Assembly (NCBI GenBank): GCA_963514005.1 | Contig: OY740818.1 | Span: 10,788,001-10,852,000, forward strand | Length of the DNA stretch: 64,000 bases | Direction: 5' to 3' | DNA from: Raja brachyura | Taxonomy: Eukaryota | In this document: positions 1 through 64,000 of the stretch, piece by piece | Layout: every line of letters starts with the position of its first letter | Position numbering within the stretch: position 1 is the stretch's first letter | Program-made: the position numbers and the translations under genes | The notes under the pieces: generated by a model | Seen by the model: only the letters and a program-made list of their open reading frames with translations | Database searches by the model: none | Told to the model about the DNA's origin: nothing

Positions 1-1338
1 GTAGTCACTGTGGTGGATGTTTATGTTAAAATGTATTTGGTGTGTTCCGTTGCTTTTTATTTGTATGACTGATTTGACAAATTAAATTAAATTCCTCGTA
101 TGTTGCAAAACATACTTGGCTAATAAAGTATTATTGTGTGTGTAGTTAGAGATCAGGCAAGTGGCAATCTTTTCAGAAGCTTATGTAATTGAAGCAAGGC
201 ATTTCCATATAAATCGTTAGCCTCCATTGTGCTACAATGAAACCAGCTGACCCGTGAGCTTGGAAATTGAGTTTGAGCTTGAGGGCTGAAAGCATCTTTG
301 ATGTACATGCTTCCCCAAGCCGCATGAAGTGTTCTGATGTTTCACAAGACTGATTATTGTAGACAATAGATTTTGACCACCCATCAATGATCTGAGAAAC
401 CTTGTACTTTTTTTTTTCCCTCTGTTCTGTTTTTAATTGGGTTTATTGTACCTGATCATTCTAGACCTTGGATCATTGCCTAAACTCAATTCCACACCAC
501 GCCTCTGGACATAACTTCAGAAGTTGTGAGGGGGGCAACAAATTGGCTCTAGTCTCTAGTTCTATGTCCTGATTTTTCTTCCATGAGAGCTCCTATTGTT
601 GAACCATTTAAGAATGTTAGACAAATATAGATAGATAATATTTCAGCTTTTATTTCAGAAAAGAAAACTATGTAGTAGTATAGAGTACTGAAAACCAAAG
701 ATTATGCTGAAAACAAGTGAGGCTCTTCACAAATATAACCTGCTCTTGTTTTACAATAAAATAGAGGGGAAGAAACCCGCTTGATAGGTATTTTTTGTTC
801 TTTAAATATTTATCTTGTAATGTTCTTGGAGACATACAGTTGAGGTTGAATTTAATTTGCAAAGGGAAGTTTTCATTCTCGACATTATTTGGAGGTTGCC
901 TTTCAAACATGGGGACATGAAAGCTAGTACTTTAAGTCTGGGGAGGAGTCTGAAATCAACAAGCCATCTGGCAACAATGGCAATTGAATGAATAACTTGT
1001 ATGTTTCAGCTTGTAAGTTTCGGCTTGTAGGTTTCAACTTGTCAAAACAAACCAATTTTATTTTTATTTACTGTTCTTACTGGGAGGTGATTGATTAACT
1101 GCTTGCTATTCACAGCAACAGGTATCTACTGCAAACGTTGAGGGCTGTGTGAATTTTCAAATAATGGAGATTTCTTTAGGAATCTAATCGCTAAATTAAC
1201 TGGTGGAGTTATGATTATTGGGAAAATAGTGAACATTTACCACTGCTGATTCAAAACATCAAAAGTGGCAAATTGAATAATGTTATCTTGTTATTCGCAA
1301 GAAGTTGCTAACCAATATTTAAATGTTATAATCACTAG

Positions 1339-1486
1339 GCTGGATTGATTCATGCAGATATTGGCGAGTTTTTCATTGAGCCATTGGAGAAAGGCCAGAG
1401 GGCGCAGGAGGAGAAAGGTCGTGTTCATGTTGTGTATCGTAGATCATCTATCAAACAAACGGTATCAAAGGACCTCGATACTGAAG
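1339..1486 (+). CDS. adamts14: ADAMTS14-like internal coding exon (prodomain; phase 0 to phase 1)
   Basis: Acceptor tag ends at 1338 and donor gtattt starts at 1487. Translates [49 protein letters not shown]+g, matching the ADAMTS2/3/14 prodomain pattern AGLI...FFIEPLE.G...GR.HVVYRR. This frame is not in the ORF track. Branch-like tgctaac at 1306-1312. Confidence 0.88.
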
Positions 1487-1660
1487 GTATTTAAAGTAAT
1501 GCTTGCAGAAAATTTCATGATTAAAAGTAAATATCTTATTTCATAAATCCTTGGAATCTGAATGCTAACTTAGCACAATATAAATGTATAAGACAAATGT
1601 TATTAAATATTTGTATTCTGCATTATTTGCTTGTTTTATCCATCTGCACAGTTATTATTG

Positions 1661-2268
1661 TCAAGTCAAACAAACTTTATTGTGATTTAGAAATACATTG
1701 ATAAATGCAGTTCCAAACGAAATTCCGTTGCATTTGGCTCCCTGTGCGACACGATAATTAACAGAAGGATAAACATGGATAAAAAGGATAAATAGACAAT
1801 GGTGGCAGCCCATTACATGGTATTCAGGAGTCTAATGGCTCGTGGGAAGAAGCTGTTGCAGAACCTTGATGTTCTGCTCCTCAAGCTACGATATCTTTTG
1901 CCCGAGGGCAGCAGAGTGAACAGTCCGTGATGGAGATATGTGGGGTCTTTTATGATACTGCTGGCCTTAGACACGCAACATTTGGTCGCAATATCCCCGA
2001 TTGAGGGGAGAGAGGTCCCGATGATTTTTTCCGCTGTCCTCACCACTCTCTGCACGGACTTCCAATCAGAGGCTTTACAGTCCCCAAACCAGACAGAGAT
2101 ACAGCTGGTCAAAATACTCTCTATGGTGCCCCTGTAGAAAGTGGTGAGGATGGGATGGGGGAGGTGAGCTCTTCTCATCCGGCGCAGAAAGTGCAACCGC
2201 TGCTGCGCTCTCTTAACTGTTGATGAGATGTTATTCGACCAGGTCAGACTGTTAGTGATCTGCACCCC
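1661..2268 (-). mobile_element. Rex1/Babar-type non-LTR retrotransposon, 5'-truncated 3' fragment
   Basis: ORF 1813..2265 (AQQRLHFLRRMRR...FYRGTIESILT.CISVWFG...SFFPRAIRLLN) is the typical post-RT C-terminal region. It is followed by a 3' UTR with aataaa and a short ttgac-type tail. Confidence 0.85.
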
Positions 2269-2874
2269 CTGTGATAATCTGCTTTTTTAGTATTTTGTTT
2301 GAAGACCTGTAATTTCTCTTCTAATTTAATACCCTGTCTAGTGTTTTGTCAAATGTTAATTATCCAGGAAATCAACCATTTAAAAATTATGTGACTTGTT
2401 TAGCTAAAATAACTTGCTGATTTAATCTGTGTTAATCTATATTTCAATACAACATTTGTGGTATGCTGAGTTCTTGGAGAGAACATCTGCTTTATTCATA
2501 TTTGAATGAGGAAAGGAATTATAAGATGAGCTTTCTTGACTTTCACAAAGTCTCCTTTGCCTCCAAACCCATTCTCATCTAATTGCACTTTAAATCAGTG
2601 CCTTAGGATATTTGTGTATATTAAAATCAGGTTGTACATACTAAGCTCGGGGAGAATAGTTGAGGCTGTTGTTCAGTGGAATTATAACATTCTGAATAGT
2701 GTGTATTGCTAAACCAGGTGTTTCTATAAACTACACATTCAAAGACATGTAGCACTTCATTACTCAAGCTTAAAGCTATTTTCTTCATCAAACTCTGTTT
2801 GAAGCCCATGAAAGTAAGATTGATTACACTAAGGACAATGTAGTTCTTGAGACTGTATGAGGAAAAATTGTCTT

Positions 2875-3360
2875 CAGTATGATTATTTATTGTCATGTAC
2901 ACCAGGGTGCGATGAAATTCCTAGTTCACATGAAGCTCACAGTGCAAACTCTGTACATACAGTTGTTATAAATACAATGACCAATGCAAAATGGCAGAAT
3001 GCTGCAAGGATGTGGCACAAAATCAGAGGAGGGCAGAACTACAAAACTGAATAACAGGATGAGGTTAAGTTAAGAATGGCAGCGCCTCTGTGAATGGGCT
3101 GCGAAATAAGTGATTGGTTCAGAAGCCGTGGGGAAGAAGCTGTTCCGAAGTCTGGATGTCCTTCTTGACTCTTCTCCCAAATGGCCGAAGAGAGAAATGG
3201 GAATAGCCAAGGTTCAATGATCCTTGACGATACCTCTAGCATTTCTGATGCAACACACCGTGAAGATAAACTGGATCGAAGGAAGCGATGTGCATGTGAT
3301 GCACGGGACTGTGTTCAGCACACTATACAGGCTCAGCCTGTCAAATTGAATTGCCATTGG
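2875..3360 (-). mobile_element. Old Rex1/Babar-like LINE fragment
   Basis: Degenerate ggggaagaagctgttc...ttctccc...tccttgacgat...ggactgtgttcagcac motifs are shared with the 1661-2268 element. Confidence 0.5.
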
Positions 3361-3426
3361 AAGCACAGTGGTAGAGTTGCTGCCTTATAACACCTGAGAC
3401 CCTAGTTCCATCCTGACTATGGGTGC

Positions 3427-3569
3427 TTCTTCTTCTTCTTGCATATGGCGTGCACAGCCTAAAGTTGTAGGACACCTTGTTCTATTTGATCTTATTTGAT
3501 TGTGTACGCCGGGTTGATTGCAACCTTCACGTGGTCCGCCCTGTTTTGACTAATGCAATCTTCCACCCC
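3427..3569 (-). mobile_element. Short non-autonomous retroelement (HDV-like-ribozyme-headed family), copy with inverted ribozyme core
   Basis: 11-bp TSD actatgggtgc at 3416-3426 and 3570-3580. The minus strand starts GGGGTGG and ends in a (GAA)n tail. Homologous to 13678-13810. Confidence 0.88.
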
Positions 3570-3686
3570 ACTATGGGTGCGATCTGTATGGAGTTTGCAT
3601 GTTCTCCCTGTTATCTATGTGGGATTTTTCCAGGTGCTCCCGTTTCCTCCCACATTCCAAACACGTCCAGGTTTGTAGGTTAATTA

Positions 3687-4243
3687 TGTAGTGGCCATTT
3701 GGCCTGTTTTGCATGACATTGATGATGGCATGTGCTTTTAAATGTTAGACTGCCTGTTATATTGTGGGTGGGATTTATGACGTGTTTTTGGGCATGTTTG
3801 CAGTTTAGATGCTTGCGCAGAAGCTTAGTTTTTAGATTAGATTGGAGAGTCGATGGGGAAGGTTAACCCTTTTACCATGCGGGGTTCATGCGAGATCATG
3901 CGGGCCATGCGAGGTCCACGGGAGATCTAAAGGAGATCATGCCAGATCTTGCCAGTGTTACGGAGACACGAGGAGTTTACTAATGTTTAAAGTAATAAGC
4001 TGGAGTTCGAAGAAGATTGTAGTAACGAGTAGGAAGAAACTTGGATGTATTTTACTGTTTTCTAGCAACAATTAAACATTTATTCATCAAAAGACTGTGT
4101 TTTGAAGTCATATCCGAGAAGAAGCTCTGAAAATCTCTGTGAGTGAGCTTGCATGCGTTCAGAAGACACCCCCTTCAACCATTCTCATCCAAATAGCGGC
4201 TAGGGTGCTAATTACCTGAAAGATATGATAATCTGCCACTACA
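3687..4243. mobile_element. Solo LTR (557 bp)
   Basis: TG...CA termini with short inverted ends tgtagtggc / gccactaca. 5-bp TSD aatta at 3682-3686 and 4244-4248. attaaa near 4071. Confidence 0.8.
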
Positions 4244-4582
4244 AATTAATTTCTGTAAATTTTCCCTAGCGTGTAGGATAGTGCCAGTGTATGGGGTGAT
4301 TACTGGTGGGCCGAAAGGCCTGTTTCCATGCTGTATCTCTAAAATGTAAACAAATATAATTTCAGGGTACAAAATAATGACTATGACATTTACTCCACGT
4401 ATTGAGAGCATAGTTGTTGTGGAAAGGGGAGGCAATGAACTATTGCAGATTAACACTTTTCAATGGAAACGTAAAGACAAAGAACTGCGGTTGCTGGATT
4501 AAAAATAAAGACCGTTGGAGTGATTCAGTGCGTTTCTTATCAACATCCTTCCAGTAACTGCTGTACTGTTCCAGTAACCCAG

Positions 4583-4880
4583 AGAGTTGTGAATTTGTGG
4601 AATTCTTTGCCTCAGAAGGCAGTGGAGGCTGATACAGATGGATGCATTCAAAAGAGAGTTAGATAGAGCTCTTAGGGCTGGAGGAATCAAGGGAGGAACA
4701 GTGTACTGATTGTGGATGATCAGCCAGTGGTGCTGGCTCAAAGAGCTGAATGGCCTACTCCTGCACCTATTTTCTATTTCTACCTTTCTAACATTGCGCC
4801 CAGAACTGAACACAATATTCTAAATATGGCCTCACCAGCGTCTTGTATAACTGCAATATGACCTTCCAACATCAACACTT
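4583..4880. mobile_element. CR1 LINE 3' end (+) abutting a minus-strand CR1 fragment
   Basis: agagagttgtgaatttgtggaattctttgcctcagaaggcagtggaggc...gaatggcctactcctgcacctattttctat, then cccagaactgaacacaatattc...ggcctcaccagc. Confidence 0.75.
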
Positions 4881-6899
4881 GTAAGAAGACCTGGTATTAA
4901 AAGCTATAATGGGGCCAGAAATGGAAGTGGTGTGGTTAATAGTTTATTGGGCATAGGGCCAAGGCAGCAGAAAGTGGGCATGTGGGAAAACTTGTAGCTA
5001 AGGACTCCAAGGGAAAGTGAAAGATGCTTGAGAAAAATGTACCCAGAAACCTCACTTTCTTTAAAAAAATATATATAGAGCACAAAGAATAGAATGTCCT
5101 TAAGTCACCACAGGTTGTGTGAATATTAAATACATTATTGTACATTTGTACTCCCTGCTATCCTCTTGTTAGATTGTGAAGTTAATAGCGTTCCTCTAAG
5201 CACAGCTAAGAAGCAGTCAATCATAACATTATCCATTTGCTATTTAAATTGTAGAAAACTATATAAACTTCCAAAATAGTCCATCAATCTACTCTGCTGT
5301 AGTGAAAAATGTATGCCAAGTTTTAGAACTTACTCGACCAAGGGGGACCTGTTGGGGGGGGGGGGGGTCACAGGGAAGACTGGTCCCCAAATGCAATACA
5401 TCAGGCTTAGTTCCAGAGTTCCAGACCGAGGGACTGAAGAAGTCTAAAAGGTCACCTATCCATGTTTTCCAGAGATGTAGCCTGAGCCACTAAATTACTC
5501 CAGTGCTTTGTGTCCATTTGTATATTAACCAGCATCTGCAATTCTTTGTTTCTACTAATACTGTGATAATCCCTTACTCAGTTGGAGTGGACAATGGACA
5601 CCATTTCCACCGACTCCTTCATCCGTTAAAATGAGGGTTTACCATAGTTTACATACTGAAAAGATGCCTGAAAACTAAACATATATTTGTTCAGTGCTAT
5701 CAATGCAGTCAGATATCAAGAATGGAAAGTTGCTGTATACAAAAAAATGATTCATAGTCTTATTCCATGCTGAAACGCTTAGTTAATGGGTAATATGAAT
5801 TATAGCCCACATAAAATAATATTGCTGACTTTCAATGAATGCCATGTGTATGTGCAAAGGAAAAACAATTTGTTTGATTAACTGAGCCCGTATTGATCGT
5901 GTAAGACAAAAGACTGAGTGCAATAAACTAAAAAAAATCTATTAATGGGTAAAACAATCAGTGTTCAGTATTCAAGAAACGGCTTAAATCAATGGTGCAC
6001 AGTTGTTAGCTGCAGGCAGGGTAAGATTAACATTTCATATCATGAGGCATTCTCGTGTTGTATTTAAAAAAATATCATCTGTTCAAATAATCTGGCCCAG
6101 AAATTAATCCCCAAACCAGAAATGGTGTAGCATTGTAAAATAAAGTATGATAAAAATAATGGTGCAAGTAAAAGTTGGCTCAGAAAATCGGGGTGAAGAC
6201 GCAGTCTGGGTATAGCTACGATGCACCAATGGGAGCTATCTATAGCCCTTCAAATAATAGGGGTAATTTAATGTGGGGAGTATATAAAGTTGCCAGAAAA
6301 AAAGGTTATTTAGAATTTGACAAAAATCACCAGCAGCTTAATTTGAGTAGAAAAATGCTCTATCTTGCATGGATCATAAAACCAATCTTTAAAAGTTTCC
6401 ATGTGTTTGTCAAGCATATAGGCCCCATACAATCAGTAAATGGAAAATTAACAGGAATGGGTATTAGTTTTTAAAAAAAACCTGGAGAAAGTAATAAGAC
6501 TGAAAGCTCATATATCCCTCCAGTGATAATGTGCATTCTGAGCAATTATGAGATGAACAAGTCTTCGAGCTATAGGGAGAAGTTGATTAGACTAGGATTC
6601 TATTCCTTGGAGCACAGGAAGATGAGAGGTCTCAAAGGATGATGGTTGTATGGAACTCGCTGCCAGACGAAGTAGTATGACTCTGAGGATTTCAGTTTTT
6701 CTAAATATTGGACAGATGAATAATGGGGGATGATAAACCACTTGCCCTAACATCACAAGTAGGGGAAATGCCAGAATTTGTAATGAAGAATGTTGTCAAA
6801 ATGAAACTTGTGCTAGAGGACCTCTGTGGAAGCAAAAGGTTGACACTCTGCATTAGGACTTTTTTCTGCACCCTGCCAGCTTAATGATGTATTTTCTAT

Positions 6900-7390
6900 T
6901 GGAAACTGCGCAATATTCCAAGTGCAGCCTCACCAACATCTTTTATAATTGCAACATAGTGGCCCGTTCCTGTATGGAGCCCTGACTGATGTAGGCACTG
7001 TGCCATAAAAGCCTCCTTCAGCACCCTATCTACCTTTGACGCCATTTTCAGGTATGTACTTGTGCTCCTAGGCTTGTCTGTTCCACGACACTATCCAGGA
7101 GCCTATTGTTCACTGCGATAGTCCTACCCTGGTTTGGGTATCCAAAATAGAACACCTCAATTATGTGAATTGAATGCTGCTTTGTCATTCCTTGGCAAAC
7201 TTGCAGAACTCGGGAAGATCATGTAATTTTTGACAACCACCTACAATACCTCCTGTTTTAATGTAATTTGCAAACTTACTAAATATGCCTTGTACATTCC
7301 CATCCAAATAATTAACAAATGCCGAACAACATTGGGCTCAGCCCCATTTCCTGTGGCACAGCATTATTCACAGGTCTCCAGGTCTTCCAT
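6900..7390 (-). mobile_element. Degenerate CR1 RT fragment
   Basis: aactgcgcaatattccaagtgcagcctcaccaac... and atttgcaaacttacta...ccatccaaata (minus strand of the KFADDT region). Confidence 0.6.
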
Positions 7391-7917
7391 ATCACCTTCT
7401 CCTATTATCAAGCTATATATCTAATTATTAATGTATTATTATCTGTATAACTAATTATTAATATTGATTATTGTATATTTATTTGTTTTATTACATTAAT
7501 GAACCCGAGCCTGTGAAGCTGCAGCAAGTAAAGATTTCATTGTTTCATTCCTGATGAATAGAACAATTACACTCTCTTGACTCTTGGACGACTTGATTTG
7601 CTCCAACATTCAGTATGATTGCGGCTGATTTTCCCCTTTCTAATCCACGTTCAAGCTCTTTGTGTCAAGAAATCTATCTGTCTCCTTCGTAAATGTATTC
7701 AGCGCATTCATCTCCACATGTGGCAGAAATCTTCAATAAATGGCTCAACTAGAGTATATCTGCCTGTTTGATTTATACAGTCTATATCCAGTATACACTC
7801 AATTACCTAATTCTGTGTGGATCCAATGCAATCTAACCTTTTCGAGTAGGCTACCAAACAGGATCTACTTGAAGTTGGTCATGATTACAGCATCAATGAG
7901 GTCCTCTGGGATACCGA

Positions 7918-8205
7918 GGGTACACAAAAGGCTGGAGAAACTCAGTGGGTGCAGCAGCATCTAAGGAGCGAAGGAGATAGGCAACGTTTCGGGACGAAAC
8001 CCTTCTTCAGACTGATGTGAGGGTGGTGGTGGGGGGGGGGGGGAAGAAGAAAGGAAGGGGAGTTAGGAGGCACAGAGGGGGGGCAGTTAGAGAGGAGGTT
8101 ATGAAACTGTCTCCGTAGGGAAGAGGAGAACTTCTTCAAAGTAGGCATACCTTGAGGAGATATCGCAGTGGAGGAGACAAAGTGTTAAAGAAGGAACTGC
8201 AGATT
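7918..8205 (-). mobile_element. Penelope-derived short element with hammerhead-like core
   Basis: acacaaaaggctggagaaactcag...caacgtttcgggacgaaacccttcttcagac and aagaaggaactgcagat. The minus strand reads CTGAAGA...GAAAC. Confidence 0.7.
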
Positions 8206-8289
8206 GTATATCTGCTCTGGTATATCTGCTTGTTCTCCGAAGTAGGAAAAAAGGTTCGGGTTCATGAGTGAAGCTCTTCTCCCCCAACA

Positions 8290-9345
8290 GTTATAAGTTT
8301 TTGCAAGGATACCATCTGCTGTCGAGACCATGTGCCATCATTTTTGAGATGGCACATGGCTATTTTTGGTCACTTGCAGTAGTTGCAAAGCTGAGCCAGA
8401 GGGTTTGCTGTCCGCAAGAGTCAGAATGAGATTTGGTTAAAATCAGGGTCGTAGTTACAAGTGTTTTATCAACGGCCACTTAACAAATCTTTCTCTCTTG
8501 TCCTATCATCTCGATGATCAGGGGTTTTTGTTGAACCTCTCTGCCTTTAGCAGTCTAGAGAGTTGACTTTCCCCTTGAGGCATGGGAATGAGAATCCGTA
8601 TTGCATATATGATAAATTAGTTACTGCATCTCAAGGACATTCTTATAAAACTAGCCTTTTGTTTTCTGGTAAGAAGACTGTTTCTCACAGGTGTATTCAC
8701 AGTATTTTCTTGTGACAGTGGACATGTTTCTGCTACTGTGTTAAAGCCGTGCAGATGGGGGATAACAGTGTGGATTAGGTGGTCGTCGAACAGTCATCAG
8801 TGCAGTCTTTGCCAGGGAATGTGGACATTCTTTCTGTCTTTAGATCTTAAAATGATGCAATCTAACAGATGCCAGTTATTGGATCAGGATGTTTCCATGA
8901 CATCTTGTGTTTGTCCCTTTCTGGCAAAACAGGGGATTTGTTATGACAAGCCTTTTGTTTGCAAGAGGACTCCATTAGAGTTTGTTTTCCCTGCTGTTCC
9001 TTGTCAATCAAATACTGGCAGAGTATTGTGAAGTTTCCAACCCCAAAGGATCAGTTTATCTTCTTGGAATGCAGGCTAAGATTGGGGCATATACGCTTAT
9101 GGACATATCATGTTGGTTGTTTGTCAGAGTGAACCCTTAAAAAAAGGAACCGTATCAGCCATTTGGCTCTTAGCATATGCAATCCCAAAGGAAGTTTATC
9201 AACGTTTTTGCTTCCACAGAATATTGAGGAAATTTGACAGACCGCTGAAAACTCTATCGATCTTCAACAGATGAACATTAGAGGGAATACTGGCTGGGAG
9301 CATCGCAAACTGGTTTGGTTACTCAACCACCTAAGAACAAAGGAG
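8290..9345 (-). mobile_element. Decayed RTE-clade LINE, APE endonuclease region
   Basis: Manual minus-strand translation across frameshifts gives SVYAP...NSNG...LVITNPLFCQKG...MSWKHP*SNNWHLLDCIILRSKDRKNVHI, similar to RTE APE motifs. Confidence 0.65.
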
Positions 9346-10269
9346 GCTACATAAAATAAAGGACATTACCCAGTCTAACACAGGTATTAACCTGCCCACT
9401 ATCAAAAGGAAGTACAGGAAGCGCTGACTCAAAGACAGTTAACATCATCAAAGACCCACGCCACCTTGGCCACGCTCTCATCTCTGCTAGCATCGGGTAG
9501 ATGGTACAGGAACCGAAAAACGTGATCTCCAGGTTCAAGAACAGCTTCTTCCCTATGATCACCAGGATCTTGAACCACACTGCAAAATCCAAAACCGGTT
9601 TAGGTTTATTATTGTTGCATGTATTCAGGTACAATGAAAAGCTTTGTTTTGCAATCAGTCCAATCAGATACTATACATGAATGCAATCAAGACAAACTCA
9701 AGTACAATAGAGCAAAGGAGAAGATACAGAGTGCAGAATATAGTTCTCAGCATTGTAGCACATCAGTTCCCGAGACAAAGTCCAATGTCCGCAGATGGGA
9801 TAGAGGTGAATCGGGCAGTATCCTAGCTATGGATGGTAACAGAAGGAAATAAGCTGTCCTTAAGTAACCACCTACTTCAGCAACAATCTACTAGGGACTT
9901 GGTTTTGGTTGCTCTACATACTTTGCCTATTAGAAACATAGAAAATAGGTGCAGGTGGAGGCCATTCGGCCCTTTGAGCCAGCACTGCATTAAACTGCAG
10001 CAATCAAGAATTTAATTGTTCCGTCCTGATGCATATAACAATTAACCTCCTTTCACTCTTGGTCTTGACTTGATTTGCTCCAACATTCAATAGTCACTCA
10101 GTATCATTGTGGCTGTGTCTTAATCCTGATGCCATATTTTTCCTTTGTTCCCAATATCTGCCTACGGAAGTGTATCCAGATAACTTCATAAACTGCTCAG
10201 TTTAAAAGTTGATTAAAATCTCCTATTATTAACAATGTACTCCCAAGCAGAACTGTGTTATTCTTCCCG

Positions 10270-10560
10270 GGTGGACAGGGGAAAAGATCCAAAGATCTTA
10301 TCAAAGTTTCTGTGAAATGTCTGCAGTAGCTTGTGAGAATTCCTGGCCCATGGCCACTCATAATGGAAGATAAGAATTCAACATGGTGTGGAGGACCTCA
10401 AATTCATTCATTGACAGCACCTAAACCCAAGAATCAAACTACCTCCCGAACTAGCCTCATAACTGCCTCATCATGCACTTCTTGCTTGACCAGAATATGG
10501 TCGAATCTGTGGGTCCAGCATTGGTCTATCAGCCAGCTCGGAATCATGGAAATGAAATAG
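10270..10560 (+). mobile_element. RTE-like LINE 3' fragment
   Basis: ggacaggggaaaagatccaaagatcttatcaaagtttct (GQ.KR.KD..K) resembles the RTE C-terminus. Degenerate. Confidence 0.45.
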
Positions 10561-11502
10561 ATCAGGTTATCCTTGAGCCTAGGTCTAAGAATATAGCCAT
10601 ATCTAACTGATGACTTCGCATCTTTTCTGGCTGTTATCGTCATATAACTTTAATAAAATAACCAAATCAAGTCGGATGTAACCAATATGTTTTTCATTTC
10701 TTCCATGTTCTTTACTCAACCCCCCCCCCCCCCCCCCCCCCCGCCCACCAAACCATTCCTTAAATTTAACTTGACACTGCCTCTCCAGGGATACTTTTCT
10801 GAGACCACTTTATTTCAGCATAACAAGTGAAATCTCCTACTCCCAACCAAGCAAATACTGTAATAGCTGGTACGGCTGAATTGAAGTTGACCATGAACAC
10901 ATTATTAACGCGCTGTGAAGCTTGGCTACCTGGACACTTGTATCCTAGCTGCAAAAGAAATATAATAGACGTATTTATCTTTAGTTTTTTTGCTAACTAA
11001 ATGCATTTACTTATGAGTATTTAAAAAAACACTGCAAACAATCATTGTTTGTTTTAGGACCGGGAATCCATCCGTTTATGGTGTCATGCGAAGAAATTCT
11101 TGGTAATTATTTCACAGGAGGGGGGTATCACAATAAATTCTACAGAAAACAACAGTGAGAATCAATCTACTTTCTGCATGTATTCTGTCTTAGTGAAATC
11201 ATCAAAGGTTTCAAAGGTCTTTTACAGTCAAATGTACCAATTAAGGTACAGTGATATGTGAATTACTATAAAGTTATACAACATAAAGCAGCAAGAAACA
11301 CAACTACATAAAAGTTAACTTAAACATCCACCACAGCGGATTCCCCACATTCCTCACTGTGATGGAAGGCAAAAAAAGTCCAATCTTCTCCCTCTTTATT
11401 TCATGGTAATGAAAAACTTAATCTAGCTATTCAAAGAGAACAATCATAAGATGCTCATAAACTTTGTAATTTACAGTGAATTTGGGTATTGAACATGGTT
11501 AC

Positions 11503-11733
11503 ATAGAAACATAGAAATTATGTGCAGGAGTAGGCCATTCGGCCCTTCGAGCCTGCACCGCCATTCATTATGATCATGGCTGATCATCCAACTCAGTATC
11601 CCGTACCTGCCTTCTCTCCATACCCTCAGATCCCCTTAGCCACAAGGGCCACATCTAACTCCCTCTTAAATATAGCCAATGAACTGGCCTCAACTACCCT
11701 CTGTGGCAGAGAGTTCCAGAGATTCACCACTCT
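11503..11733 (-). mobile_element. Young CR1 3' end
   Basis: (catagaaa)2 tail then gtgcaggagtaggccattcggcccttcgagcctgcaccgccattc...gagattcaccactct. Confidence 0.85.
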
Positions 11734-12309
11734 CGTTAATTTACAAAGTTTTGCATTTAATTCAATGGCACTTATCACAGTTCATTACCATTTATTATGC
11801 ATTGATTTGCAAATAATTTGATCACTTAATATTAGAATTAGGAGCCTCCAAACAAAACATTTGTTAAATGCTGATTCATAAAACAAACCACAATACCAAT
11901 CTGGGAACCTATCAGAATGTTTTAATATCAATAACTCACTTGCATTTACTGGACATTTATGTCATTTACCAGGACAGTAAATGATGAGAATTTAATAATT
12001 TACGTGTCCATTTATTTTAACATATAACTTCAATAATGTATTCCACCATTCCTTCATGTGACCTACAGGTTATAACCATGCAACATATAACATAGAACAG
12101 TATAGTGCAGAAACAGGCCCTTCTGCTAACAATGTCCATGCCGAACATACTTCCAAGTTAAATTGCTCAGTCTGATTTGTGGATGTTGCAGCATCATCAA
12201 CCACATCAGATAAATGGAGGAAGATATCGCTCAGTCAAGCTCATGGTTGTGTCGGAGGTTCTGGAATAGATTCATGGAATAATGTAATTGTATTAAGTAA
12301 TTTAGAGAA

Positions 12310-12513
12310 TGCAGATTGGCTATTTCATACTAGCCAATTATAGTGTTTGTTGGTAGTGACTCCACCTACTATGTACTTCATATTATCAAGAGCTTGCTTA
12401 CGCTAGTTAGAATGACTAGCAACTCGGAGATGTGATGACTGCAGATCCTTGCTGTATGTAGATTTAATAAATATGTGTTGTATCGTGATGTGTGTTCGAG
12501 TCGACTCATAACA
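12310..12513 (+). repeat. 5' LTR
   Basis: TG...CA termini, aataaa. About 16 mismatches in 204 nt versus the 3' LTR by manual alignment. Confidence 0.95.
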
Positions 12514-12531
12514 TGGTGTCAGAGAGTGAAT
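12514..12531 (+). promoter_or_regulatory. Primer binding site, tRNA-Leu-like
   Basis: tggtgtcagagagtgaat directly follows the LTR. TGGTGTCAG is complementary to the ...CUGACACCA 3' end of tRNA-Leu. Confidence 0.75.
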
Positions 12532-13677
12532 CTCCGCTCATGTTTATCAGGTTTTATTTTCTTCTGATTATTTTGTGTGTTTTTATCTCAATCATGGCAA
12601 ACTCGTGTCGCCGTCCTTTGATTCTGACATTGCTGAACGCTGGGGTCTTTTCGAGCGTGACTACGCTCATTATGCTTGCATCGTTCATCGGAATAACCCC
12701 CCCCAAGGTGCGTGCCCCTGTACTGCTTAATTTGGTGGGACCTGAAGCAATGAATCGTGCTGACAACTTCACTTTTGCTCCTGCTGTTTTAGAAGATGAC
12801 CGTCAGGTCAGAGTGCCTGCTGAAAAAACCAACGACCTTGCAGTTTTGATCAGAAAGTTCAGAGAGCTGTGTGAACTGCCATTTAACCATATAACAATCA
12901 CAGCACAGATTAATTAATTAATTTACACATTAATTACCGCCCTCTAACTACATTATTGAAAGGGCCAAGTTCTATGCTCGTGTACAGCAGGTCGACGAAC
13001 CAATTGAATGATTTATCGGCGGCTTGAAGCACATGGCTGCACGCTGTCGCTTTCGTGATTTACGGGATGAACTCACCCGGGTTAAGTTTGTGGGACGAAT
13101 GCTTGACAACAAGCTATGAGGTAAGCTCCTTCACAACGCTGATTTAACCCTAGAATAAGCAGAGCATGCTTGTCGTATTTCTGAGATAATGTCTCCCCAC
13201 ACTGACTCTGTGTCCTTCAGTCAACCTTCACAGCATAGTGTTAATCTTACAGACCTCTCCCCTTGCAACCCCCGCACAGGGTCTGAAGTTCGTTGTCAAA
13301 ATTGGAACTATTTCCATGCTACGGGTTGTCAATTCTGTGCTGCCTATAGGAAAACCTGTAATTTCTGTAAGAAATTAAATGACTTTGCTCGGTGTTGCTG
13401 TTCCCGTGTGATTCCTGTAGCTTCAAGGACGAGCCTGCACCTGCTTCAACATGAGTTTACTGATAATGACTTCCAAGAGCCTGACTCGCAATCCCCCGCA
13501 CCGCTCAGAGAGTACAGATACTAGTTCTGCCATCCACTCTCTCCTCCCTTCGTCTAACAATCAACTTGACCCTGAGGTAACCATGTTTTGGGAATAACAG
13601 GCCTTTGATCGCAAAGATAGATACTGGCGCCGAATGCAAATCTCATTAAGAGAGTTTTTTAAAAATCCGTAATGTTG

Positions 13678-13810
13678 CATCTTGCATATGGCGTGCACAG
13701 CCTAAAGTTGTGAGACAACTTGTTCTGTTTGATCTTCTGTTTGTGCACGCCAGGTTGATTGCATTCGTTGAAACAGGGTGGACCACGTGAAGGTTGCAAT
13801 CTCCCACCCC
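13678..13810 (-). mobile_element. Short non-autonomous retroelement nested in the Gypsy protease region
   Basis: TSD atccgtaatg(t/c)tg at 13665-13677 and 13811-13823. Same family as 3427-3569. Confidence 0.88.
13757..13810 (-). ncRNA. Predicted minimal HDV-like self-cleaving ribozyme (54 nt)
   Basis: Minus strand: P1 GGGGUGG, J1/2 GA, P2 GAUUGCA, P3 ACC, L3 UUCACGU, P3' GGU, P1' CCACCCU, GUUUCAA, J4/2 CGAA, P2' UGCAAUC. All three helices pair fully, with a G1-U wobble. Confidence 0.82.
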
Positions 13811-16419
13811 ATCCGTAATGCTGAACATATTGATAAGGCCTCCGCAACGCTTCAGGCTTACGGGGGAGAAGTACTACACCCACTTGGACAAGCTGATTTA
13901 AAGTGCACCATTGACAGACAGACCCATACCGTATCATTTTATATTGCTAAGGGAGATTTAGAGAATTTGCTCTACGTTCGGCACCCCCTTCGGTCGATAC
14001 AAATTTCTGAGAATGCCCTTTGGCATCAATTCCGCCAGCGAAGTTTCCCAGCACACTATGGAACAATTGTTTGCAGGGTACCCATGCGCTATCATTGTTG
14101 ATGATATTCTCGTTTACGGACACGATCTGGCTGAACATGACGCCAATCTGAATAAAGTACTTGACAGTGCCATATACATTTATCTTAAACTCAATCCCCT
14201 GAAGTGCAGGTTTCGAGTTCCAGAGGTTACTTACTTCAGACATGTGTTCACAAGTGATGGTCTCAAACCAGACCCGTCAAAAACTTTAGCTATCAACGAA
14301 ATGTCTGTTCCTGCTGACGTTGTGAGCTTACAAAGGTTCCTCGGAATGGTCAACTACCTGGGTAAGTTTATTCCCAACCTCAGCAACATATCTGCCCCCC
14401 CTACGAGAACTGTCACACAAGGGCGCGGCATGGTCCTGGTAGTGCCAAACAGCTCTTGACACTCTCAAATTGCAGCTGGCTAGCACAGCTACTCTCACCT
14501 ACTTTGCTTTGCAATTACCAGTAACTCTCACCTGCGATGCGTCCCAGTGTGGGCTAGGCGCAGTGTGCCTACAGACCACTACCGATGGGATTTTCAAGCC
14601 CGTTTCATACACCTCCCGTACGCTGACTGACACTGAACAGCGTTACGCCCAGATAGAAAAGGAACTGCTCGCAGTGGTTTTCGTCTGCACTAAATTCAAC
14701 GACTTTGTATTTGGAAAGTCTGTGACTACCGAGACTGACCACCAGCCGCAGGTCACCGTTTTGAACAAACCCATCCATGCCGCCCCAGCATGACTACAGC
14801 GAATGATGATGCAACTACAGCGATTTGATTTCAACATTGTCTACAAGAAAGGCAAAGTCATGCACATAGCAGACACGCTATCTGGAGCCCCGCGTAAAAC
14901 TAACGAAGAACAACTCTCCGAACAGGACCAATTCTCAGTAATTTAGGTTTCGTTTGTGCCAACTGACTGTTTGAGCAGCCCAGCAGAACACCTGGCTACT
15001 AATGAATTCTTACATTTGCTGTCTGCACTTATCTGGCGCGGCTGGTTCTAATAAAGAACACAACACCCCGCTCGAGATACACCCATACTTCCTGGTTCGC
15101 GATGAACTAGTATTACAGGACAGAATTATTATCAAGGGCCACAAGGCAGTGGTCCCAGCAGCCCTCTGGGACAAATTCTTTGACGACATCCACAGGGCCC
15201 ACCCTGGCGTGGAGGCAACCCTCCAGAGGGCGCAAAGCATGTTTTACTGGCCCGGAATGACCAAATACATACTTGAAAAAAACGAAGTTTGCGCCGTCTG
15301 CAAAAGCCTGACACAACATCAGCAAAAGCAGCCTCTACTGCCGCACCCAGTACCCCCTCTCCCATGGTCCACGTTAGCCACCGACATCTTCGAATGACAT
15401 GGGAAACACTATCTGGTCCTTGTACTCTTACTCTGGCTGATTCGAAATCGACTTACTTCAAACCACTACTTCTGAAGCAGTAATCGAAAAGCTGCAGCGC
15501 CATCTCTCCATGCACGTCTCCCCTGCACATATCCAGTCCGGCAACGGCAGACAGTTCACCAGCAAGCTTTTAAAAACTTTGCACAACAATGGGACTTTCA
15601 ACATATTACCAGCAGCCCTGAGTTCCCACAGTCCAACGGACTTGCCGAACGCGCGGTCCGGAGTGCAAAACAACTCATGGAGCGGTCATACCTTGCCAAA
15701 TCAGACGTGTATCTGGACTTGCTCAACCTAAGGAATATTACGCGAGATCCCATACTGGGTTCTCCAGCCCAACGACTGATGTCTCGCCAATCCCATGCTC
15801 CTCTGCCCACAAGTTTGTTCCCCAACTGCAGTTCAGAAGCAACTACAATCCAAACGTGAAACGCAGAAACGCTTCTTTGACAAGTCCAGTAAGCCACTTT
15901 AGCCTCTCGCTCGTGGACAAGTAGTCCGTCTCCAGACAAACAAGGGCTATGCACGTCTGGGACAGATCTACGGCTCTGCCAAAGAGCCGCGATCTTATCT
16001 GGTCGAAGCGGATGGAGCCATCTGCAGACGCAATCGTCAACATATCCTTCTAATGAAGGAACAGCATCCTGCGACTCCGTATCCTGATGTCTTGCGTTTT
16101 GTATACCCTCCCACAGTTGGTCCCGCTTCCCCACTGCCACCTATCGTTCCCACTGCAGTCTCCCCGCGGCATTTACCGCCTAGCTTGCCTATCTCACCTA
16201 TCTCATCACCCTCCCTGCCGTTCGGGCCGTCGGTCGTTTCCCCGTTTCCCTCCCCGGTTTTCTTCTCCAATGAAAGGAGGTGAGGCAGACTCGTACTGCA
16301 CACAGGCCAAAAGGGTTTGCAGGCCACCCATTAGATATGGCGATTTTGTGTAATTTTGCAAATGTATTATTAACATCCCTCCTATATTGCTTAGCCACCC
16401 ATGCTTCTTTTGTTTCTAC

Positions 16420-16428
16420 AAGGAAGGA
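16420..16428 (+). promoter_or_regulatory. Polypurine tract
   Basis: aaggaagga immediately before the 3' LTR. Confidence 0.7.
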
Positions 16429-16632
16429 CGTAGATTGACTATTTCATACTAGCCAATTATAGTGTTTGTTAGTAGTGACTCCGCCTACTATGTTCTTCAT
16501 ATTATCAAGAGCTTTCTTACGCTAGTTAGAATGAATTGCAACTTGGAGATGTGATGACTACAGATCCTTGCTGTATGCAGATTTAATAAACATGTGTTGT
16601 ATCATGATGTGTGTTCAAGTCGACTCATTACA
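16429..16632 (+). repeat. 3' LTR
   Basis: Direct repeat of 12310-12513. Starts CG (mutated TG) and ends CA. Confidence 0.95.
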
Positions 16633-18889
16633 GAGAACAAATGAGTATATGGATTTATGTCATAGATAAACCATAATCTTATTGAAATGAGGGAGCACCC
16701 GTCTGGTGTTAAATAACCTCCTCTACCTATGTGGGCAGAAATACAGAAACATACTTGCGAGGTGGTGTGGCCGATTTTTCTCTCTTTTTTTTTTTTTTTG
16801 GCTTTATATAGTGAATCAGCTGGGTGCTACCAAATCTACAGTAGCTAGGGCACTATTCATACTCTGCTCAGATATGTCCAAAGCTTAATACAGACCTCCG
16901 TAAGATAGTGATAAATGTGTCATTAAAGAATGCCTTGCACCTTTGTCTTCAGTTCTCCAATGGTGTTTCCAAGAAAATATCCAATGCGAGCATTCTGGTT
17001 CTTCCCTCCACACAATCAGTCAGCGTAAATAGAACATGAAACTAACATTTATTTTCTTTCTGGATAATTAGGTACTTCTTTACTCTTTTGCTATCCTTGA
17101 GAAGTAATTTTGGTCTTGAAGGGAACATTGGAAACCGATTTAGAGAATTTGTCAGGGAAGGCATGTACCAAGCCATTTAAACCTGGGGATAGACGACAAA
17201 TTTTGCAGAGAACAATTTATATGCTGTAAATAAATACAGCACCTCATGGATCATTTAAGTGGACGTATTAAAGAAATTGCAATGAATCTGTCCTATTGAA
17301 ACTTGATACCTTTTAATAGCATGAAATTATATTGCACATTAATTACTTAGACTCTCAATAAAGTGTATTTTCCTCCAAGAGTATGTAGAATTTACAAGGT
17401 GAAGGAACGCTGGGTGATTTTGGGACACTTGGAATTCAGGAACTTTGGTGCATTAGTTATGTTTCATTCCCTTCTTACCACCTTGTGATAATTAATTCAC
17501 TAGGAATGCAACTGCTATATGCAGTGCCCACAGATCTGTTTTGACCTTTATTAGATTTAAACTTCATAAATCGGGAGGAAAAAGAACAATCAATAATGAA
17601 AAATGTTCTGGCATTTTTGAACTACAAATTGTTAATGGTTTGTGGGATTAATAGCATTGATATTGCAATAAATACATCAGTGTTAACATTTTTCTGTATC
17701 AAAGTGCTCAGCATTGCTCCCTTCAGCAGAAAATGAGTGCATTTGATATTGACCAGAGTTAAGAATTCTGCTTTAGAAGCAAGTTGAGTAATGGTAATTA
17801 AACAGTCAAAATGTATAGTTTACGTTCATATGTGATGAGATTGCATCTAAAATATATTGCTTAACCTCCTCCTGGTTGCACAACAACCACCGACAGCTGT
17901 TCTGATCTTCACAGAGCATCTGCTGTAAATGCAGAATGAAAGGTTCTTATGGTTGTGCTGAGATGTATGGAAGTCATTATAGAACAGTGGGACAATGCCA
18001 AAAAAGTAGTGAATTACATAATGTTCGTTCCATTTGGTCATGCAGCTCTAGAGATAGTTAACTATTTAATCCATCAGCTGCAGTATTTTTAGATTTTGTT
18101 TTAAATCTTTTATTTTATACCAAATTAATCCGTCAATGGGCCTTGTTGACCAGAAACATCAAGAGATATTGTGTCTTATTATGGCGTTCCGTTTTTCTAG
18201 AAAACGGGCTGCATCGTGAGTTTCCGTAACACAAAGTCGCATCATCTGTGTATGCTGATTCTGAGGAAGGGTCCTGACTCGAAATGTTGTCTGTTCATTT
18301 CCCTCCACAAATGATGCTCATCCCACTGAGTTCCTCCAGTAGTTTGCATTTTGCTCTTTATTCTCCCAGCTGCAGATCCCGTTTTTCGTGTATGAAAAAA
18401 AAAAACAAGTGCTAGGTTTTGCCCCATTCTTGCCTCTTTTTACCAGCTTTCATCACTCTACTCCATCAGTCTGACCTGCTAAGTTTCTCCAGCATTTTGT
18501 TTTATACTCAAAATTTCAGCTTCTCTAGTCTCTTGCGTCGCATGCATAATAGTCAGTTGCTTTTGCTTAATATTTGAGCAGAGGGACATATTTTAAATTT
18601 CTAAAGTATGCAGGAGGTCAGGTGAAAAATGTTGATAGCGAAAAGGTCAGACGAGGCTACAGAACGATATTGATCAACTGGTAAGCTGAGTTGATAGATG
18701 GATCAAATAGCACAAAAATATTAATTTACATTAGCTTTGCATAAAAAGCACAGCACAGACACAGGACGTTCAGCCCAAAGGTACTTTGGTTCAGCCTAAA
18801 TGACCCATACCAGAGTTCATGCACCACATGAGCCTCAGCATAATCCTCAAATCATGTTTATATTCATTTAGTTACCTCAGTGCAGTAGT

Positions 18890-19715
18890 TTGTAGTTGAC
18901 ATGAAAATTATGGTTGATAATGAGGCGAAAAATATTGGGTTGCAGAATGATATTGACCACCTGCTATATTGGGTGCAGCAATGGCAGGTGGAATCTTGAT
19001 AAGTATGCAGTACTGTATTTTGGGAAATCGACTAAAGATCGGGCATACACTATGAAGAGCAGAGTCCCAAGAAAATATTGAAGAACAGAGGGACCTTAGT
19101 GTACATGTTCATAGATCCGTAAATGATAGGTTGCTATACGTTAGTGAAAAATACATCTGGGATGCTGGCCTTCATTAGCCAGGGCATAGAATATAAAAGC
19201 ATAGAGGTCATGGTATAATTTCATAAAACGTTAGGCTAAGCTGAAGCATTGCATGCATTTTTGACCACCATTCTATGGAAAGGATGCAAATGCTCTGGAG
19301 AAAATGCAGGGGCAATTTACAGGATGTTGCCCAAGATGGAATGAGAGGAGACCAGGCTGGGTTTATTTTTTAATTTGAGTGCAGGAGTTTGAAGGGGAAC
19401 CTAATAAACCTGGATAAAATGTGGGGGTGTAGATAGGTAGGTTGTCTGAAACTTTTGGTTGTCTGAAACCAGAAGGTATGGGTTTAAGGCAAGCTGTAAA
19501 ATAATTTGAGGGAATCGGGAACATTATTTTTGCATAATGAATGGTTTAAATCTGGAGCCCACTACCTGAGAAGGTGGAGTGGCAGGTATTCTTGCAATTT
19601 AAAAAAATATATCTAGGTGAAGATTTGAATCATAATGGCATGGAAGACCAGGGACCATTTGCTGGTAAATGGAATATGTGTAGATGGTTAATTGATGGTG
19701 AACATAAATGTAGTT
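18890..19715 (+). mobile_element. Old CR1 LINE 3' portion
   Basis: Degenerate RT C-terminus (gaacagagggaccttagtgtacatgttcatagatcc, gggatgctggccttcattagccagggcatagaatataaaagc) running into the 3' UTR. Confidence 0.75.
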
Positions 19716-22019
19716 GTCGACTCCCGTGACTTTTCACATGCACAATCAAAACTAAGTCTAGTCTTTGTCAAGTTGTAATTGCACCTACTTCCTAGCGTGA
19801 TTTTATAGTACTCGCCTGAGCAGTAACACAGAATTGTTTTGCGTTATTTTTAACTGTGCGTTTCATTACAGTTTGGATTTAAGAATGCATTTTGCATTAT
19901 TGGAAATGGCTAAAAGCTACCATTTGTGTCATATAAACATGACTTGCCATTTATCAATGACAATGTGAAACATGCCTTGCTGCAAGTTTAGATGGAGTGC
20001 TTAATTATCTGATGAGTTGGGAATGGATTGAACACTCGGCAATCATCTGTCAATACAAATTCCTGATATAATAGCGGGAAGGTCGGAGCTGAATCTGCTG
20101 AACATGGTACTTATAGCAGTAATTCCCTGAGGTGGTGTCGATTTCTATAAAACTACAGTATTTGTGCTTGGTGTGACCCTAACCAGTGGAATTTTCCACT
20201 TGATTCCCACTATTTTTTATTAAGGCTCCCCATTGTTCCAAAAATGCTACAATTATCTCAAGGGCAGTAACTCTCTAATTGTCTCCACAATTAAGTTGTT
20301 TTGTCCATGTCAACATTTTTGACCAAGGCAACAATGAGAACAAGCTAACTTGTCATTTTGAAACCCAAGTTGAGTATTACTCAACAAGCTATTTCGACAA
20401 GTTAATGAAGAAGATCATCTTCGTTTTGGATGACTTTTATCAAATATGTTCCTAAGGTTGAAGAGAACAGACCTATCCAATTTCATTCTAATTGTACATT
20501 TTAGTGGTGGCCTCGTACAACTGAGTGGCTTGCCGAGCATTTTGGACAGCAGTCAAGAATTAAGCAGGTTAGGTGACTTCATGCCAGACTTGGGAGAATG
20601 GGAGATTTCATTCTCTGTAAAAGACATAAGTGAATTAGTGCATTTGTGTCATTTGAGAGAGTGCTGACCAGGCTAATTTCACCTTCTAAAACTAGGTCTG
20701 TAGCACTGTAAATCATGACTAAATCAATTATTTTTGAAATTCGATGAGTATTTCTTTCATGCTGTGGATGTCAAGATCCTCTAGGTGGAAAAATGCTTGC
20801 AAATCTCCCCTCTGATCCTACTAGATATTTTAAATGTCTGTCCAATGGCATTTGACCCTTCTAGGTGAAAAAGCCCTTCCCTGTTACTTTGTTTAGTCCT
20901 CTCATTCATTCGTCCAAGCAAGTTGCCCTCAACTTCTTTTCCAAACAAAACAACTCTGACTTATTTAGTCTTTCTCAATTTTGGCATCATTCCCATCTAT
21001 TTATTCTGCATCCTAACTGTTGTAATAGTATATTTCCTCTATTGTAACCAGAGCTATACAGTATTCTAGCTATGAATTTACTCTTGTGAAAGTATCCTTT
21101 CTTTGATGTAAAGGTCAGTTAATTTCTTCTCCATTAGCACATTACAATGTCTCCGTAAGACAAAATGTGCTAGTCATCTAATGGGCTAACCTATGCAGTC
21201 TGGATGATTGAATGTGAATCTGCATGTAGTGAAATTAAAATCATCTGTACTGCGTGTTTATCTGACCATATTAATATTTTAAATATGCAGCTGGGCCATG
21301 TAATTGGTCTCTGGAGAAAGGTTTTGGCTGGATTCCCAGTACTGCGATGCCCCTGACTCGCCATCAAATTTGAGGCAGGGGATGTGGCTTCCTATTAAAT
21401 ACCAAAAAGAAAGAAAACACTGGAATTGCTCAACAAGTCAAATGGCATCTGTGAAGATGATTAACATTTTAGGCCATGAGGTTTCATCAGAAACAGGCAA
21501 ATTAGGGAACAAGCAAATTTTAAATTAGAGAGGTGGGGTGGGGGGGTGAGAAAGGGAATGCAATAGTGTCATCAAGAGAGACTTTTACAAATGGCGGTAC
21601 ACTTTGCAGAGAGAAGGCAATAAAAGCTTATTTATTGCATTTAATTTATGTGGAGGAAATGATTGAGGATGGAAGGAGAAAAAAAGAACAATGCTGGAAT
21701 GGTGAGAAACCGAGCATGACAGTTGCTGGAAATTTGAAATAAAATTATTCAGCAGCACAGGCAGCATCTGCGGAGAGGGAAGAAGTGTTATAGACCATTC
21801 ATCAGATGTAGCAATATACTTGTCAGAGGAAGAATCCAAACATGTATGAGAAGAGATTAGGTTAACCAAGTCTGTATCCACAAAAATGATTCATATTTAG
21901 GATTGTGATCAAATATTTATTCACTCAGAGATTGGTGAATGAGATCCTCCCATGGAAGGCTTTGTACACAAAGTCATTGAATATATTTAAGAAGGAGAGA
22001 AAGTTTAAACTCATAAATT

Positions 22020-22808
22020 CACGTTATAGGACTCGAATTAGGCCATTCAGCCCATTGAATCTACTCCACCATTCAATCATGGCTGATCTCTGCCTCCAAA
22101 TCCAAATTTCCTGCTTTCTCCCCATAACATTTGACACCCATTCTAATCAAAAATGTGTCTATCTCTGCCTTAAAAATATCCACTGACTTGGCCTCCATAG
22201 CTTTCTGTGACAATGAGTTCTACAGATTAACTACCCTCTGAGTGAAGCTCTCCCCTCAACCTTCTAAACTCCAGCGGGTGGAGGCCCTGTGCTGTCCAGC
22301 GCTCAGCATATGCTAACCCACTCATTCCTGGAATCATTCTTGTAAACCTCCTCTGGACCCTCTCCAGAGTCAGCACATACTTCCTCATATATGGGGCCCA
22401 ACATTGCTCACAATATTCCAAATGCGGCCTTACCAGCACCTTGTGGAGCCCCAACTCTATCTCTGTTTTTGTCTTCCAGTCAACTTGATATAAATGCTAG
22501 CATTGAATTTGCCTTCCTTACTACAGATTGGACTTGCAAACTTTTTGGGAGTCCTGCACCAGCCCTCTGATTTCTGGATTTTCTATCCATTTAGAAAATA
22601 ATCTACACCCTTATTCTTATTACCAAAATGCACGACTCCACACTTTTCTATACTCAATTTCATCTGCCCACTTCTCTGCCCACTCTCCCAACCAGGCCAA
22701 GTCCTTCTGCAGAATCCTTGCTTCCCCTACGTTGCCTGTCCCTCTGCTTATTTTAGCATCATCTGCAAACTTGGCCACAAAGCCTTCAAGTCCATTATCC
22801 AAATCATT
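22020..22808 (-). mobile_element. CR1 LINE 3' fragment
   Basis: ORFs contain INDLD...KFADDAKI and LVRPHLEYCEQCWAPY...LERVQRRFTRMIPG. Confidence 0.88.
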
Positions 22809-23689
22809 AATAATGTTTATTGATGTCACATGTACCAAAGTATAGTGAAATGTGTGTGTACCTTCTGCAGGACTGGAGTAGGAAGAACACGGAATTACTA
22901 GAGTGGAACAAGTAATTGATTGTGTTGGCATTTTTTGGTGGGAATCTGGTCTGTGTGATGGACTTGGCTACATTCACAACTCTGCAATTTCTTGCGGTCT
23001 TGGGCAGAGCTATTCCTAAATCAACCCATGATTCAACCCTGCAGTATGCTTTCTATGTGTATCATATTGGTTTGGGAATATAAAACAGGAATCTGATGTT
23101 GAGATAAATAATAAAGCTTCATTGAATGGCCCAGCAACCTCAAAGGTCGAAAAGGTCTACTTTTATTTTTGTTTCAAAACCAGGTGAAATGCAGGTGTCA
23201 GAAGAAGCAATCCTTGGAATTTGTACTGGATAGATCTAATTGCACAGGTAGTTCATGTGGGCAAGTATTTCTTAAATACAAAATATAAATAGCTTGGTAT
23301 TGGATTTTTTAATGCATTTAATCTAAAATCATATTTAATTTTGAATTGTAACAAGGTAAACATCTGGCGATAGCCAAGTTTTATAATCTGAATCTGAATC
23401 TGAAAGCCTCAATTGAATTATTGTGAATCTGGAATTCTGTTCACTGAACAAATAAAAGATTTTATATAGATTTAGATTTTAGAATAAACAAAATGCTATG
23501 TTATCAATGTTGGTTAATATTACACAAATGCTGCCCGTTTTGGTGGACCAGTTACCTTTCTATTTTGAAGTAGAGTTCTGTTGAGGTATACGGTTAAAAC
23601 GTGAACCAAAGAGAGCCGATCCAAAATTAAGGAACTCCTATCTTTTCCATGCCTGACCCAGCCATTCTGGCTGTAATAGTGTAACTCCA

Positions 23690-23906
23690 GTGGCGCAGTG
23701 GTAGAGTAGCTGCCTTACAGTACCAGAGACCCGGGTTTGATCTTGACTATGGGTACTGTCAGTACAGAGTTTGTGTGTTCACTTGGCTTGGTATAATTAT
23801 GAATTGTCCCTAGTGTGTGTTGGACTGTGTGAATGTGCGGGGATTGCTGGTCAGCACGGACTCGGTGGGCCGATGGGCTGTTTCCACGCTGTATCACTAA
23901 ACTAAA
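23690..23906 (+). mobile_element. V-SINE (HE1-like), internally deleted
   Basis: gtggcgcagtggtagagtagctgccttacag...cccgggtttgatcttgactatggg...ctgtatcactaaactaaac. Confidence 0.8.
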
Positions 23907-23988
23907 CAATTATCTTAAACCAACTCTTGATCTCTTGGAGAATTGCTGTAGGTCTAAGCAAGCCATCTTGACAAAGGTGAAGTAGTGG

Positions 23989-24158
23989 GTAGACAAAAGT
24001 GCTGGAGAAACTCAGCGGGTATACTCAGCCGAAACCCTTCTTCAGACCGAAATGTTGCCTATTTCCTTCGCTCCATAGACGCTGCTGCACCCGCTGAGTT
24101 TCTCCAGCACTTTTGTCTACCTTTGATTTTTCAGCATCTGCAGTTTCTTCTTAAACAC
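23989..24158. mobile_element. Penelope-derived mini-element with inverted arms
   Basis: gtagacaaaagtgctggagaaactcagcggg / cccgctgagtttctccagcacttttgtctac are inverted. TSD aaggt(g/a)aagtagtgg at 23974-23988 and 24159-24173. Confidence 0.75.
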
Positions 24159-24199
24159 AAGGTAAAGTAGTGGCTGAGCCAACACAATCTGATTTGGAT

Positions 24200-24296
24200 G
24201 CTGAGCTGGATGATCAGCCATGATCATATTGAATGGCGGTGCAGGCTCGAAGGGCCGAATGGCCTACTCCTGCACCTAATTTCTATGTTTCTATGA
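24200..24296 (+). mobile_element. CR1 3' terminus
   Basis: gatgatcagccatgatcatattgaatggcggtgcaggctcgaagggccgaatggcctactcctgcacc...(tttctatg)2. Confidence 0.85.
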
Positions 24297-24720
24297 TTGA
24301 ACGCTACCTTTGGGTCCCATCTGGGTGAGGAAAATAATCAGGCCAGCTTCATCAGCAAAGGTACATAGATTACAAAGATAAGTATAAAAAAATATTAACA
24401 TGCACCAATTTCTATGTTTAATGATCCTTTGTATAAATCTATATTAGATCCATACTTAGTTCCTGTCTTTAAAACATTTAGGGGTTTTTCCCCACAAAAA
24501 CATATTTATATTAGAAGTAATGTTGCTCACTCTAATTGAGCCATTCTGCCAGAAACATTGTTGCAGCATGTCAGTTTTGTTGTTGTTAGTTTTGCTCAAT
24601 ACATTCTAATGTGGTTAGAAGCTGTGGTTTAGGAACAAATCATTTTTTAAACAACATTAATGGAATGAGAATATCACATTTAATTCCCTTGGAAGGTGTG
24701 GACTTTTTTTCCAATCCTTA

Positions 24721-25035
24721 CAATGCCCTCCATAGTGTTTAGGACAAAGACCCAATATTTATTTATTTGCCTCTGTATTCCACAATTTGAGATTTGTAAT
24801 AGAAAAAATCACATGGGGTTAAAGTGCACATTGTCAGATTTTAATAAAGGCCATTTTCATGCATTTTGGTTTCACCATGTAGAAATTACAGCAGGGTTTA
24901 AACTTAGTCCCCCCATTTCAGGGCATCATAATGTTTAGGACAGCAATGTAATGTAAATGAAAATCATGCTTAGTATTTTGTTGCATATCCTTTGCATGCA
25001 ATGACTGCTTGAAGTCTGCGATTTATGGACATCAC
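24721..25035 (+). mobile_element. Tc1/mariner-type left-end fragment
   Basis: ta|caatgccctccatagtgtttaggaca with an internal direct repeat cataatgtttaggaca (IR/DR type), followed by atatcctttgcatgcaatgactgcttgaagtctgcg. Confidence 0.6.
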
Positions 25036-27906
25036 AAAAGGTGTGTAATACAGGCACATAATTTGCACACAGAATGAACTCAATGGTATAATTGCTGTGT
25101 GAGTAATGTTGGTTGACTGATAAATATAGGCCACTACCATGAGGCCTTTTGCATCCACATGAAATTTTACCTGCAAGATTACAAAACTTGCCTAAATGTT
25201 CGATACAAAAGGCTGAAGTAACTCAGCGGGTCAGACAGCATCTCTGGAGAAAAGGAATAGATGACGTTTTGGGTCGAGACCCTTCTTAAGTGTTAAGTAT
25301 TAACCTAATTTATGTGCTGAAGTTCCTTGGCTGGAGCATAATACACATGGTCATATATTATGTCAATAAGAAAAGTCAACAGGTTTATAGCAGTTAGCTT
25401 TTTGTGAATTTTATCATAAATCTTATGGCAAACTGTTACCTTATAGGGATTTGGTTTCGGTGCAATGCAAATGGTTTCACAACTAATTTTGAACCCAAAT
25501 GTTTTTTTTTTCTTTTCAAATTATTTGACACCGAAAATTAACTTCTTTGAAAGACAGAAATATTTGAGCTTCAACCATTAAACTCAAAGCTCAGCTTTCA
25601 ATTCTATAAGTGCTGAGTTTAATATAAGCATTAACATGATTCTAATGAATTCTTTAGGAAATATGTTTATTTTTTGTACATGCCACCTAGATTTGAGGAT
25701 TCTGTTGGTCTCGGCCTGTTACAGAAATCATAAGAATACATTTTGTTTGGACTATCTTTGCAGGTGAACATTGTTTAGAGTTAAATAAACCAAATATTCC
25801 AGTGACATTCAAAATAAATACTAACCTAAATTATTAATGGATTGGTGATGCAGGCTCCAATGCTCAATTCTCTGTGGCATGTTCTGATTGTTTAAGTTTC
25901 AAGTAGGGTGCATAGTCAGTGGCCTAACCAAGATTGGTTGACTATTCCTTTGGTGGTTGATTCATTCACAGTTTATTGCGTATCAAAGTCGTGGTTTCAC
26001 TGTTCACCACATTGTGCTTAAACATAGTTACCATGTTGAAGTCTATTCCGTGGAACAATGTAATCTATGGTCATAAGTAGATACAAAATGCTGGAGTAAC
26101 TCAGCGTGACAGGCAGCATCTCTAGAGAGAAGGAATGGGTGACATTTCGGGACGAGACTCTTCTTCAGACTATGGTCTAATCTATAGTCTATTATAGTCT
26201 ATTAAAGAAAATGGGGGTGAGGGATCGCTTCCACCAACAAGCAATCAAGTCATTATCAAATTCTGCAGAAAAAAGTAGCAATTAGATTTGGATCAAAAGG
26301 AGAGATAACAATTGGGCTGCAATTGAGGGTATGAAATTGAGGGGGGTGTAACTGGGACACCAGGTGTCACCATTGTGGGCTTATCAATGAAACGTCAAAG
26401 AAGGAGAGTGCTCAACTGATAACCCCAATGACGTACCTACCCTACCTTTCACCACTCCAATCCCACTGCAAATAGTAAGAGTGCCGACTTATTGCAGGGA
26501 TTGAAACATCAAGTCCTATTAGCTCTACTATGGGCATTATAGTCTTTAATACTGATTTGCTTTTGAGAGTATTGTTCAGTTTCAAATTAAGTTTGCTTAT
26601 GTATATCTTCATAATATATTCTTAGCAGGAAGTTGCTTAAAAGCCCTGCTGAATTTGAGCACATAATTTAATCATATTCTGATGGCTTAATAACTTTCAA
26701 GATTGATTTGCATAAATATCAGATAGGGAATGGACCACGCATGGTTTTAATTGAATAGTGGGACTAATGCTCCAGATGGCCACCCTTGCCATATTACTCC
26801 ATGATTCTATCTAATTTATTTCTTAATCCTGGACACTTTACGTAATTTACTCGCAATTAGTGTGGTAGTTTATTGCAAAAAGTATTTTTGGTTCAGTATT
26901 CTTGGAGGGTATCTGCCTCATGTTTTACTAATTTACCATATGAGTGGTTCACATTTCTATCTGTGCAAGTCAAGGGCTGAGGTCAAATGGAGTTAACATT
27001 TTAAAAGGGCATGCAATGGCGAAAATTGGATTTAAAGTTTATATTGGTTCTACTAAATATTCGGGTCTCAAGCACTGTTTATGGGCCCTGTTCAGCATGG
27101 GTAACTATCGTGGAGAAAATGGGAAGATTGCATGCAAGCAAAATTGTAAAATAACAGCATTAGAATGAGAGCAAAGAAGTTCACATGTGTTGCTGATAAA
27201 CACAAAACAGTGGTCACTGTTATAGGATGTGGGGGAGAAGTGCTGGTGGTATGCTATTAGTTATTGGGTAAAGAAAGTGTATGACTGCTAACACTGGCAC
27301 ATACTCTGGTGCTTGCACAATCCAATTGTTTGGTGTCATGTGAGCACATTGTTCCAAGTGGAAATTTAGAATAACCAGCTGCTGCAACGGTTGTCTGAAA
27401 CAATTTATTCTGAAATTATTAGAAATGCCATTTTTCCGATCGCATTCATTAAGAGATTTTAAAATGCCTTCTTTCACATTTTAGTACCGAACTTTACATT
27501 AATGATAGAATCATTACAAAGTTTCCAGATGTTTATGTATATTTGCTTGGACATCCATTAAATGCTTATAATAACGTACAGTGAGTATCAGAATATGAAA
27601 GTTTTCTGTGATCAAGCTTGTTATTGATTTAATGGATTGTTATAATTTTTTTTTGTGTGAGACCATAGCATTTACTGAACCTATTTTAGGAGAATGAGTG
27701 GTGATTGCATTGAGTCATTGAAAATTCTTACTGGGCTTGACATTGTAGATGGAACATATATTTTCCTTGGCTTGCGTGTCTTGAACCAGGGCTCACAGTC
27801 TTAAATTAGGTGCTGATTTAAGATCAAGTATAAACGTCTTTAGTCAGGTTAGCTGGTCGTTCAAATTCTTTACCCATGGAAAAATGTGGAGATTCAATCT
27901 CTGAGT

Positions 27907-28215
27907 ATTTAGTTTAGTTTAGAGATACAGAGCAGAATCAGACCCTTCAGCCCAAAGGGTCCACGCCGACCAGCAATCTCCGCACACTTACACTATCCTA
28001 TACACACTCGGGACAATTTACAATTATACCACGACAATTAACTTACAAACCTGTATGTCTTTATAGTGTGGGAGGAAACTGGAGATCCCGGAGAAAACCC
28101 ACGCAGGTCACGGGGAGAATGAACAAACTCCATACAGCCAAACAGCCGTAGTCAGGATTGAACCTGGGTCTCTGACGCTCTAAGGCAGCATATCTACTGC
28201 TGCACCTCCATGCCA
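27907..28215 (-). mobile_element. V-SINE (HE1-like)
   Basis: (tttag)n tail, gtgtgggaggaaactggagatcccggagaaaacccacgcaggtcacggggagaat core and tRNA-like head on the minus strand. Confidence 0.88.
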
Positions 28216-28949
28216 CCCAAATATATTTAATTCAGATTTGTGGAGAAACTGACACTGAGTTAAAGGATCTTGTTGAATAACGGAACAAGAACAATGTGCT
28301 GAATGGCCCTCTACTTCCATTTCTGTTGTTCTGAAATAACATTTTGACATCTCTGAACCAAGTAGCTATAAAGGTTTCTACAGGAAAATAGGATATAACT
28401 TTTATAAATGGTATTATCATGGTGTTGGAGGGAATTTTGTGTTATACTTGTACCCTGAATCTGGCTTTACTAGGGGCCTCGCTCAGATAGGAACAAGCAC
28501 AAAATAAAACATCTCAAAGATCAGTGGTGAATTTCTCGAACAAGTCGGCTTATTAAAGGCCTTGACAGTGCGCACTGGTAAAAATACTCTGAGAAAACCC
28601 AAATGGTGAGTGGCAGAACCTGGGCCCTGATAATTATTTGTTGAGTACAACAAATGGGACCCCATCAAGTGGCCACTAAGCACTGAACCCGAGTCTCGGG
28701 AGCAAGAGAACCAGGTACCTGAAGACCAGGAAGGGAGCATGGGGACCTAGACCCTGGAAGTGGACAGGGAGCATGGTGACCTAATGAGAAGGAAGGCAGC
28801 ATAGGTACTGGGGTCCCAGAAAGTAGAAAACAAGGGCAGGAACAGGGGCCGTGTTGAGTAGAAATTGCCAACCTCATCTAATGAGTCAGATGCCAAACCA
28901 TGAGAATATCCAAGGGATGGATGCTCAGATTTTATTCTTTCTCAGGTGG

Positions 28950-30900
28950 AAATAGCATTTTCTCAGAGAAAAAAAAAGCTTTCTCAGGATTCATGTGCAA
29001 TGTTACACTGCTTCTGGGATATCACTTTAGTAATGTCAAGTTTTATTTTTAATATTGCAGGATACATTTAAGAAGTCTCAAGGTTATCATCTATGATGCA
29101 GTTATGCTTTTCCTTGAAGCCACAGTAGGGATAAGGCAAGTTTTACAGTTAACTTTGTGTCTCAATTTAGAATTACTGATGTAGAACTTCAGCGTTTTCT
29201 GCAGTATTTTTGGCAAAGCAAGTCAGAGCACTGATGGGTGAAAAGTTCAGTGCTAAATTCCTTTGATTCTGGGATAGCTAAAAATTAGCCTGAGGGATTT
29301 CCCCTTTTCTGAAATTCTGGAAATTGTTAAGAATTCATGCTTCCACAGAGCTTTAGAAGACCCAGATTCATGATTGTTCAAAGATTACCTGGCAGTATGA
29401 AAATGGAAGCCTATCTTGCAGCATTTGTGTATAAACCAGTTTGATTAGCCTGAAAGTTTGTAAATCGATTGAATCAAGAGGTAGGGCAGGTTATTCCATG
29501 AAGATTATTAAGATAGACTGTTAAGTCAGGAGGATAGACAGTTCGAGGAATCACAAGCCCGTTACCCTTTCTCAGAGGAATCTTTCAACATTAACATTTT
29601 TTGGATTTGTGTTAATGAGTTACAGACTTTATCTCTGTTGCATGGTAAATCGTATCTGCTTATTCAGCATCAATGTATTTGGAAATATTCTGCAAGTTAC
29701 AGAATTTGAATCCATGAGATTTCATGAAATTGACTGTAGAGATGATGATATTTATTGCAAGTATAAATAAAACTTTTTAAAAAAGGTTTTGCTAGTGAAT
29801 TACACTATAATAGTAGATGAGCTGCACCTCCAACACCCAGAGAGTGCGCAGGATATGTGAACATTGCAACGTTCCATTGTGTTCCAATGTCACCGACAGC
29901 ACACCATCTGTCAAAACACTAATCAGTTTTTCCATTTCAAACTCAAAACCTCAATTTTATTCTGGTAATTGATAAAACAAATGCGAATGAACCCGAAGAT
30001 GTCTGGATTACCTGGGCCTGTACTACTGGAGCATAGGAGGGTGGGGGGGGGGATCTCATTGAAACTTGCCGAATAATGGAAATGACTGGATAGAGTGGAT
30101 GTGGAGAGGATGTTTCCATTAGTGGAGAGTCTCAGAGCAGAGGACACAGCCTTCGAAGGAAAGGGCCTACATTTAGAAAGGAAATGAGCAGGAATTTCTT
30201 TAGTCAGAAGGTGGTGAATCTGTGGAATTCATTGCCACCAACTGCTGTGGAACTCAATTCCTTGGGTATTTTAAAATCAGAAATTGATAGGTTCTTGATT
30301 AGTAAGGGAGTCAAAGGTTATGGGGAGAGGGCAGAGAAATATGGTTGGAGGGAAAGATAGATCATTCACAATTGAATGGTGGAACAGAATAATTCTGCGC
30401 CTATATTATGAACAAATCCTTGTGCATTCTTCCATGAGGTGAAACCATTCTGTTGATTCTTTGTAAGCTGTGACAATCTTTTTGTTTAGTGTTTAAAGCT
30501 TCAATTGAACACAGTGTTTTGCACGCAACTAATGAGCAGTTTTCTTCTAATCTACATATCTAATGGAAGCAATCTGTAGCCCAGCTCTGAGAGTTTCAGA
30601 TTCTTTCTGCACATTTTGCAAGATTTTCTTCTCGCAGGCAACTGTTGTCTAACATGTGTACAGTTTCTGTCTGTGTGCAGTTATATTGCAGGTTGATATG
30701 AGCCTGTTTGGTGTTACAACCTTTATTAAAGTTGAATTATTTTTGGCACTGCAATTTTTCCATTACATATCAAACATTAATTCAGCCCTCTTTCTTCAAC
30801 AAAGCAGCATTTTTCTGTGCAAGCCTCTTGGAATTTCACTATTTTCCATCTATGTTTATCTGCTTTATCACCACCATGACCTTTTTGCTTCATTTATTTC
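28950..30900 (-). mobile_element. Decayed hAT (Charlie/SPIN/GTF2IRD2-like) transposase, interrupted by CR1
   Basis: Manual minus-strand translation: KFQEACTEKCCFVEE...CLICNGKIAVPK (BED-like), LKWKN..SVLTDG, SVIH*Q (cf. CIIHQ), VNFMKSHG...IDAE*ADTIYH. Confidence 0.7.
30010..30410 (+). mobile_element. CR1 3' fragment inserted in the hAT remnant
   Basis: ggatagagtggatgtggagaggatgtttccattagtgggagagt-like segment through aggaatttctttagtcagaaggtggtgaatctgtggaattc to the 3' UTR. Confidence 0.85.
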
Positions 30901-33042
30901 ACCAGTTCTTGCACTCTTTTTCGTAGTTCTTTTATTCCCATGCTCTTTGCTGACCGTGCTGCCTCTGTGTTGCTCTCTTGTTTCTCTCCAGCTTGTAGTG
31001 TGCTCTTCACCCTTCTCTTGCTTTGGTGCGTGTGGTACCACTTTGTCATTTCCGGTACACCATCCAACATTGCCAACAATGCTGTTGTCTTCTGCAAACC
31101 TTTTATTACTCCTTTGATCAAATAATGGTGCTTACCTGCTTGGAACACATCATGGCACTGAGGTGGGATGGATGTAACCATTGGGGTCTCTGCTGCGTAT
31201 ATAGGTAATAAAATCAACAAGTTTACCGAAGGGATATATCGTGTGACTAATTTGCGATAAGAATCTGATGCAGATTACCGATATTCATAGTTATGGGCTT
31301 TGTCTTTGATATTTATTAATATCATTAAATAACCACTTTACTAAGCAGGTAAATTTTAGTCTCTTAAATTTTGTCATCTAAAGTAAATAATGAGAATGAG
31401 TAAGAATGTATAGAGATAAATCTCCTTTCCACAGTGTATTTATCGAACAGCTGCTTTTGTCAAATTATTCAGTCTCAATTGACAACTCTTTCGAAGGATT
31501 ATGAGCTTACTAATTAATTTCAGTCAAGTTATTATTGTGAGTTTCAAACCTCCTTTTCAATACTCACTTCTAGTAAATTCATTTCAGGAATGCAGATTTT
31601 AAAAATCGCCCAATCATACTGGCATTTTGATTTAATGGATACTTGAAATTTTTAACGCTTCTTAATGTAAAGGATCTTGTTGAATAACAGAACAAGAACA
31701 AGGTGCTGAATGGCCTTGAATGGTACTTTTGTACCATTTTGTTATGATGCACCTGTTCTTACTTTTCTGTCGTTGAACTGGAGATGAGCAACAATTTCCA
31801 TTATGTTGTTATCAGAATTTGTGAATGATTGACTTTTATTCCAAATACTCATCTGCAGGATATATTGTAGTTTTGAATGTAAATTTCAACTATTTTTTCC
31901 TATTTATCACAAATTCTTATTTGCTGACTTTTGATTTGTTTCTAATAAATCATTTCTATATTTGATAAGTACAATCTTCCCTCGATATTACGGACTACTT
32001 TGTAACTGATTTTGGTTATAGAAGATAGGGTGTCCCTCCAGTACTAATCAGGCACCACTGTCCCTTTCAGAGCACAGGCTGCAAGTTGCACTGTGGGAGG
32101 CCATTAAAATTGCCATGTAATTGCTTTGATCAACACTTGTGCAACGATAATTAAACAATGTAACAGCCTTTAATATTTTTAGCAATGCAGTAACAAAAGT
32201 ACGTTTAGCTGTTAAAAAGAACTTTGTATTTTAGAACAACTCATTGTTTCATCGAGTAACCACTAAGTGCTTGGAGCGAATTCCTCACTCTGTTATCGAC
32301 AATAACGGACACCAAAGGAAATGGAATGGAATTCAAATTTCTGGAAATGTTTTTTATCTTAAGTCTGATCAACTCAATGATTAGTCATGAGTCTCATCTT
32401 CAATGGAGATCAAACATAAATTGAGAAACCAGAACAAATAGCTGTTAACGGGTTCTGCCTGAGTATTTCCAGCATTTTTCCTTCATTTCAAATGTGTGCT
32501 TTCTAAGTATTTTGCTTTCGTATCACATTGCCCCATGGCATCAACATGTGTGAGATTATCTTAAAGGTGTATAATCAATCTAATTATCAAAATTTGCATC
32601 AGTGTTACGTTTACTGTCCTTCCCAGTCTTACAAATGAAGTTATGCTTGCTTTATTTATCCATTCTTATCAACAAAACTGCTTCTGGCCCTTCACTTACG
32701 TAGTTCATGATGAATGTTTAGTTGCGTGGGCAAGAGTAATTGTAGGGCTGTATGTTACTGATTATAAATGACATCATAAACATAATCCTAAACAGCATAA
32801 TTCAATCATATAGAATATTTATTAATAATTATTGTTTGGATTTGAATGTAAAGTAACTGTCTTTGAAATTCTGAAGTTTGGATTTAAATGAAATTCTGCT
32901 ATATATTGCTGAGATGTGAGATGTAATACTTTTTTAATACTGCTTATAAGATGTATTTTTATATTTAAAGATATCAATTAATTATTATAAAATCAATGTT
33001 GATTTGTTTTTCTTTTGTCTTGCTAAATTTATTTCCCCAAAG

Positions 33043-33239
33043 CCTTGAAATTTGGTATTGGTGATCTTGCAAACTCTTTAGACATCATTGAGGAGAAACT
33101 AAATCATCCAGCACGAAAACGAAGGCATGCAAAGAAAGATGACTACAACATTGAAGCTCTATTGGCAGTAGATGATTCAGTTGTTCGATTCCATGGAAAA
33201 CAGCATGTTCAGAACTATGTTCTGACCCTAATGAATATT
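33043..33239 (+). CDS. adamts14: ADAMTS14-like coding exon (prodomain end, furin site, start of metalloprotease domain; phase 1 to phase 0)
   Basis: Pyrimidine-rich tract with aag ending at 33042, and donor gtaagt at 33240. Translates (A)[69 protein letters not shown] at 33114-33125. Joins in frame to the upstream exon (g+cc = Ala). Confidence 0.95.
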
Positions 33240-36140
33240 GTAAGTGGCCTTATATACTATTTATTGTATTTTATTCTTCCTTCATTAGTAACAATTGAAT
33301 TTTGTGTCACCCATAAATCTGTAATTTGAAGTTAGTGTACGTAACATTTATCATTTTCTGTATTCTCATTGAATCTGGAGTTGTACAGTGGGATGATATC
33401 ATGAACGTGTGAATTTTCCACTCTAGGCTATTCTAGCACAGTCATTAATTAATGTAAATGGTATTGTACCTCCACAGTGAGGGATGAGATAAAACAGCTG
33501 AACAGATTATGTGCATAGCTGTCCATTTCATTGAGTAATGTTGAGAACGATGTGTTCAATTATATATATTTATTTAAAAATACCAAGAAGTTCATCAAAT
33601 ATGCACAGCACAAACAGACATTATCATCACAGACCTGCTGTTTGTAAATTTTGCAGTTTGTAAACATGTTTGCACTTTGGGTTTTCCATTATACTTTGTG
33701 CCAATGTACCTTGCATGAAAGAAAACTGGTAACTCAGCGTGTTACTGGTAACACGAGAAAGGCCAGGAGGCTTGAGGAAGCAAAATAGAATGTTAGCAGG
33801 ATTAGGGCAAGGTTTGGATGCCAGCAAGTACCGTGAATCTGAGGCCTGCATTCACTAGGTGGCTACGATTGTAAAGACTGCAAGCTTGGTGATATGGACG
33901 ATAAGTGCAATATAAATGGTAAAGGAGCATCCCCGGGTAAAAAACAAGTTCTGTTTTTCCGTACAATTTTGTCCCCATGTTAGAAAATAGACGAGTATAA
34001 CTTGATATAATAACCATACCTCCATAGTATTGCAATGAATGTCATCAAAAGCACATTAGACTGATGTGAATTAATCTTCTGGCCCAGCCTGTCATGAGGA
34101 AATTTGTTCCATGATTTACTAAAGTCCATTTAGAATGGTTTCCATTTTGAAAACATCCACATCATTTTCATTACCTCTTCAAGCGCACACATCAAATTTG
34201 TGAGAGAGTACCTCCTCCACAAAAAGCTGTATTGACTGATTATGATCCAATTATGATGGTCTATTTATATATTTAAAACACCCTCCTGGATATAATTAAT
34301 AGATTCTGCCCCATCTGACACTAAATTTCTAATCAGCAGCAAGTCTGGGTACATTACACAAGATCCCTTTATTCAAACCATTGATAAAATGTAAGGATGA
34401 CATCCAAGTATTGTTTCTACCTAGAAATATTTAGCACTATAGTATTGCACTTATTGGCTGATTAGAAATATTGGATTTGTTATAGCTAATCACCAGTTGT
34501 GAAGTAACATTATGATTTGTACATGCTCAAGCGAAAATCAGTTTAAAGCTAGATTACCTTCTGTTACCCTGCTAGTTAGAGATAACTTGGATTATCTCTT
34601 GGGTTACTTTTCATAGAATTATGTTTGAATTTAGTTCATTTTTTGTTATTGTGGCATTCATTTTTTTTGAAAAATGGCCTGTCGGCAATAACCAGTTAAT
34701 GTATATAATGCTTGAATTGTAAGAAGTTTTGTTTCACTTTTGTTCTAATTATTCATAAAGTCTTTGCAAAATTACCAGTATCTCCTAAATATTGTCTCTC
34801 TGGCCTTTTCCTCGCCAGTTTTGCTCATTTTACCATAATGATCAATAAGCCTGTGTATGTGCCAGTAATATTTAGTTTTATTGTTCCACTATCATCAACT
34901 GGTGACAGGATACAACTGGATGATTGCTTGTCTAGTATTATTGAGAATGGGCCAGATTTTTGTTTTGCCACTTTGTGTTCAAGACTGAATGCATGCTGTC
35001 CAGTCACTACTTATAAACACTGCAGCTTAGTTTGTGATCTTTTTTTTCCTTTGAGTGCCACAATGTAATGTACGTTACTTTGGTGAACTGCTAAATTCTC
35101 AGCTTAGCTTCAAATCCTAAATTCTGTCCCATTTCCAGCTCTATAATATTTTCCTGCTGTTTCTGTTCCAATTTTAACCTGTGCCTATGGAAAATGTGAA
35201 GTGTTAACGATTCCAAACATACAATAATTTTATTATTTTTTATTTTATATGCCTTTCTTTACTCTGTTACATCAAATTTTCCAGTGAATGAGTCTCATGG
35301 TATGCTAAATTTTGTATGTTTACTCATCCATGAAGCACCTTGGAACTATTTACTGAAAATTGCATATCTGCGCTGAGATTGATGGGCAGTGCAGCCGTTT
35401 GAGAACAATACTGGATGGTGAAGTAAGCTGGCTTGTATCTGCATTGTAAAATGCCTTACAAATACTAAATTAATCTCCTGATCTTTTAGTTTAGTGTTTC
35501 CGTTCACTAGGCCTGATAAGTTTGCCCTTTAAAGTTAAAAGTTACTCAGTGCACAAGAATGCACAAGAATATACAATTGTTGCAATACTTTATGTTTTTA
35601 AAACTTGGTCTCTTTTCCATCTGCGCCACTACATAATAAAATATTGTTCTTGAAGCTCCATAGAAAGATGGTAGCATGGATGGAATCTCCTGAAATATAC
35701 TAGTACGTCGAATTGGGGGGACCCAATTGAAGCATCTGATTTTTCAGTGGCAGCAATTAGCAAAGAAAGATTAATAGTAAAAAAATGCCCAGAATTTGAC
35801 AGGGTGAGATATTCAATTGCTCTTGCATTATCTTATTAAATCTTTCCTGCAGTTTTCTAAAAATGCGATCTAATGTAGGTTAGCAAAGGAAATAGGGTCT
35901 GAAAATGTCATCTTTAACCTCTTGGGTACAGCTTGTGTGGTGTGCTTTAAGATTGTGTTCCCTAGTAAATAATGTAATTAGGTTGCCTAGTGCAACAATG
36001 CCCTGTTTACATTCCAGCATACTAAGTCATTAATGTGTTTAAAATTGCACAGCTGCTCTCATTTAACCTCACAGCTATGGACTTCACATCTAGCCCTTAA
36101 AGGGCCACTTGCAGAAATAAACCAGTGTTGTTCCAACTAA

Positions 36141-36178
36141 TGTTTAAGAAGGAACTGCAGATGCTGGATTTGTCTACC
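36141..36178. mobile_element. 38-bp Penelope-family micro-insertion
   Basis: tgtttaagaaggaactgcagatgctgg+atttgtctacc between a perfect 13-bp TSD ttgttccaactaa (36128-36140, 36179-36191). Confidence 0.7.
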
Positions 36179-36462
36179 TTGTTCCAACTAAAGTATGTTG
36201 CTTTCTCAAATATGGCTTCTGTAATAATGGAGTAAATAATAAAAGGTTTCAAATGTGGCCTGTCTTAGAGCAGTGGAGAACGGTGTCCACTGAAGGGATT
36301 GCATCTGTTTCAGACATCCTCAGAGAACCTCCAATGCTCTATTCACGTGCTCCTGGTATTAGATACCTATGTGTGCATGGAGTAAGCAGTGAGGCTACAT
36401 AGTAATGAGCAGGCACGGAAATCGCTATCAAAACATGGGGGGGGGACACAATATCTTGGCGG

Positions 36463-36463
<1 letters not shown>

Positions 36464-36503
<40 letters not shown>

Positions 36504-36532
36504 CGCATACGCACACACGCATACGCACACAC
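36464..36532. repeat. (CA)n microsatellite with CG/TA interruptions
   Basis: Visible dinucleotide run. Confidence 0.95.
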
Positions 36533-36774
36533 GCTAGACTTCGGCCATGGGTCCTGTGGACGGTAACATCGGAAGCTGACCTGCTTGGTGAACGACTCCA
36601 AACTCCAGCAACAGCAGCTTGGTCCACCCCAAATCGTGGGGCTTGAATCGGCCCGTTCGTGGGGCTTTTCATCGGCCGGCGGGGACTTCAACATTCAATT
36701 CAAACTTCAATTTGTGGCTGAGTGTGAAATAAACTGGGGTATTTCCAACTAATGGCTAGGATGTAATGAAAATA

Positions 36775-36995
36775 AACTGCAGATGCAAGTTTATGCCAAA
36801 GATAGACACTAAATGCTGGAGTAACTCAGTTGGTCAGGCAGCATCTATAGAGTAAATGGGTAGGTGACGTTTCAAGGGTAAACAAAAAGCTGGAGAAACT
36901 CAGCGGGTGCAGCAGCATCTAAGGAGCGAAGGAGGTAGGTGACGTTTCGGGTCGAGACCCTTCTTCAGACTTAAGTCTGGACCCTTCTTCGGACT
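36775..36995 (-). mobile_element. Stacked Penelope-derived mini-elements
   Basis: Two tandem gctggag(t/a)aactcag...gcagcatct...ggtgacgtttc units. An intact gacgtttcgggtcgagacccttcttcag lies at ~36941-36968. Confidence 0.72.
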
Positions 36996-37421
36996 GATTG
37001 TAGGTGGGAGATACTGGAAGTAATGGTTAGAAGTTCTCTATGAAACCAAACTCTGTGCTGCTGGTCAGCTCAATTTAGCACATTAAATAATTGGTTTGAT
37101 TTTTCAATAATTGAATCCAAAGATTTTTCTGGAGCACCTAGATTGATTGGAAGTAATTATAACTTTATTCTATTATCAGTTATCCATTTTGTTGTGAAGG
37201 GTATATTATGGTGGAGAACTTTGAGATATAGGAATCAGTTCTTTGTTGCTGATGCTATCATCACAAGCTGCATTCTAAAGAATCGCTAACTTTGTAGTTA
37301 GAATGGCCTGAATTTAGTTGTAAAGGCATTGATATTGTCAGATTGAGATAATGGTGCATTCTGGCTGCTTGCCTTTGGTCTCACTTTTATTGCAAAAGTT
37401 AGAGAATACCATGTTAGATAT

Positions 37422-39362
37422 TTAACCATATAACAATTACAGCACGGAAACAGGCCCTCTTGGCCCTTCCAGTCCGTGCCGACCATTTATTTTCCCCTAG
37501 TCCATCTACCTGCACTCAGACCATACCCCTCCATTCCCTTCCCGTCCATATACCTATCCACTTTATTTTTAAATGTTAAAATCGATCCTGCCTCCACCAC
37601 TTCTGCTGGAAGCTCATTCCGCACAGCCACCACTCTCTGAGTAAAGAAGTTCCCCCTCATGTTACCCCTAAACTTCTGTCCCTTAATTCCCATGTCTGGC
37701 CCTCTTGTTTGAATCTTCCCTACCCTCAATGGGAAAAGCTTATCCACGTCAACTCTGTCTATCCCTTTCATCATTTAAAAAACCTCAATCAAGTCCCCCC
37801 TTAACCTTCTGTGCTCCAAAGAATAAAGACCTAACTTGTTCAACCTTTCTCTGTAACTTAGTTGGTGGAACCCAGGCAACATTCTAGTAAACCTCCTCTG
37901 TACTCTCTCTATTTTGTTGACATCTTTCCTATAATTAGGCGACCAAAATTGTACACCATACTACAGAATTGGTCTTACCAATGCCTTGTACAATTTTAAC
38001 ATTACTTCCCTACTCCTATATTCAATGCTCTGATTTATAAAGGCCAGCACACCAAAAGCTTTCTTTACCACCCTATCTACATGCGATTCCACCTTCAGGG
38101 AACTATGCACAGTTATTCCTAGATCCCTCTGTTCCACAGCATTCCTCAACTCCCTACCATTTACCATGTACGTCCTATTTTGATTTGTCCTGCCAAGATG
38201 TAGCACTTCACACTTATCAGCATTAAACTCCATCTGCCATCTTTCAGCCCACTCTTCCAAATGGCCCAAATCTCTCTGTAGACTTTGAAAATCTACTTCA
38301 TTATCCACAACACCACCTATCTTAGTATCATCTGCATACTTACTTATCCAATTTTCCACCCCATCATCCAAATCATTGATGTACATGACAAGCAACAGTG
38401 GACCCAACACAGATCCCTGAGGCACCCCACTGGTCACCAGCTTCCAACCTGACAAACAGCCATCCACCATTACTCTCTGGCATCTCCCATTCAGCCACTG
38501 TTGAATCCATTTGCTACTCCGCCATTAACACCCAAAGATTGAACCTTCTTAACCAACCTTCCATGGGGAATCTTGTCAAAGGCCTTACTGAAATCCATAT
38601 AGACAACATCCACTGCTTTACCCTCATCAATTTCCCTAGTAACCTCTTCAAAAAATTCAAGAAGGTTTGTCAAACATGACCTTCCAGGCACAAATCCATG
38701 TTGACTGTTCCTGATCAGACCCTGTTTATCCAGCTGCTTATATATATTATATCTAAGTATCCTTTCCATTCATTTGCCCACCACTGACGTCAAACTAACA
38801 GGTCTATAATTGCTAGGTTTATTCTTTGAACCCTTTTTAAACAATGGAACAACATCGCAGTACGCCAATCCTCCGGCACTATTCCCGTTTCTAATGACAT
38901 TTGAAATATTTCTGTCATAGCCCCTGCTATTTCTACACTAACTTCCCTCAATGTCCTAGGGAATATCCTGTCAGGACCTGGAGACATCCACTTTTATATT
39001 TTTCAAAAGTGTCAGTACTTCCTCCTCTTTGAATCTCATAGTTTCCATAGCTACTCTACTTTTTTCCCTTACCTCACAGAGTTCAATATCCTTCTCGTTG
39101 GTGAATACCGAAGGAAATAAATTGTTCAATATCTCCTCCATCTCTTTTGGCTCTGCATATAGCTGTCCATTCTGGCTCCCCAATGGTCCAATTATATCCC
39201 TCGTTATCCTTTTGCTATTAATATAACTGTAGAAACCCTTTGGATTTACTTTAACCTTTCTTGCCAAAGCAACCTCATATCTTCTTTTAGCCTTTCTAAT
39301 TTCTTTCTTAAGATTCTTTTTACATTCTTTATACTCCTTTAGCACCTCATTTACTCCATGCC
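37422..39362 (-). mobile_element. CR1 LINE (HER1-like), ~1.9-kb 5'-truncated, relatively young
   Basis: ORFs contain SPGPDRIFPR, QHGFVPGRSCLTNL...YMDFSKAFDKIPH and SGVPQGSVLGPLL...YADDTKI, split by frameshifts. 3' UTR and short tail present. Confidence 0.95.
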
Positions 39363-42300
39363 TTAGCAAAATAATTTGCAATGGAAAGAGAATAATTTGA
39401 AGATGTCAGATATTAGCACAGATAACAGTAGGCAGGTGAATATTAAAATAAATTCCATATCCATTTTGCGTCAATAAAGAAAGAAATCATATAATTCATG
39501 AATATTAAAGCATTTTAGGATTTTTGGACTCCATTCCAAAATTTTATTTTAACAAGGTGCCCCATTTAAATTAAAGGATTTAATGAAATGGCAAAATGTA
39601 AACATAATAGTGTGTTTTATTACTTTGGGGGATCAGGGAAAATATTACTAATAAGGTAAATTCTATACATGGCAGCTGTGTGAATGAGAATTAATGATGT
39701 AATAAACTATGAAAATAAAGTTGTGTGATTCATAAAATAAAAATCACAGAGATTATGTTACAGTCTGAAGTACATTTGTAGACCGCTGAGTAATTTTGCC
39801 ACGAGTTAATTTTCATTTTTACTGCCACTGTTATACTTGGATGCTTGGATCACCAGTGTTTTATTTTAAACTTTAATTATGAAAATAGCAGAATGCAGGT
39901 ATGGAATGTATTTCTGAATAAATGAACATGTTCAATGCACAGAACTTTAGTTAAAATCATACCTTTGGGCCCGAGATTATTGAGCATGCAGGGACAAAGG
40001 GGGATGGATTTGAGATTTGTGAAAAACACTGTTCACAAGGTATGAACATTGCTGACAATGATGCCTGCATTTATTGGCCATTCCTAAATGACGTTAAAAG
40101 GGCCGGTCGAAGGGCCGAATGGCCTCCTCCTGCACCTATTTTCTATGTTTCTATGTTAATACATAGAAGTCTTCTCACTGCCCACAACACTGCCAATTTC
40201 CAAGTCATTAGTAAACTAAGTTTAGGGGTAACTAAGTAAACACAAGAAAGAATAGAGGGTTATGTTGAAGCTTATATGAGGTACAAACTCTGGTAAGGGT
40301 CATTTCGAGCAAATGGCTTGTTTCTGTGCTGTACATTATATACAATTCTATTGTTAATGATTCTACTAAAATGGTGAAGAACAGAATAACCTCTGAGCAA
40401 TATTGGTTTACCAAAACTATCAATTGTACATTTTTAGGTGTACTGTTTGATAAGCGATTTCATTGATATTAATTATTTATAAATCTAATAACCAGTTACC
40501 AGTGTAGATAAACATATGTCTTATTTTACATGCAGAGTTTACTTTTCTCGTTTCATTGCATTTGGTGAAATCAAAAAGTATTGCTGTGGGATTAGAAACA
40601 TTTTAAAGGTATAATTCAGTTTGGTATTTTATCAAACAAGTTTTTTTGCTTATTTACCTCAGTTATGGTCAAGGTCTCTTCACATTTATACTGAATTGTA
40701 TTTGTGTGTATTTTAAATTAAAAAAAATAAATAATGTCCTAATTGTACCAAAAAAATCGACATTACAGCTCCATAATGTAGCATGTGAAATGAAGGGATA
40801 TAATTTATTGTTGTTTCACCTATCTATTCTGATAACTGACTAGGATTAAGTTAATTTTCAGGATTAGATTACTTTTGTACTGCCAACGCATCAATTAAAT
40901 GACAGTTTTTCACACGAGATAAAAAATAAGTAAATACATATTGCTATCTGACCTCTAGATCTATTTCCTGACAAATTCAACTTTTGCAATTCTTAATCCT
41001 AAAAATAGACACCGATGCAGAGATGAATCATTCTTTTTTTAATTAATTAATTCATTCATTCATTGGATATACCCTCTAAGTCCATTTGTTTAATATTCGG
41101 AATATACCTATTTAGGTTGGAAGCTCTGATTAACATGGTTCTTTAGGTTTGTGCAAAGAGGCAGGGTCAATAATTAGGTTCAATTGTTAAAAGAAAATTG
41201 TTCAGTTTCTGATATCAGTTTGTGTTGTATTCAGCCAAATTAATTGCTTGGTTGATTATTGCATGCAGAGAGATCAAGATGTGCCTCATTTACAGTGAAG
41301 AATTACAATAGTCCATTTGCATTAAATGGAAGTGCTTTGGCGTGGGATATGCTGTGGTTACATTGTAGACCAAATTTGAATGTAAATGCTGGCACACAAT
41401 TAATTGATCCAGTAAGCTTGTACTGTGGTGCTCAAAAGTCTCACTTATAGCTTCTATTTATCTGATGAAAGGCTTCAAATCTGAACAATGGGGGTATCAA
41501 CTTTAAAAAAAATCTAAACATTGAATAAGTTTTATTTAGTTATATATATTGTAGGAATAAACATTGCAATGTGAGGAATTCTCAGTCACTCTTTCTTTAA
41601 TACTTATCTATGTGAATAAGATCACCTAAGTGACAAAAAACGTAATCTTATTTGATATTAGTCCTGAAAAACATATTCTATTTTGGAAAAAAGTACTTTG
41701 TAACAAAGTGAAAGTGTATTAAGCAAAAAGAATAATTAAAAAATGATCAGCATAAATTTATCTTTGAGTCTTAAACTTTGTACCTGCCAAGTATAATGTT
41801 GTGATGATGAATTAAGAACAGATTTGCAATATTTTGCAACACCCATTTCTCTTATAATCCTCTCTTTGGTCAGAGCAATGTATTTATTCCAATAAGAAAT
41901 GTCCATGCTGCGGCCATTGATGAGATATTATAAATCGGTTTTTTTTTCAGATATGTTTGAATTATGGAAATAGCTCATTAAGTAACTGGTTGCAAGCTGT
42001 CTTAATGCTTCTTTCGTTAAAGGCTCCACCAGTTCCTGACACCTTAATCAGATTATTACATAAATCCTTCAAGTCAGATTTTGTAGCAAATGGTTTCAGC
42101 CTGTAACAGTTACCATTTGGCCCCAAAGATGGTTTGATTGTTATACTTGGTTAACCATTGCCTGGGTTGGTAGAACCTGCTGCAGATGGCTGATTAAGTC
42201 ATGAAGAAAAATGCATAAGTAAACTTATACCTCGATTGATTAAAATTATGACAAAATATTTTCTCAATCCAAATTGTAACATATGCATCTTCCAACACCA

Positions 42301-42808
42301 TTTTTCTGCAGTACGTTCTCTAATCCGCATTTGAATGGATTAATTTGATCTCAAAGACAGGTTATGGTGCCCATCATTTCAACCAAAGTGGAGTATAGGG
42401 ACACCCCAGGTTATAAATGACCTGATTTACATAAATCTCACTTAATGCAAGTTCTCCCATACATTTTAAAAACATTTTTCAAGATTGGAATAATAATTAA
42501 ATGTTTTGTGGTGTTCATTAATAACTGATGCATTTGATGTATTTGGTTATTTTAATTATGGATTATGTTAGGGTGATATTTGAATAAAGAAAGAATTGCA
42601 AGTGTACGTTAAGTAATACCATATAGGTACCTATGGAAAATGGTGTTTCTAACATGGAGAAATTAGCTTACAAATAGTTCTCAGACCTGTATTTGTTTTG
42701 GGGGACTGTACTATAATACTGCATTGTGTACATCCCCACCAAAATTATTGCTGCAAATTACCCCCAAAAAGTGGTGGTTTCCACTTAGCCAATCTCAAAA
42801 CTAGCCAT

Positions 42809-43004
42809 GGGTTACACAAAGAGCTGGAGAAACTCAGCGGGTGCAGCAGCATCTAAGGAGCGAAGGAGATAGGCGACGTTTCCGGTCGAGACCCTTCTTC
42901 AGACTATCTCCTTCGCTCCTTAGATGCTGCTGCACCCGCTGAGCTTCTTCAGCTTTTTGTGTAACCCTCGATTCTCCAGCATCTGCAGTTCCTTCTTTAA
43001 CACA
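42809..43004. mobile_element. Penelope-derived fold-back mini-element
   Basis: 63-bp inverted arms (42809-42871 / 42905-42967, 3 mismatches). 13-bp TSD caaaactagccat (42796-42808, 43005-43017). Confidence 0.85.
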
Positions 43005-43433
43005 CAAAACTAGCCATAGTTGGGATCTGCCACTAGTTTGAGCAAACTCTTGCTGAGGCCTGCATTCACATTACTCAGGAACAAATGGAAACACGTCTCT
43101 TTGACAAGCTATCTTCATGAGAAAATGAGATGCCCATAACACTCAGAATATCCAAAGTTTTAAAGCCAGAAAAAATAAAGTTGTTTGCTGGAGGGGCATG
43201 TAACTACCTCCACCTTAAAGGTAAATGGCATGCATGTTCCGAAAAATCTATTTGACTTTGAGAATTGCCACCAGCATTTAAGTTTCTGTATGCTTTATAC
43301 CATTCTTGAATGTCATCAATGTCATAAAGTTTGAATTATCTGAAGTACATCTCAAACTCATCATGGAAAGATCGATTAAGTATTTAGCCATCAATAATGT
43401 AAGCCAACTATTTTACTTAAGCAAACTTACATA

Positions 43434-44615
43434 CAGTGCATTCAGAAAGGATTCACACCCCTTTACTTTTTCCACATTTTGTTACGTTACAGCCTTATTT
43501 TAAAATGGATTAAATTCATTTTTTTATCATCAATCTACACACAATACCCCAGAATGAAGAAGCAAAAACAGGTGTTTAGACATTTTTGCAAAGTAATTAA
43601 AAATAAATAACTGAAATATCACATTTACATACGTATTCAGACCCTTTGTTATGACACTCAAAATTGAGCTTAGGTGCATCCTGTTTCCATTGATTATCCT
43701 TCAAATGTTTCTACAACTTCATTGGAGTCCACCAGTGATAAATTAAATTGATTGTACATTATTTGGAAAGTCACACACATGTCTACATAAGGTCCCACAG
43801 TTGACAGTGCATGTCAGAGCAAGAACCAAGCCATGAAGACGAAGGAATTGTCTGTAGACCTCGGAGACAGGATTGTGGAGAGACACAGATCTGGGAAAGG
43901 GTATAAAACAAGTTCTGCAGCATTTCAGGTCCCGAAGAGCACAGTGGGCTCCTTCATTCTTAAATGGAAGAACTTTGGAGCCACTTCATAGAGCTGGCCG
44001 TCCGGCCAAACTGAGCAATCGGGGGAGAAGGGCCTTGGTCAGGGAGGTGACCAAACACCCGATGGTCACTCTGACAGAGCTCCAGAGTTCCTTTGTGGAA
44101 ATGGGAGAACCTTCCAGAAGGACAACTATATCTGCAGCACTCTGCCAATCAGGCCTTTATGGTAGAGTGGCCAGACTGAAGCCACTCCTCAGTAAAAGGC
44201 GCATGACAGTTTGCCAAAGGGCACCTAAAGGACTCTCAGACCATGAGAAACAAGTCTGATGAAACCAAGATTGAACTCTTTGGCCTGAATGCCAAGTGTC
44301 ACGTCTGGAGGAAACCAGGCACCGCTCATTACCTGGCCAATATCATACCTACGGTGAAGCATGGTGGTGGCAGCATCATGCTGTGGGGATGTTTTTCTGT
44401 GGTGGAAACTGGAAGACTAGTCAGGGAAAGATGAATGGAGCAAAGTACAGAGATCCTTGATGAAAACATGCTCCGGAGCATTCTGGACCTAAGACTGGGG
44501 CGGAGGTTCACCTTCCAACAGAACAATGACTCAAAGCACACAACCAAGACAACACAGAGTGGCTTTGTGACAATCTGTGAATGTCCTTGAGTGGCCCAGC
44601 CAGAGCCCGGACTTC
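43434..44615 (+). mobile_element. Tc1-like DNA transposon, 3'-truncated, frameshifted transposase
   Basis: ta|cagtgcattcagaaag left end. Transposase from ATG 43833 (MKTKEL...GRPAKLS...[10 protein letters not shown]...[16 protein letters not shown]...QQNND...WPSQSPD). Confidence 0.92.
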
Positions 44616-45924
44616 ATTCGCTGCAATTGAATAATAGGCACTTGAACGTCCTGGCGGAGCAGAGAGAAAATTGTGGTAGGTGTAGCAGGGTAATCCTTTT
44701 TGAATATCCTTAGTGAGAAAGCTCTCCATTGTGGAAAAACGAACTGCATTAGTTGTGGATTGAGACTAGATTGTAGTCACTGGTATATGGCCTGTTTAAC
44801 TGGTGTGGTGCGTACCAGACAGGAAGCTCAGTCTGGAATAGTCATCATCACAAATATAAATACCTACCTGCTGCTGAATGTCATGAATTTTAGTCATGCT
44901 TGTAGACAGAAACACCAGTTTTGGCTCACAGCTATACCGCAATCTCCAACTGTTCCTGTTCCAGATAGTTGTTTCTATTTAAAATAAGAAATGTATCTCC
45001 ATCCTTAAAACAAATTTACTTGAAATAGTGAAAAGTAAAACTGGAGCTTTATATTGGTAAGAAAGCTATATGCTGAAAAATTGTAACAGAAAGGCAAAAA
45101 AAAATGTGCATGGATCTGAATTTGATTGTGCTATAAACATTATCACTGCCTGTTGTTCTGGCCAACTATTAACGACAACTAACATCACTGGAAAAGATTA
45201 CAGTAAAACTCAGATAATCTGGTATCCAGTTGTTCAGAACACTCAACGGTTCAGCATATGGCTTGCTCATTAGTACACTAAGTCCTTGTTATCCTTAGAC
45301 CTCCTCTCTACAGATCCACATAAACTCATCTGTTCCTGAGAGTGTGAAACAGACGTGCAGCCATCGTTTGGATTGGGAAAACTCGGGTTCCAGAACATGG
45401 GTAGGTGTGTGGTTGGAGCTGGAATCCAATGAGCAATCTGGTATCTGGAGTGCCAGTACATTTACCCTTCGGTCAACACAAGGTGCTGGAAGAACCCAAA
45501 GGGTCAGGCAGCATCTGAGGATGAAATGGATCGGCAATGATTCAGATCGGAACCCTTCTTCAGACCCTCCTTGTGTCTAACGAAATGTCCCAACCCAAAA
45601 TATTGCTTGTGCATTCCCTCCAGGGTGCTGCCTAACTTGCTGAGTTCCTTTGTGTTTTGTGTTTGAACAAAGATTTGCAGTTGCTTGTGCCTGCATTTAC
45701 AGTTTGCAAGCTGAAACTCACCTGGTTCCGTTTTGAACTCACTGGTGCTCAGTTTTCCACTTCCTTCAAATTCACTAGGTTCACTGGAAAATTTACCATA
45801 GCTCAATTTTTTAAAAAAAGGAAAAGTGCTTTGGGGTGCATGAAAAACATACAATACTATGGACACTCTGCTAGTCTGGCACCATCAAAATTCAGAAGGA
45901 GCTTGATTAGTTTAATTCCGAGGT

Positions 45925-46186
45925 ACATTGTAGCCCTTTGGCCCACCGAGTCCGTGTCGACCAGTAATCACCCATACTCAAGTTCTATCCTACACATGGG
46001 ACAATTTACAGAAACCAATTAACCTACAAACTTGCACATCTTTGGAATGCGCTAGGAATCTGGAGCACTGGAGAAAACCCACAAAATCACAGGGAGAACG
46101 TACAAACTCTACAGACAGTACCTGTAGTCAGTATCGAACCATGATCTCTGGCGCAGTAAGGTGACAACTCTACCACTGTGCCGGTG
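45925..46186 (-). mobile_element. V-SINE (HE1-like)
   Basis: ggcccaccgagtccgtgtcgacc...ccaattaacctacaaac...ggagaaaaccca...caactctaccactgtgcc. Confidence 0.82.
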
Positions 46187-47379
46187 CCACCTTATCAACA
46201 GTTAGTATGCCAAAGTAGGTTTTATTACTGTAAGAAAATGTAAACAATGGGAAAATTGGTAAAGAGCAGACAAAAAAATATTTTAGTTCAATAACAGCAA
46301 AATGCACATGGACATGCCAATTGTTGTTCTTTTGAGGTTTAGGAATGGCTTTTTCCCAGCACAATTCTGAAATTGCCCACAGATGACCGAGAGTTGTATT
46401 GCCTTGTACATATAAGAAGCTGTTTATTTTTAAGTTCAAGGTTTTATTGGACGGGATATTGCACTCTGGAGCATTGAGGATGGTTAGACTTGGAGGTAAG
46501 ATCACAGCTGCAAAATACAATCTAAACAATCTGGTGAAAAACAATCACCGTTACTTCAGGATGTATTGAAAATAAAGGAGATATACAAAATGAGGGCCAA
46601 AAAATTAATGTTGCATAGAATTTTTAAATTTAATTCTAAACTTAGCCTTTCAGGTTGGAACGGGTCACCTCCCATCACAATGTGCCATATACTGTACCTG
46701 CCTACTTTGAACATTAATAACTATAATGTTAATTATATTTCAGTAAGCCCATTTGAAATGCCTAAATTTGCTTACGTTCTCATTTTTTTGCATTAGCGCA
46801 TTCCACCACCACTAATTCAAAAGCGGAGCGATCGAATTCTGGCCCATTGGTTAAAAAGAAAAGTATTAGGTTTGTTATAAGACTACATTGACATGCAAGC
46901 TTCAATCCAGTTGTGGCACATGCAAAGCTCAGGTGACCTAGCCAACGATGATTTTACAGAAATGCACAGTGCTTGTTGACTCACTTGACTGAAATGCTGT
47001 ATGATATCCTGTCCTGACCCCTGCTGGCAGCTCACCGACTAAAAAACTGACAAACCAACTGCTCACAATGTACATATTTGTAAAACTATAGAATTCCACA
47101 GTTTGGGAGGAGGCCATTTAGCTCATCATGCCAATGCAGCTCTTTGAAAGAGCTAGATTAGTTAATAGTCATATACACCAGGGTGCAATTAAATTTAATG
47201 TTCACAGAGTAAACATTATACATGCAGTAATGATAAATACAAGAAAAATACAAACCGCAGAATGGTGCAAGATTGTAATGCAAAGTTTGAGTAATGCAAA
47301 AGAGTATTGAAGTACAAATATAACCAAATAAGGTAATGTTAAGAGTAAGAGTACGTGGCAGCATTTCTATGAATGAGGC

Positions 47380-48405
47380 TTTGAAAGAGATGCTTAGTTC
47401 AGCTGTTGGTTAGCAATGGGAGAAAAGCTATTCTGAGGTATGGACACCCAAGCTATCAAGTTCATATTTTCTCCATAAGGGAGAAAAGGAAATGGCTAAA
47501 GTGACAGGCATCCTTGATAATACTTCCAGCCCTCCCAATGCAAAACACCACGCGCGAAGGACTGGATGGATGGAAAAAGCAAATCACGACAGACTTGGCG
47601 GTGTTCACCACTCTCTGCAGGTTCATGCGGTCAAGAGTTAAGCAGTTGCCATACCGGGCTGAAATGCAATCTGTCAGAATACTTTCCATTGTGCATCTGT
47701 AGAGGTTCAAGCCAATCCTCATGGACATGCTGAATTATCTTGGATGCCTAAGAAAGTAAATGCGCTGAAGCATTTTCTTGATTACCACATCAGTATGAAG
47801 GGACCAGGTTAGGTTCCTGGTGATACGGCTGCCTAAGAACTTGAAGCTGTCGACCAACAGCTGTTGATGAAGCCAGTGTTATGTTCACCCTCTTTTTTTT
47901 GGACAACGACCAGTGTTATTAGTATCCAGACATCATGATATTAGGTTCTTGATCTCTTTCTTGCACATTGTCATATTGTAGATCCGACTGACAGCGGTGA
48001 ATTTAAAAATTGAGTTGGCATTGTAATTGGCCACATATTCATCAGTGTACAGCAGAACAATGCACTGAACACACAACCCATGTTGAAGGTCTGGGTAGCA
48101 GAAATGTTATGACCAATTGTAACTGACTGAGGTCTGCCAGTCAAGAATTCCAAGACCCAAAGATCCAGAAGTTTAAGGATGACCTTATTTGGAATTCTGG
48201 TGTTGATGGCCATGTTGTAGTCAATAAATAGCATCCTGACATAAGAATTCTTATTGTCAAGGTGATCCTGGACTGAATATAGTGCAAGAAAGATGGTATC
48301 CTCCATAGACCTATGTTTCTTGTATGTGAATTGCTGGGGTGTTGAGATTGTCTGGAAGATAGGTGCAAATGTAGGCCATTAGCCATCTTTCAAAGCACTT
48401 CACGT
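47380..48405 (-). mobile_element. Degenerate Rex1/Babar RT fragment
   Basis: ORFs contain HLDNKNSYVRMLFIDY...FLTGRPQSV and YRCTMESILTDCISARYG...LQRVVNTA. Confidence 0.8.
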
Positions 48406-51400
48406 GTTCAACGTTAGAACTTATTGGGTGGTACTTATTGCAAGGTCACTATTTTTGTTGAGCTCTCCATTTGTACTGCGTATGATCCATGACATTTAAA
48501 ATCTGAAAATCTCAATGAAGCGACTGCCTTTTATTTTCTTTTTCCTTTGTTTAGGTATAGATTTTTCTAATTTTCAGGTTACATGCATTCTTTTATTTGA
48601 AGTCGATGATTCTATAACTGGAATTAAATCAAACAAAAAAGTTGAATCATCAAATTCAATGAAACTATGATATTCTAGCTTTTGCACTTGATTTTTGTTA
48701 TTTATTGCACAAACTTACTTGGACTGGACCCTGAGGGTATACGACATGTAATGTAATTCTTAATTCTTGCAGGGTTTTGGCTATTAACATTTCCCCCACA
48801 GTATTGGACATTAATTATTTGGCAATTTTTTTGTCAATGGAAATCGGTATATTTTTGGATTTGTTTTTTGCTAATACTTTTTTCCTGGAAAGTTATTGCT
48901 AAAATGAAAGATTTAATAGATCATGATTGTTTGCTAAGTCACGAGAAAGCCAACTGTGAAAACATTTGATCATTAGCATTCACAACCAGAACACATAAAT
49001 AGCTCTTCAAATGTCAACTTTCACAGGGACCTAGAAAACTGGTGGCACTTTTGGCTTGAATATCAAGTCTGAATTTCACGTTGGCCAATGAAGTGCTTCG
49101 AAGTAACAGTTACAGGAAACAAGGACATCATTACAAATCTGTGCATACATTTATTTCATCATTCTCCTTGTTGTGGACTCGCTTCCATATGTTTATTGCA
49201 ATAAATAATTGTGAGCATGTGGAACAATTGAATAAGACATCATGGAACAGCAATTGCTGCAAAGATGAGTTTTGGTGTGATTAAAATGAAATTACTCACT
49301 ATTATTTGAGCTACGACTTCTTAGAAATGTTGGTGGCTGTGGAACCTTATGTCTTCTAGTTGTATCTGTGTGAAATAATTTTTTTTTTTTTTTTAAAAAG
49401 CATGGATGAAAAGAAAAGGCAAAGTAAGGATAAAACAAAAACGAAAAAGTAGAGATCTTTGTAATTTAGTTGCTTGGTTTATGGTGCACTAACTCTGGAG
49501 AGTTTTATGGCAGGATTTAAATGTGAAACGTATATTTACATTTATTGATCAAAAACAATATGGCCACTTGTCTAATGATTAGGAAAGGTGGACCACCCAG
49601 TTTGTGTCATAGAACAGCTGGACAATGAATTATTTTCTTGAACCTTTTCTGCTAATGGTACTGTTAAGAAGGGTGTTACAGGATTTTGGTCCAAAAACTA
49701 TGAAGCAATATACTTTAAAATTCAGCATTGTGCGGCTTGGAATGTAATAGCAGATGATACTGTTCCCATGTGCCTGTTTCGTGTGTTTTTCTAGATGGTA
49801 AAGCTTGTGGTCCTGTCAAAAAGGCCATGGCATTTGACTGCTGTGCAGGGGTAGAAGAGTGAGTCAGTATTTAAGTTGTTGATCAAGCAGACTTTGTATT
49901 GGTCTGAATGATATTTAGTTCCTTGAATGTTGTTAGAACTTCTGATCCAAATTTCTAATTCCCTGATCCCGGCTAGTTCATTTTTACCTTGGGCATGCAA
50001 CATGATACATCCCTAATACATCCAGTCCAGGTCAGGAGGATGTTTGTCTTTTTACTTGTTACCTTTTTTACTTGTCCATGGTTTGATTGTACTCATGGTT
50101 TGTGTGATTTGCCTGGATTGCACACAAAGCAATGTTTTTCAATGTATTCTAATACACATGACAATAATAAACCAATACCAAACATTGGTTCATTCTGTTT
50201 AAGAGTCTGCAACAAGAAGTATGTCAAATGCTAATAACTTGCATCATTGCAGTGATAGAAAGGATTGCAAACAATATATCGAACTGGAATTAGACAAAAA
50301 GTTGGAGTAACTCAGCGGGTCAGACAGCATCACTGGAGAAAGGGAATAGGTGACATTTCGGGTTGAGACCCTTCTTCGGACTGGAATGGTCTCTGAGAAT
50401 TAAAGCAAAGTCTTAAAAACCCAATTAATTTCCTGCTGTATCTAAGATTTTGGTCATTTTTACATTAATTTTGAACAAGTATAATGTGTAGAACTTTGCT
50501 TTTGGTTTATGACTATTCTTTGGAACTATTATTAAGGTAATCTATGACCAGGTGCCCAACCAGGCACTTGGGCCAAAACCAGGTGGCACATCTACTAACA
50601 ATGAAAGCATTGTCATAGATGTCAAATGTTTAATGAAAAATTATACCAAACCACACTTTCTTTTGAATGGACAAAAGATATTCCTTAGTACTGTATCAAG
50701 TAGTGAGTATTCAATCTAGTGTTATCCCTCAAGCAACATTTATCATGCATCTGGGCATTATCACTTTTTTTCCAGGATGTCACGGTCCAAATGACAAATG
50801 TGTTTTCCACTTTGTAACAGATGCTGGTTTGCAGAGATCCATTAAGATGATAGATGAATGTAGCAAGATCTTGTAGTACAAGTGTACCATATTTAAGTGA
50901 CTCTTGGAGTATTTGCTTGATCTTTTACACCAGTAAATTACTATCACCTCATGTATTTCTGTGGGTGTATCTGCACTGTCATATGCACTATTGAGCAGTG
51001 AATATCCACTCTGCTTAGATGGAAGGAAAAGTTTAGAGAAAAATGGAAGTTGATGGATTTTGTTTTTGTGCATCAGAGAAGCGGCAATTTGGGAAAATAC
51101 AATACAGTAACCCAGAAACGTTCCTATTCACATGTAAAGTGAGGTAAATGAGTATTCTTGCTGTCTTGACTAGTCTAATTTGTTTCAAATGGTTAAAGTT
51201 TGCACATCTTTATCATTTATTGGGAACTGTTGCCAGCACAACAGGCTGCCTCGGGGACTGTTCACACAGTGCACAATAGTTTCAAGCTCACCACGTGCAT
51301 TCCTTTTTTTATAAATGAAAAGAATTTGAGTTGAATGATTCCCATATAATGGAGGGGTCTTGACCCTGCACCGCAACATTCAACATCCTGCCATATTATT

Positions 51401-53722
51401 AAAAGTGGTGTCTGAAGCAGACAACTGACAGTACCAGAACCCCTGGCTCCGAAAGTGAAGAAATATGACCGATCTGAAAACTGCTGCCAAGGTATAGTTC
51501 CTGACTATTTTCTAAACAAGCTAGTGGCCAAATATATTTGCCACGAAGCAATTCCTTGCATTTTTAAAAAACTAATGCTGTTTGAATGCCTAAATAACCA
51601 ACATCAGCTTTTCAGAATGATGGATGATAGCCACAGTGCTTCTATTACAACATTTATGACAAATTGAATCATATCAGCAGTTTAAACAGTTGGCATTGGT
51701 ATAAATCTAATGAACAGCAGCCCCAATCCCAAGTGCCACTCAACTCTAATATCTCTTTATTCTCCTATTCAGTTTTTACTTCAGATAAGGACCTTGATAA
51801 TGTCCCTGGGAGGAAATGTGAGTATTAGTAGCCTCTTGCAACATGAGGAGATGCGGGTTTAGGATAAGGCAGGTGGTGTAGCTGCGCCAAACACAGAATG
51901 TCCCCTCAATTAGTTATAGTGATAAGATGTGCATGGTTTGCCTCATGGAGTGATAGAAAATTCATTGCCATAATAAATCGGCTTCAAAACAGACTGGCAA
52001 ATTTGTTGCCTGCAAAGACTTGCTTTTGATAATGCCTAGTGGGGCAGTGTGTTCCTATTGTTGCCTTCTATGCATCTTTGTTCTCCTTCCTACTGACCAT
52101 GTGCTGCCAATTAACAGACCCATCACTGCCTGTTGGTTAATTGCCAAGGATCCCTGACCATGTCTTTGTTTCTGTGCTTTTTCACCTGGGAACCAGCCAT
52201 TCCAGCAGGTGGAAACAGGAAAAAAGAATCTCAATTGGAGCCTTTTTTTCCAATTGAAAAGGATCTAAGTTTGTTTGCGACCTTCCTGCCTCTTGCAAAA
52301 TAGAAAATGCTTTAGCCTTATTCCCTTACGTGAACATGATAATTCCTGGGGAAAAGGAGTTTAATTGGTGTCTTTACATTTGTCCACCAACTTGTATATA
52401 GTTTAAAAAAATATATTGTTGCCTGAGTAATCAACTGTTGATCCTTTAAAACGGATCTAGAACTACTGTTAATCAAATGATTTTTAGAGTTGTCAATATC
52501 TTAACTGCATTTGCATTGTGTAATTAACACTTTACGGTGGCACTAATTTTTATTTTGTACCAATAACTGAAAATTAATAAATCCTGCTGCTGGATTCCTA
52601 ATTCTTTCCCTTCCCAACCACTTACATTTTATGTCCAAAGAGGGAACAGAGTATATTGTTTAGTATTTGCCAATTGCCTTTTCTCCATACAACAAATAAA
52701 ATCTGACTGGTTCAATTGGTATACGTTGCCCATATTGGGTTGGGTTTGGCGATTAGCTGTGAAATATCTTAAAAATATTTGCTTTGGTCTTTGTCGGAAC
52801 TACTTTGTAATTTTATAGGTCGACAAAAATGCTGGAGAAACTCATTTGTCTGGATCTATGGAGCGAAGGAAATAGGCTCGGGTCGGGTCAAAACCCTTCT
52901 TCAGAATTTTATAATTTTATAATTGTCTTTCTCCTTAAATTTATAATATGGATACAGCTCATTTAAATTGCCCCCAAGTCTCATTTGCTCCCAAGTCCAG
53001 TCCGAAGAAGGGCCCCTACCCAAAATGCTGCCTATCCATGTTCTCCAGAGATGCAGCCTAACTCACTGAGTTACTCCAAGACTTTGTGTCCTTCCACGTT
53101 AAGTAAATTTGCCTGCATAATTAATGTATTCCAATACTGGAAATATCCTTGTAAGTTCAATGGTAGACAAAAAAGCTGGAGAAACTCAGCAGGTGAGGCA
53201 GCATCTATGGAGTGAAGGAATAGGTGACGTTTCGGGTCGAGACCCTTCTTCAGAATGGTTCAATGGTTCTTTATCTCATCATGCAGATTATTTTTTATCG
53301 GTTTTATTCTACTGGCTTATTTAATGTTCAATATAATTCTTGAGTTACCTCCCTGAACCTGCATTCTCTGCCTTAAGGCAAGGGTCCTATATGCCTTATT
53401 ATCCACTTTGTTTATGAGTCTTACTAGCTTCATGACTGTGGAAAGATCTCTCTGTCTCTCTACACTATTTTATATCTTATAAAAAATTATTATGTATTCT
53501 GCCACTCTGTTTATCTTTCTCAAATGCACACATCTCTGTGCTGGCTTTTGTTCTTGCCTTATCCACATAATCTTTTTTTAAATCATTTCTATTTGACCTA
53601 TCATCCTGTAACCTGCAACTTTCTTCCTCGTTGTCAATTAACTTTGTGGAGCTCCTTACTAAAATTGCATCAGATCAACTGGTTTGCAGTTAATTTGACG
53701 TATCCTCCTTAAAGAACAGGTG

Positions 53723-54270
53723 CAGTAAACCATCGTTTTTATAACCTCGTTATAACGGATTTCAGTTATAGAGGATGGAATTTAATCGCTAGGCCGAGCT
53801 GCTGACGCCACCTGCACTACCTCCTCGGGCCACCCCTGCCGCTGCCACTGCTGTCATTGCTGCCACCGACACCACTGACCCTTACCTATACTCCGGCTGC
53901 CCACGGACCGTAACCAATACCTCCCGATTCTTGCCTCAACTCATCTGGATTCCAGGCCCAGTTCCAGACCGAGATTCTGAAGAAAGGTCCCAACCCGAAA
54001 CAACACTTATCCATGTTCTCCAGAAATGTTGCCTGACCTGCTGAGTTACCACAGCACTTTGTGTTCTTTTGTGTATTGACCAGCATATGCAGTTCTTTTC
54101 TCCAGAGATGCTGCCTGACCTGCTGAATCACTCCAGCATTTTGTGTCTATGCAGTTCTTTGTTTCCACTGCTTGTAATCCCTCACTAAGTTATAGTGGAC
54201 AATAGGCAATAATGGACACCCTTCCCTTCTCCTCCCCCACCCCCGCATGGTCCATTATGACGAGGGTTTA
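53723..54270. mobile_element. Tigger/pogo-like non-autonomous element with nested Penelope-derived repeats
   Basis: Left cagtaaaccatcgtt...cctcgttataacgga and right tccattatgacgagggttta are imperfect inverted repeats. Confidence 0.5.
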
Positions 54271-55171
54271 GCCCCCTTTCCACATGCCTGTAAGCGAAAA
54301 GAGACTGGAAAATAGTCAAATCTTCATCTATTTCTCCCTTTAATAATAGGTCACCAACCTAAAACGCTCACCCTCTTTTTCTCTCTGTTGATGTATGAAT
54401 TCTGTACGGGTGTTTCATTGCTGTCTGTGGTATAATTTGCTCCAAGCAAATTGACTGATAATATAACTAAATAACACCATTGACAAAAGGAATTATAAGT
54501 ATGTGAACTAGCTCTTTATAATGCCACTTGCGTACACCTATTTATAAAATAGTCTATCTTTGCAATGCGTCCTGTAATTTATGGATGGCTCCTTGTATTA
54601 TACCGAAAAAGCCTATGTACTGAGATATATGACTGTTCCTGTATCAATAACTAGTTGACTGCAATTGAGACAAATGGCATGTTTCTATGTAAGGGGGGCA
54701 AGATGATCACATGGGGTTTAGATGATGGATGGGGGAAGCTTTTTGCTGATTTATAAATGCAGTCTAGAAAAGAGCCAATTAGTTTGTTTATATGTTATAG
54801 ACTCAATGTAACCTGGTGCAAAGCATCTATTAGAAATAAAAAGGGAGCATAAAAAGTTATCTACTTTTACATTCGCAGACCGAACATAAATAATCTCCAC
54901 TGCTCATTGAAAATTGGCGCTTTATTCTTGAACTGTACAGCCTTCTTGGTCTTTTGGCAAGAAATATATGGCATCGTGTATCACAGCATGCGGGAAGAAT
55001 AATTTACTCCCAGCCGGGACTTGGGTCTATGAACTTGAATTTTTTGTATTATATTAGCTAAAATACTATTAAAAACAGCAGTTTGTACAAGAAAAATAGA
55101 ATATTTTGCCTTCTAGTCCTGTGACCTGCTCAACTAAAAGCAGAAAACTCAAATCACATGTAGGGAATTTT

Positions 55172-55907
55172 ACCACTCTACCATAAAGGCTTGATTGGTG
55201 GAGTGCTGCAAATATAGTTGTCCTTCTGAAAGCTTCTCCCATCTCCACAAAGGAACTCTGGAGCTCTGTCAGAGTGACCATCAGTTTCTTGGTCACCTCC
55301 CTGACCAAGGCCCTTCTCCTCCGATTGCTCAGTTTGGCCGGGCGGCCAGCTCTGTGAAGAGTCCTGGTGGTTCCAAAGTTCTTCCATTTAAGAATGACAG
55401 AAGCCACTGTGCTCTTCTGGGCCTGCAATGCTGCAGAAATTGTTTTATACCCTTCCCCAGATCTGTGTCTCGACACAATCCTGTCTCTCGGAGGTCTAAT
55501 TCCTTCGTCTTCATGGCTTGGTTTTTGCTCTGACATGCACTGTTAACTGTGGGACCTTATATGGGATTATGAGTGTACAAATTATGTACACTCGATTTAA
55601 TTTCCCATGCGTGGACTCCAATCAAGTTGTAGAAACATCTCAAGGATAATCACTGGAAATAGGATGCACGTAAGGTCAAGTTTGAGTGTCATAGCAAAGG
55701 GTCGGAATACTTATGTAAATGTGATATTTCAGTTATTTCTTTTCAATTTGCAACAATTTCTAAACACCTGTTTTCGCTTCTTCATTCTGGGGTATTGTGC
55801 GTAGATTGATGATTAAAAGGAATGAAGTTAATCCATTTTAAAATAAGGCTGTAATATAACAAAATGTGGAGAAAGTGAAGAGGTCTGAATACTTGCTGAA
55901 TGCGCGG
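55172..55907 (-). mobile_element. Tc1-like transposon left portion (same family as 43434-44615)
   Basis: Reverse complement of 43434-44172. ORFs contain MKTKEL... and KWKNFGTTRTLHRAGRPAKLS. TA at 55908-55909. Confidence 0.9.
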
Positions 55908-56780
55908 TATTTATTTCTGCTGACTGGATAGCTTGCAACAAAAGCTCATCACTGTACATTGCTACATGTGTACAATAAACTTAACTAAACAGTTACCAAA
56001 ATTAATTCACAAAGTGGAAGATGTACACATTCCCAAAAGCTGAGAATATTTAAATGTTTGAGGATGTAGTGCTCATCTTACTAATATCAATTATTTTTTA
56101 AAGAATGTGGCATCTATAATTGACAATAACTTCTGATTTGTTGAACATGGGTATTTGTCCCCAACAGCTCTCACCAACGTAGAAAGCATTTTATCAGGGT
56201 TCATCACAGCATGATTTAGGAACAGATCCATCCAAGACCACAAGAAATTGCAGAGAATTCTGGTTGCAGCCCAGACCATCACACCAATACTTGGGTATAC
56301 TAAAGGCATACTTGCGCACTAAAGGATAAGTTACATACTGACCCTAATTGTTTTGCTCCACACCTGAAGTGCAGTCCTGTGGATATGAGAACAATTAAAA
56401 GCATTCTTTGTTGCCGTTGGTCGAGAGCACAGCCGTTGGTTAAGAGTATTGGGCTATGGAAGATATCATACAAGCCCGACTCTATTCTTACCCAATGTTT
56501 ATATGTATGCACTGAATAGTACCAGTTTGTAAAACGTAGGGACACGGAAATAAATGTCAACACCACATTGCTGGTTCAGTGTAGATTGGAAGAGGCTGTG
56601 GACTGAAGCTGGGAGAATGCCCCTCAGTACAACCTATTCAGCAACCAAAATGTTCATGCATTTTCAGATTAATTTTGGAAACTCCATTTCCTGGGATTTC
56701 TGGCAGACGATATCCCTAACTCCACCCTTTTCTTTCCAACAGTGCGTTAATTGAGGACTCGTGCAATTATTGTAATAAGC

Positions 56781-56864
56781 ATTTCTGGATTTGTACATAA
56801 TTAATTAAAGCATTATTGGAATAAGCATTCCAATAACGCTTTAATTATGTACAAATCCAGAAAT
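56781..56864. repeat. Near-perfect 84-nt inverted repeat (hairpin)
   Basis: Arms 56781-56822 and 56827-56864, 4-nt loop aagc, one mismatch and a 4-nt bulge. Confidence 0.9.
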
Positions 56865-58119
56865 AATGGATGTTTTTTGCTAATTATTGAAATTTTGTTT
56901 TATATCAAAAGTCACCTTATATCAAAAGTCACCAAAAGTTACCTTAACACATTGTTAGTTGGGAAATTAGCGTTATAGCATTTTTGTCCTTGAGGCTAAG
57001 TGAGAACAGATTCAAGAAATGGCCATTTAAATTTTTACTGGTAATATGTAGATCTTTCTTCATTACAATATTAAATATTATACGAATAGCAATCAAAGTA
57101 TGGACATTGAAAAAGCAAACTAACAATTGCAGGCTTATTTTTCTTTTTGGGCCCTATGGTACAGTGATCAGAAGAGCTTTAAATTTCACCAGTGAGTTTG
57201 CACACAGTTTGGTGAAAGATTCTCAATCCAATATGAGCATGTTTCAATATATAAGGAGACTGGATATTATTCTTAACTATATTTCACATTTTCATAATGC
57301 AATCCCAGGAATGTTACCTTTCATATAGGCTACTTGGTGAAGCTGCCTTGGCAGATAATTCAATACTATTGAATGATTGAGCAGATTATCAAGTAATGAG
57401 ACATTTTTAAAAAGCTTTCTCTTTTGATAGATGCAGTACAACTAAATGTGATGCTTTTCTGGAGACTCCTCATTGCCAAGCGATTGATCCGTGCCTTGGT
57501 ACCAGTCTGCGAATAAGCCTTCTCAATGTTAGCTTTGTCCTTTGCTGATGTCAGAACTGGAATATTTATCTTTTCACAACAAGTCAGTTTGTTGTTCTAT
57601 ATCAGCAGCCTCTCACGTCTTTCTTCAGCTATTGAACCACATCCAGTGTCAACACATTCATTCTGTATGAAGCTGTTAAAGCACAAGAAGTGTTTTCACA
57701 GATTAAGGCAATATTTCTTTTGATTAAACAAGGTTACTATATGCATTGCTAAGGGAGAAAGGTTTCACCATTCAGAGTTGAGGAAAGATTTGCTTTTTTT
57801 AATCTGACTGCTCAAGATGTTTGCTTAGCCAGGGCTTAAACCAAATAGACTTTAAATTTAAGCTCTGAGATCTGTCACCTTAAAGTGCAATAAAATTATC
57901 ACATTGCTCTTCATGTGAGAACAAGTAGTAAATTTATCTCTATCATCTCATCTCACAAAATGAAAGCCAAACTAATATCTCAGAGCAATTTGCAATTTTC
58001 ATTTCAATTGTGCACAATTGAAGCATAACATGTTCCCACCCATGGGTTGCAGTAAATAGAAGTGCTGCCTCAATAATCAGCCCAATTCTGACCTTTGAGT
58101 TGTCTCTGGAATTTACAGA

Positions 58120-58403
58120 GTTGCTTCCTTACAGCGCTTGCAGTGCCGGAGACATGCATTCGATCCTGACTGCGGGTTCTGTCTGTACGGATTTTGTATG
58201 TTCTTCCGGTGACACTGGGTTTTCTCCAAGACCGTCAGTTTCCTCCCACACTCCAAAGACGTACCTGTAGGTTTGTAGGTTAATTGGCTTCGTATAATTG
58301 CTAAATGTTGTTCCCAGTGTGTGTAGGATAGGGTTAATGTGCGGGGGATCGCTGGTCAGTGTGGACTCGGTGGGCATGTTTCTGCGCTAAACTAAACTAA
58401 ACT
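58120..58403 (+). mobile_element. V-SINE (HE1-like)
   Basis: gagttgcttccttacagcgc...ttcgatcctgactgcggg...tttcctcccacactccaaagacgtac...(ctaaa)3 tail. Confidence 0.82.
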
Positions 58404-58844
58404 GCGTGCGTTTATGAGTGTTCTGGTTTCTTCCCACATCCCAAAGGTATGTGGATTGGTCAGTTAATTGACCATTTGATATTATTCATTGCATGTAGAT
58501 GAGTGATAGAATCTGGTTTGAAATACATGTGGAAAATAAAACAGGTTTACTCCAGCAAATGGGTGCTCGATAGTTGTCATGGACTTAGTGTGTCATGGAC
58601 TTAGGGCCTGCATCACATTAATCTCTCACTATTGCTAATGTAAGCTATCAAATAAAATTTACTTTTAGTGTTTATTTAATTAGTGAATATGAAGTCCTTT
58701 TTGTACCTACATATAGCAGATTTGTTGCTGTAATGCCATTTACAAACGTACATATCAAATTGGCCTAGAAAATCTAATACATACTAGGGGTAAATATCAC
58801 CAGCAACTTGTCCTGGACCTGCCCTATTTAAGAAATTGCCAAGA

Positions 58845-59160
58845 AAACACACCAAAGCCTTTACTTTCTTCGAGACTTAGGAAGTTTGGCACGTCCCCAA
58901 CAACTCTCACCAACTTCTGCAGTAGCGCTGTAGAAGGCATTTTATCGGGATGCATCACATCATGGTTTGGGATCAGCATTATCCAAGACACAAGAAATGT
59001 GGAGAATTGTGGATGCAGCCCACAAACCAACCTCCCTTCCATTGACTCTATCCTCGGCAAGGCGACCAGCATAAAGGATGAGTCTCAACCCGGACACTCC
59101 CTCTTCTCCCCTCTACCATCAGGCAAGAGGTACATAAATGTGAACGTGCATACCACCAAC
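58845..59160 (+). mobile_element. Rex1/Babar-like fragment
   Basis: caccaacttctgcagtagcgctgtagaaggcattttatcgggatgcatcacatcatggtttgg...SLFSPLPSGKRY. Confidence 0.7.
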
Positions 59161-60569
59161 AGTCTAACAAAGCACATATGCTGGCACAAAGGAAACAGGT
59201 CTGTAACCCAAATTCAACATTCAGAGCAGGTACATGCATAGAAAAACAGGACATTCAAAACAATCATGGCTGGTCCTTCAGCTTCTCATTCTTTTCCCAT
59301 ACTCCATGTCGTTTGTGTGCAGACATCCATGTAACTCCTTGCCACCTTGACCTGCACAGCTTTCTATGGCAGATAATCCGAGTGAGCAAGTTTCCTCTTA
59401 CCTCAGAGCTAAATGCCCTACTCTATATCCTGAGACTGAGACACCTCTGTTCCTCCACCTGACCTGAAACATCGCCTATCCTTGTTCCCCAGAGATGCTG
59501 CCTGACCTGTTGAGTTACTCCCCCACTTTGTCCTTTTTTTTGTTGCATCTGCAGTTCCTTGTTTCTCCAGAAGCACCTTCCTTTTTAATATATTCTTTCA
59601 GAATTTGTGTCTGTTTCAATACGATCTCCTTTCTTTGTTCTAGAACTAGTGAATACAGGCTAGTTGATCTAATCTTTCTTAATGACAGTTGCAGTATCAT
59701 TTTTAAAAAAAACTACAGCTATAAATCGAGCAAATGTCCCAGCAATTCATCTCATGAGTCTTTAGCACACCTCTTCTATGCAAATATATATTTTCATGGG
59801 TAAGGAGACCAAAGCTACAGCAGTACTATCCAGTACAATTGTAGTTAGGCAACCTTTCCTTTGCACCCAAAATGTCTTGCAATGAATAGCAAGTTATTTT
59901 CCTCCTTTACAGCTTGCTTGACCTGCGCCTTTGATTCTGACTGGTGCGCAAGAATATCTATTTCCCCAGTCTCTCATGAATAATATTCTGCCATTCTGTC
60001 TTACAACAATAAGGAGCTTATGATTTCTGATCTCTTAGTCTGACTGGATGAGATGTCTAGCATTTCAATGTGCAGCACATCTAACTTCTCATCTATGAAC
60101 AGCTATCTTCGTCTGTATGAATCATCCAGCAACTAATTTGTGTCGTTGCTGTTTGAGGAGCTGGCAACATCCTTGGCCCTCTACTACAATTTTAGCCTGA
60201 CAGAACCAATTAAACATTTGGTTTTAGCTATTACAATATGTGCGCATCCTGTACCACATATATTTGTCGTTGTGCTCTTTCTATGTGGCTAGATGAAGGA
60301 GAGTGATGTTGAGGAGGGACACTGTATGGGAGATATTTCCTCTGTGTTTGAAATTGTAAAGGTGAAGGCACAATGATGTCAGTAGCAAGAGGAGCAAGGC
60401 CAGTTTGAGATATTAATTATACTGAATCTCTTCCATTTAGCATTGTTATCATATTACACAGTACAATGGAGCCTTGTCTTGCACAAAATCCTGCCTTAAG
60501 CGATGATAGAAATGGACTGATGCCATCACAAAAGATAAATTAGTGGGGGGGAAAGCCAAGACCTTTACA

Positions 60570-60755
60570 CATAAATGCTGGAGTAACTCAGCGGGACAGG
60601 CAGCAAACCTAGATAGTTTTGGGTCGAAACCCGAGTGCCTCGACCCGAAATGTCACCCATTCCTTCTATCCGGAGATACTGCCTGTCCCGTTGAGTTACT
60701 CCAGCATTTTGTGTCTATCTTCGGTTTAAACCAGCATCTGCTGTTCCTTCCTACA
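60570..60755. mobile_element. Penelope-derived mini-element with inverted arms
   Basis: aaatgctggagtaactcagcgggacaggcag / ctgcctgtcccgttgagttactccagcattt are inverted. Flanks agacctttacacat and agacttttatacat look like a TSD. Confidence 0.7.
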
Positions 60756-61275
60756 GACTTTTATACATTCAGGCTCTTTGATCTGCAGGTTGGCAAGCGG
60801 TATCCTTCTGAAGTTGGCCAGTTTACTCAATGCTAATGCTAGCAAAACTGTAATTTGCTTTGAGGAATGCTACCCGCAGAGTATATGTGTGCATCCATCC
60901 TTCTCAGCCCTTCCAAATTGTGTTTACCACAAAGAAATACCAATTGATCAGCTGATGGAAGGCAAGAAGTTGTAATTTGCTCCAGTGTCCTGAATTTCCA
61001 TGGGTCTGTAGTCAATGTTACAGATATCCAAACCACTTCTTCCTGTTTATTCTTGCATGTCTAGTGGATCTGTCCAATGAATAGGATAAGATGTTTTCTA
61101 TGATTGTGATAGAGGAGCCTAGAATGATGGCATGCAAGTTATCATTTCATAGATATGATTATAAATCTGTTTGTTACTGAGTTTTGGGGAAAACATTCCC
61201 AACAGAGGCATGTCGTAGATATTTGTGTGCATGGTTGAATTGGCTGAGTATATTGGCAAATACTTGATATTGGCC

Positions 61276-61372
61276 AGTCTGAAGAAGGGTCTCGACCCGA
61301 AACGTCGCCTATCTCCTTCGCTCCTTAGATGCTGCTGCACCCGCTGAGTTTCTCCAGCTTTTTGTGTAACCC
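61276..61372 (+). mobile_element. Penelope-derived mini-element with intact minimal hammerhead-like core, sense to the host gene
   Basis: CTGAAGA (61279-61285), A, GGGTC-TC-GACCC stem II, GAAA (61299-61302), C, GTC (61304-61306). caaatactt is repeated on both flanks. Confidence 0.72.
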
Positions 61373-62215
61373 TTGACAAATACTTTGTTCACATCAGTGA
61401 TAGATGGCTGAAGGATGGCTTTAAATGAACGTTTGCAGCTTACATCAGAAGATAGTTGAGTTTGAACCACATTTTTGTGGATTGAATCATTCATCGAAGA
61501 GATCAAGAAAGAGCAGCTTAGTTTTATTTTCTCCTGAAGATGGGCTTTTTGCAACAGTCCAGTGCTTTAACCGTGATCATTTTTCCAGCTGCTGTACTAG
61601 TTACGTGGGTCTATGTCTCTGCAGTCCAAGGAGATCACCACCGTTCATGGTGAATAGTTTCTCGCCTTCTTTAAGTTAATGGACTACAATTTTAAGTTAT
61701 TTGCCTCCAATGGTGACTGGGCAGTGTCCGTTAAAAACAATTTGATTTGAACACTACAGTGAATGTTTTAATTGCAAGTTCCAAGAACATAAATCAAGAA
61801 AACAATATAGGGATGAAGAAAATTGTGTAAAATACTGTTAGAAAATGCAAACATGATTTTTTTAATGTATCTCTAAAACATTAAAGCCTAGAAATTGGAT
61901 CCATTGGATCTCCTCAGTTTGCACCTTCAATCATCGCCAGATAAAATCATTGTGAAACTGGTCTGGATAAAGATGTGGTCGTTGGAAACATTTGATGCAG
62001 CTTTCATCAGAAACTGCAGGCATTCCTTTATAGTGCATGATTCTGGGCGTAAATCATATGTTTCTACATTTTTTAATATGATTATGATTTTTAATTAGTT
62101 AAAGAGAAAAATGATCAACTGGGAGCTGTAAGACAAAGGATGAAATGCATTCCTGACTCACCCAGCAGAAGCTTGTTTATATCTAATTTAATACCGTTTG
62201 GTTTTATTGTTTCAG

Positions 62216-62299
62216 GTTGATGAAATCTACCATGATGAATCGTTAGGTACGCACATCAACATAGTTTTGGTCAGGGTGATTATGGTAGGCTACAGACAG
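62216..62299 (+). CDS. adamts14: ADAMTS14-like coding exon (84 nt, metalloprotease domain; phase 0 to phase 0)
   Basis: Acceptor ttttattgtttcag and donor gtgagt. Translates [33 protein letters not shown] and MVGYRQ are ADAMTS14-type, whereas ADAMTS2/3 have VNEIY and a different ending. Confidence 0.95.
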
Positions 62300-62445
62300 G
62301 TGAGTCGGCAACATCTCAAAATGTGAATTATTTATATTTCTCAAGCAATTACACAATGTTAATTGGTTCTAAAGAGTTATTGATGATTTAGCGCACCTCG
62401 TAGGAGCTGTAACTCTCATATAATCACCTACTGTATAATAAGACA

Positions 62446-63340
62446 TAAGATGGTGGCGTGCCCGACGTTTGCGGCGGCCTCTCTCAGTGGAAATGCAGTG
62501 CTTTTGTGTGTTATTGGAGTGAGTGGTGTGATTGCAAAGTGTGTGGAAGGAAAGTGTATGTATGTGCGACAGTATGAGCAACAGTTTCTGTTGGACATCC
62601 GTAACAAAGTTTCTTGTTACGACAAACACTTGTTGAGCATCCTGGGCGAGTTTGGACTTCTACGCCGTTTAGGCCCAAGGAAGGCCGCGACTGTACCTGG
62701 AGCAGCACCGGTTGAGGAATCACCGGAAGCGGTGTGACAGGTTGCGGAAGTGGGGCAAGTGCGGAGGAGTCCACGCTAGGCTAATCACTAATCCACACAA
62801 ACCAGCAGTGCCTACACTCAAGTTGGCAAATGTCCGCTCCCTCGACAACAAGATGGATTACATCAGAGTGTGGAGAGCTTCTCAATGTAGCATGAGGAAC
62901 TGCTGTGTCTACGTTTTCATGGAGACCTGGCTGAACCAGAACATCACGGACGCTGCGATCCAGCTAGAGGGGCTAATACTACACAGAGCTGACAGAGTAG
63001 ATTCGCTAGCCGGTAAGCTAAGGGGAGATGGCCTGGCTGTGTACGTCAACAGATCGTGGTGCCGGGATGCCGTGGTGGTTTCCACTTACTGCTCACACCA
63101 CGTAGAGTTAATGACTGTGAAATGCCGACCCTTCTACTTGCTGAGCGAGCTGACGGCAGTCTTCATAACAGCCACCTGTGTACCACCGAGCGCGGACATG
63201 AAGGAAGCTATGACAGAACTCTACAACATCAGTGAGCAGCAGAGGGGACATCCCGATGCCTTCTTCATGGCAGCTGGGGATTTCAATCAGGCAAGTCTCA
63301 CATCTGCTCTGCCTAAATTCTACCAGCATGTGAATATTGC
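62446..63340 (+). mobile_element. Rex1/Babar LINE 5' region with APE endonuclease (3' part missing)
   Basis: aagatgg-type 5' start. LANVRSLDNKMD...FMETWL...RADR...LAVYVN.SWC...KCRPFYL...AGDFNQA.L...LPKFYQHV. Confidence 0.88.
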
Positions 63341-63870
63341 CTCTACACCTAACGCATTATTCTCTGGCGTTTCCACCATAAATCCCATCTTCCCGTCCCA
63401 ATCCCTTTCTGACATGGAGATCACCCTCTTCGCAACTCCTAGGTTCATTCATCCCTTCCCATCCACGCACTTCTCTTCACATTCCCTTACGACCCCCCTG
63501 CCCTTCGCTTGCTGCATTGCTAGAGTAAGACCACATGCAAATTGGAAGGACAGCACCTCATCTTCCTCTTGGGTAGCCTACCCGACAGCATTAACATTGG
63601 ATTCCCCAATTTCAAGTAATATCCCCCATCACCTCTCTATCCTCTGCCTCTTCCCCTACACCAGAACACACACATTTCTCCCACACTTGTCACCCTGCTC
63701 CTTTGCCGTCCTTCTTATGTTCATCAACCACTGTCCCCCCATTTCCCTCGTTCCCCTCTGCTTTGTCCCCTTCCACCCATATTCCTCCCTCCGGCTTCAC
63801 ATTTTGTATTTCACTCTTTATATCCCTATCAGTCATCCTTTTATCTCCTCCTTATTTCCAATGTAAAGAA
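63340..63870 (+). mobile_element. Penelope-like element remnant (GIY-YIG C-terminus plus pyrimidine-rich tail)
   Basis: ~63530-63619 translates TCKLEGQHLIFLLGSLPDSINIGFPNFK*, typical of the Penelope GIY-YIG end (KLEEQHLIF.LG.L.P.G.N..F.NF). Confidence 0.7.
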
Positions 63871-64000
63871 GGTATATGGTATGCTTGTCTTAATTGGTGG
63901 GAGCATTAAGTAACATTGTAATAGGGATGTTACGTTGCAGGTTTATAGGATTTTGGTTAAGCCACAATTGGAGTATTTTGTGCAGTTCTGGTCACCCTAT

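Follow-up and report, generated by a model that had tools for sequence, protein, structure and literature searches.

The predicted self-cleaving ribozyme at the head of a short retroposon in the genome of Raja brachyura has repeatedly had its 31-nt core turned around in place, exactly between two 7-bp inverted repeats, and we put at roughly three in four the probability that this recurrent micro-inversion hotspot reflects a known form of DNA template-switch mutation that disables the copies it strikes. Inverted cores match the tails of the copies that hold them, and where the retroposon is carried within DNA-transposon hosts both orientations are found at one and the same site.

Two copies of one element in opposite states

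The window (the whole stretch of 64,000 nucleotides analysed here) holds two copies of the retroposon, each of which, read on the minus strand, is a 134-nt element with a target-site duplication (TSD), made up of a structured 5' head, a 3' hairpin of 11 bp and a (GAA)n tail. The features that matter for the argument are as follows, with the core structure assigned from Rfam alignments.

3363..3685, plus strand: older interspersed repeat, presumably tRNA-SINE-like, the insertion target of the flipped copy
3416..3426, no strand: TSD, 11 bp, 3' copy
3427..3569, minus strand: flipped copy of the 134-nt ribozyme-headed retroposon, (GAA)n tail included
3427..3440, minus strand: (GAA)n tail
3447..3510, minus strand: element 3' hairpin, with 11-bp arms in intact copies; internal control, 0 loop flips
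3516..3522, no strand: P2 arm, inverted repeat, GATTGCA; one inversion boundary
3523..3553, plus strand: inverted 31-nt core, comprising P3, L3, P3', P1', G, a short loop replacing P4, and J4/2 (CTAA)
3554..3560, no strand: P2 arm, inverted repeat, TGCAATC; other inversion boundary
3563..3569, minus strand: P1 5' strand GGGGTGG, the element 5' end
3570..3580, no strand: TSD, 11 bp, 5' copy
13678..13810, minus strand: normal-orientation copy, with core 13764-13794 and P2 arms 13757-13763 and 13795-13801
13665-13677 and 13811-13823: TSD of the normal-orientation copy, 13 bp

The initial annotation had described a 31-nt segment between the inverted 7-mers GATTGCA and TGCAATC in both copies, turned around in one of them, and this description is borne out: identical 7-nt arms enclose 31-nt cores at 3516-3560 and 13757-13801, the core at 3523-3553 agrees with 13764-13794 at 27 of 31 positions as a reverse complement and at 5 of 31 when read directly, and the left flank and the P1 flank are collinear, aligning in the same direction in both copies. 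The plus strand of the flipped copy reads, as had been proposed, P2 (3516-3522), P3 (3523-3525), L3 (3526-3532), P3' (3533-3535), P1' (3536-3542), G (3543), CTAA (3550-3553) and P2' (3554-3560), with no proper 5' P1 strand ahead of it, there being zero 7-mers in positions 1-3510 of the window that pair fully with P1'. On the element strand P3, P1' and J4/2 are gone, and the P1' that would partner the P1 5' strand at 3563..3569 now sits on the opposite strand, so that self-cleavage of the element strand would be lost. The core has its own substitutions relative to that of the other window copy.

That second copy has landed in an LTR retroelement (12306-16632), within its pol region; the retroelement has 208-nt direct repeats that are 92% identical and Pfam matches to reverse transcriptase, RNase H and an integrase zinc-binding domain. 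Elsewhere in the window, fragments of a Tc1/Sleeping Beauty-type transposase occur as two copies in inverted orientation (43420-44256 and 55173-55921), and a 397-aa open frame at 62673-63863, with a weak endonuclease/exonuclease/phosphatase match, is probably a LINE fragment. At 42809-42967, 64-nt inverted arms from a common interspersed repeat, 95% complementary and 31 nt apart, cause spurious microRNA matches in Rfam and may themselves be a template-switch product.

On the plus strand, exon peptides at about 1340-1500, 33050-33240 and 62220-62310 carry motifs that we take to be ADAMTS-type, the gene being presumably ADAMTS14, and both copies of the element lie between such exons. A Pfam scan of 149 of the 171 plus-strand open reading frames found no ADAMTS domain, and a PDB search gave zero matches. 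Neither the motifs nor the name ADAMTS14, to which the flipped ribozyme had been proposed to be sense, are confirmed by these searches.

The element and its predicted ribozyme

By sequence and alignment, the element head is predicted to be a CPEB3/HDV-like ribozyme. A 101-nt stretch of one copy (L090) matches the Rfam CPEB3 family (RF00622) at 19.2 bits (E=0.0032), which misses the gathering threshold of 35 bits, and the HDV ribozyme of F. prausnitzii gives a weaker alignment to the head. Such matches appear only on short stretches, and an Rfam scan of the whole window with E up to 1 found no ribozyme. In the alignment, L3, the end of P1' and J4/2 agree with the CPEB3 consensus, and across 86 full-length genome-wide copies, the 5' strands of which were preset by the search pattern, the pairs of P1, P2 and P3 are kept in nested order. 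The first P1 pair is G-T in 81 of the 86, which is to say a G-U at the cleavage site, and the putative catalytic C of J4/2 is likewise kept in 81 (the pattern allowed C or T), with the base that follows it being the most variable (G 31, T 35, A 17, C 3). Two-sided covariation is absent among the 86 copies, the P1 change being one-sided only (T-G 50, T-A 34), and we ascribe the lack of compensatory changes to the youth of the family. Minimum-free-energy folding was left out of the evidence because it cannot represent the pseudoknot. HDV-like ribozymes cut at the first base of P1, and new insertions of the element start at that very base.

None of the ribozyme copies whose 3' neighbour is altered (23 in all) runs into a LINE, none of the loci examined has an odd tail pointing to an autonomous LINE, and because no autonomous partner was found the element is left without a clade. 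In one copy (L116) the tail continues into the inverted 3' end of another. The listings of literature searches contained no paper devoted to this retroposon family or to inversion of a ribozyme core.

How often the core is flipped

When copies were collected genome-wide with matched patterns of equal stringency and scored for core orientation, 37 were flipped and 13,700 normal, a frequency of 0.27% per site, and backwards control patterns gave 0 matches; the orientation of the 13.7-kb window copy is thus the normal one, and flipping is not confined to a single copy. Copy clusters can inflate such family counts, one example being contig C1 at 14.56-14.95 Mb, where about 20 near-identical copies apparently lie within a larger tandem duplication. 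A search for the exact flipped 3' junction returned 26 matches, comprising 24 flips and 2 normal-orientation copies with the 5' arm extended. The union of searches holds 47 flipped places, to which L348 and L361 bring the total to 49, or about 45 independent-looking events (two pairs are local duplicates, and three places are in one host). Most of these places have a TSD of their own, and 42 of 44 flipped copies have near-intact 5' ends. The initial annotation had left open a choice between a one-off, hairpin-mediated micro-inversion and a recurrent flip; with 49 flipped places in four subfamilies 'one-off' falls away and 'recurrent' holds, and so do the hairpin-mediated micro-inversion and the element strand's proposed loss of its core.

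The younger subfamily flips less (5/5,711 vs 32/7,989, p=3e-4) and shows less CpG decay (13% vs 26%, p=0.025), yet any effect of age on flip rate is confounded, because the portion of copies assigned to the younger type came out differently in two counts (42% and 22/90) and its extended arm duplex is weaker (mean -8.6 vs -9.5 kcal/mol). Set against a genome-wide sample of normal copies (90 of 130 matches), flipped copies show no significant excess of age (CpG decay of 31% vs 22%, p=0.10), and their non-CpG divergence is lower; a comparison in which they appeared older than the copies at the start of contig C1 (p=0.004) was dropped in favour of this sample. Core deletions accompany 8 of 34 flips outside host H2 (described below) but, among about 13,650 normal copies, only 462 (3.4%); counted the other way, flips make up 8 of the 470 cores that are at least 2 nt short and 26 of the remaining 13,211. 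Deletions like those in flips also occur in unflipped copies, and the excess may mean either that shorter spacers flip more or that the flip is error-prone. The whole core has been deleted between direct repeats in the arms in 2 copies only.

Independent events and their timing

Whether the flipped copies form one clade or arose repeatedly was a test that the initial annotation had suggested, and it comes out for repeated origin. Flipped copies are spread over four tail subfamilies with no clade of their own, and 21 changes of state are implied by a tree built from the tails of 39 flipped and 42 normal rows (leaving out 8 flipped and 28 normal rows with unparsed tails). When 44 flipped and 160 normal rows are compared, pairs with at least two rare variants in common number 3/946 for flipped-flipped, 34/7,040 for flipped-normal and 93/12,720 for normal-normal comparisons, and core type agrees with tail type (8/9 vs 5/35, p=6e-5, counts by eye). 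Since the flips fall in four subfamilies, require 21 changes, show no excess of sharing and carry cores that agree with their tails, we read them as repeated events in cis and not as a lineage.

Two families that we take, from their end features, to be Helitron-like bear directly on when the flip occurs: H2 has Helitron-type ends on both sides and H1 the same kind of 5' end. Both are non-autonomous and carry the ribozyme retroposon as cargo (for H2, loci L153-L182, L066 and L067), H2 having taken a copy that lacks 10 nt of the core and has a shortened tail to at least 56 places. In H1 the insertion is present in 2 of 30 fetched host copies, at the same site, once flipped and once normal (L183, L184). 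In H2 there are 3 flipped and 53 normal copies, all with the 10-nt deletion, which already removes P1', and a G>C change, so that the flips retain the H2 deletion and were templated in cis. Because H1 and H2 each hold one insertion both ways, flips are possible in DNA after insertion and without an RNA step. These hosts are the sole source of direct post-insertion evidence and may pass through single-stranded DNA; for stand-alone copies we infer the same timing. The tree does not place the three H2 flips together, yet all lie on one contig, and an AU test does not reject a single origin for them (p=0.43); a 20-fold higher flip rate in H2 was set aside because the three may be one event.

A probable template-switch route and the P2 hotspot

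Inversion of a spacer between inverted repeats is a described outcome of template switching or microhomology-mediated break repair in three reports (PMC8755829, PMC8604942, PMC8794818); in the first, human-chimp microinversions span 17-33 nt and are all flanked by inverted repeats, and primate microinversions are mostly 'born pure'. The 31-nt core falls inside this primate range, whereas the deletions that accompany 8 of 34 flips outside H2 fit such purity less well. A DNA polymerase that replicates an already inserted copy, or repairs a break in it, would jump from one 7-bp P2 arm onto the opposite strand, copy the spacer backwards and return at the other arm, leaving an inverted core by way of what would be two template switches; break repair invading the opposite arm could give the same product. 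That product would be a dead copy, in that P1' and the catalytic strand would leave the element strand and the transcript would be unable to cut itself to the exact 5' end typical of new insertions. Arm homogenisation, a known by-product of template switching according to PMC8604942, is seen as perfected arms in 2 of 26 loci; in L044 and L047, both of normal orientation, the 5' flank has been converted so that the P2 inverted repeat is longer. By a rough reckoning, 0.27% per site, set against a divergence of about 5% per base, agrees to within a factor of ten with the primate-rate expectation for a 7-bp repeat. In three further normal-orientation copies (L255, L355, L362) the second P2 arm is the site of a short insertion or local duplication, which suggests that synthesis often slips there.

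The other inverted repeats of the element serve as internal controls. Loop flips of the 3' hairpin number 0 against 3,586 matched normal copies, where about 9.7 would be expected, and 0 in an estimated 9,600 copies under a wider pattern; the P1 loop gives 0 in an estimated 2,000-3,800 copies where its 6-bp repeat is perfect, and the P3 loop gives 0. P2 is therefore a specific hotspot within the element, and the same zeros count against a generic inverted-repeat mechanism, which predicts flips elsewhere in the element. Likely contributors are the imperfect extension of P2 to 11 bp (-9.8 kcal/mol, where the arms alone reach -7.4 and P1 reaches -7.3), its near-palindromic arms and a spacer of the usual size, that of the 3' hairpin being 44-46 nt. 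Loop length as sole determinant was rejected, the 22-nt P1 loop having given 0 flips, and the notion of the core as a special break hotspot found no support, the 3' hairpin loop being deleted in about 7 of 100 listed copies (by eye).

Alternative explanations

Flips could instead have been made, for the most part, during retrotransposition, with a nascent second strand that ends in the first P2 arm priming on the element RNA at the second arm, the core then being copied backwards before synthesis returns to the cDNA. Such a route would confine flips to the 5' ribozyme, with none in the 3' hairpin, as is seen, would predict cores in cis, intact 5' ends (near-intact in 42 of 44) and TSDs, and could add deletions. 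It cannot, however, explain H1 and H2, in which one insertion occurs in both orientations, gives no reason to expect fewer flips in the younger type, and leaves P1, equally near the 5' end and with 0 flips, unaccounted for; we regard it as unlikely, although it is the chief competitor of the reading that we favour. That a few flipped source copies were themselves retrotransposed, founding a minor flipped sub-lineage, is suggested by L049 and L050/L051, which have in common an unusual core junction absent from normal copies (3/3 matches flipped). The spread over four subfamilies with matching diagnostics, the failure of flipped pairs to share more rare variants than normal ones, and the exact 5' ends of flipped copies, which would presumably require a working ribozyme, make this highly doubtful.

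At the locus in the window, an assembly or sequencing error deserves a hearing because none of the short-read contigs from seven runs bridged it, other copies having swamped the alignment. Yet the assembly has 48 other flipped places, a flipped junction is spanned by contigs from two other organisms (one over 3512-3560 with a short overhang, the other over 3516-3569), and the core has substitutions of its own, so that a local error is very unlikely indeed. The initial annotation had also raised the possibility of a flip/flop isomer acting as an on/off state, that is, a programmed, reversible switch of the ribozyme of the recombinase type. Precise and recurrent boundaries, near-palindromic arms and the flipping of P2 but not of three other inverted repeats are what such a switch might produce, and still we find the idea scarcely credible: the flipped state makes up only 0.27% of copies, forms no lineage and is rarer in the younger type, flips occur in H2 copies with already broken ribozymes, many come with deletions, and segments under 33 bp are argued, in PMC8755829, to be unable to loop for recombinase synapsis. 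A template switch in already inserted DNA remains the reading that we prefer.

The opposite strand as a possible trans-acting ribozyme

Through each flip a ribozyme that cleaves itself in cis could conceivably become a natural trans-acting one encoded on the other strand, an idea that we consider a long shot. Engineered trans-acting HDV ribozymes (PMC4908430) resemble the flipped opposite strand in having P2, P3, L3, P1' and J4/2 and in lacking a 5' P1 strand and J1/2, and cleave more slowly than cis forms. The flipped strand differs from them in that it arises by mutation, is without P4 and has only a hypothetical substrate. The plus strand of the window contains five sites that pair fully with the flipped P1', all downstream and the nearest at 8020. 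If the idea were true, the 5' leader of the family itself, or sites like it in host RNA, would supply the 7-nt target; at the present locus the ribozyme would be made from an ADAMTS-type pre-mRNA that holds the five pairing sites; and the genome would have at least 49 loci of trans-cleaving ribozymes derived from a sequence-specific inversion hotspot, which would amount to a route to natural trans-acting ribozymes.

Relation to known systems

The head of the element has the same order as CPEB3 (RF00622) and the HDV-like ribozymes with which non-LTR retrotransposons begin, namely P1-P2-P3-L3-P1'-J4/2-P2', and as in the latter the 5' end of an insertion is the first base of P1; compared with the CPEB3 ribozyme, P4 is cut down to a few bases. 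Ribozymes at the 5' ends of non-autonomous LINE derivatives, a match for our element, are described in PMC5786205 and PMC6765202. The bipartite non-autonomous LINEs of the RTE, Ingi, Vingi and R2 clades, treated in the first of these, are like the element short and non-coding, with a 5' ribozyme, a 3' hairpin, a microsatellite tail and TSDs, and differ from it in that no autonomous partner has been found for ours.

With the spacer microinversions of PMC8755829, PMC8604942 and PMC8794818, the flips have in common the exact reversal between short inverted repeats, recurrence and arm homogenisation. They differ in that a single site is seen here in about 14,000 near-identical copies, with a per-site frequency of 0.27% and internal negative controls, that about a quarter of flips come with deletions, and that what is turned around is the predicted core of a catalytic RNA. 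The stems of an RNA structure can serve, within a mobile element, as hotspots of DNA mutation that would inactivate the element carrying them. The inversion mechanism is already known, and the retroposon family is an unusually clean natural reporter for microinversion: the P2 frequency, set beside three repeats in the same element with zero flips, makes it testable which arms and spacers promote it.

Follow-up and report, generated by a model that had tools for sequence, protein, structure and literature searches.

A short internally deleted Vingi-like LINE derivative whose 5' end carries a predicted P4-less HDV-like ribozyme, in the genome of Raja brachyura

The 133-nt element at positions 13678–13810 (minus strand; copy A) of the window, by which we mean the whole 64,000-nucleotide stretch of DNA analyzed, is most likely an internally deleted Vingi-like LINE that keeps about the first 79 and the last 32 bases of its parent, and in its nt 1–54 a P4-less HDV-like ribozyme is predicted, with a likely cut 5' of G1. 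Judged by sequence comparison, the element should be classed with the non-autonomous, internally deleted LINEs (SIDE/NARTc type) rather than with classical SINEs, and its family comprises several subfamilies with independent deletions. A sequence-only reading of the same DNA had described a SINE-like family; its ribozyme-type head and mobility stand, and the class is revised to an internally deleted LINE.

Copy A reads on the minus strand from 13810 as that earlier reading had it. The flanking TSDs are located at 13665–13677 and 13811–13823, the latter adjoining G1. A contig from DNA run X21 skips 146 bases (133 + 13) at this site (one contig, depth 4.5), which supports the previously proposed TSD length of 13 bp. 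Its place also holds, and the two repeats match less well than had been claimed, with one mismatch and 10 bp exact. All internal parts are on the minus strand. The LINE 5' end (5' UTR) has its counterpart in nt 1–79 (13732–13810; ~90% identical), the LINE 3' end (last codons, stop, and 3' UTR) in nt 100–131 (13680–13711), and the ~20-nt junction between them (13712–13731) has no clear LINE match. A 3' hairpin spans 13689–13752, and the arms of its 11-bp stem (13742–13752/13689–13699) derive one from the LINE 5' UTR and the other from the LINE 3' UTR. A 3' hairpin and tail had been named before; the hairpin is present, and the (GAA)n tail of the family is missing from copy A. The coding capacity is at most 44 codons in 133 nt. 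At one position of the 3' stem, 39 of 60 short copies have GG, versus GA in 14 of 16 LINE heads. This G-for-A change in most short copies lengthens the stem, and end-to-end pairing of the stem may possibly be under selection. Copy A sits on the antisense strand of a decayed LTR retrotransposon (12306–16632) that has 208-nt repeats (12306–12513 and 16425–16632; 92% alike) and carries RT, RNase H, and integrase zinc domains in a Gypsy-like order.

The predicted ribozyme occupies 13757–13810 on the minus strand. In this fold, the P1 5' strand (nt 1–7; 13804–13810) pairs with nt 30–36 (13775–13781) and includes G1·U36, and the P2 5' arm (nt 10–16; 13795–13801) pairs with nt 48–54 (13757–13763), the J1/2 spacer being 2 nt. 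The P3-L3-P3 segment (13782–13794) consists of P3 (nt 17–19/27–29) and a 7-nt L3, with U20, C22, and G25. P1.1 is a single pair, C22–G37, and G37 is followed by a 6-nt linker where P4 would be (13768–13774). These 7 nt between P1 and J4/2 have no fold, such that the P4 hairpin is absent. J4/2 (13764–13767) reads C-N-A-A, with the candidate catalytic C44 at 13767. The predicted cut, 5' of G1 at 13810, falls on the element/TSD boundary, as G1 adjoins the upstream TSD. The sequence-only reading had proposed these helices, L3, J4/2 with its C at 13767, the one-pair P1.1, the missing P4, and this cut site, and all were recovered. A descriptor of the HDV topology has one match in the 64-kb window on both strands, at 13810, and no match in 20 two-mer shuffles of the window. 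Nested folding by ViennaRNA, which cannot represent the pseudoknot, was not significant (z of −1.46 for the whole element and +1.08 for the 62-nt head), and P1 and P3 are present in the MFE structure. A search of copy A against Rfam gave no ribozyme match.

Copies of this family are numerous. Across the 2.7-Gb genome, 12,007 exact matches were obtained with a 21-nt head pattern and 4,193 with a 22-nt tail pattern; the reversed-pattern control gave none in either case. Of these tail matches, the first 90 (all from contig C1) were read, and 80 of them have an alignable head. The other 10 include one LINE 3' end and one core-inverted copy, and the rest are 5'-truncated or unclear. The exact head pattern is present in 36 of these 90 copies, which gives an estimate of ~30,000 family copies (95% CI 23,600–40,300), probably a floor because both patterns favor young copies. 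Mean divergence from the column majority is ~5%. The copies are dispersed and flanked by TSDs with a modal length of 11 bp, as expected from the mobility claimed earlier, and have (GAA)n tails. The family was also seen in the DNA of at least one other organism (run X21, 10,619 contigs) and in the RNA of another organism (run X24). On contig C1, pairs of oppositely oriented head matches ~1.4–1.6 kb apart recur many times over between 14.79 and 14.95 Mb, and this run is probably a segmental tandem array bearing two copies.

The 5' ends of the family coincide with G1. A TSD could be assigned confidently in 50 full-length copies: in 39 it adjoins or overlaps G1, in 10 an extra 1–2 bases (mostly T) precede G1, and one copy lies in a G run. 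A T precedes G1 in 45 of 71 copies. This T is mostly inside the TSD (23 of 39, P = 1.6e-4 against 30%), indicating that it is a feature of the target and that the element starts at G1. T is likewise found before G1 in two metagenome families (L185, L194, L205, L210, and L226). Within the family, only four core positions (8, 32, 42, and 45) have a minor allele at ≥20%, and all four are structure-neutral, being located in J1/2, in the U5–A32/U5·G32 pair, in the linker, and at the variable J4/2 base. The one-sided change between U5–A32 and U5·G32 is the single pairing change within the family. Position 45 in J4/2 varies among G, U, and A, and C44, A46, and A47 have no master-lineage variant. The descriptor still fits 19 (strict) to 28 (relaxed) of 80 genomic copies.

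An autonomous-type LINE of ~3.1 kb shares both termini with the short element; the sequence-only reading had suggested a search for such a LINE, along with genome copy number and the position of the family 5' ends. At locus L045, the same tail follows a coding end with a CDCG..H..C motif. The parent was traced from this locus to RT-coding copies and from a head variant to the ORF start. In locus L153, a single ~3.1-kb copy, the head (92% identical over q9–74) is accompanied by APE and RT domains, a CCHC-like end, and the tail of the short family. Most of the element head is present at 19 of 30 loci with a LINE ORF start and part of it at 3 of 30, and the flanks of these 30 loci, compared by eye, have no common sequence upstream of G1. 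The last 32 nt and (GAA)n of the short family are common to the LINE 3' end. At least four different deletion junction types exist, and every one keeps the whole 54-nt head. The LINE has one ORF with APE, RT, and a zinc-finger-like end, and the RNase H family is absent, also in full-length homologs. Its nearest homologs are ~1000-aa APE + RT proteins, at 71% for an eel and ~48% for aphids and a psyllid, with others from further contigs. Vingi has been described as having a compact single ORF with APE and RT and without RNase H (PMC13708176). The parent LINE fits a Vingi-like assignment, which is based on architecture rather than on a tree with reference elements. The C-terminal CDCG..H..C motif is taken by us as a mark of Ingi/Vingi. 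RTE is separated by a C-terminal CCHC-like motif, and this motif together with the homolog set rules out RTE as the parent. The Ingi/Vingi-like or RTE-like partner proposed earlier is thus retained in its Vingi-like form only. The scoring of 45 candidates, with 67 matches, yielded no intact parent ORF, which is a lower bound given that the first look was stricter. As every scored LINE copy is broken, the family is probably inactive now. Viral contigs yielded two weak RT matches.

The fold recurs in other Vingi-like families. Three more such LINE families are present in the genome (L369, L372, and L374–L385), with 35–43% identity to P0001 and GAA-type tails in all three. The fold was found at the 5' ends of two of these (L375/L384 and L376) and of two metagenome-contig families (L226, L185, L205, L221, L224, and L231; L210 and L194), of which the metagenome families each consist of 2–6 decayed copies, L376 is one copy, and the fold of L384 was read by eye. 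Across families, P1 position 5 is U–A, A–U, C–G, or G–C, the first P3 pair is A–U or G–C, and P1.1 is C–G or U–A, with C22–G37 changed to U22–A37 in L375. Both bases have changed together at positions 4–7 of P1, in the greater part of P2, at the first pair of P3, and in P1.1. The positions fixed in all five families are U20, G25, the J4/2 C, the last J4/2 A, and the G1 pair; C22 in P3-L3-P3 is also kept across families, apart from its change to U22 in L375. The four other families have a foldable P4 region of 24–42 nt, and the window family alone is without P4. The TSD adjoins G1 in L375 as well. The pairing covariation that had been named earlier as a check is therefore seen, with P1, P2, P3, and P1.1 kept by compensatory changes across five families. 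These changes provide good support for an HDV-like fold in Vingi-like 5' ends, from which cleavage is predicted.

Descriptor and model searches bear on the same point. A generic descriptor matches L375, L376, and the window copy; when 61.5 kb was shuffled 60 times and searched on both strands, it had no match. The Rfam HDV-F-prausnitzii model, which includes P4, aligns L210 and L194 from G1 with 31.7 and 30.5 bits (E of 0.035 and 0.067, respectively), below the gathering score of 44. Among 80 metagenome loci, the strict descriptor has no match and the relaxed descriptor has six, where shuffles give 0.2; of these six, L225 resembles a chance match. Among the 18 metagenome loci with the N-terminal protein part, 8 have the fold, intact or decayed. 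It was not seen at L163, L166, L168, L169, L181, L188, L193, L197, and L229, and L176 is too decayed to parse. The L372 group has no 5' end among the copies examined.

The second copy in the window, copy B (3427–3569, minus strand), belongs to the main subfamily and has a (GAA)n tail and an exact 11-bp TSD (3416–3426/3570–3580). Its place and TSD are as first described, and its ribozyme is not intact. The ribozyme core (3523–3553) is inverted exactly between the P2 arms and lies on the plus strand; copy B thus cannot form the ribozyme fold. The P2 arms are a 7-bp inverted repeat, and the inversion that they bound is recurrent (loci L243–L272 and L355). A flipped-core pattern has 35 matches in the genome, and 24 of the 30 examined are true P2-bounded inversions, or 22 once two duplicate pairs are merged. 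The backgrounds are the main type in 16 cases, the A-type in seven, and another type in one, representing at least two subfamilies, and most inverted copies show a TSD by eye. Inverted cores amount to ~0.23% of heads and to 1 of 90 in the tail-picked sample. In comparison, the corresponding genome pattern for a segment flipped between the 3' hairpin's longer arms had no match, against ~10 expected (P = 6e-5), which ties the flip to the 5' P2 arms and not to inverted repeats generally. We infer a double template switch as the cause of the core flip, at the time of 5'-end joining; alternatively, the core may have switched later, at the DNA level.

The mobilization of the short element most likely runs as follows. 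A copy inside the transcript of a host gene or another element would be read through, and the ribozyme would free it, leaving a 5'-OH on G1. The LINE protein would then bind the 3' end common to the LINE and the short element, nick the target, and prime on the GAA tail. Copying would run to G1, sometimes with the addition of 1–2 untemplated bases, and give rise to TSDs of ~11 bp. Both the cut at G1 and trans-mobilization by the LINE protein are suggested by the precedent of R2 and L1Tc (PMC6765202; PMC4035085; PMC3414825). Among 828 strand-ambiguous reads from poly(A) RNA-seq run X24 (related organism), molecule starts do not pile up, and 304 reads, likewise of ambiguous strand, cross 13810–13812 into unrelated flank; the strand ratios are 0.4–0.7 along the element. 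These data are weak and tell neither for nor against cleavage, given the strand ambiguity and the fact that only 19–28 of 80 copies fit the descriptor; runs X1 and X8, which may be RNA, were left out of the evidence. Some well-folded SIDER heads of trypanosomatids are inactive in vitro (PMC4035085). Furthermore, a very short J1/2 lowered the activity of a large HDV-like ribozyme (PMC4908430), a precedent that counts against cleavage because J1/2 is only 2 nt here. P4-less ribozymes do cleave in vitro (PMC10879173).

Other explanations of the head deserve consideration. An unlikely one, which nonetheless carries the most weight among them, is that the main function of the head is that of an internal promoter with its start at G1, or of a fold protecting the 5' end, with cleavage slow or dispensable after the loss of P4. 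The Pr77 of L1Tc and NARTc is an internal promoter and a ribozyme at once (PMC3383444), and the HDV fold aids R2 templates by stabilizing the 5' end (PMC11331408). A promoter acting at +1 would yield the same 5' ends, and the lack of a 5'-end pile-up in the strand-ambiguous X24 reads is also consistent with this explanation. However, all five families retain the catalytic C, the A's of J4/2, U20, G25, and the G1 pair despite changes in the helices, and a promoter would have no need of these bases. In addition, an extra G is a sign of capped templates, and a clear extra G is present at only 1 of 11 extra-base junctions, plus one in a G run.

It is much less probable that the ribozyme worked in the LINE and is carried along in the short element, whose spread would then be due only to its being short enough for chance-started RNA to be copied in full. 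The LINE 5' end is necessarily kept in any internal deletion, and the fold is decayed in most genomic copies, but an RNA beginning at G1 would still require a cut or a promoter. Moreover, all 54 nt are kept in every amplified subfamily seen, with frequent variants at tolerant positions only. Core-inverted copies arose in several backgrounds and none was amplified, a point of little weight as few copies become masters. The least credible explanation, to which we assign hardly any probability, is a conventional Pol III SINE with an unrecognized small-RNA head and a coincidental fold. The size, tail, and copy number are indeed SINE-like. In contrast, the head comes from the 5' UTR of the LINE itself, ARAGORN found no tRNA in the element, A/B-box patterns had no match, and the descriptor had no match in shuffled controls. 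The LINE-derived head and the covariation across families contradict this explanation. The earlier statement that the element has no tRNA, 7SL, or 5S head and no coding capacity agrees with these results and with the negative Rfam search.

A short LINE derivative with a self-cleaving head would have several relatives. Elements that join a ribozyme to a LINE 3' end (R2 SIDEs and NARTc/RIME/SIDER), bipartite derivatives of Vingi, and active P4-less ribozymes are all known. R2 SIDEs have a 5' HDV-like ribozyme, the 3' end of the parent LINE, and no ORF, and they are moved in trans (PMC3414825), as inferred for the present element. However, they are rare, reside in rDNA, and carry the large R2 ribozyme (first ~184 nt; PMC6765202), whereas the ~130-nt element here is dispersed in ~30,000 copies, its head is 54 nt long and P4-less, and its parent is of the APE type. 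NARTc, RIME, and SIDER are also short derivatives of Ingi-clade LINEs with an HDV-like head whose cut site is +1, but their 77-nt Pr77/L1TcRz head has P4, their parent is from a sister clade, and their hosts are protists (PMC4035085); the element here has a head without P4 and belongs to a 2.7-Gb animal genome. The derivatives of Vingi-1_EE are internally deleted from a Vingi LINE with both ends kept, and many are independent (Kojima 2018, PMC5786205); set against these, an HDV-like fold is found here in five Vingi-like families.

For the head itself, the minimal HDV-like/theta ribozymes are the closest in form, with a P4-less double pseudoknot of ~55 nt, a cut at G1, and a C in J4/2 (Kienbeck 2024, PMC10879173). 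Nearly 99% of these are in Caudoviricetes, often beside tRNAs (PMC10879173), whereas the predicted ribozyme here heads a eukaryotic retroelement. The P4-bearing relatives suggest that P4 was lost separately in this family. The active CPEB3 ribozyme resembles the head in having G1·U36, U20·G25, and a P1.1 of one G–C pair beside U–U, and differs in having P4 and in its location in a host-gene intron (PMC4836649).

In PMC5786205, ribozymes are listed for six LINE clades and Vingi is not among them. The literature searched dealt with R2, RTE, and Ingi ribozymes, with no Vingi ribozyme among them; PMC3391268 and PMC5753468 added nothing on Vingi structure. A P4-less head in an animal retroelement, the fold throughout Vingi, and the P2-bounded inversion were likewise not found in the literature searched, and may have been cataloged earlier. 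A bolder reading, about which we lean slightly toward doubt, is that HDV-like ribozymes are a clade-wide and so far undocumented trait of Vingi 5' ends and have here shrunk to an active 54-nt P4-less form, giving rise to a promoter-free element of ~130 nt that reached copy numbers in the tens of thousands and may hold the most abundant minimal ribozyme of an animal genome. The P2-bounded inversion would then reflect polymerase template switching via P2 complementarity at 5'-end joining.

With cleavage predicted, these findings would extend ribozyme-defined 5' ends to the Vingi clade. As with RTE, Ingi, and R2, this would account for the origin of short bipartite elements from Vingi, which PMC5786205 left as an open question. 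A eukaryotic role would also be provided for P4-less minimal HDV-like ribozymes, whose origin and function are given as undetermined in PMC10879173. The element may further offer a candidate minimal template of ~130 nt for a LINE clade used in gene writing with native 5' UTRs (PMC13708176). Finally, thousands of copies that fit the fold, to judge from 19–28 of the 80 sampled, could cut host transcripts when inserted in the sense direction.

Several minor observations concern the surroundings of these elements. The neighboring repeats would suit a cartilaginous-fish host. In the window, a longer repeat at ~3360–3690 surrounds copy B and has related copies at 23693, 28036, and 58216; we take it to resemble a tRNA-derived SINE. 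At 13 of the 30 ORF-start LINE loci (L121, L125–L129, L133, L140–L142, L145, L149, and L150), the 3' part is inverted, and the 5' end meets it head-to-head at G1 or shortly behind it. Such LINE 5' inversions are also present at L063, L071, and L148, and at L185 and L210 in metagenome contigs. An open frame of 285 aa in L068 (2491–3345, minus strand) has, by eye, the look of a DIRS-like tyrosine recombinase. At L155 (401–537), a short element with a TSD has landed in its own parent LINE, within the 5' part of the coding region.
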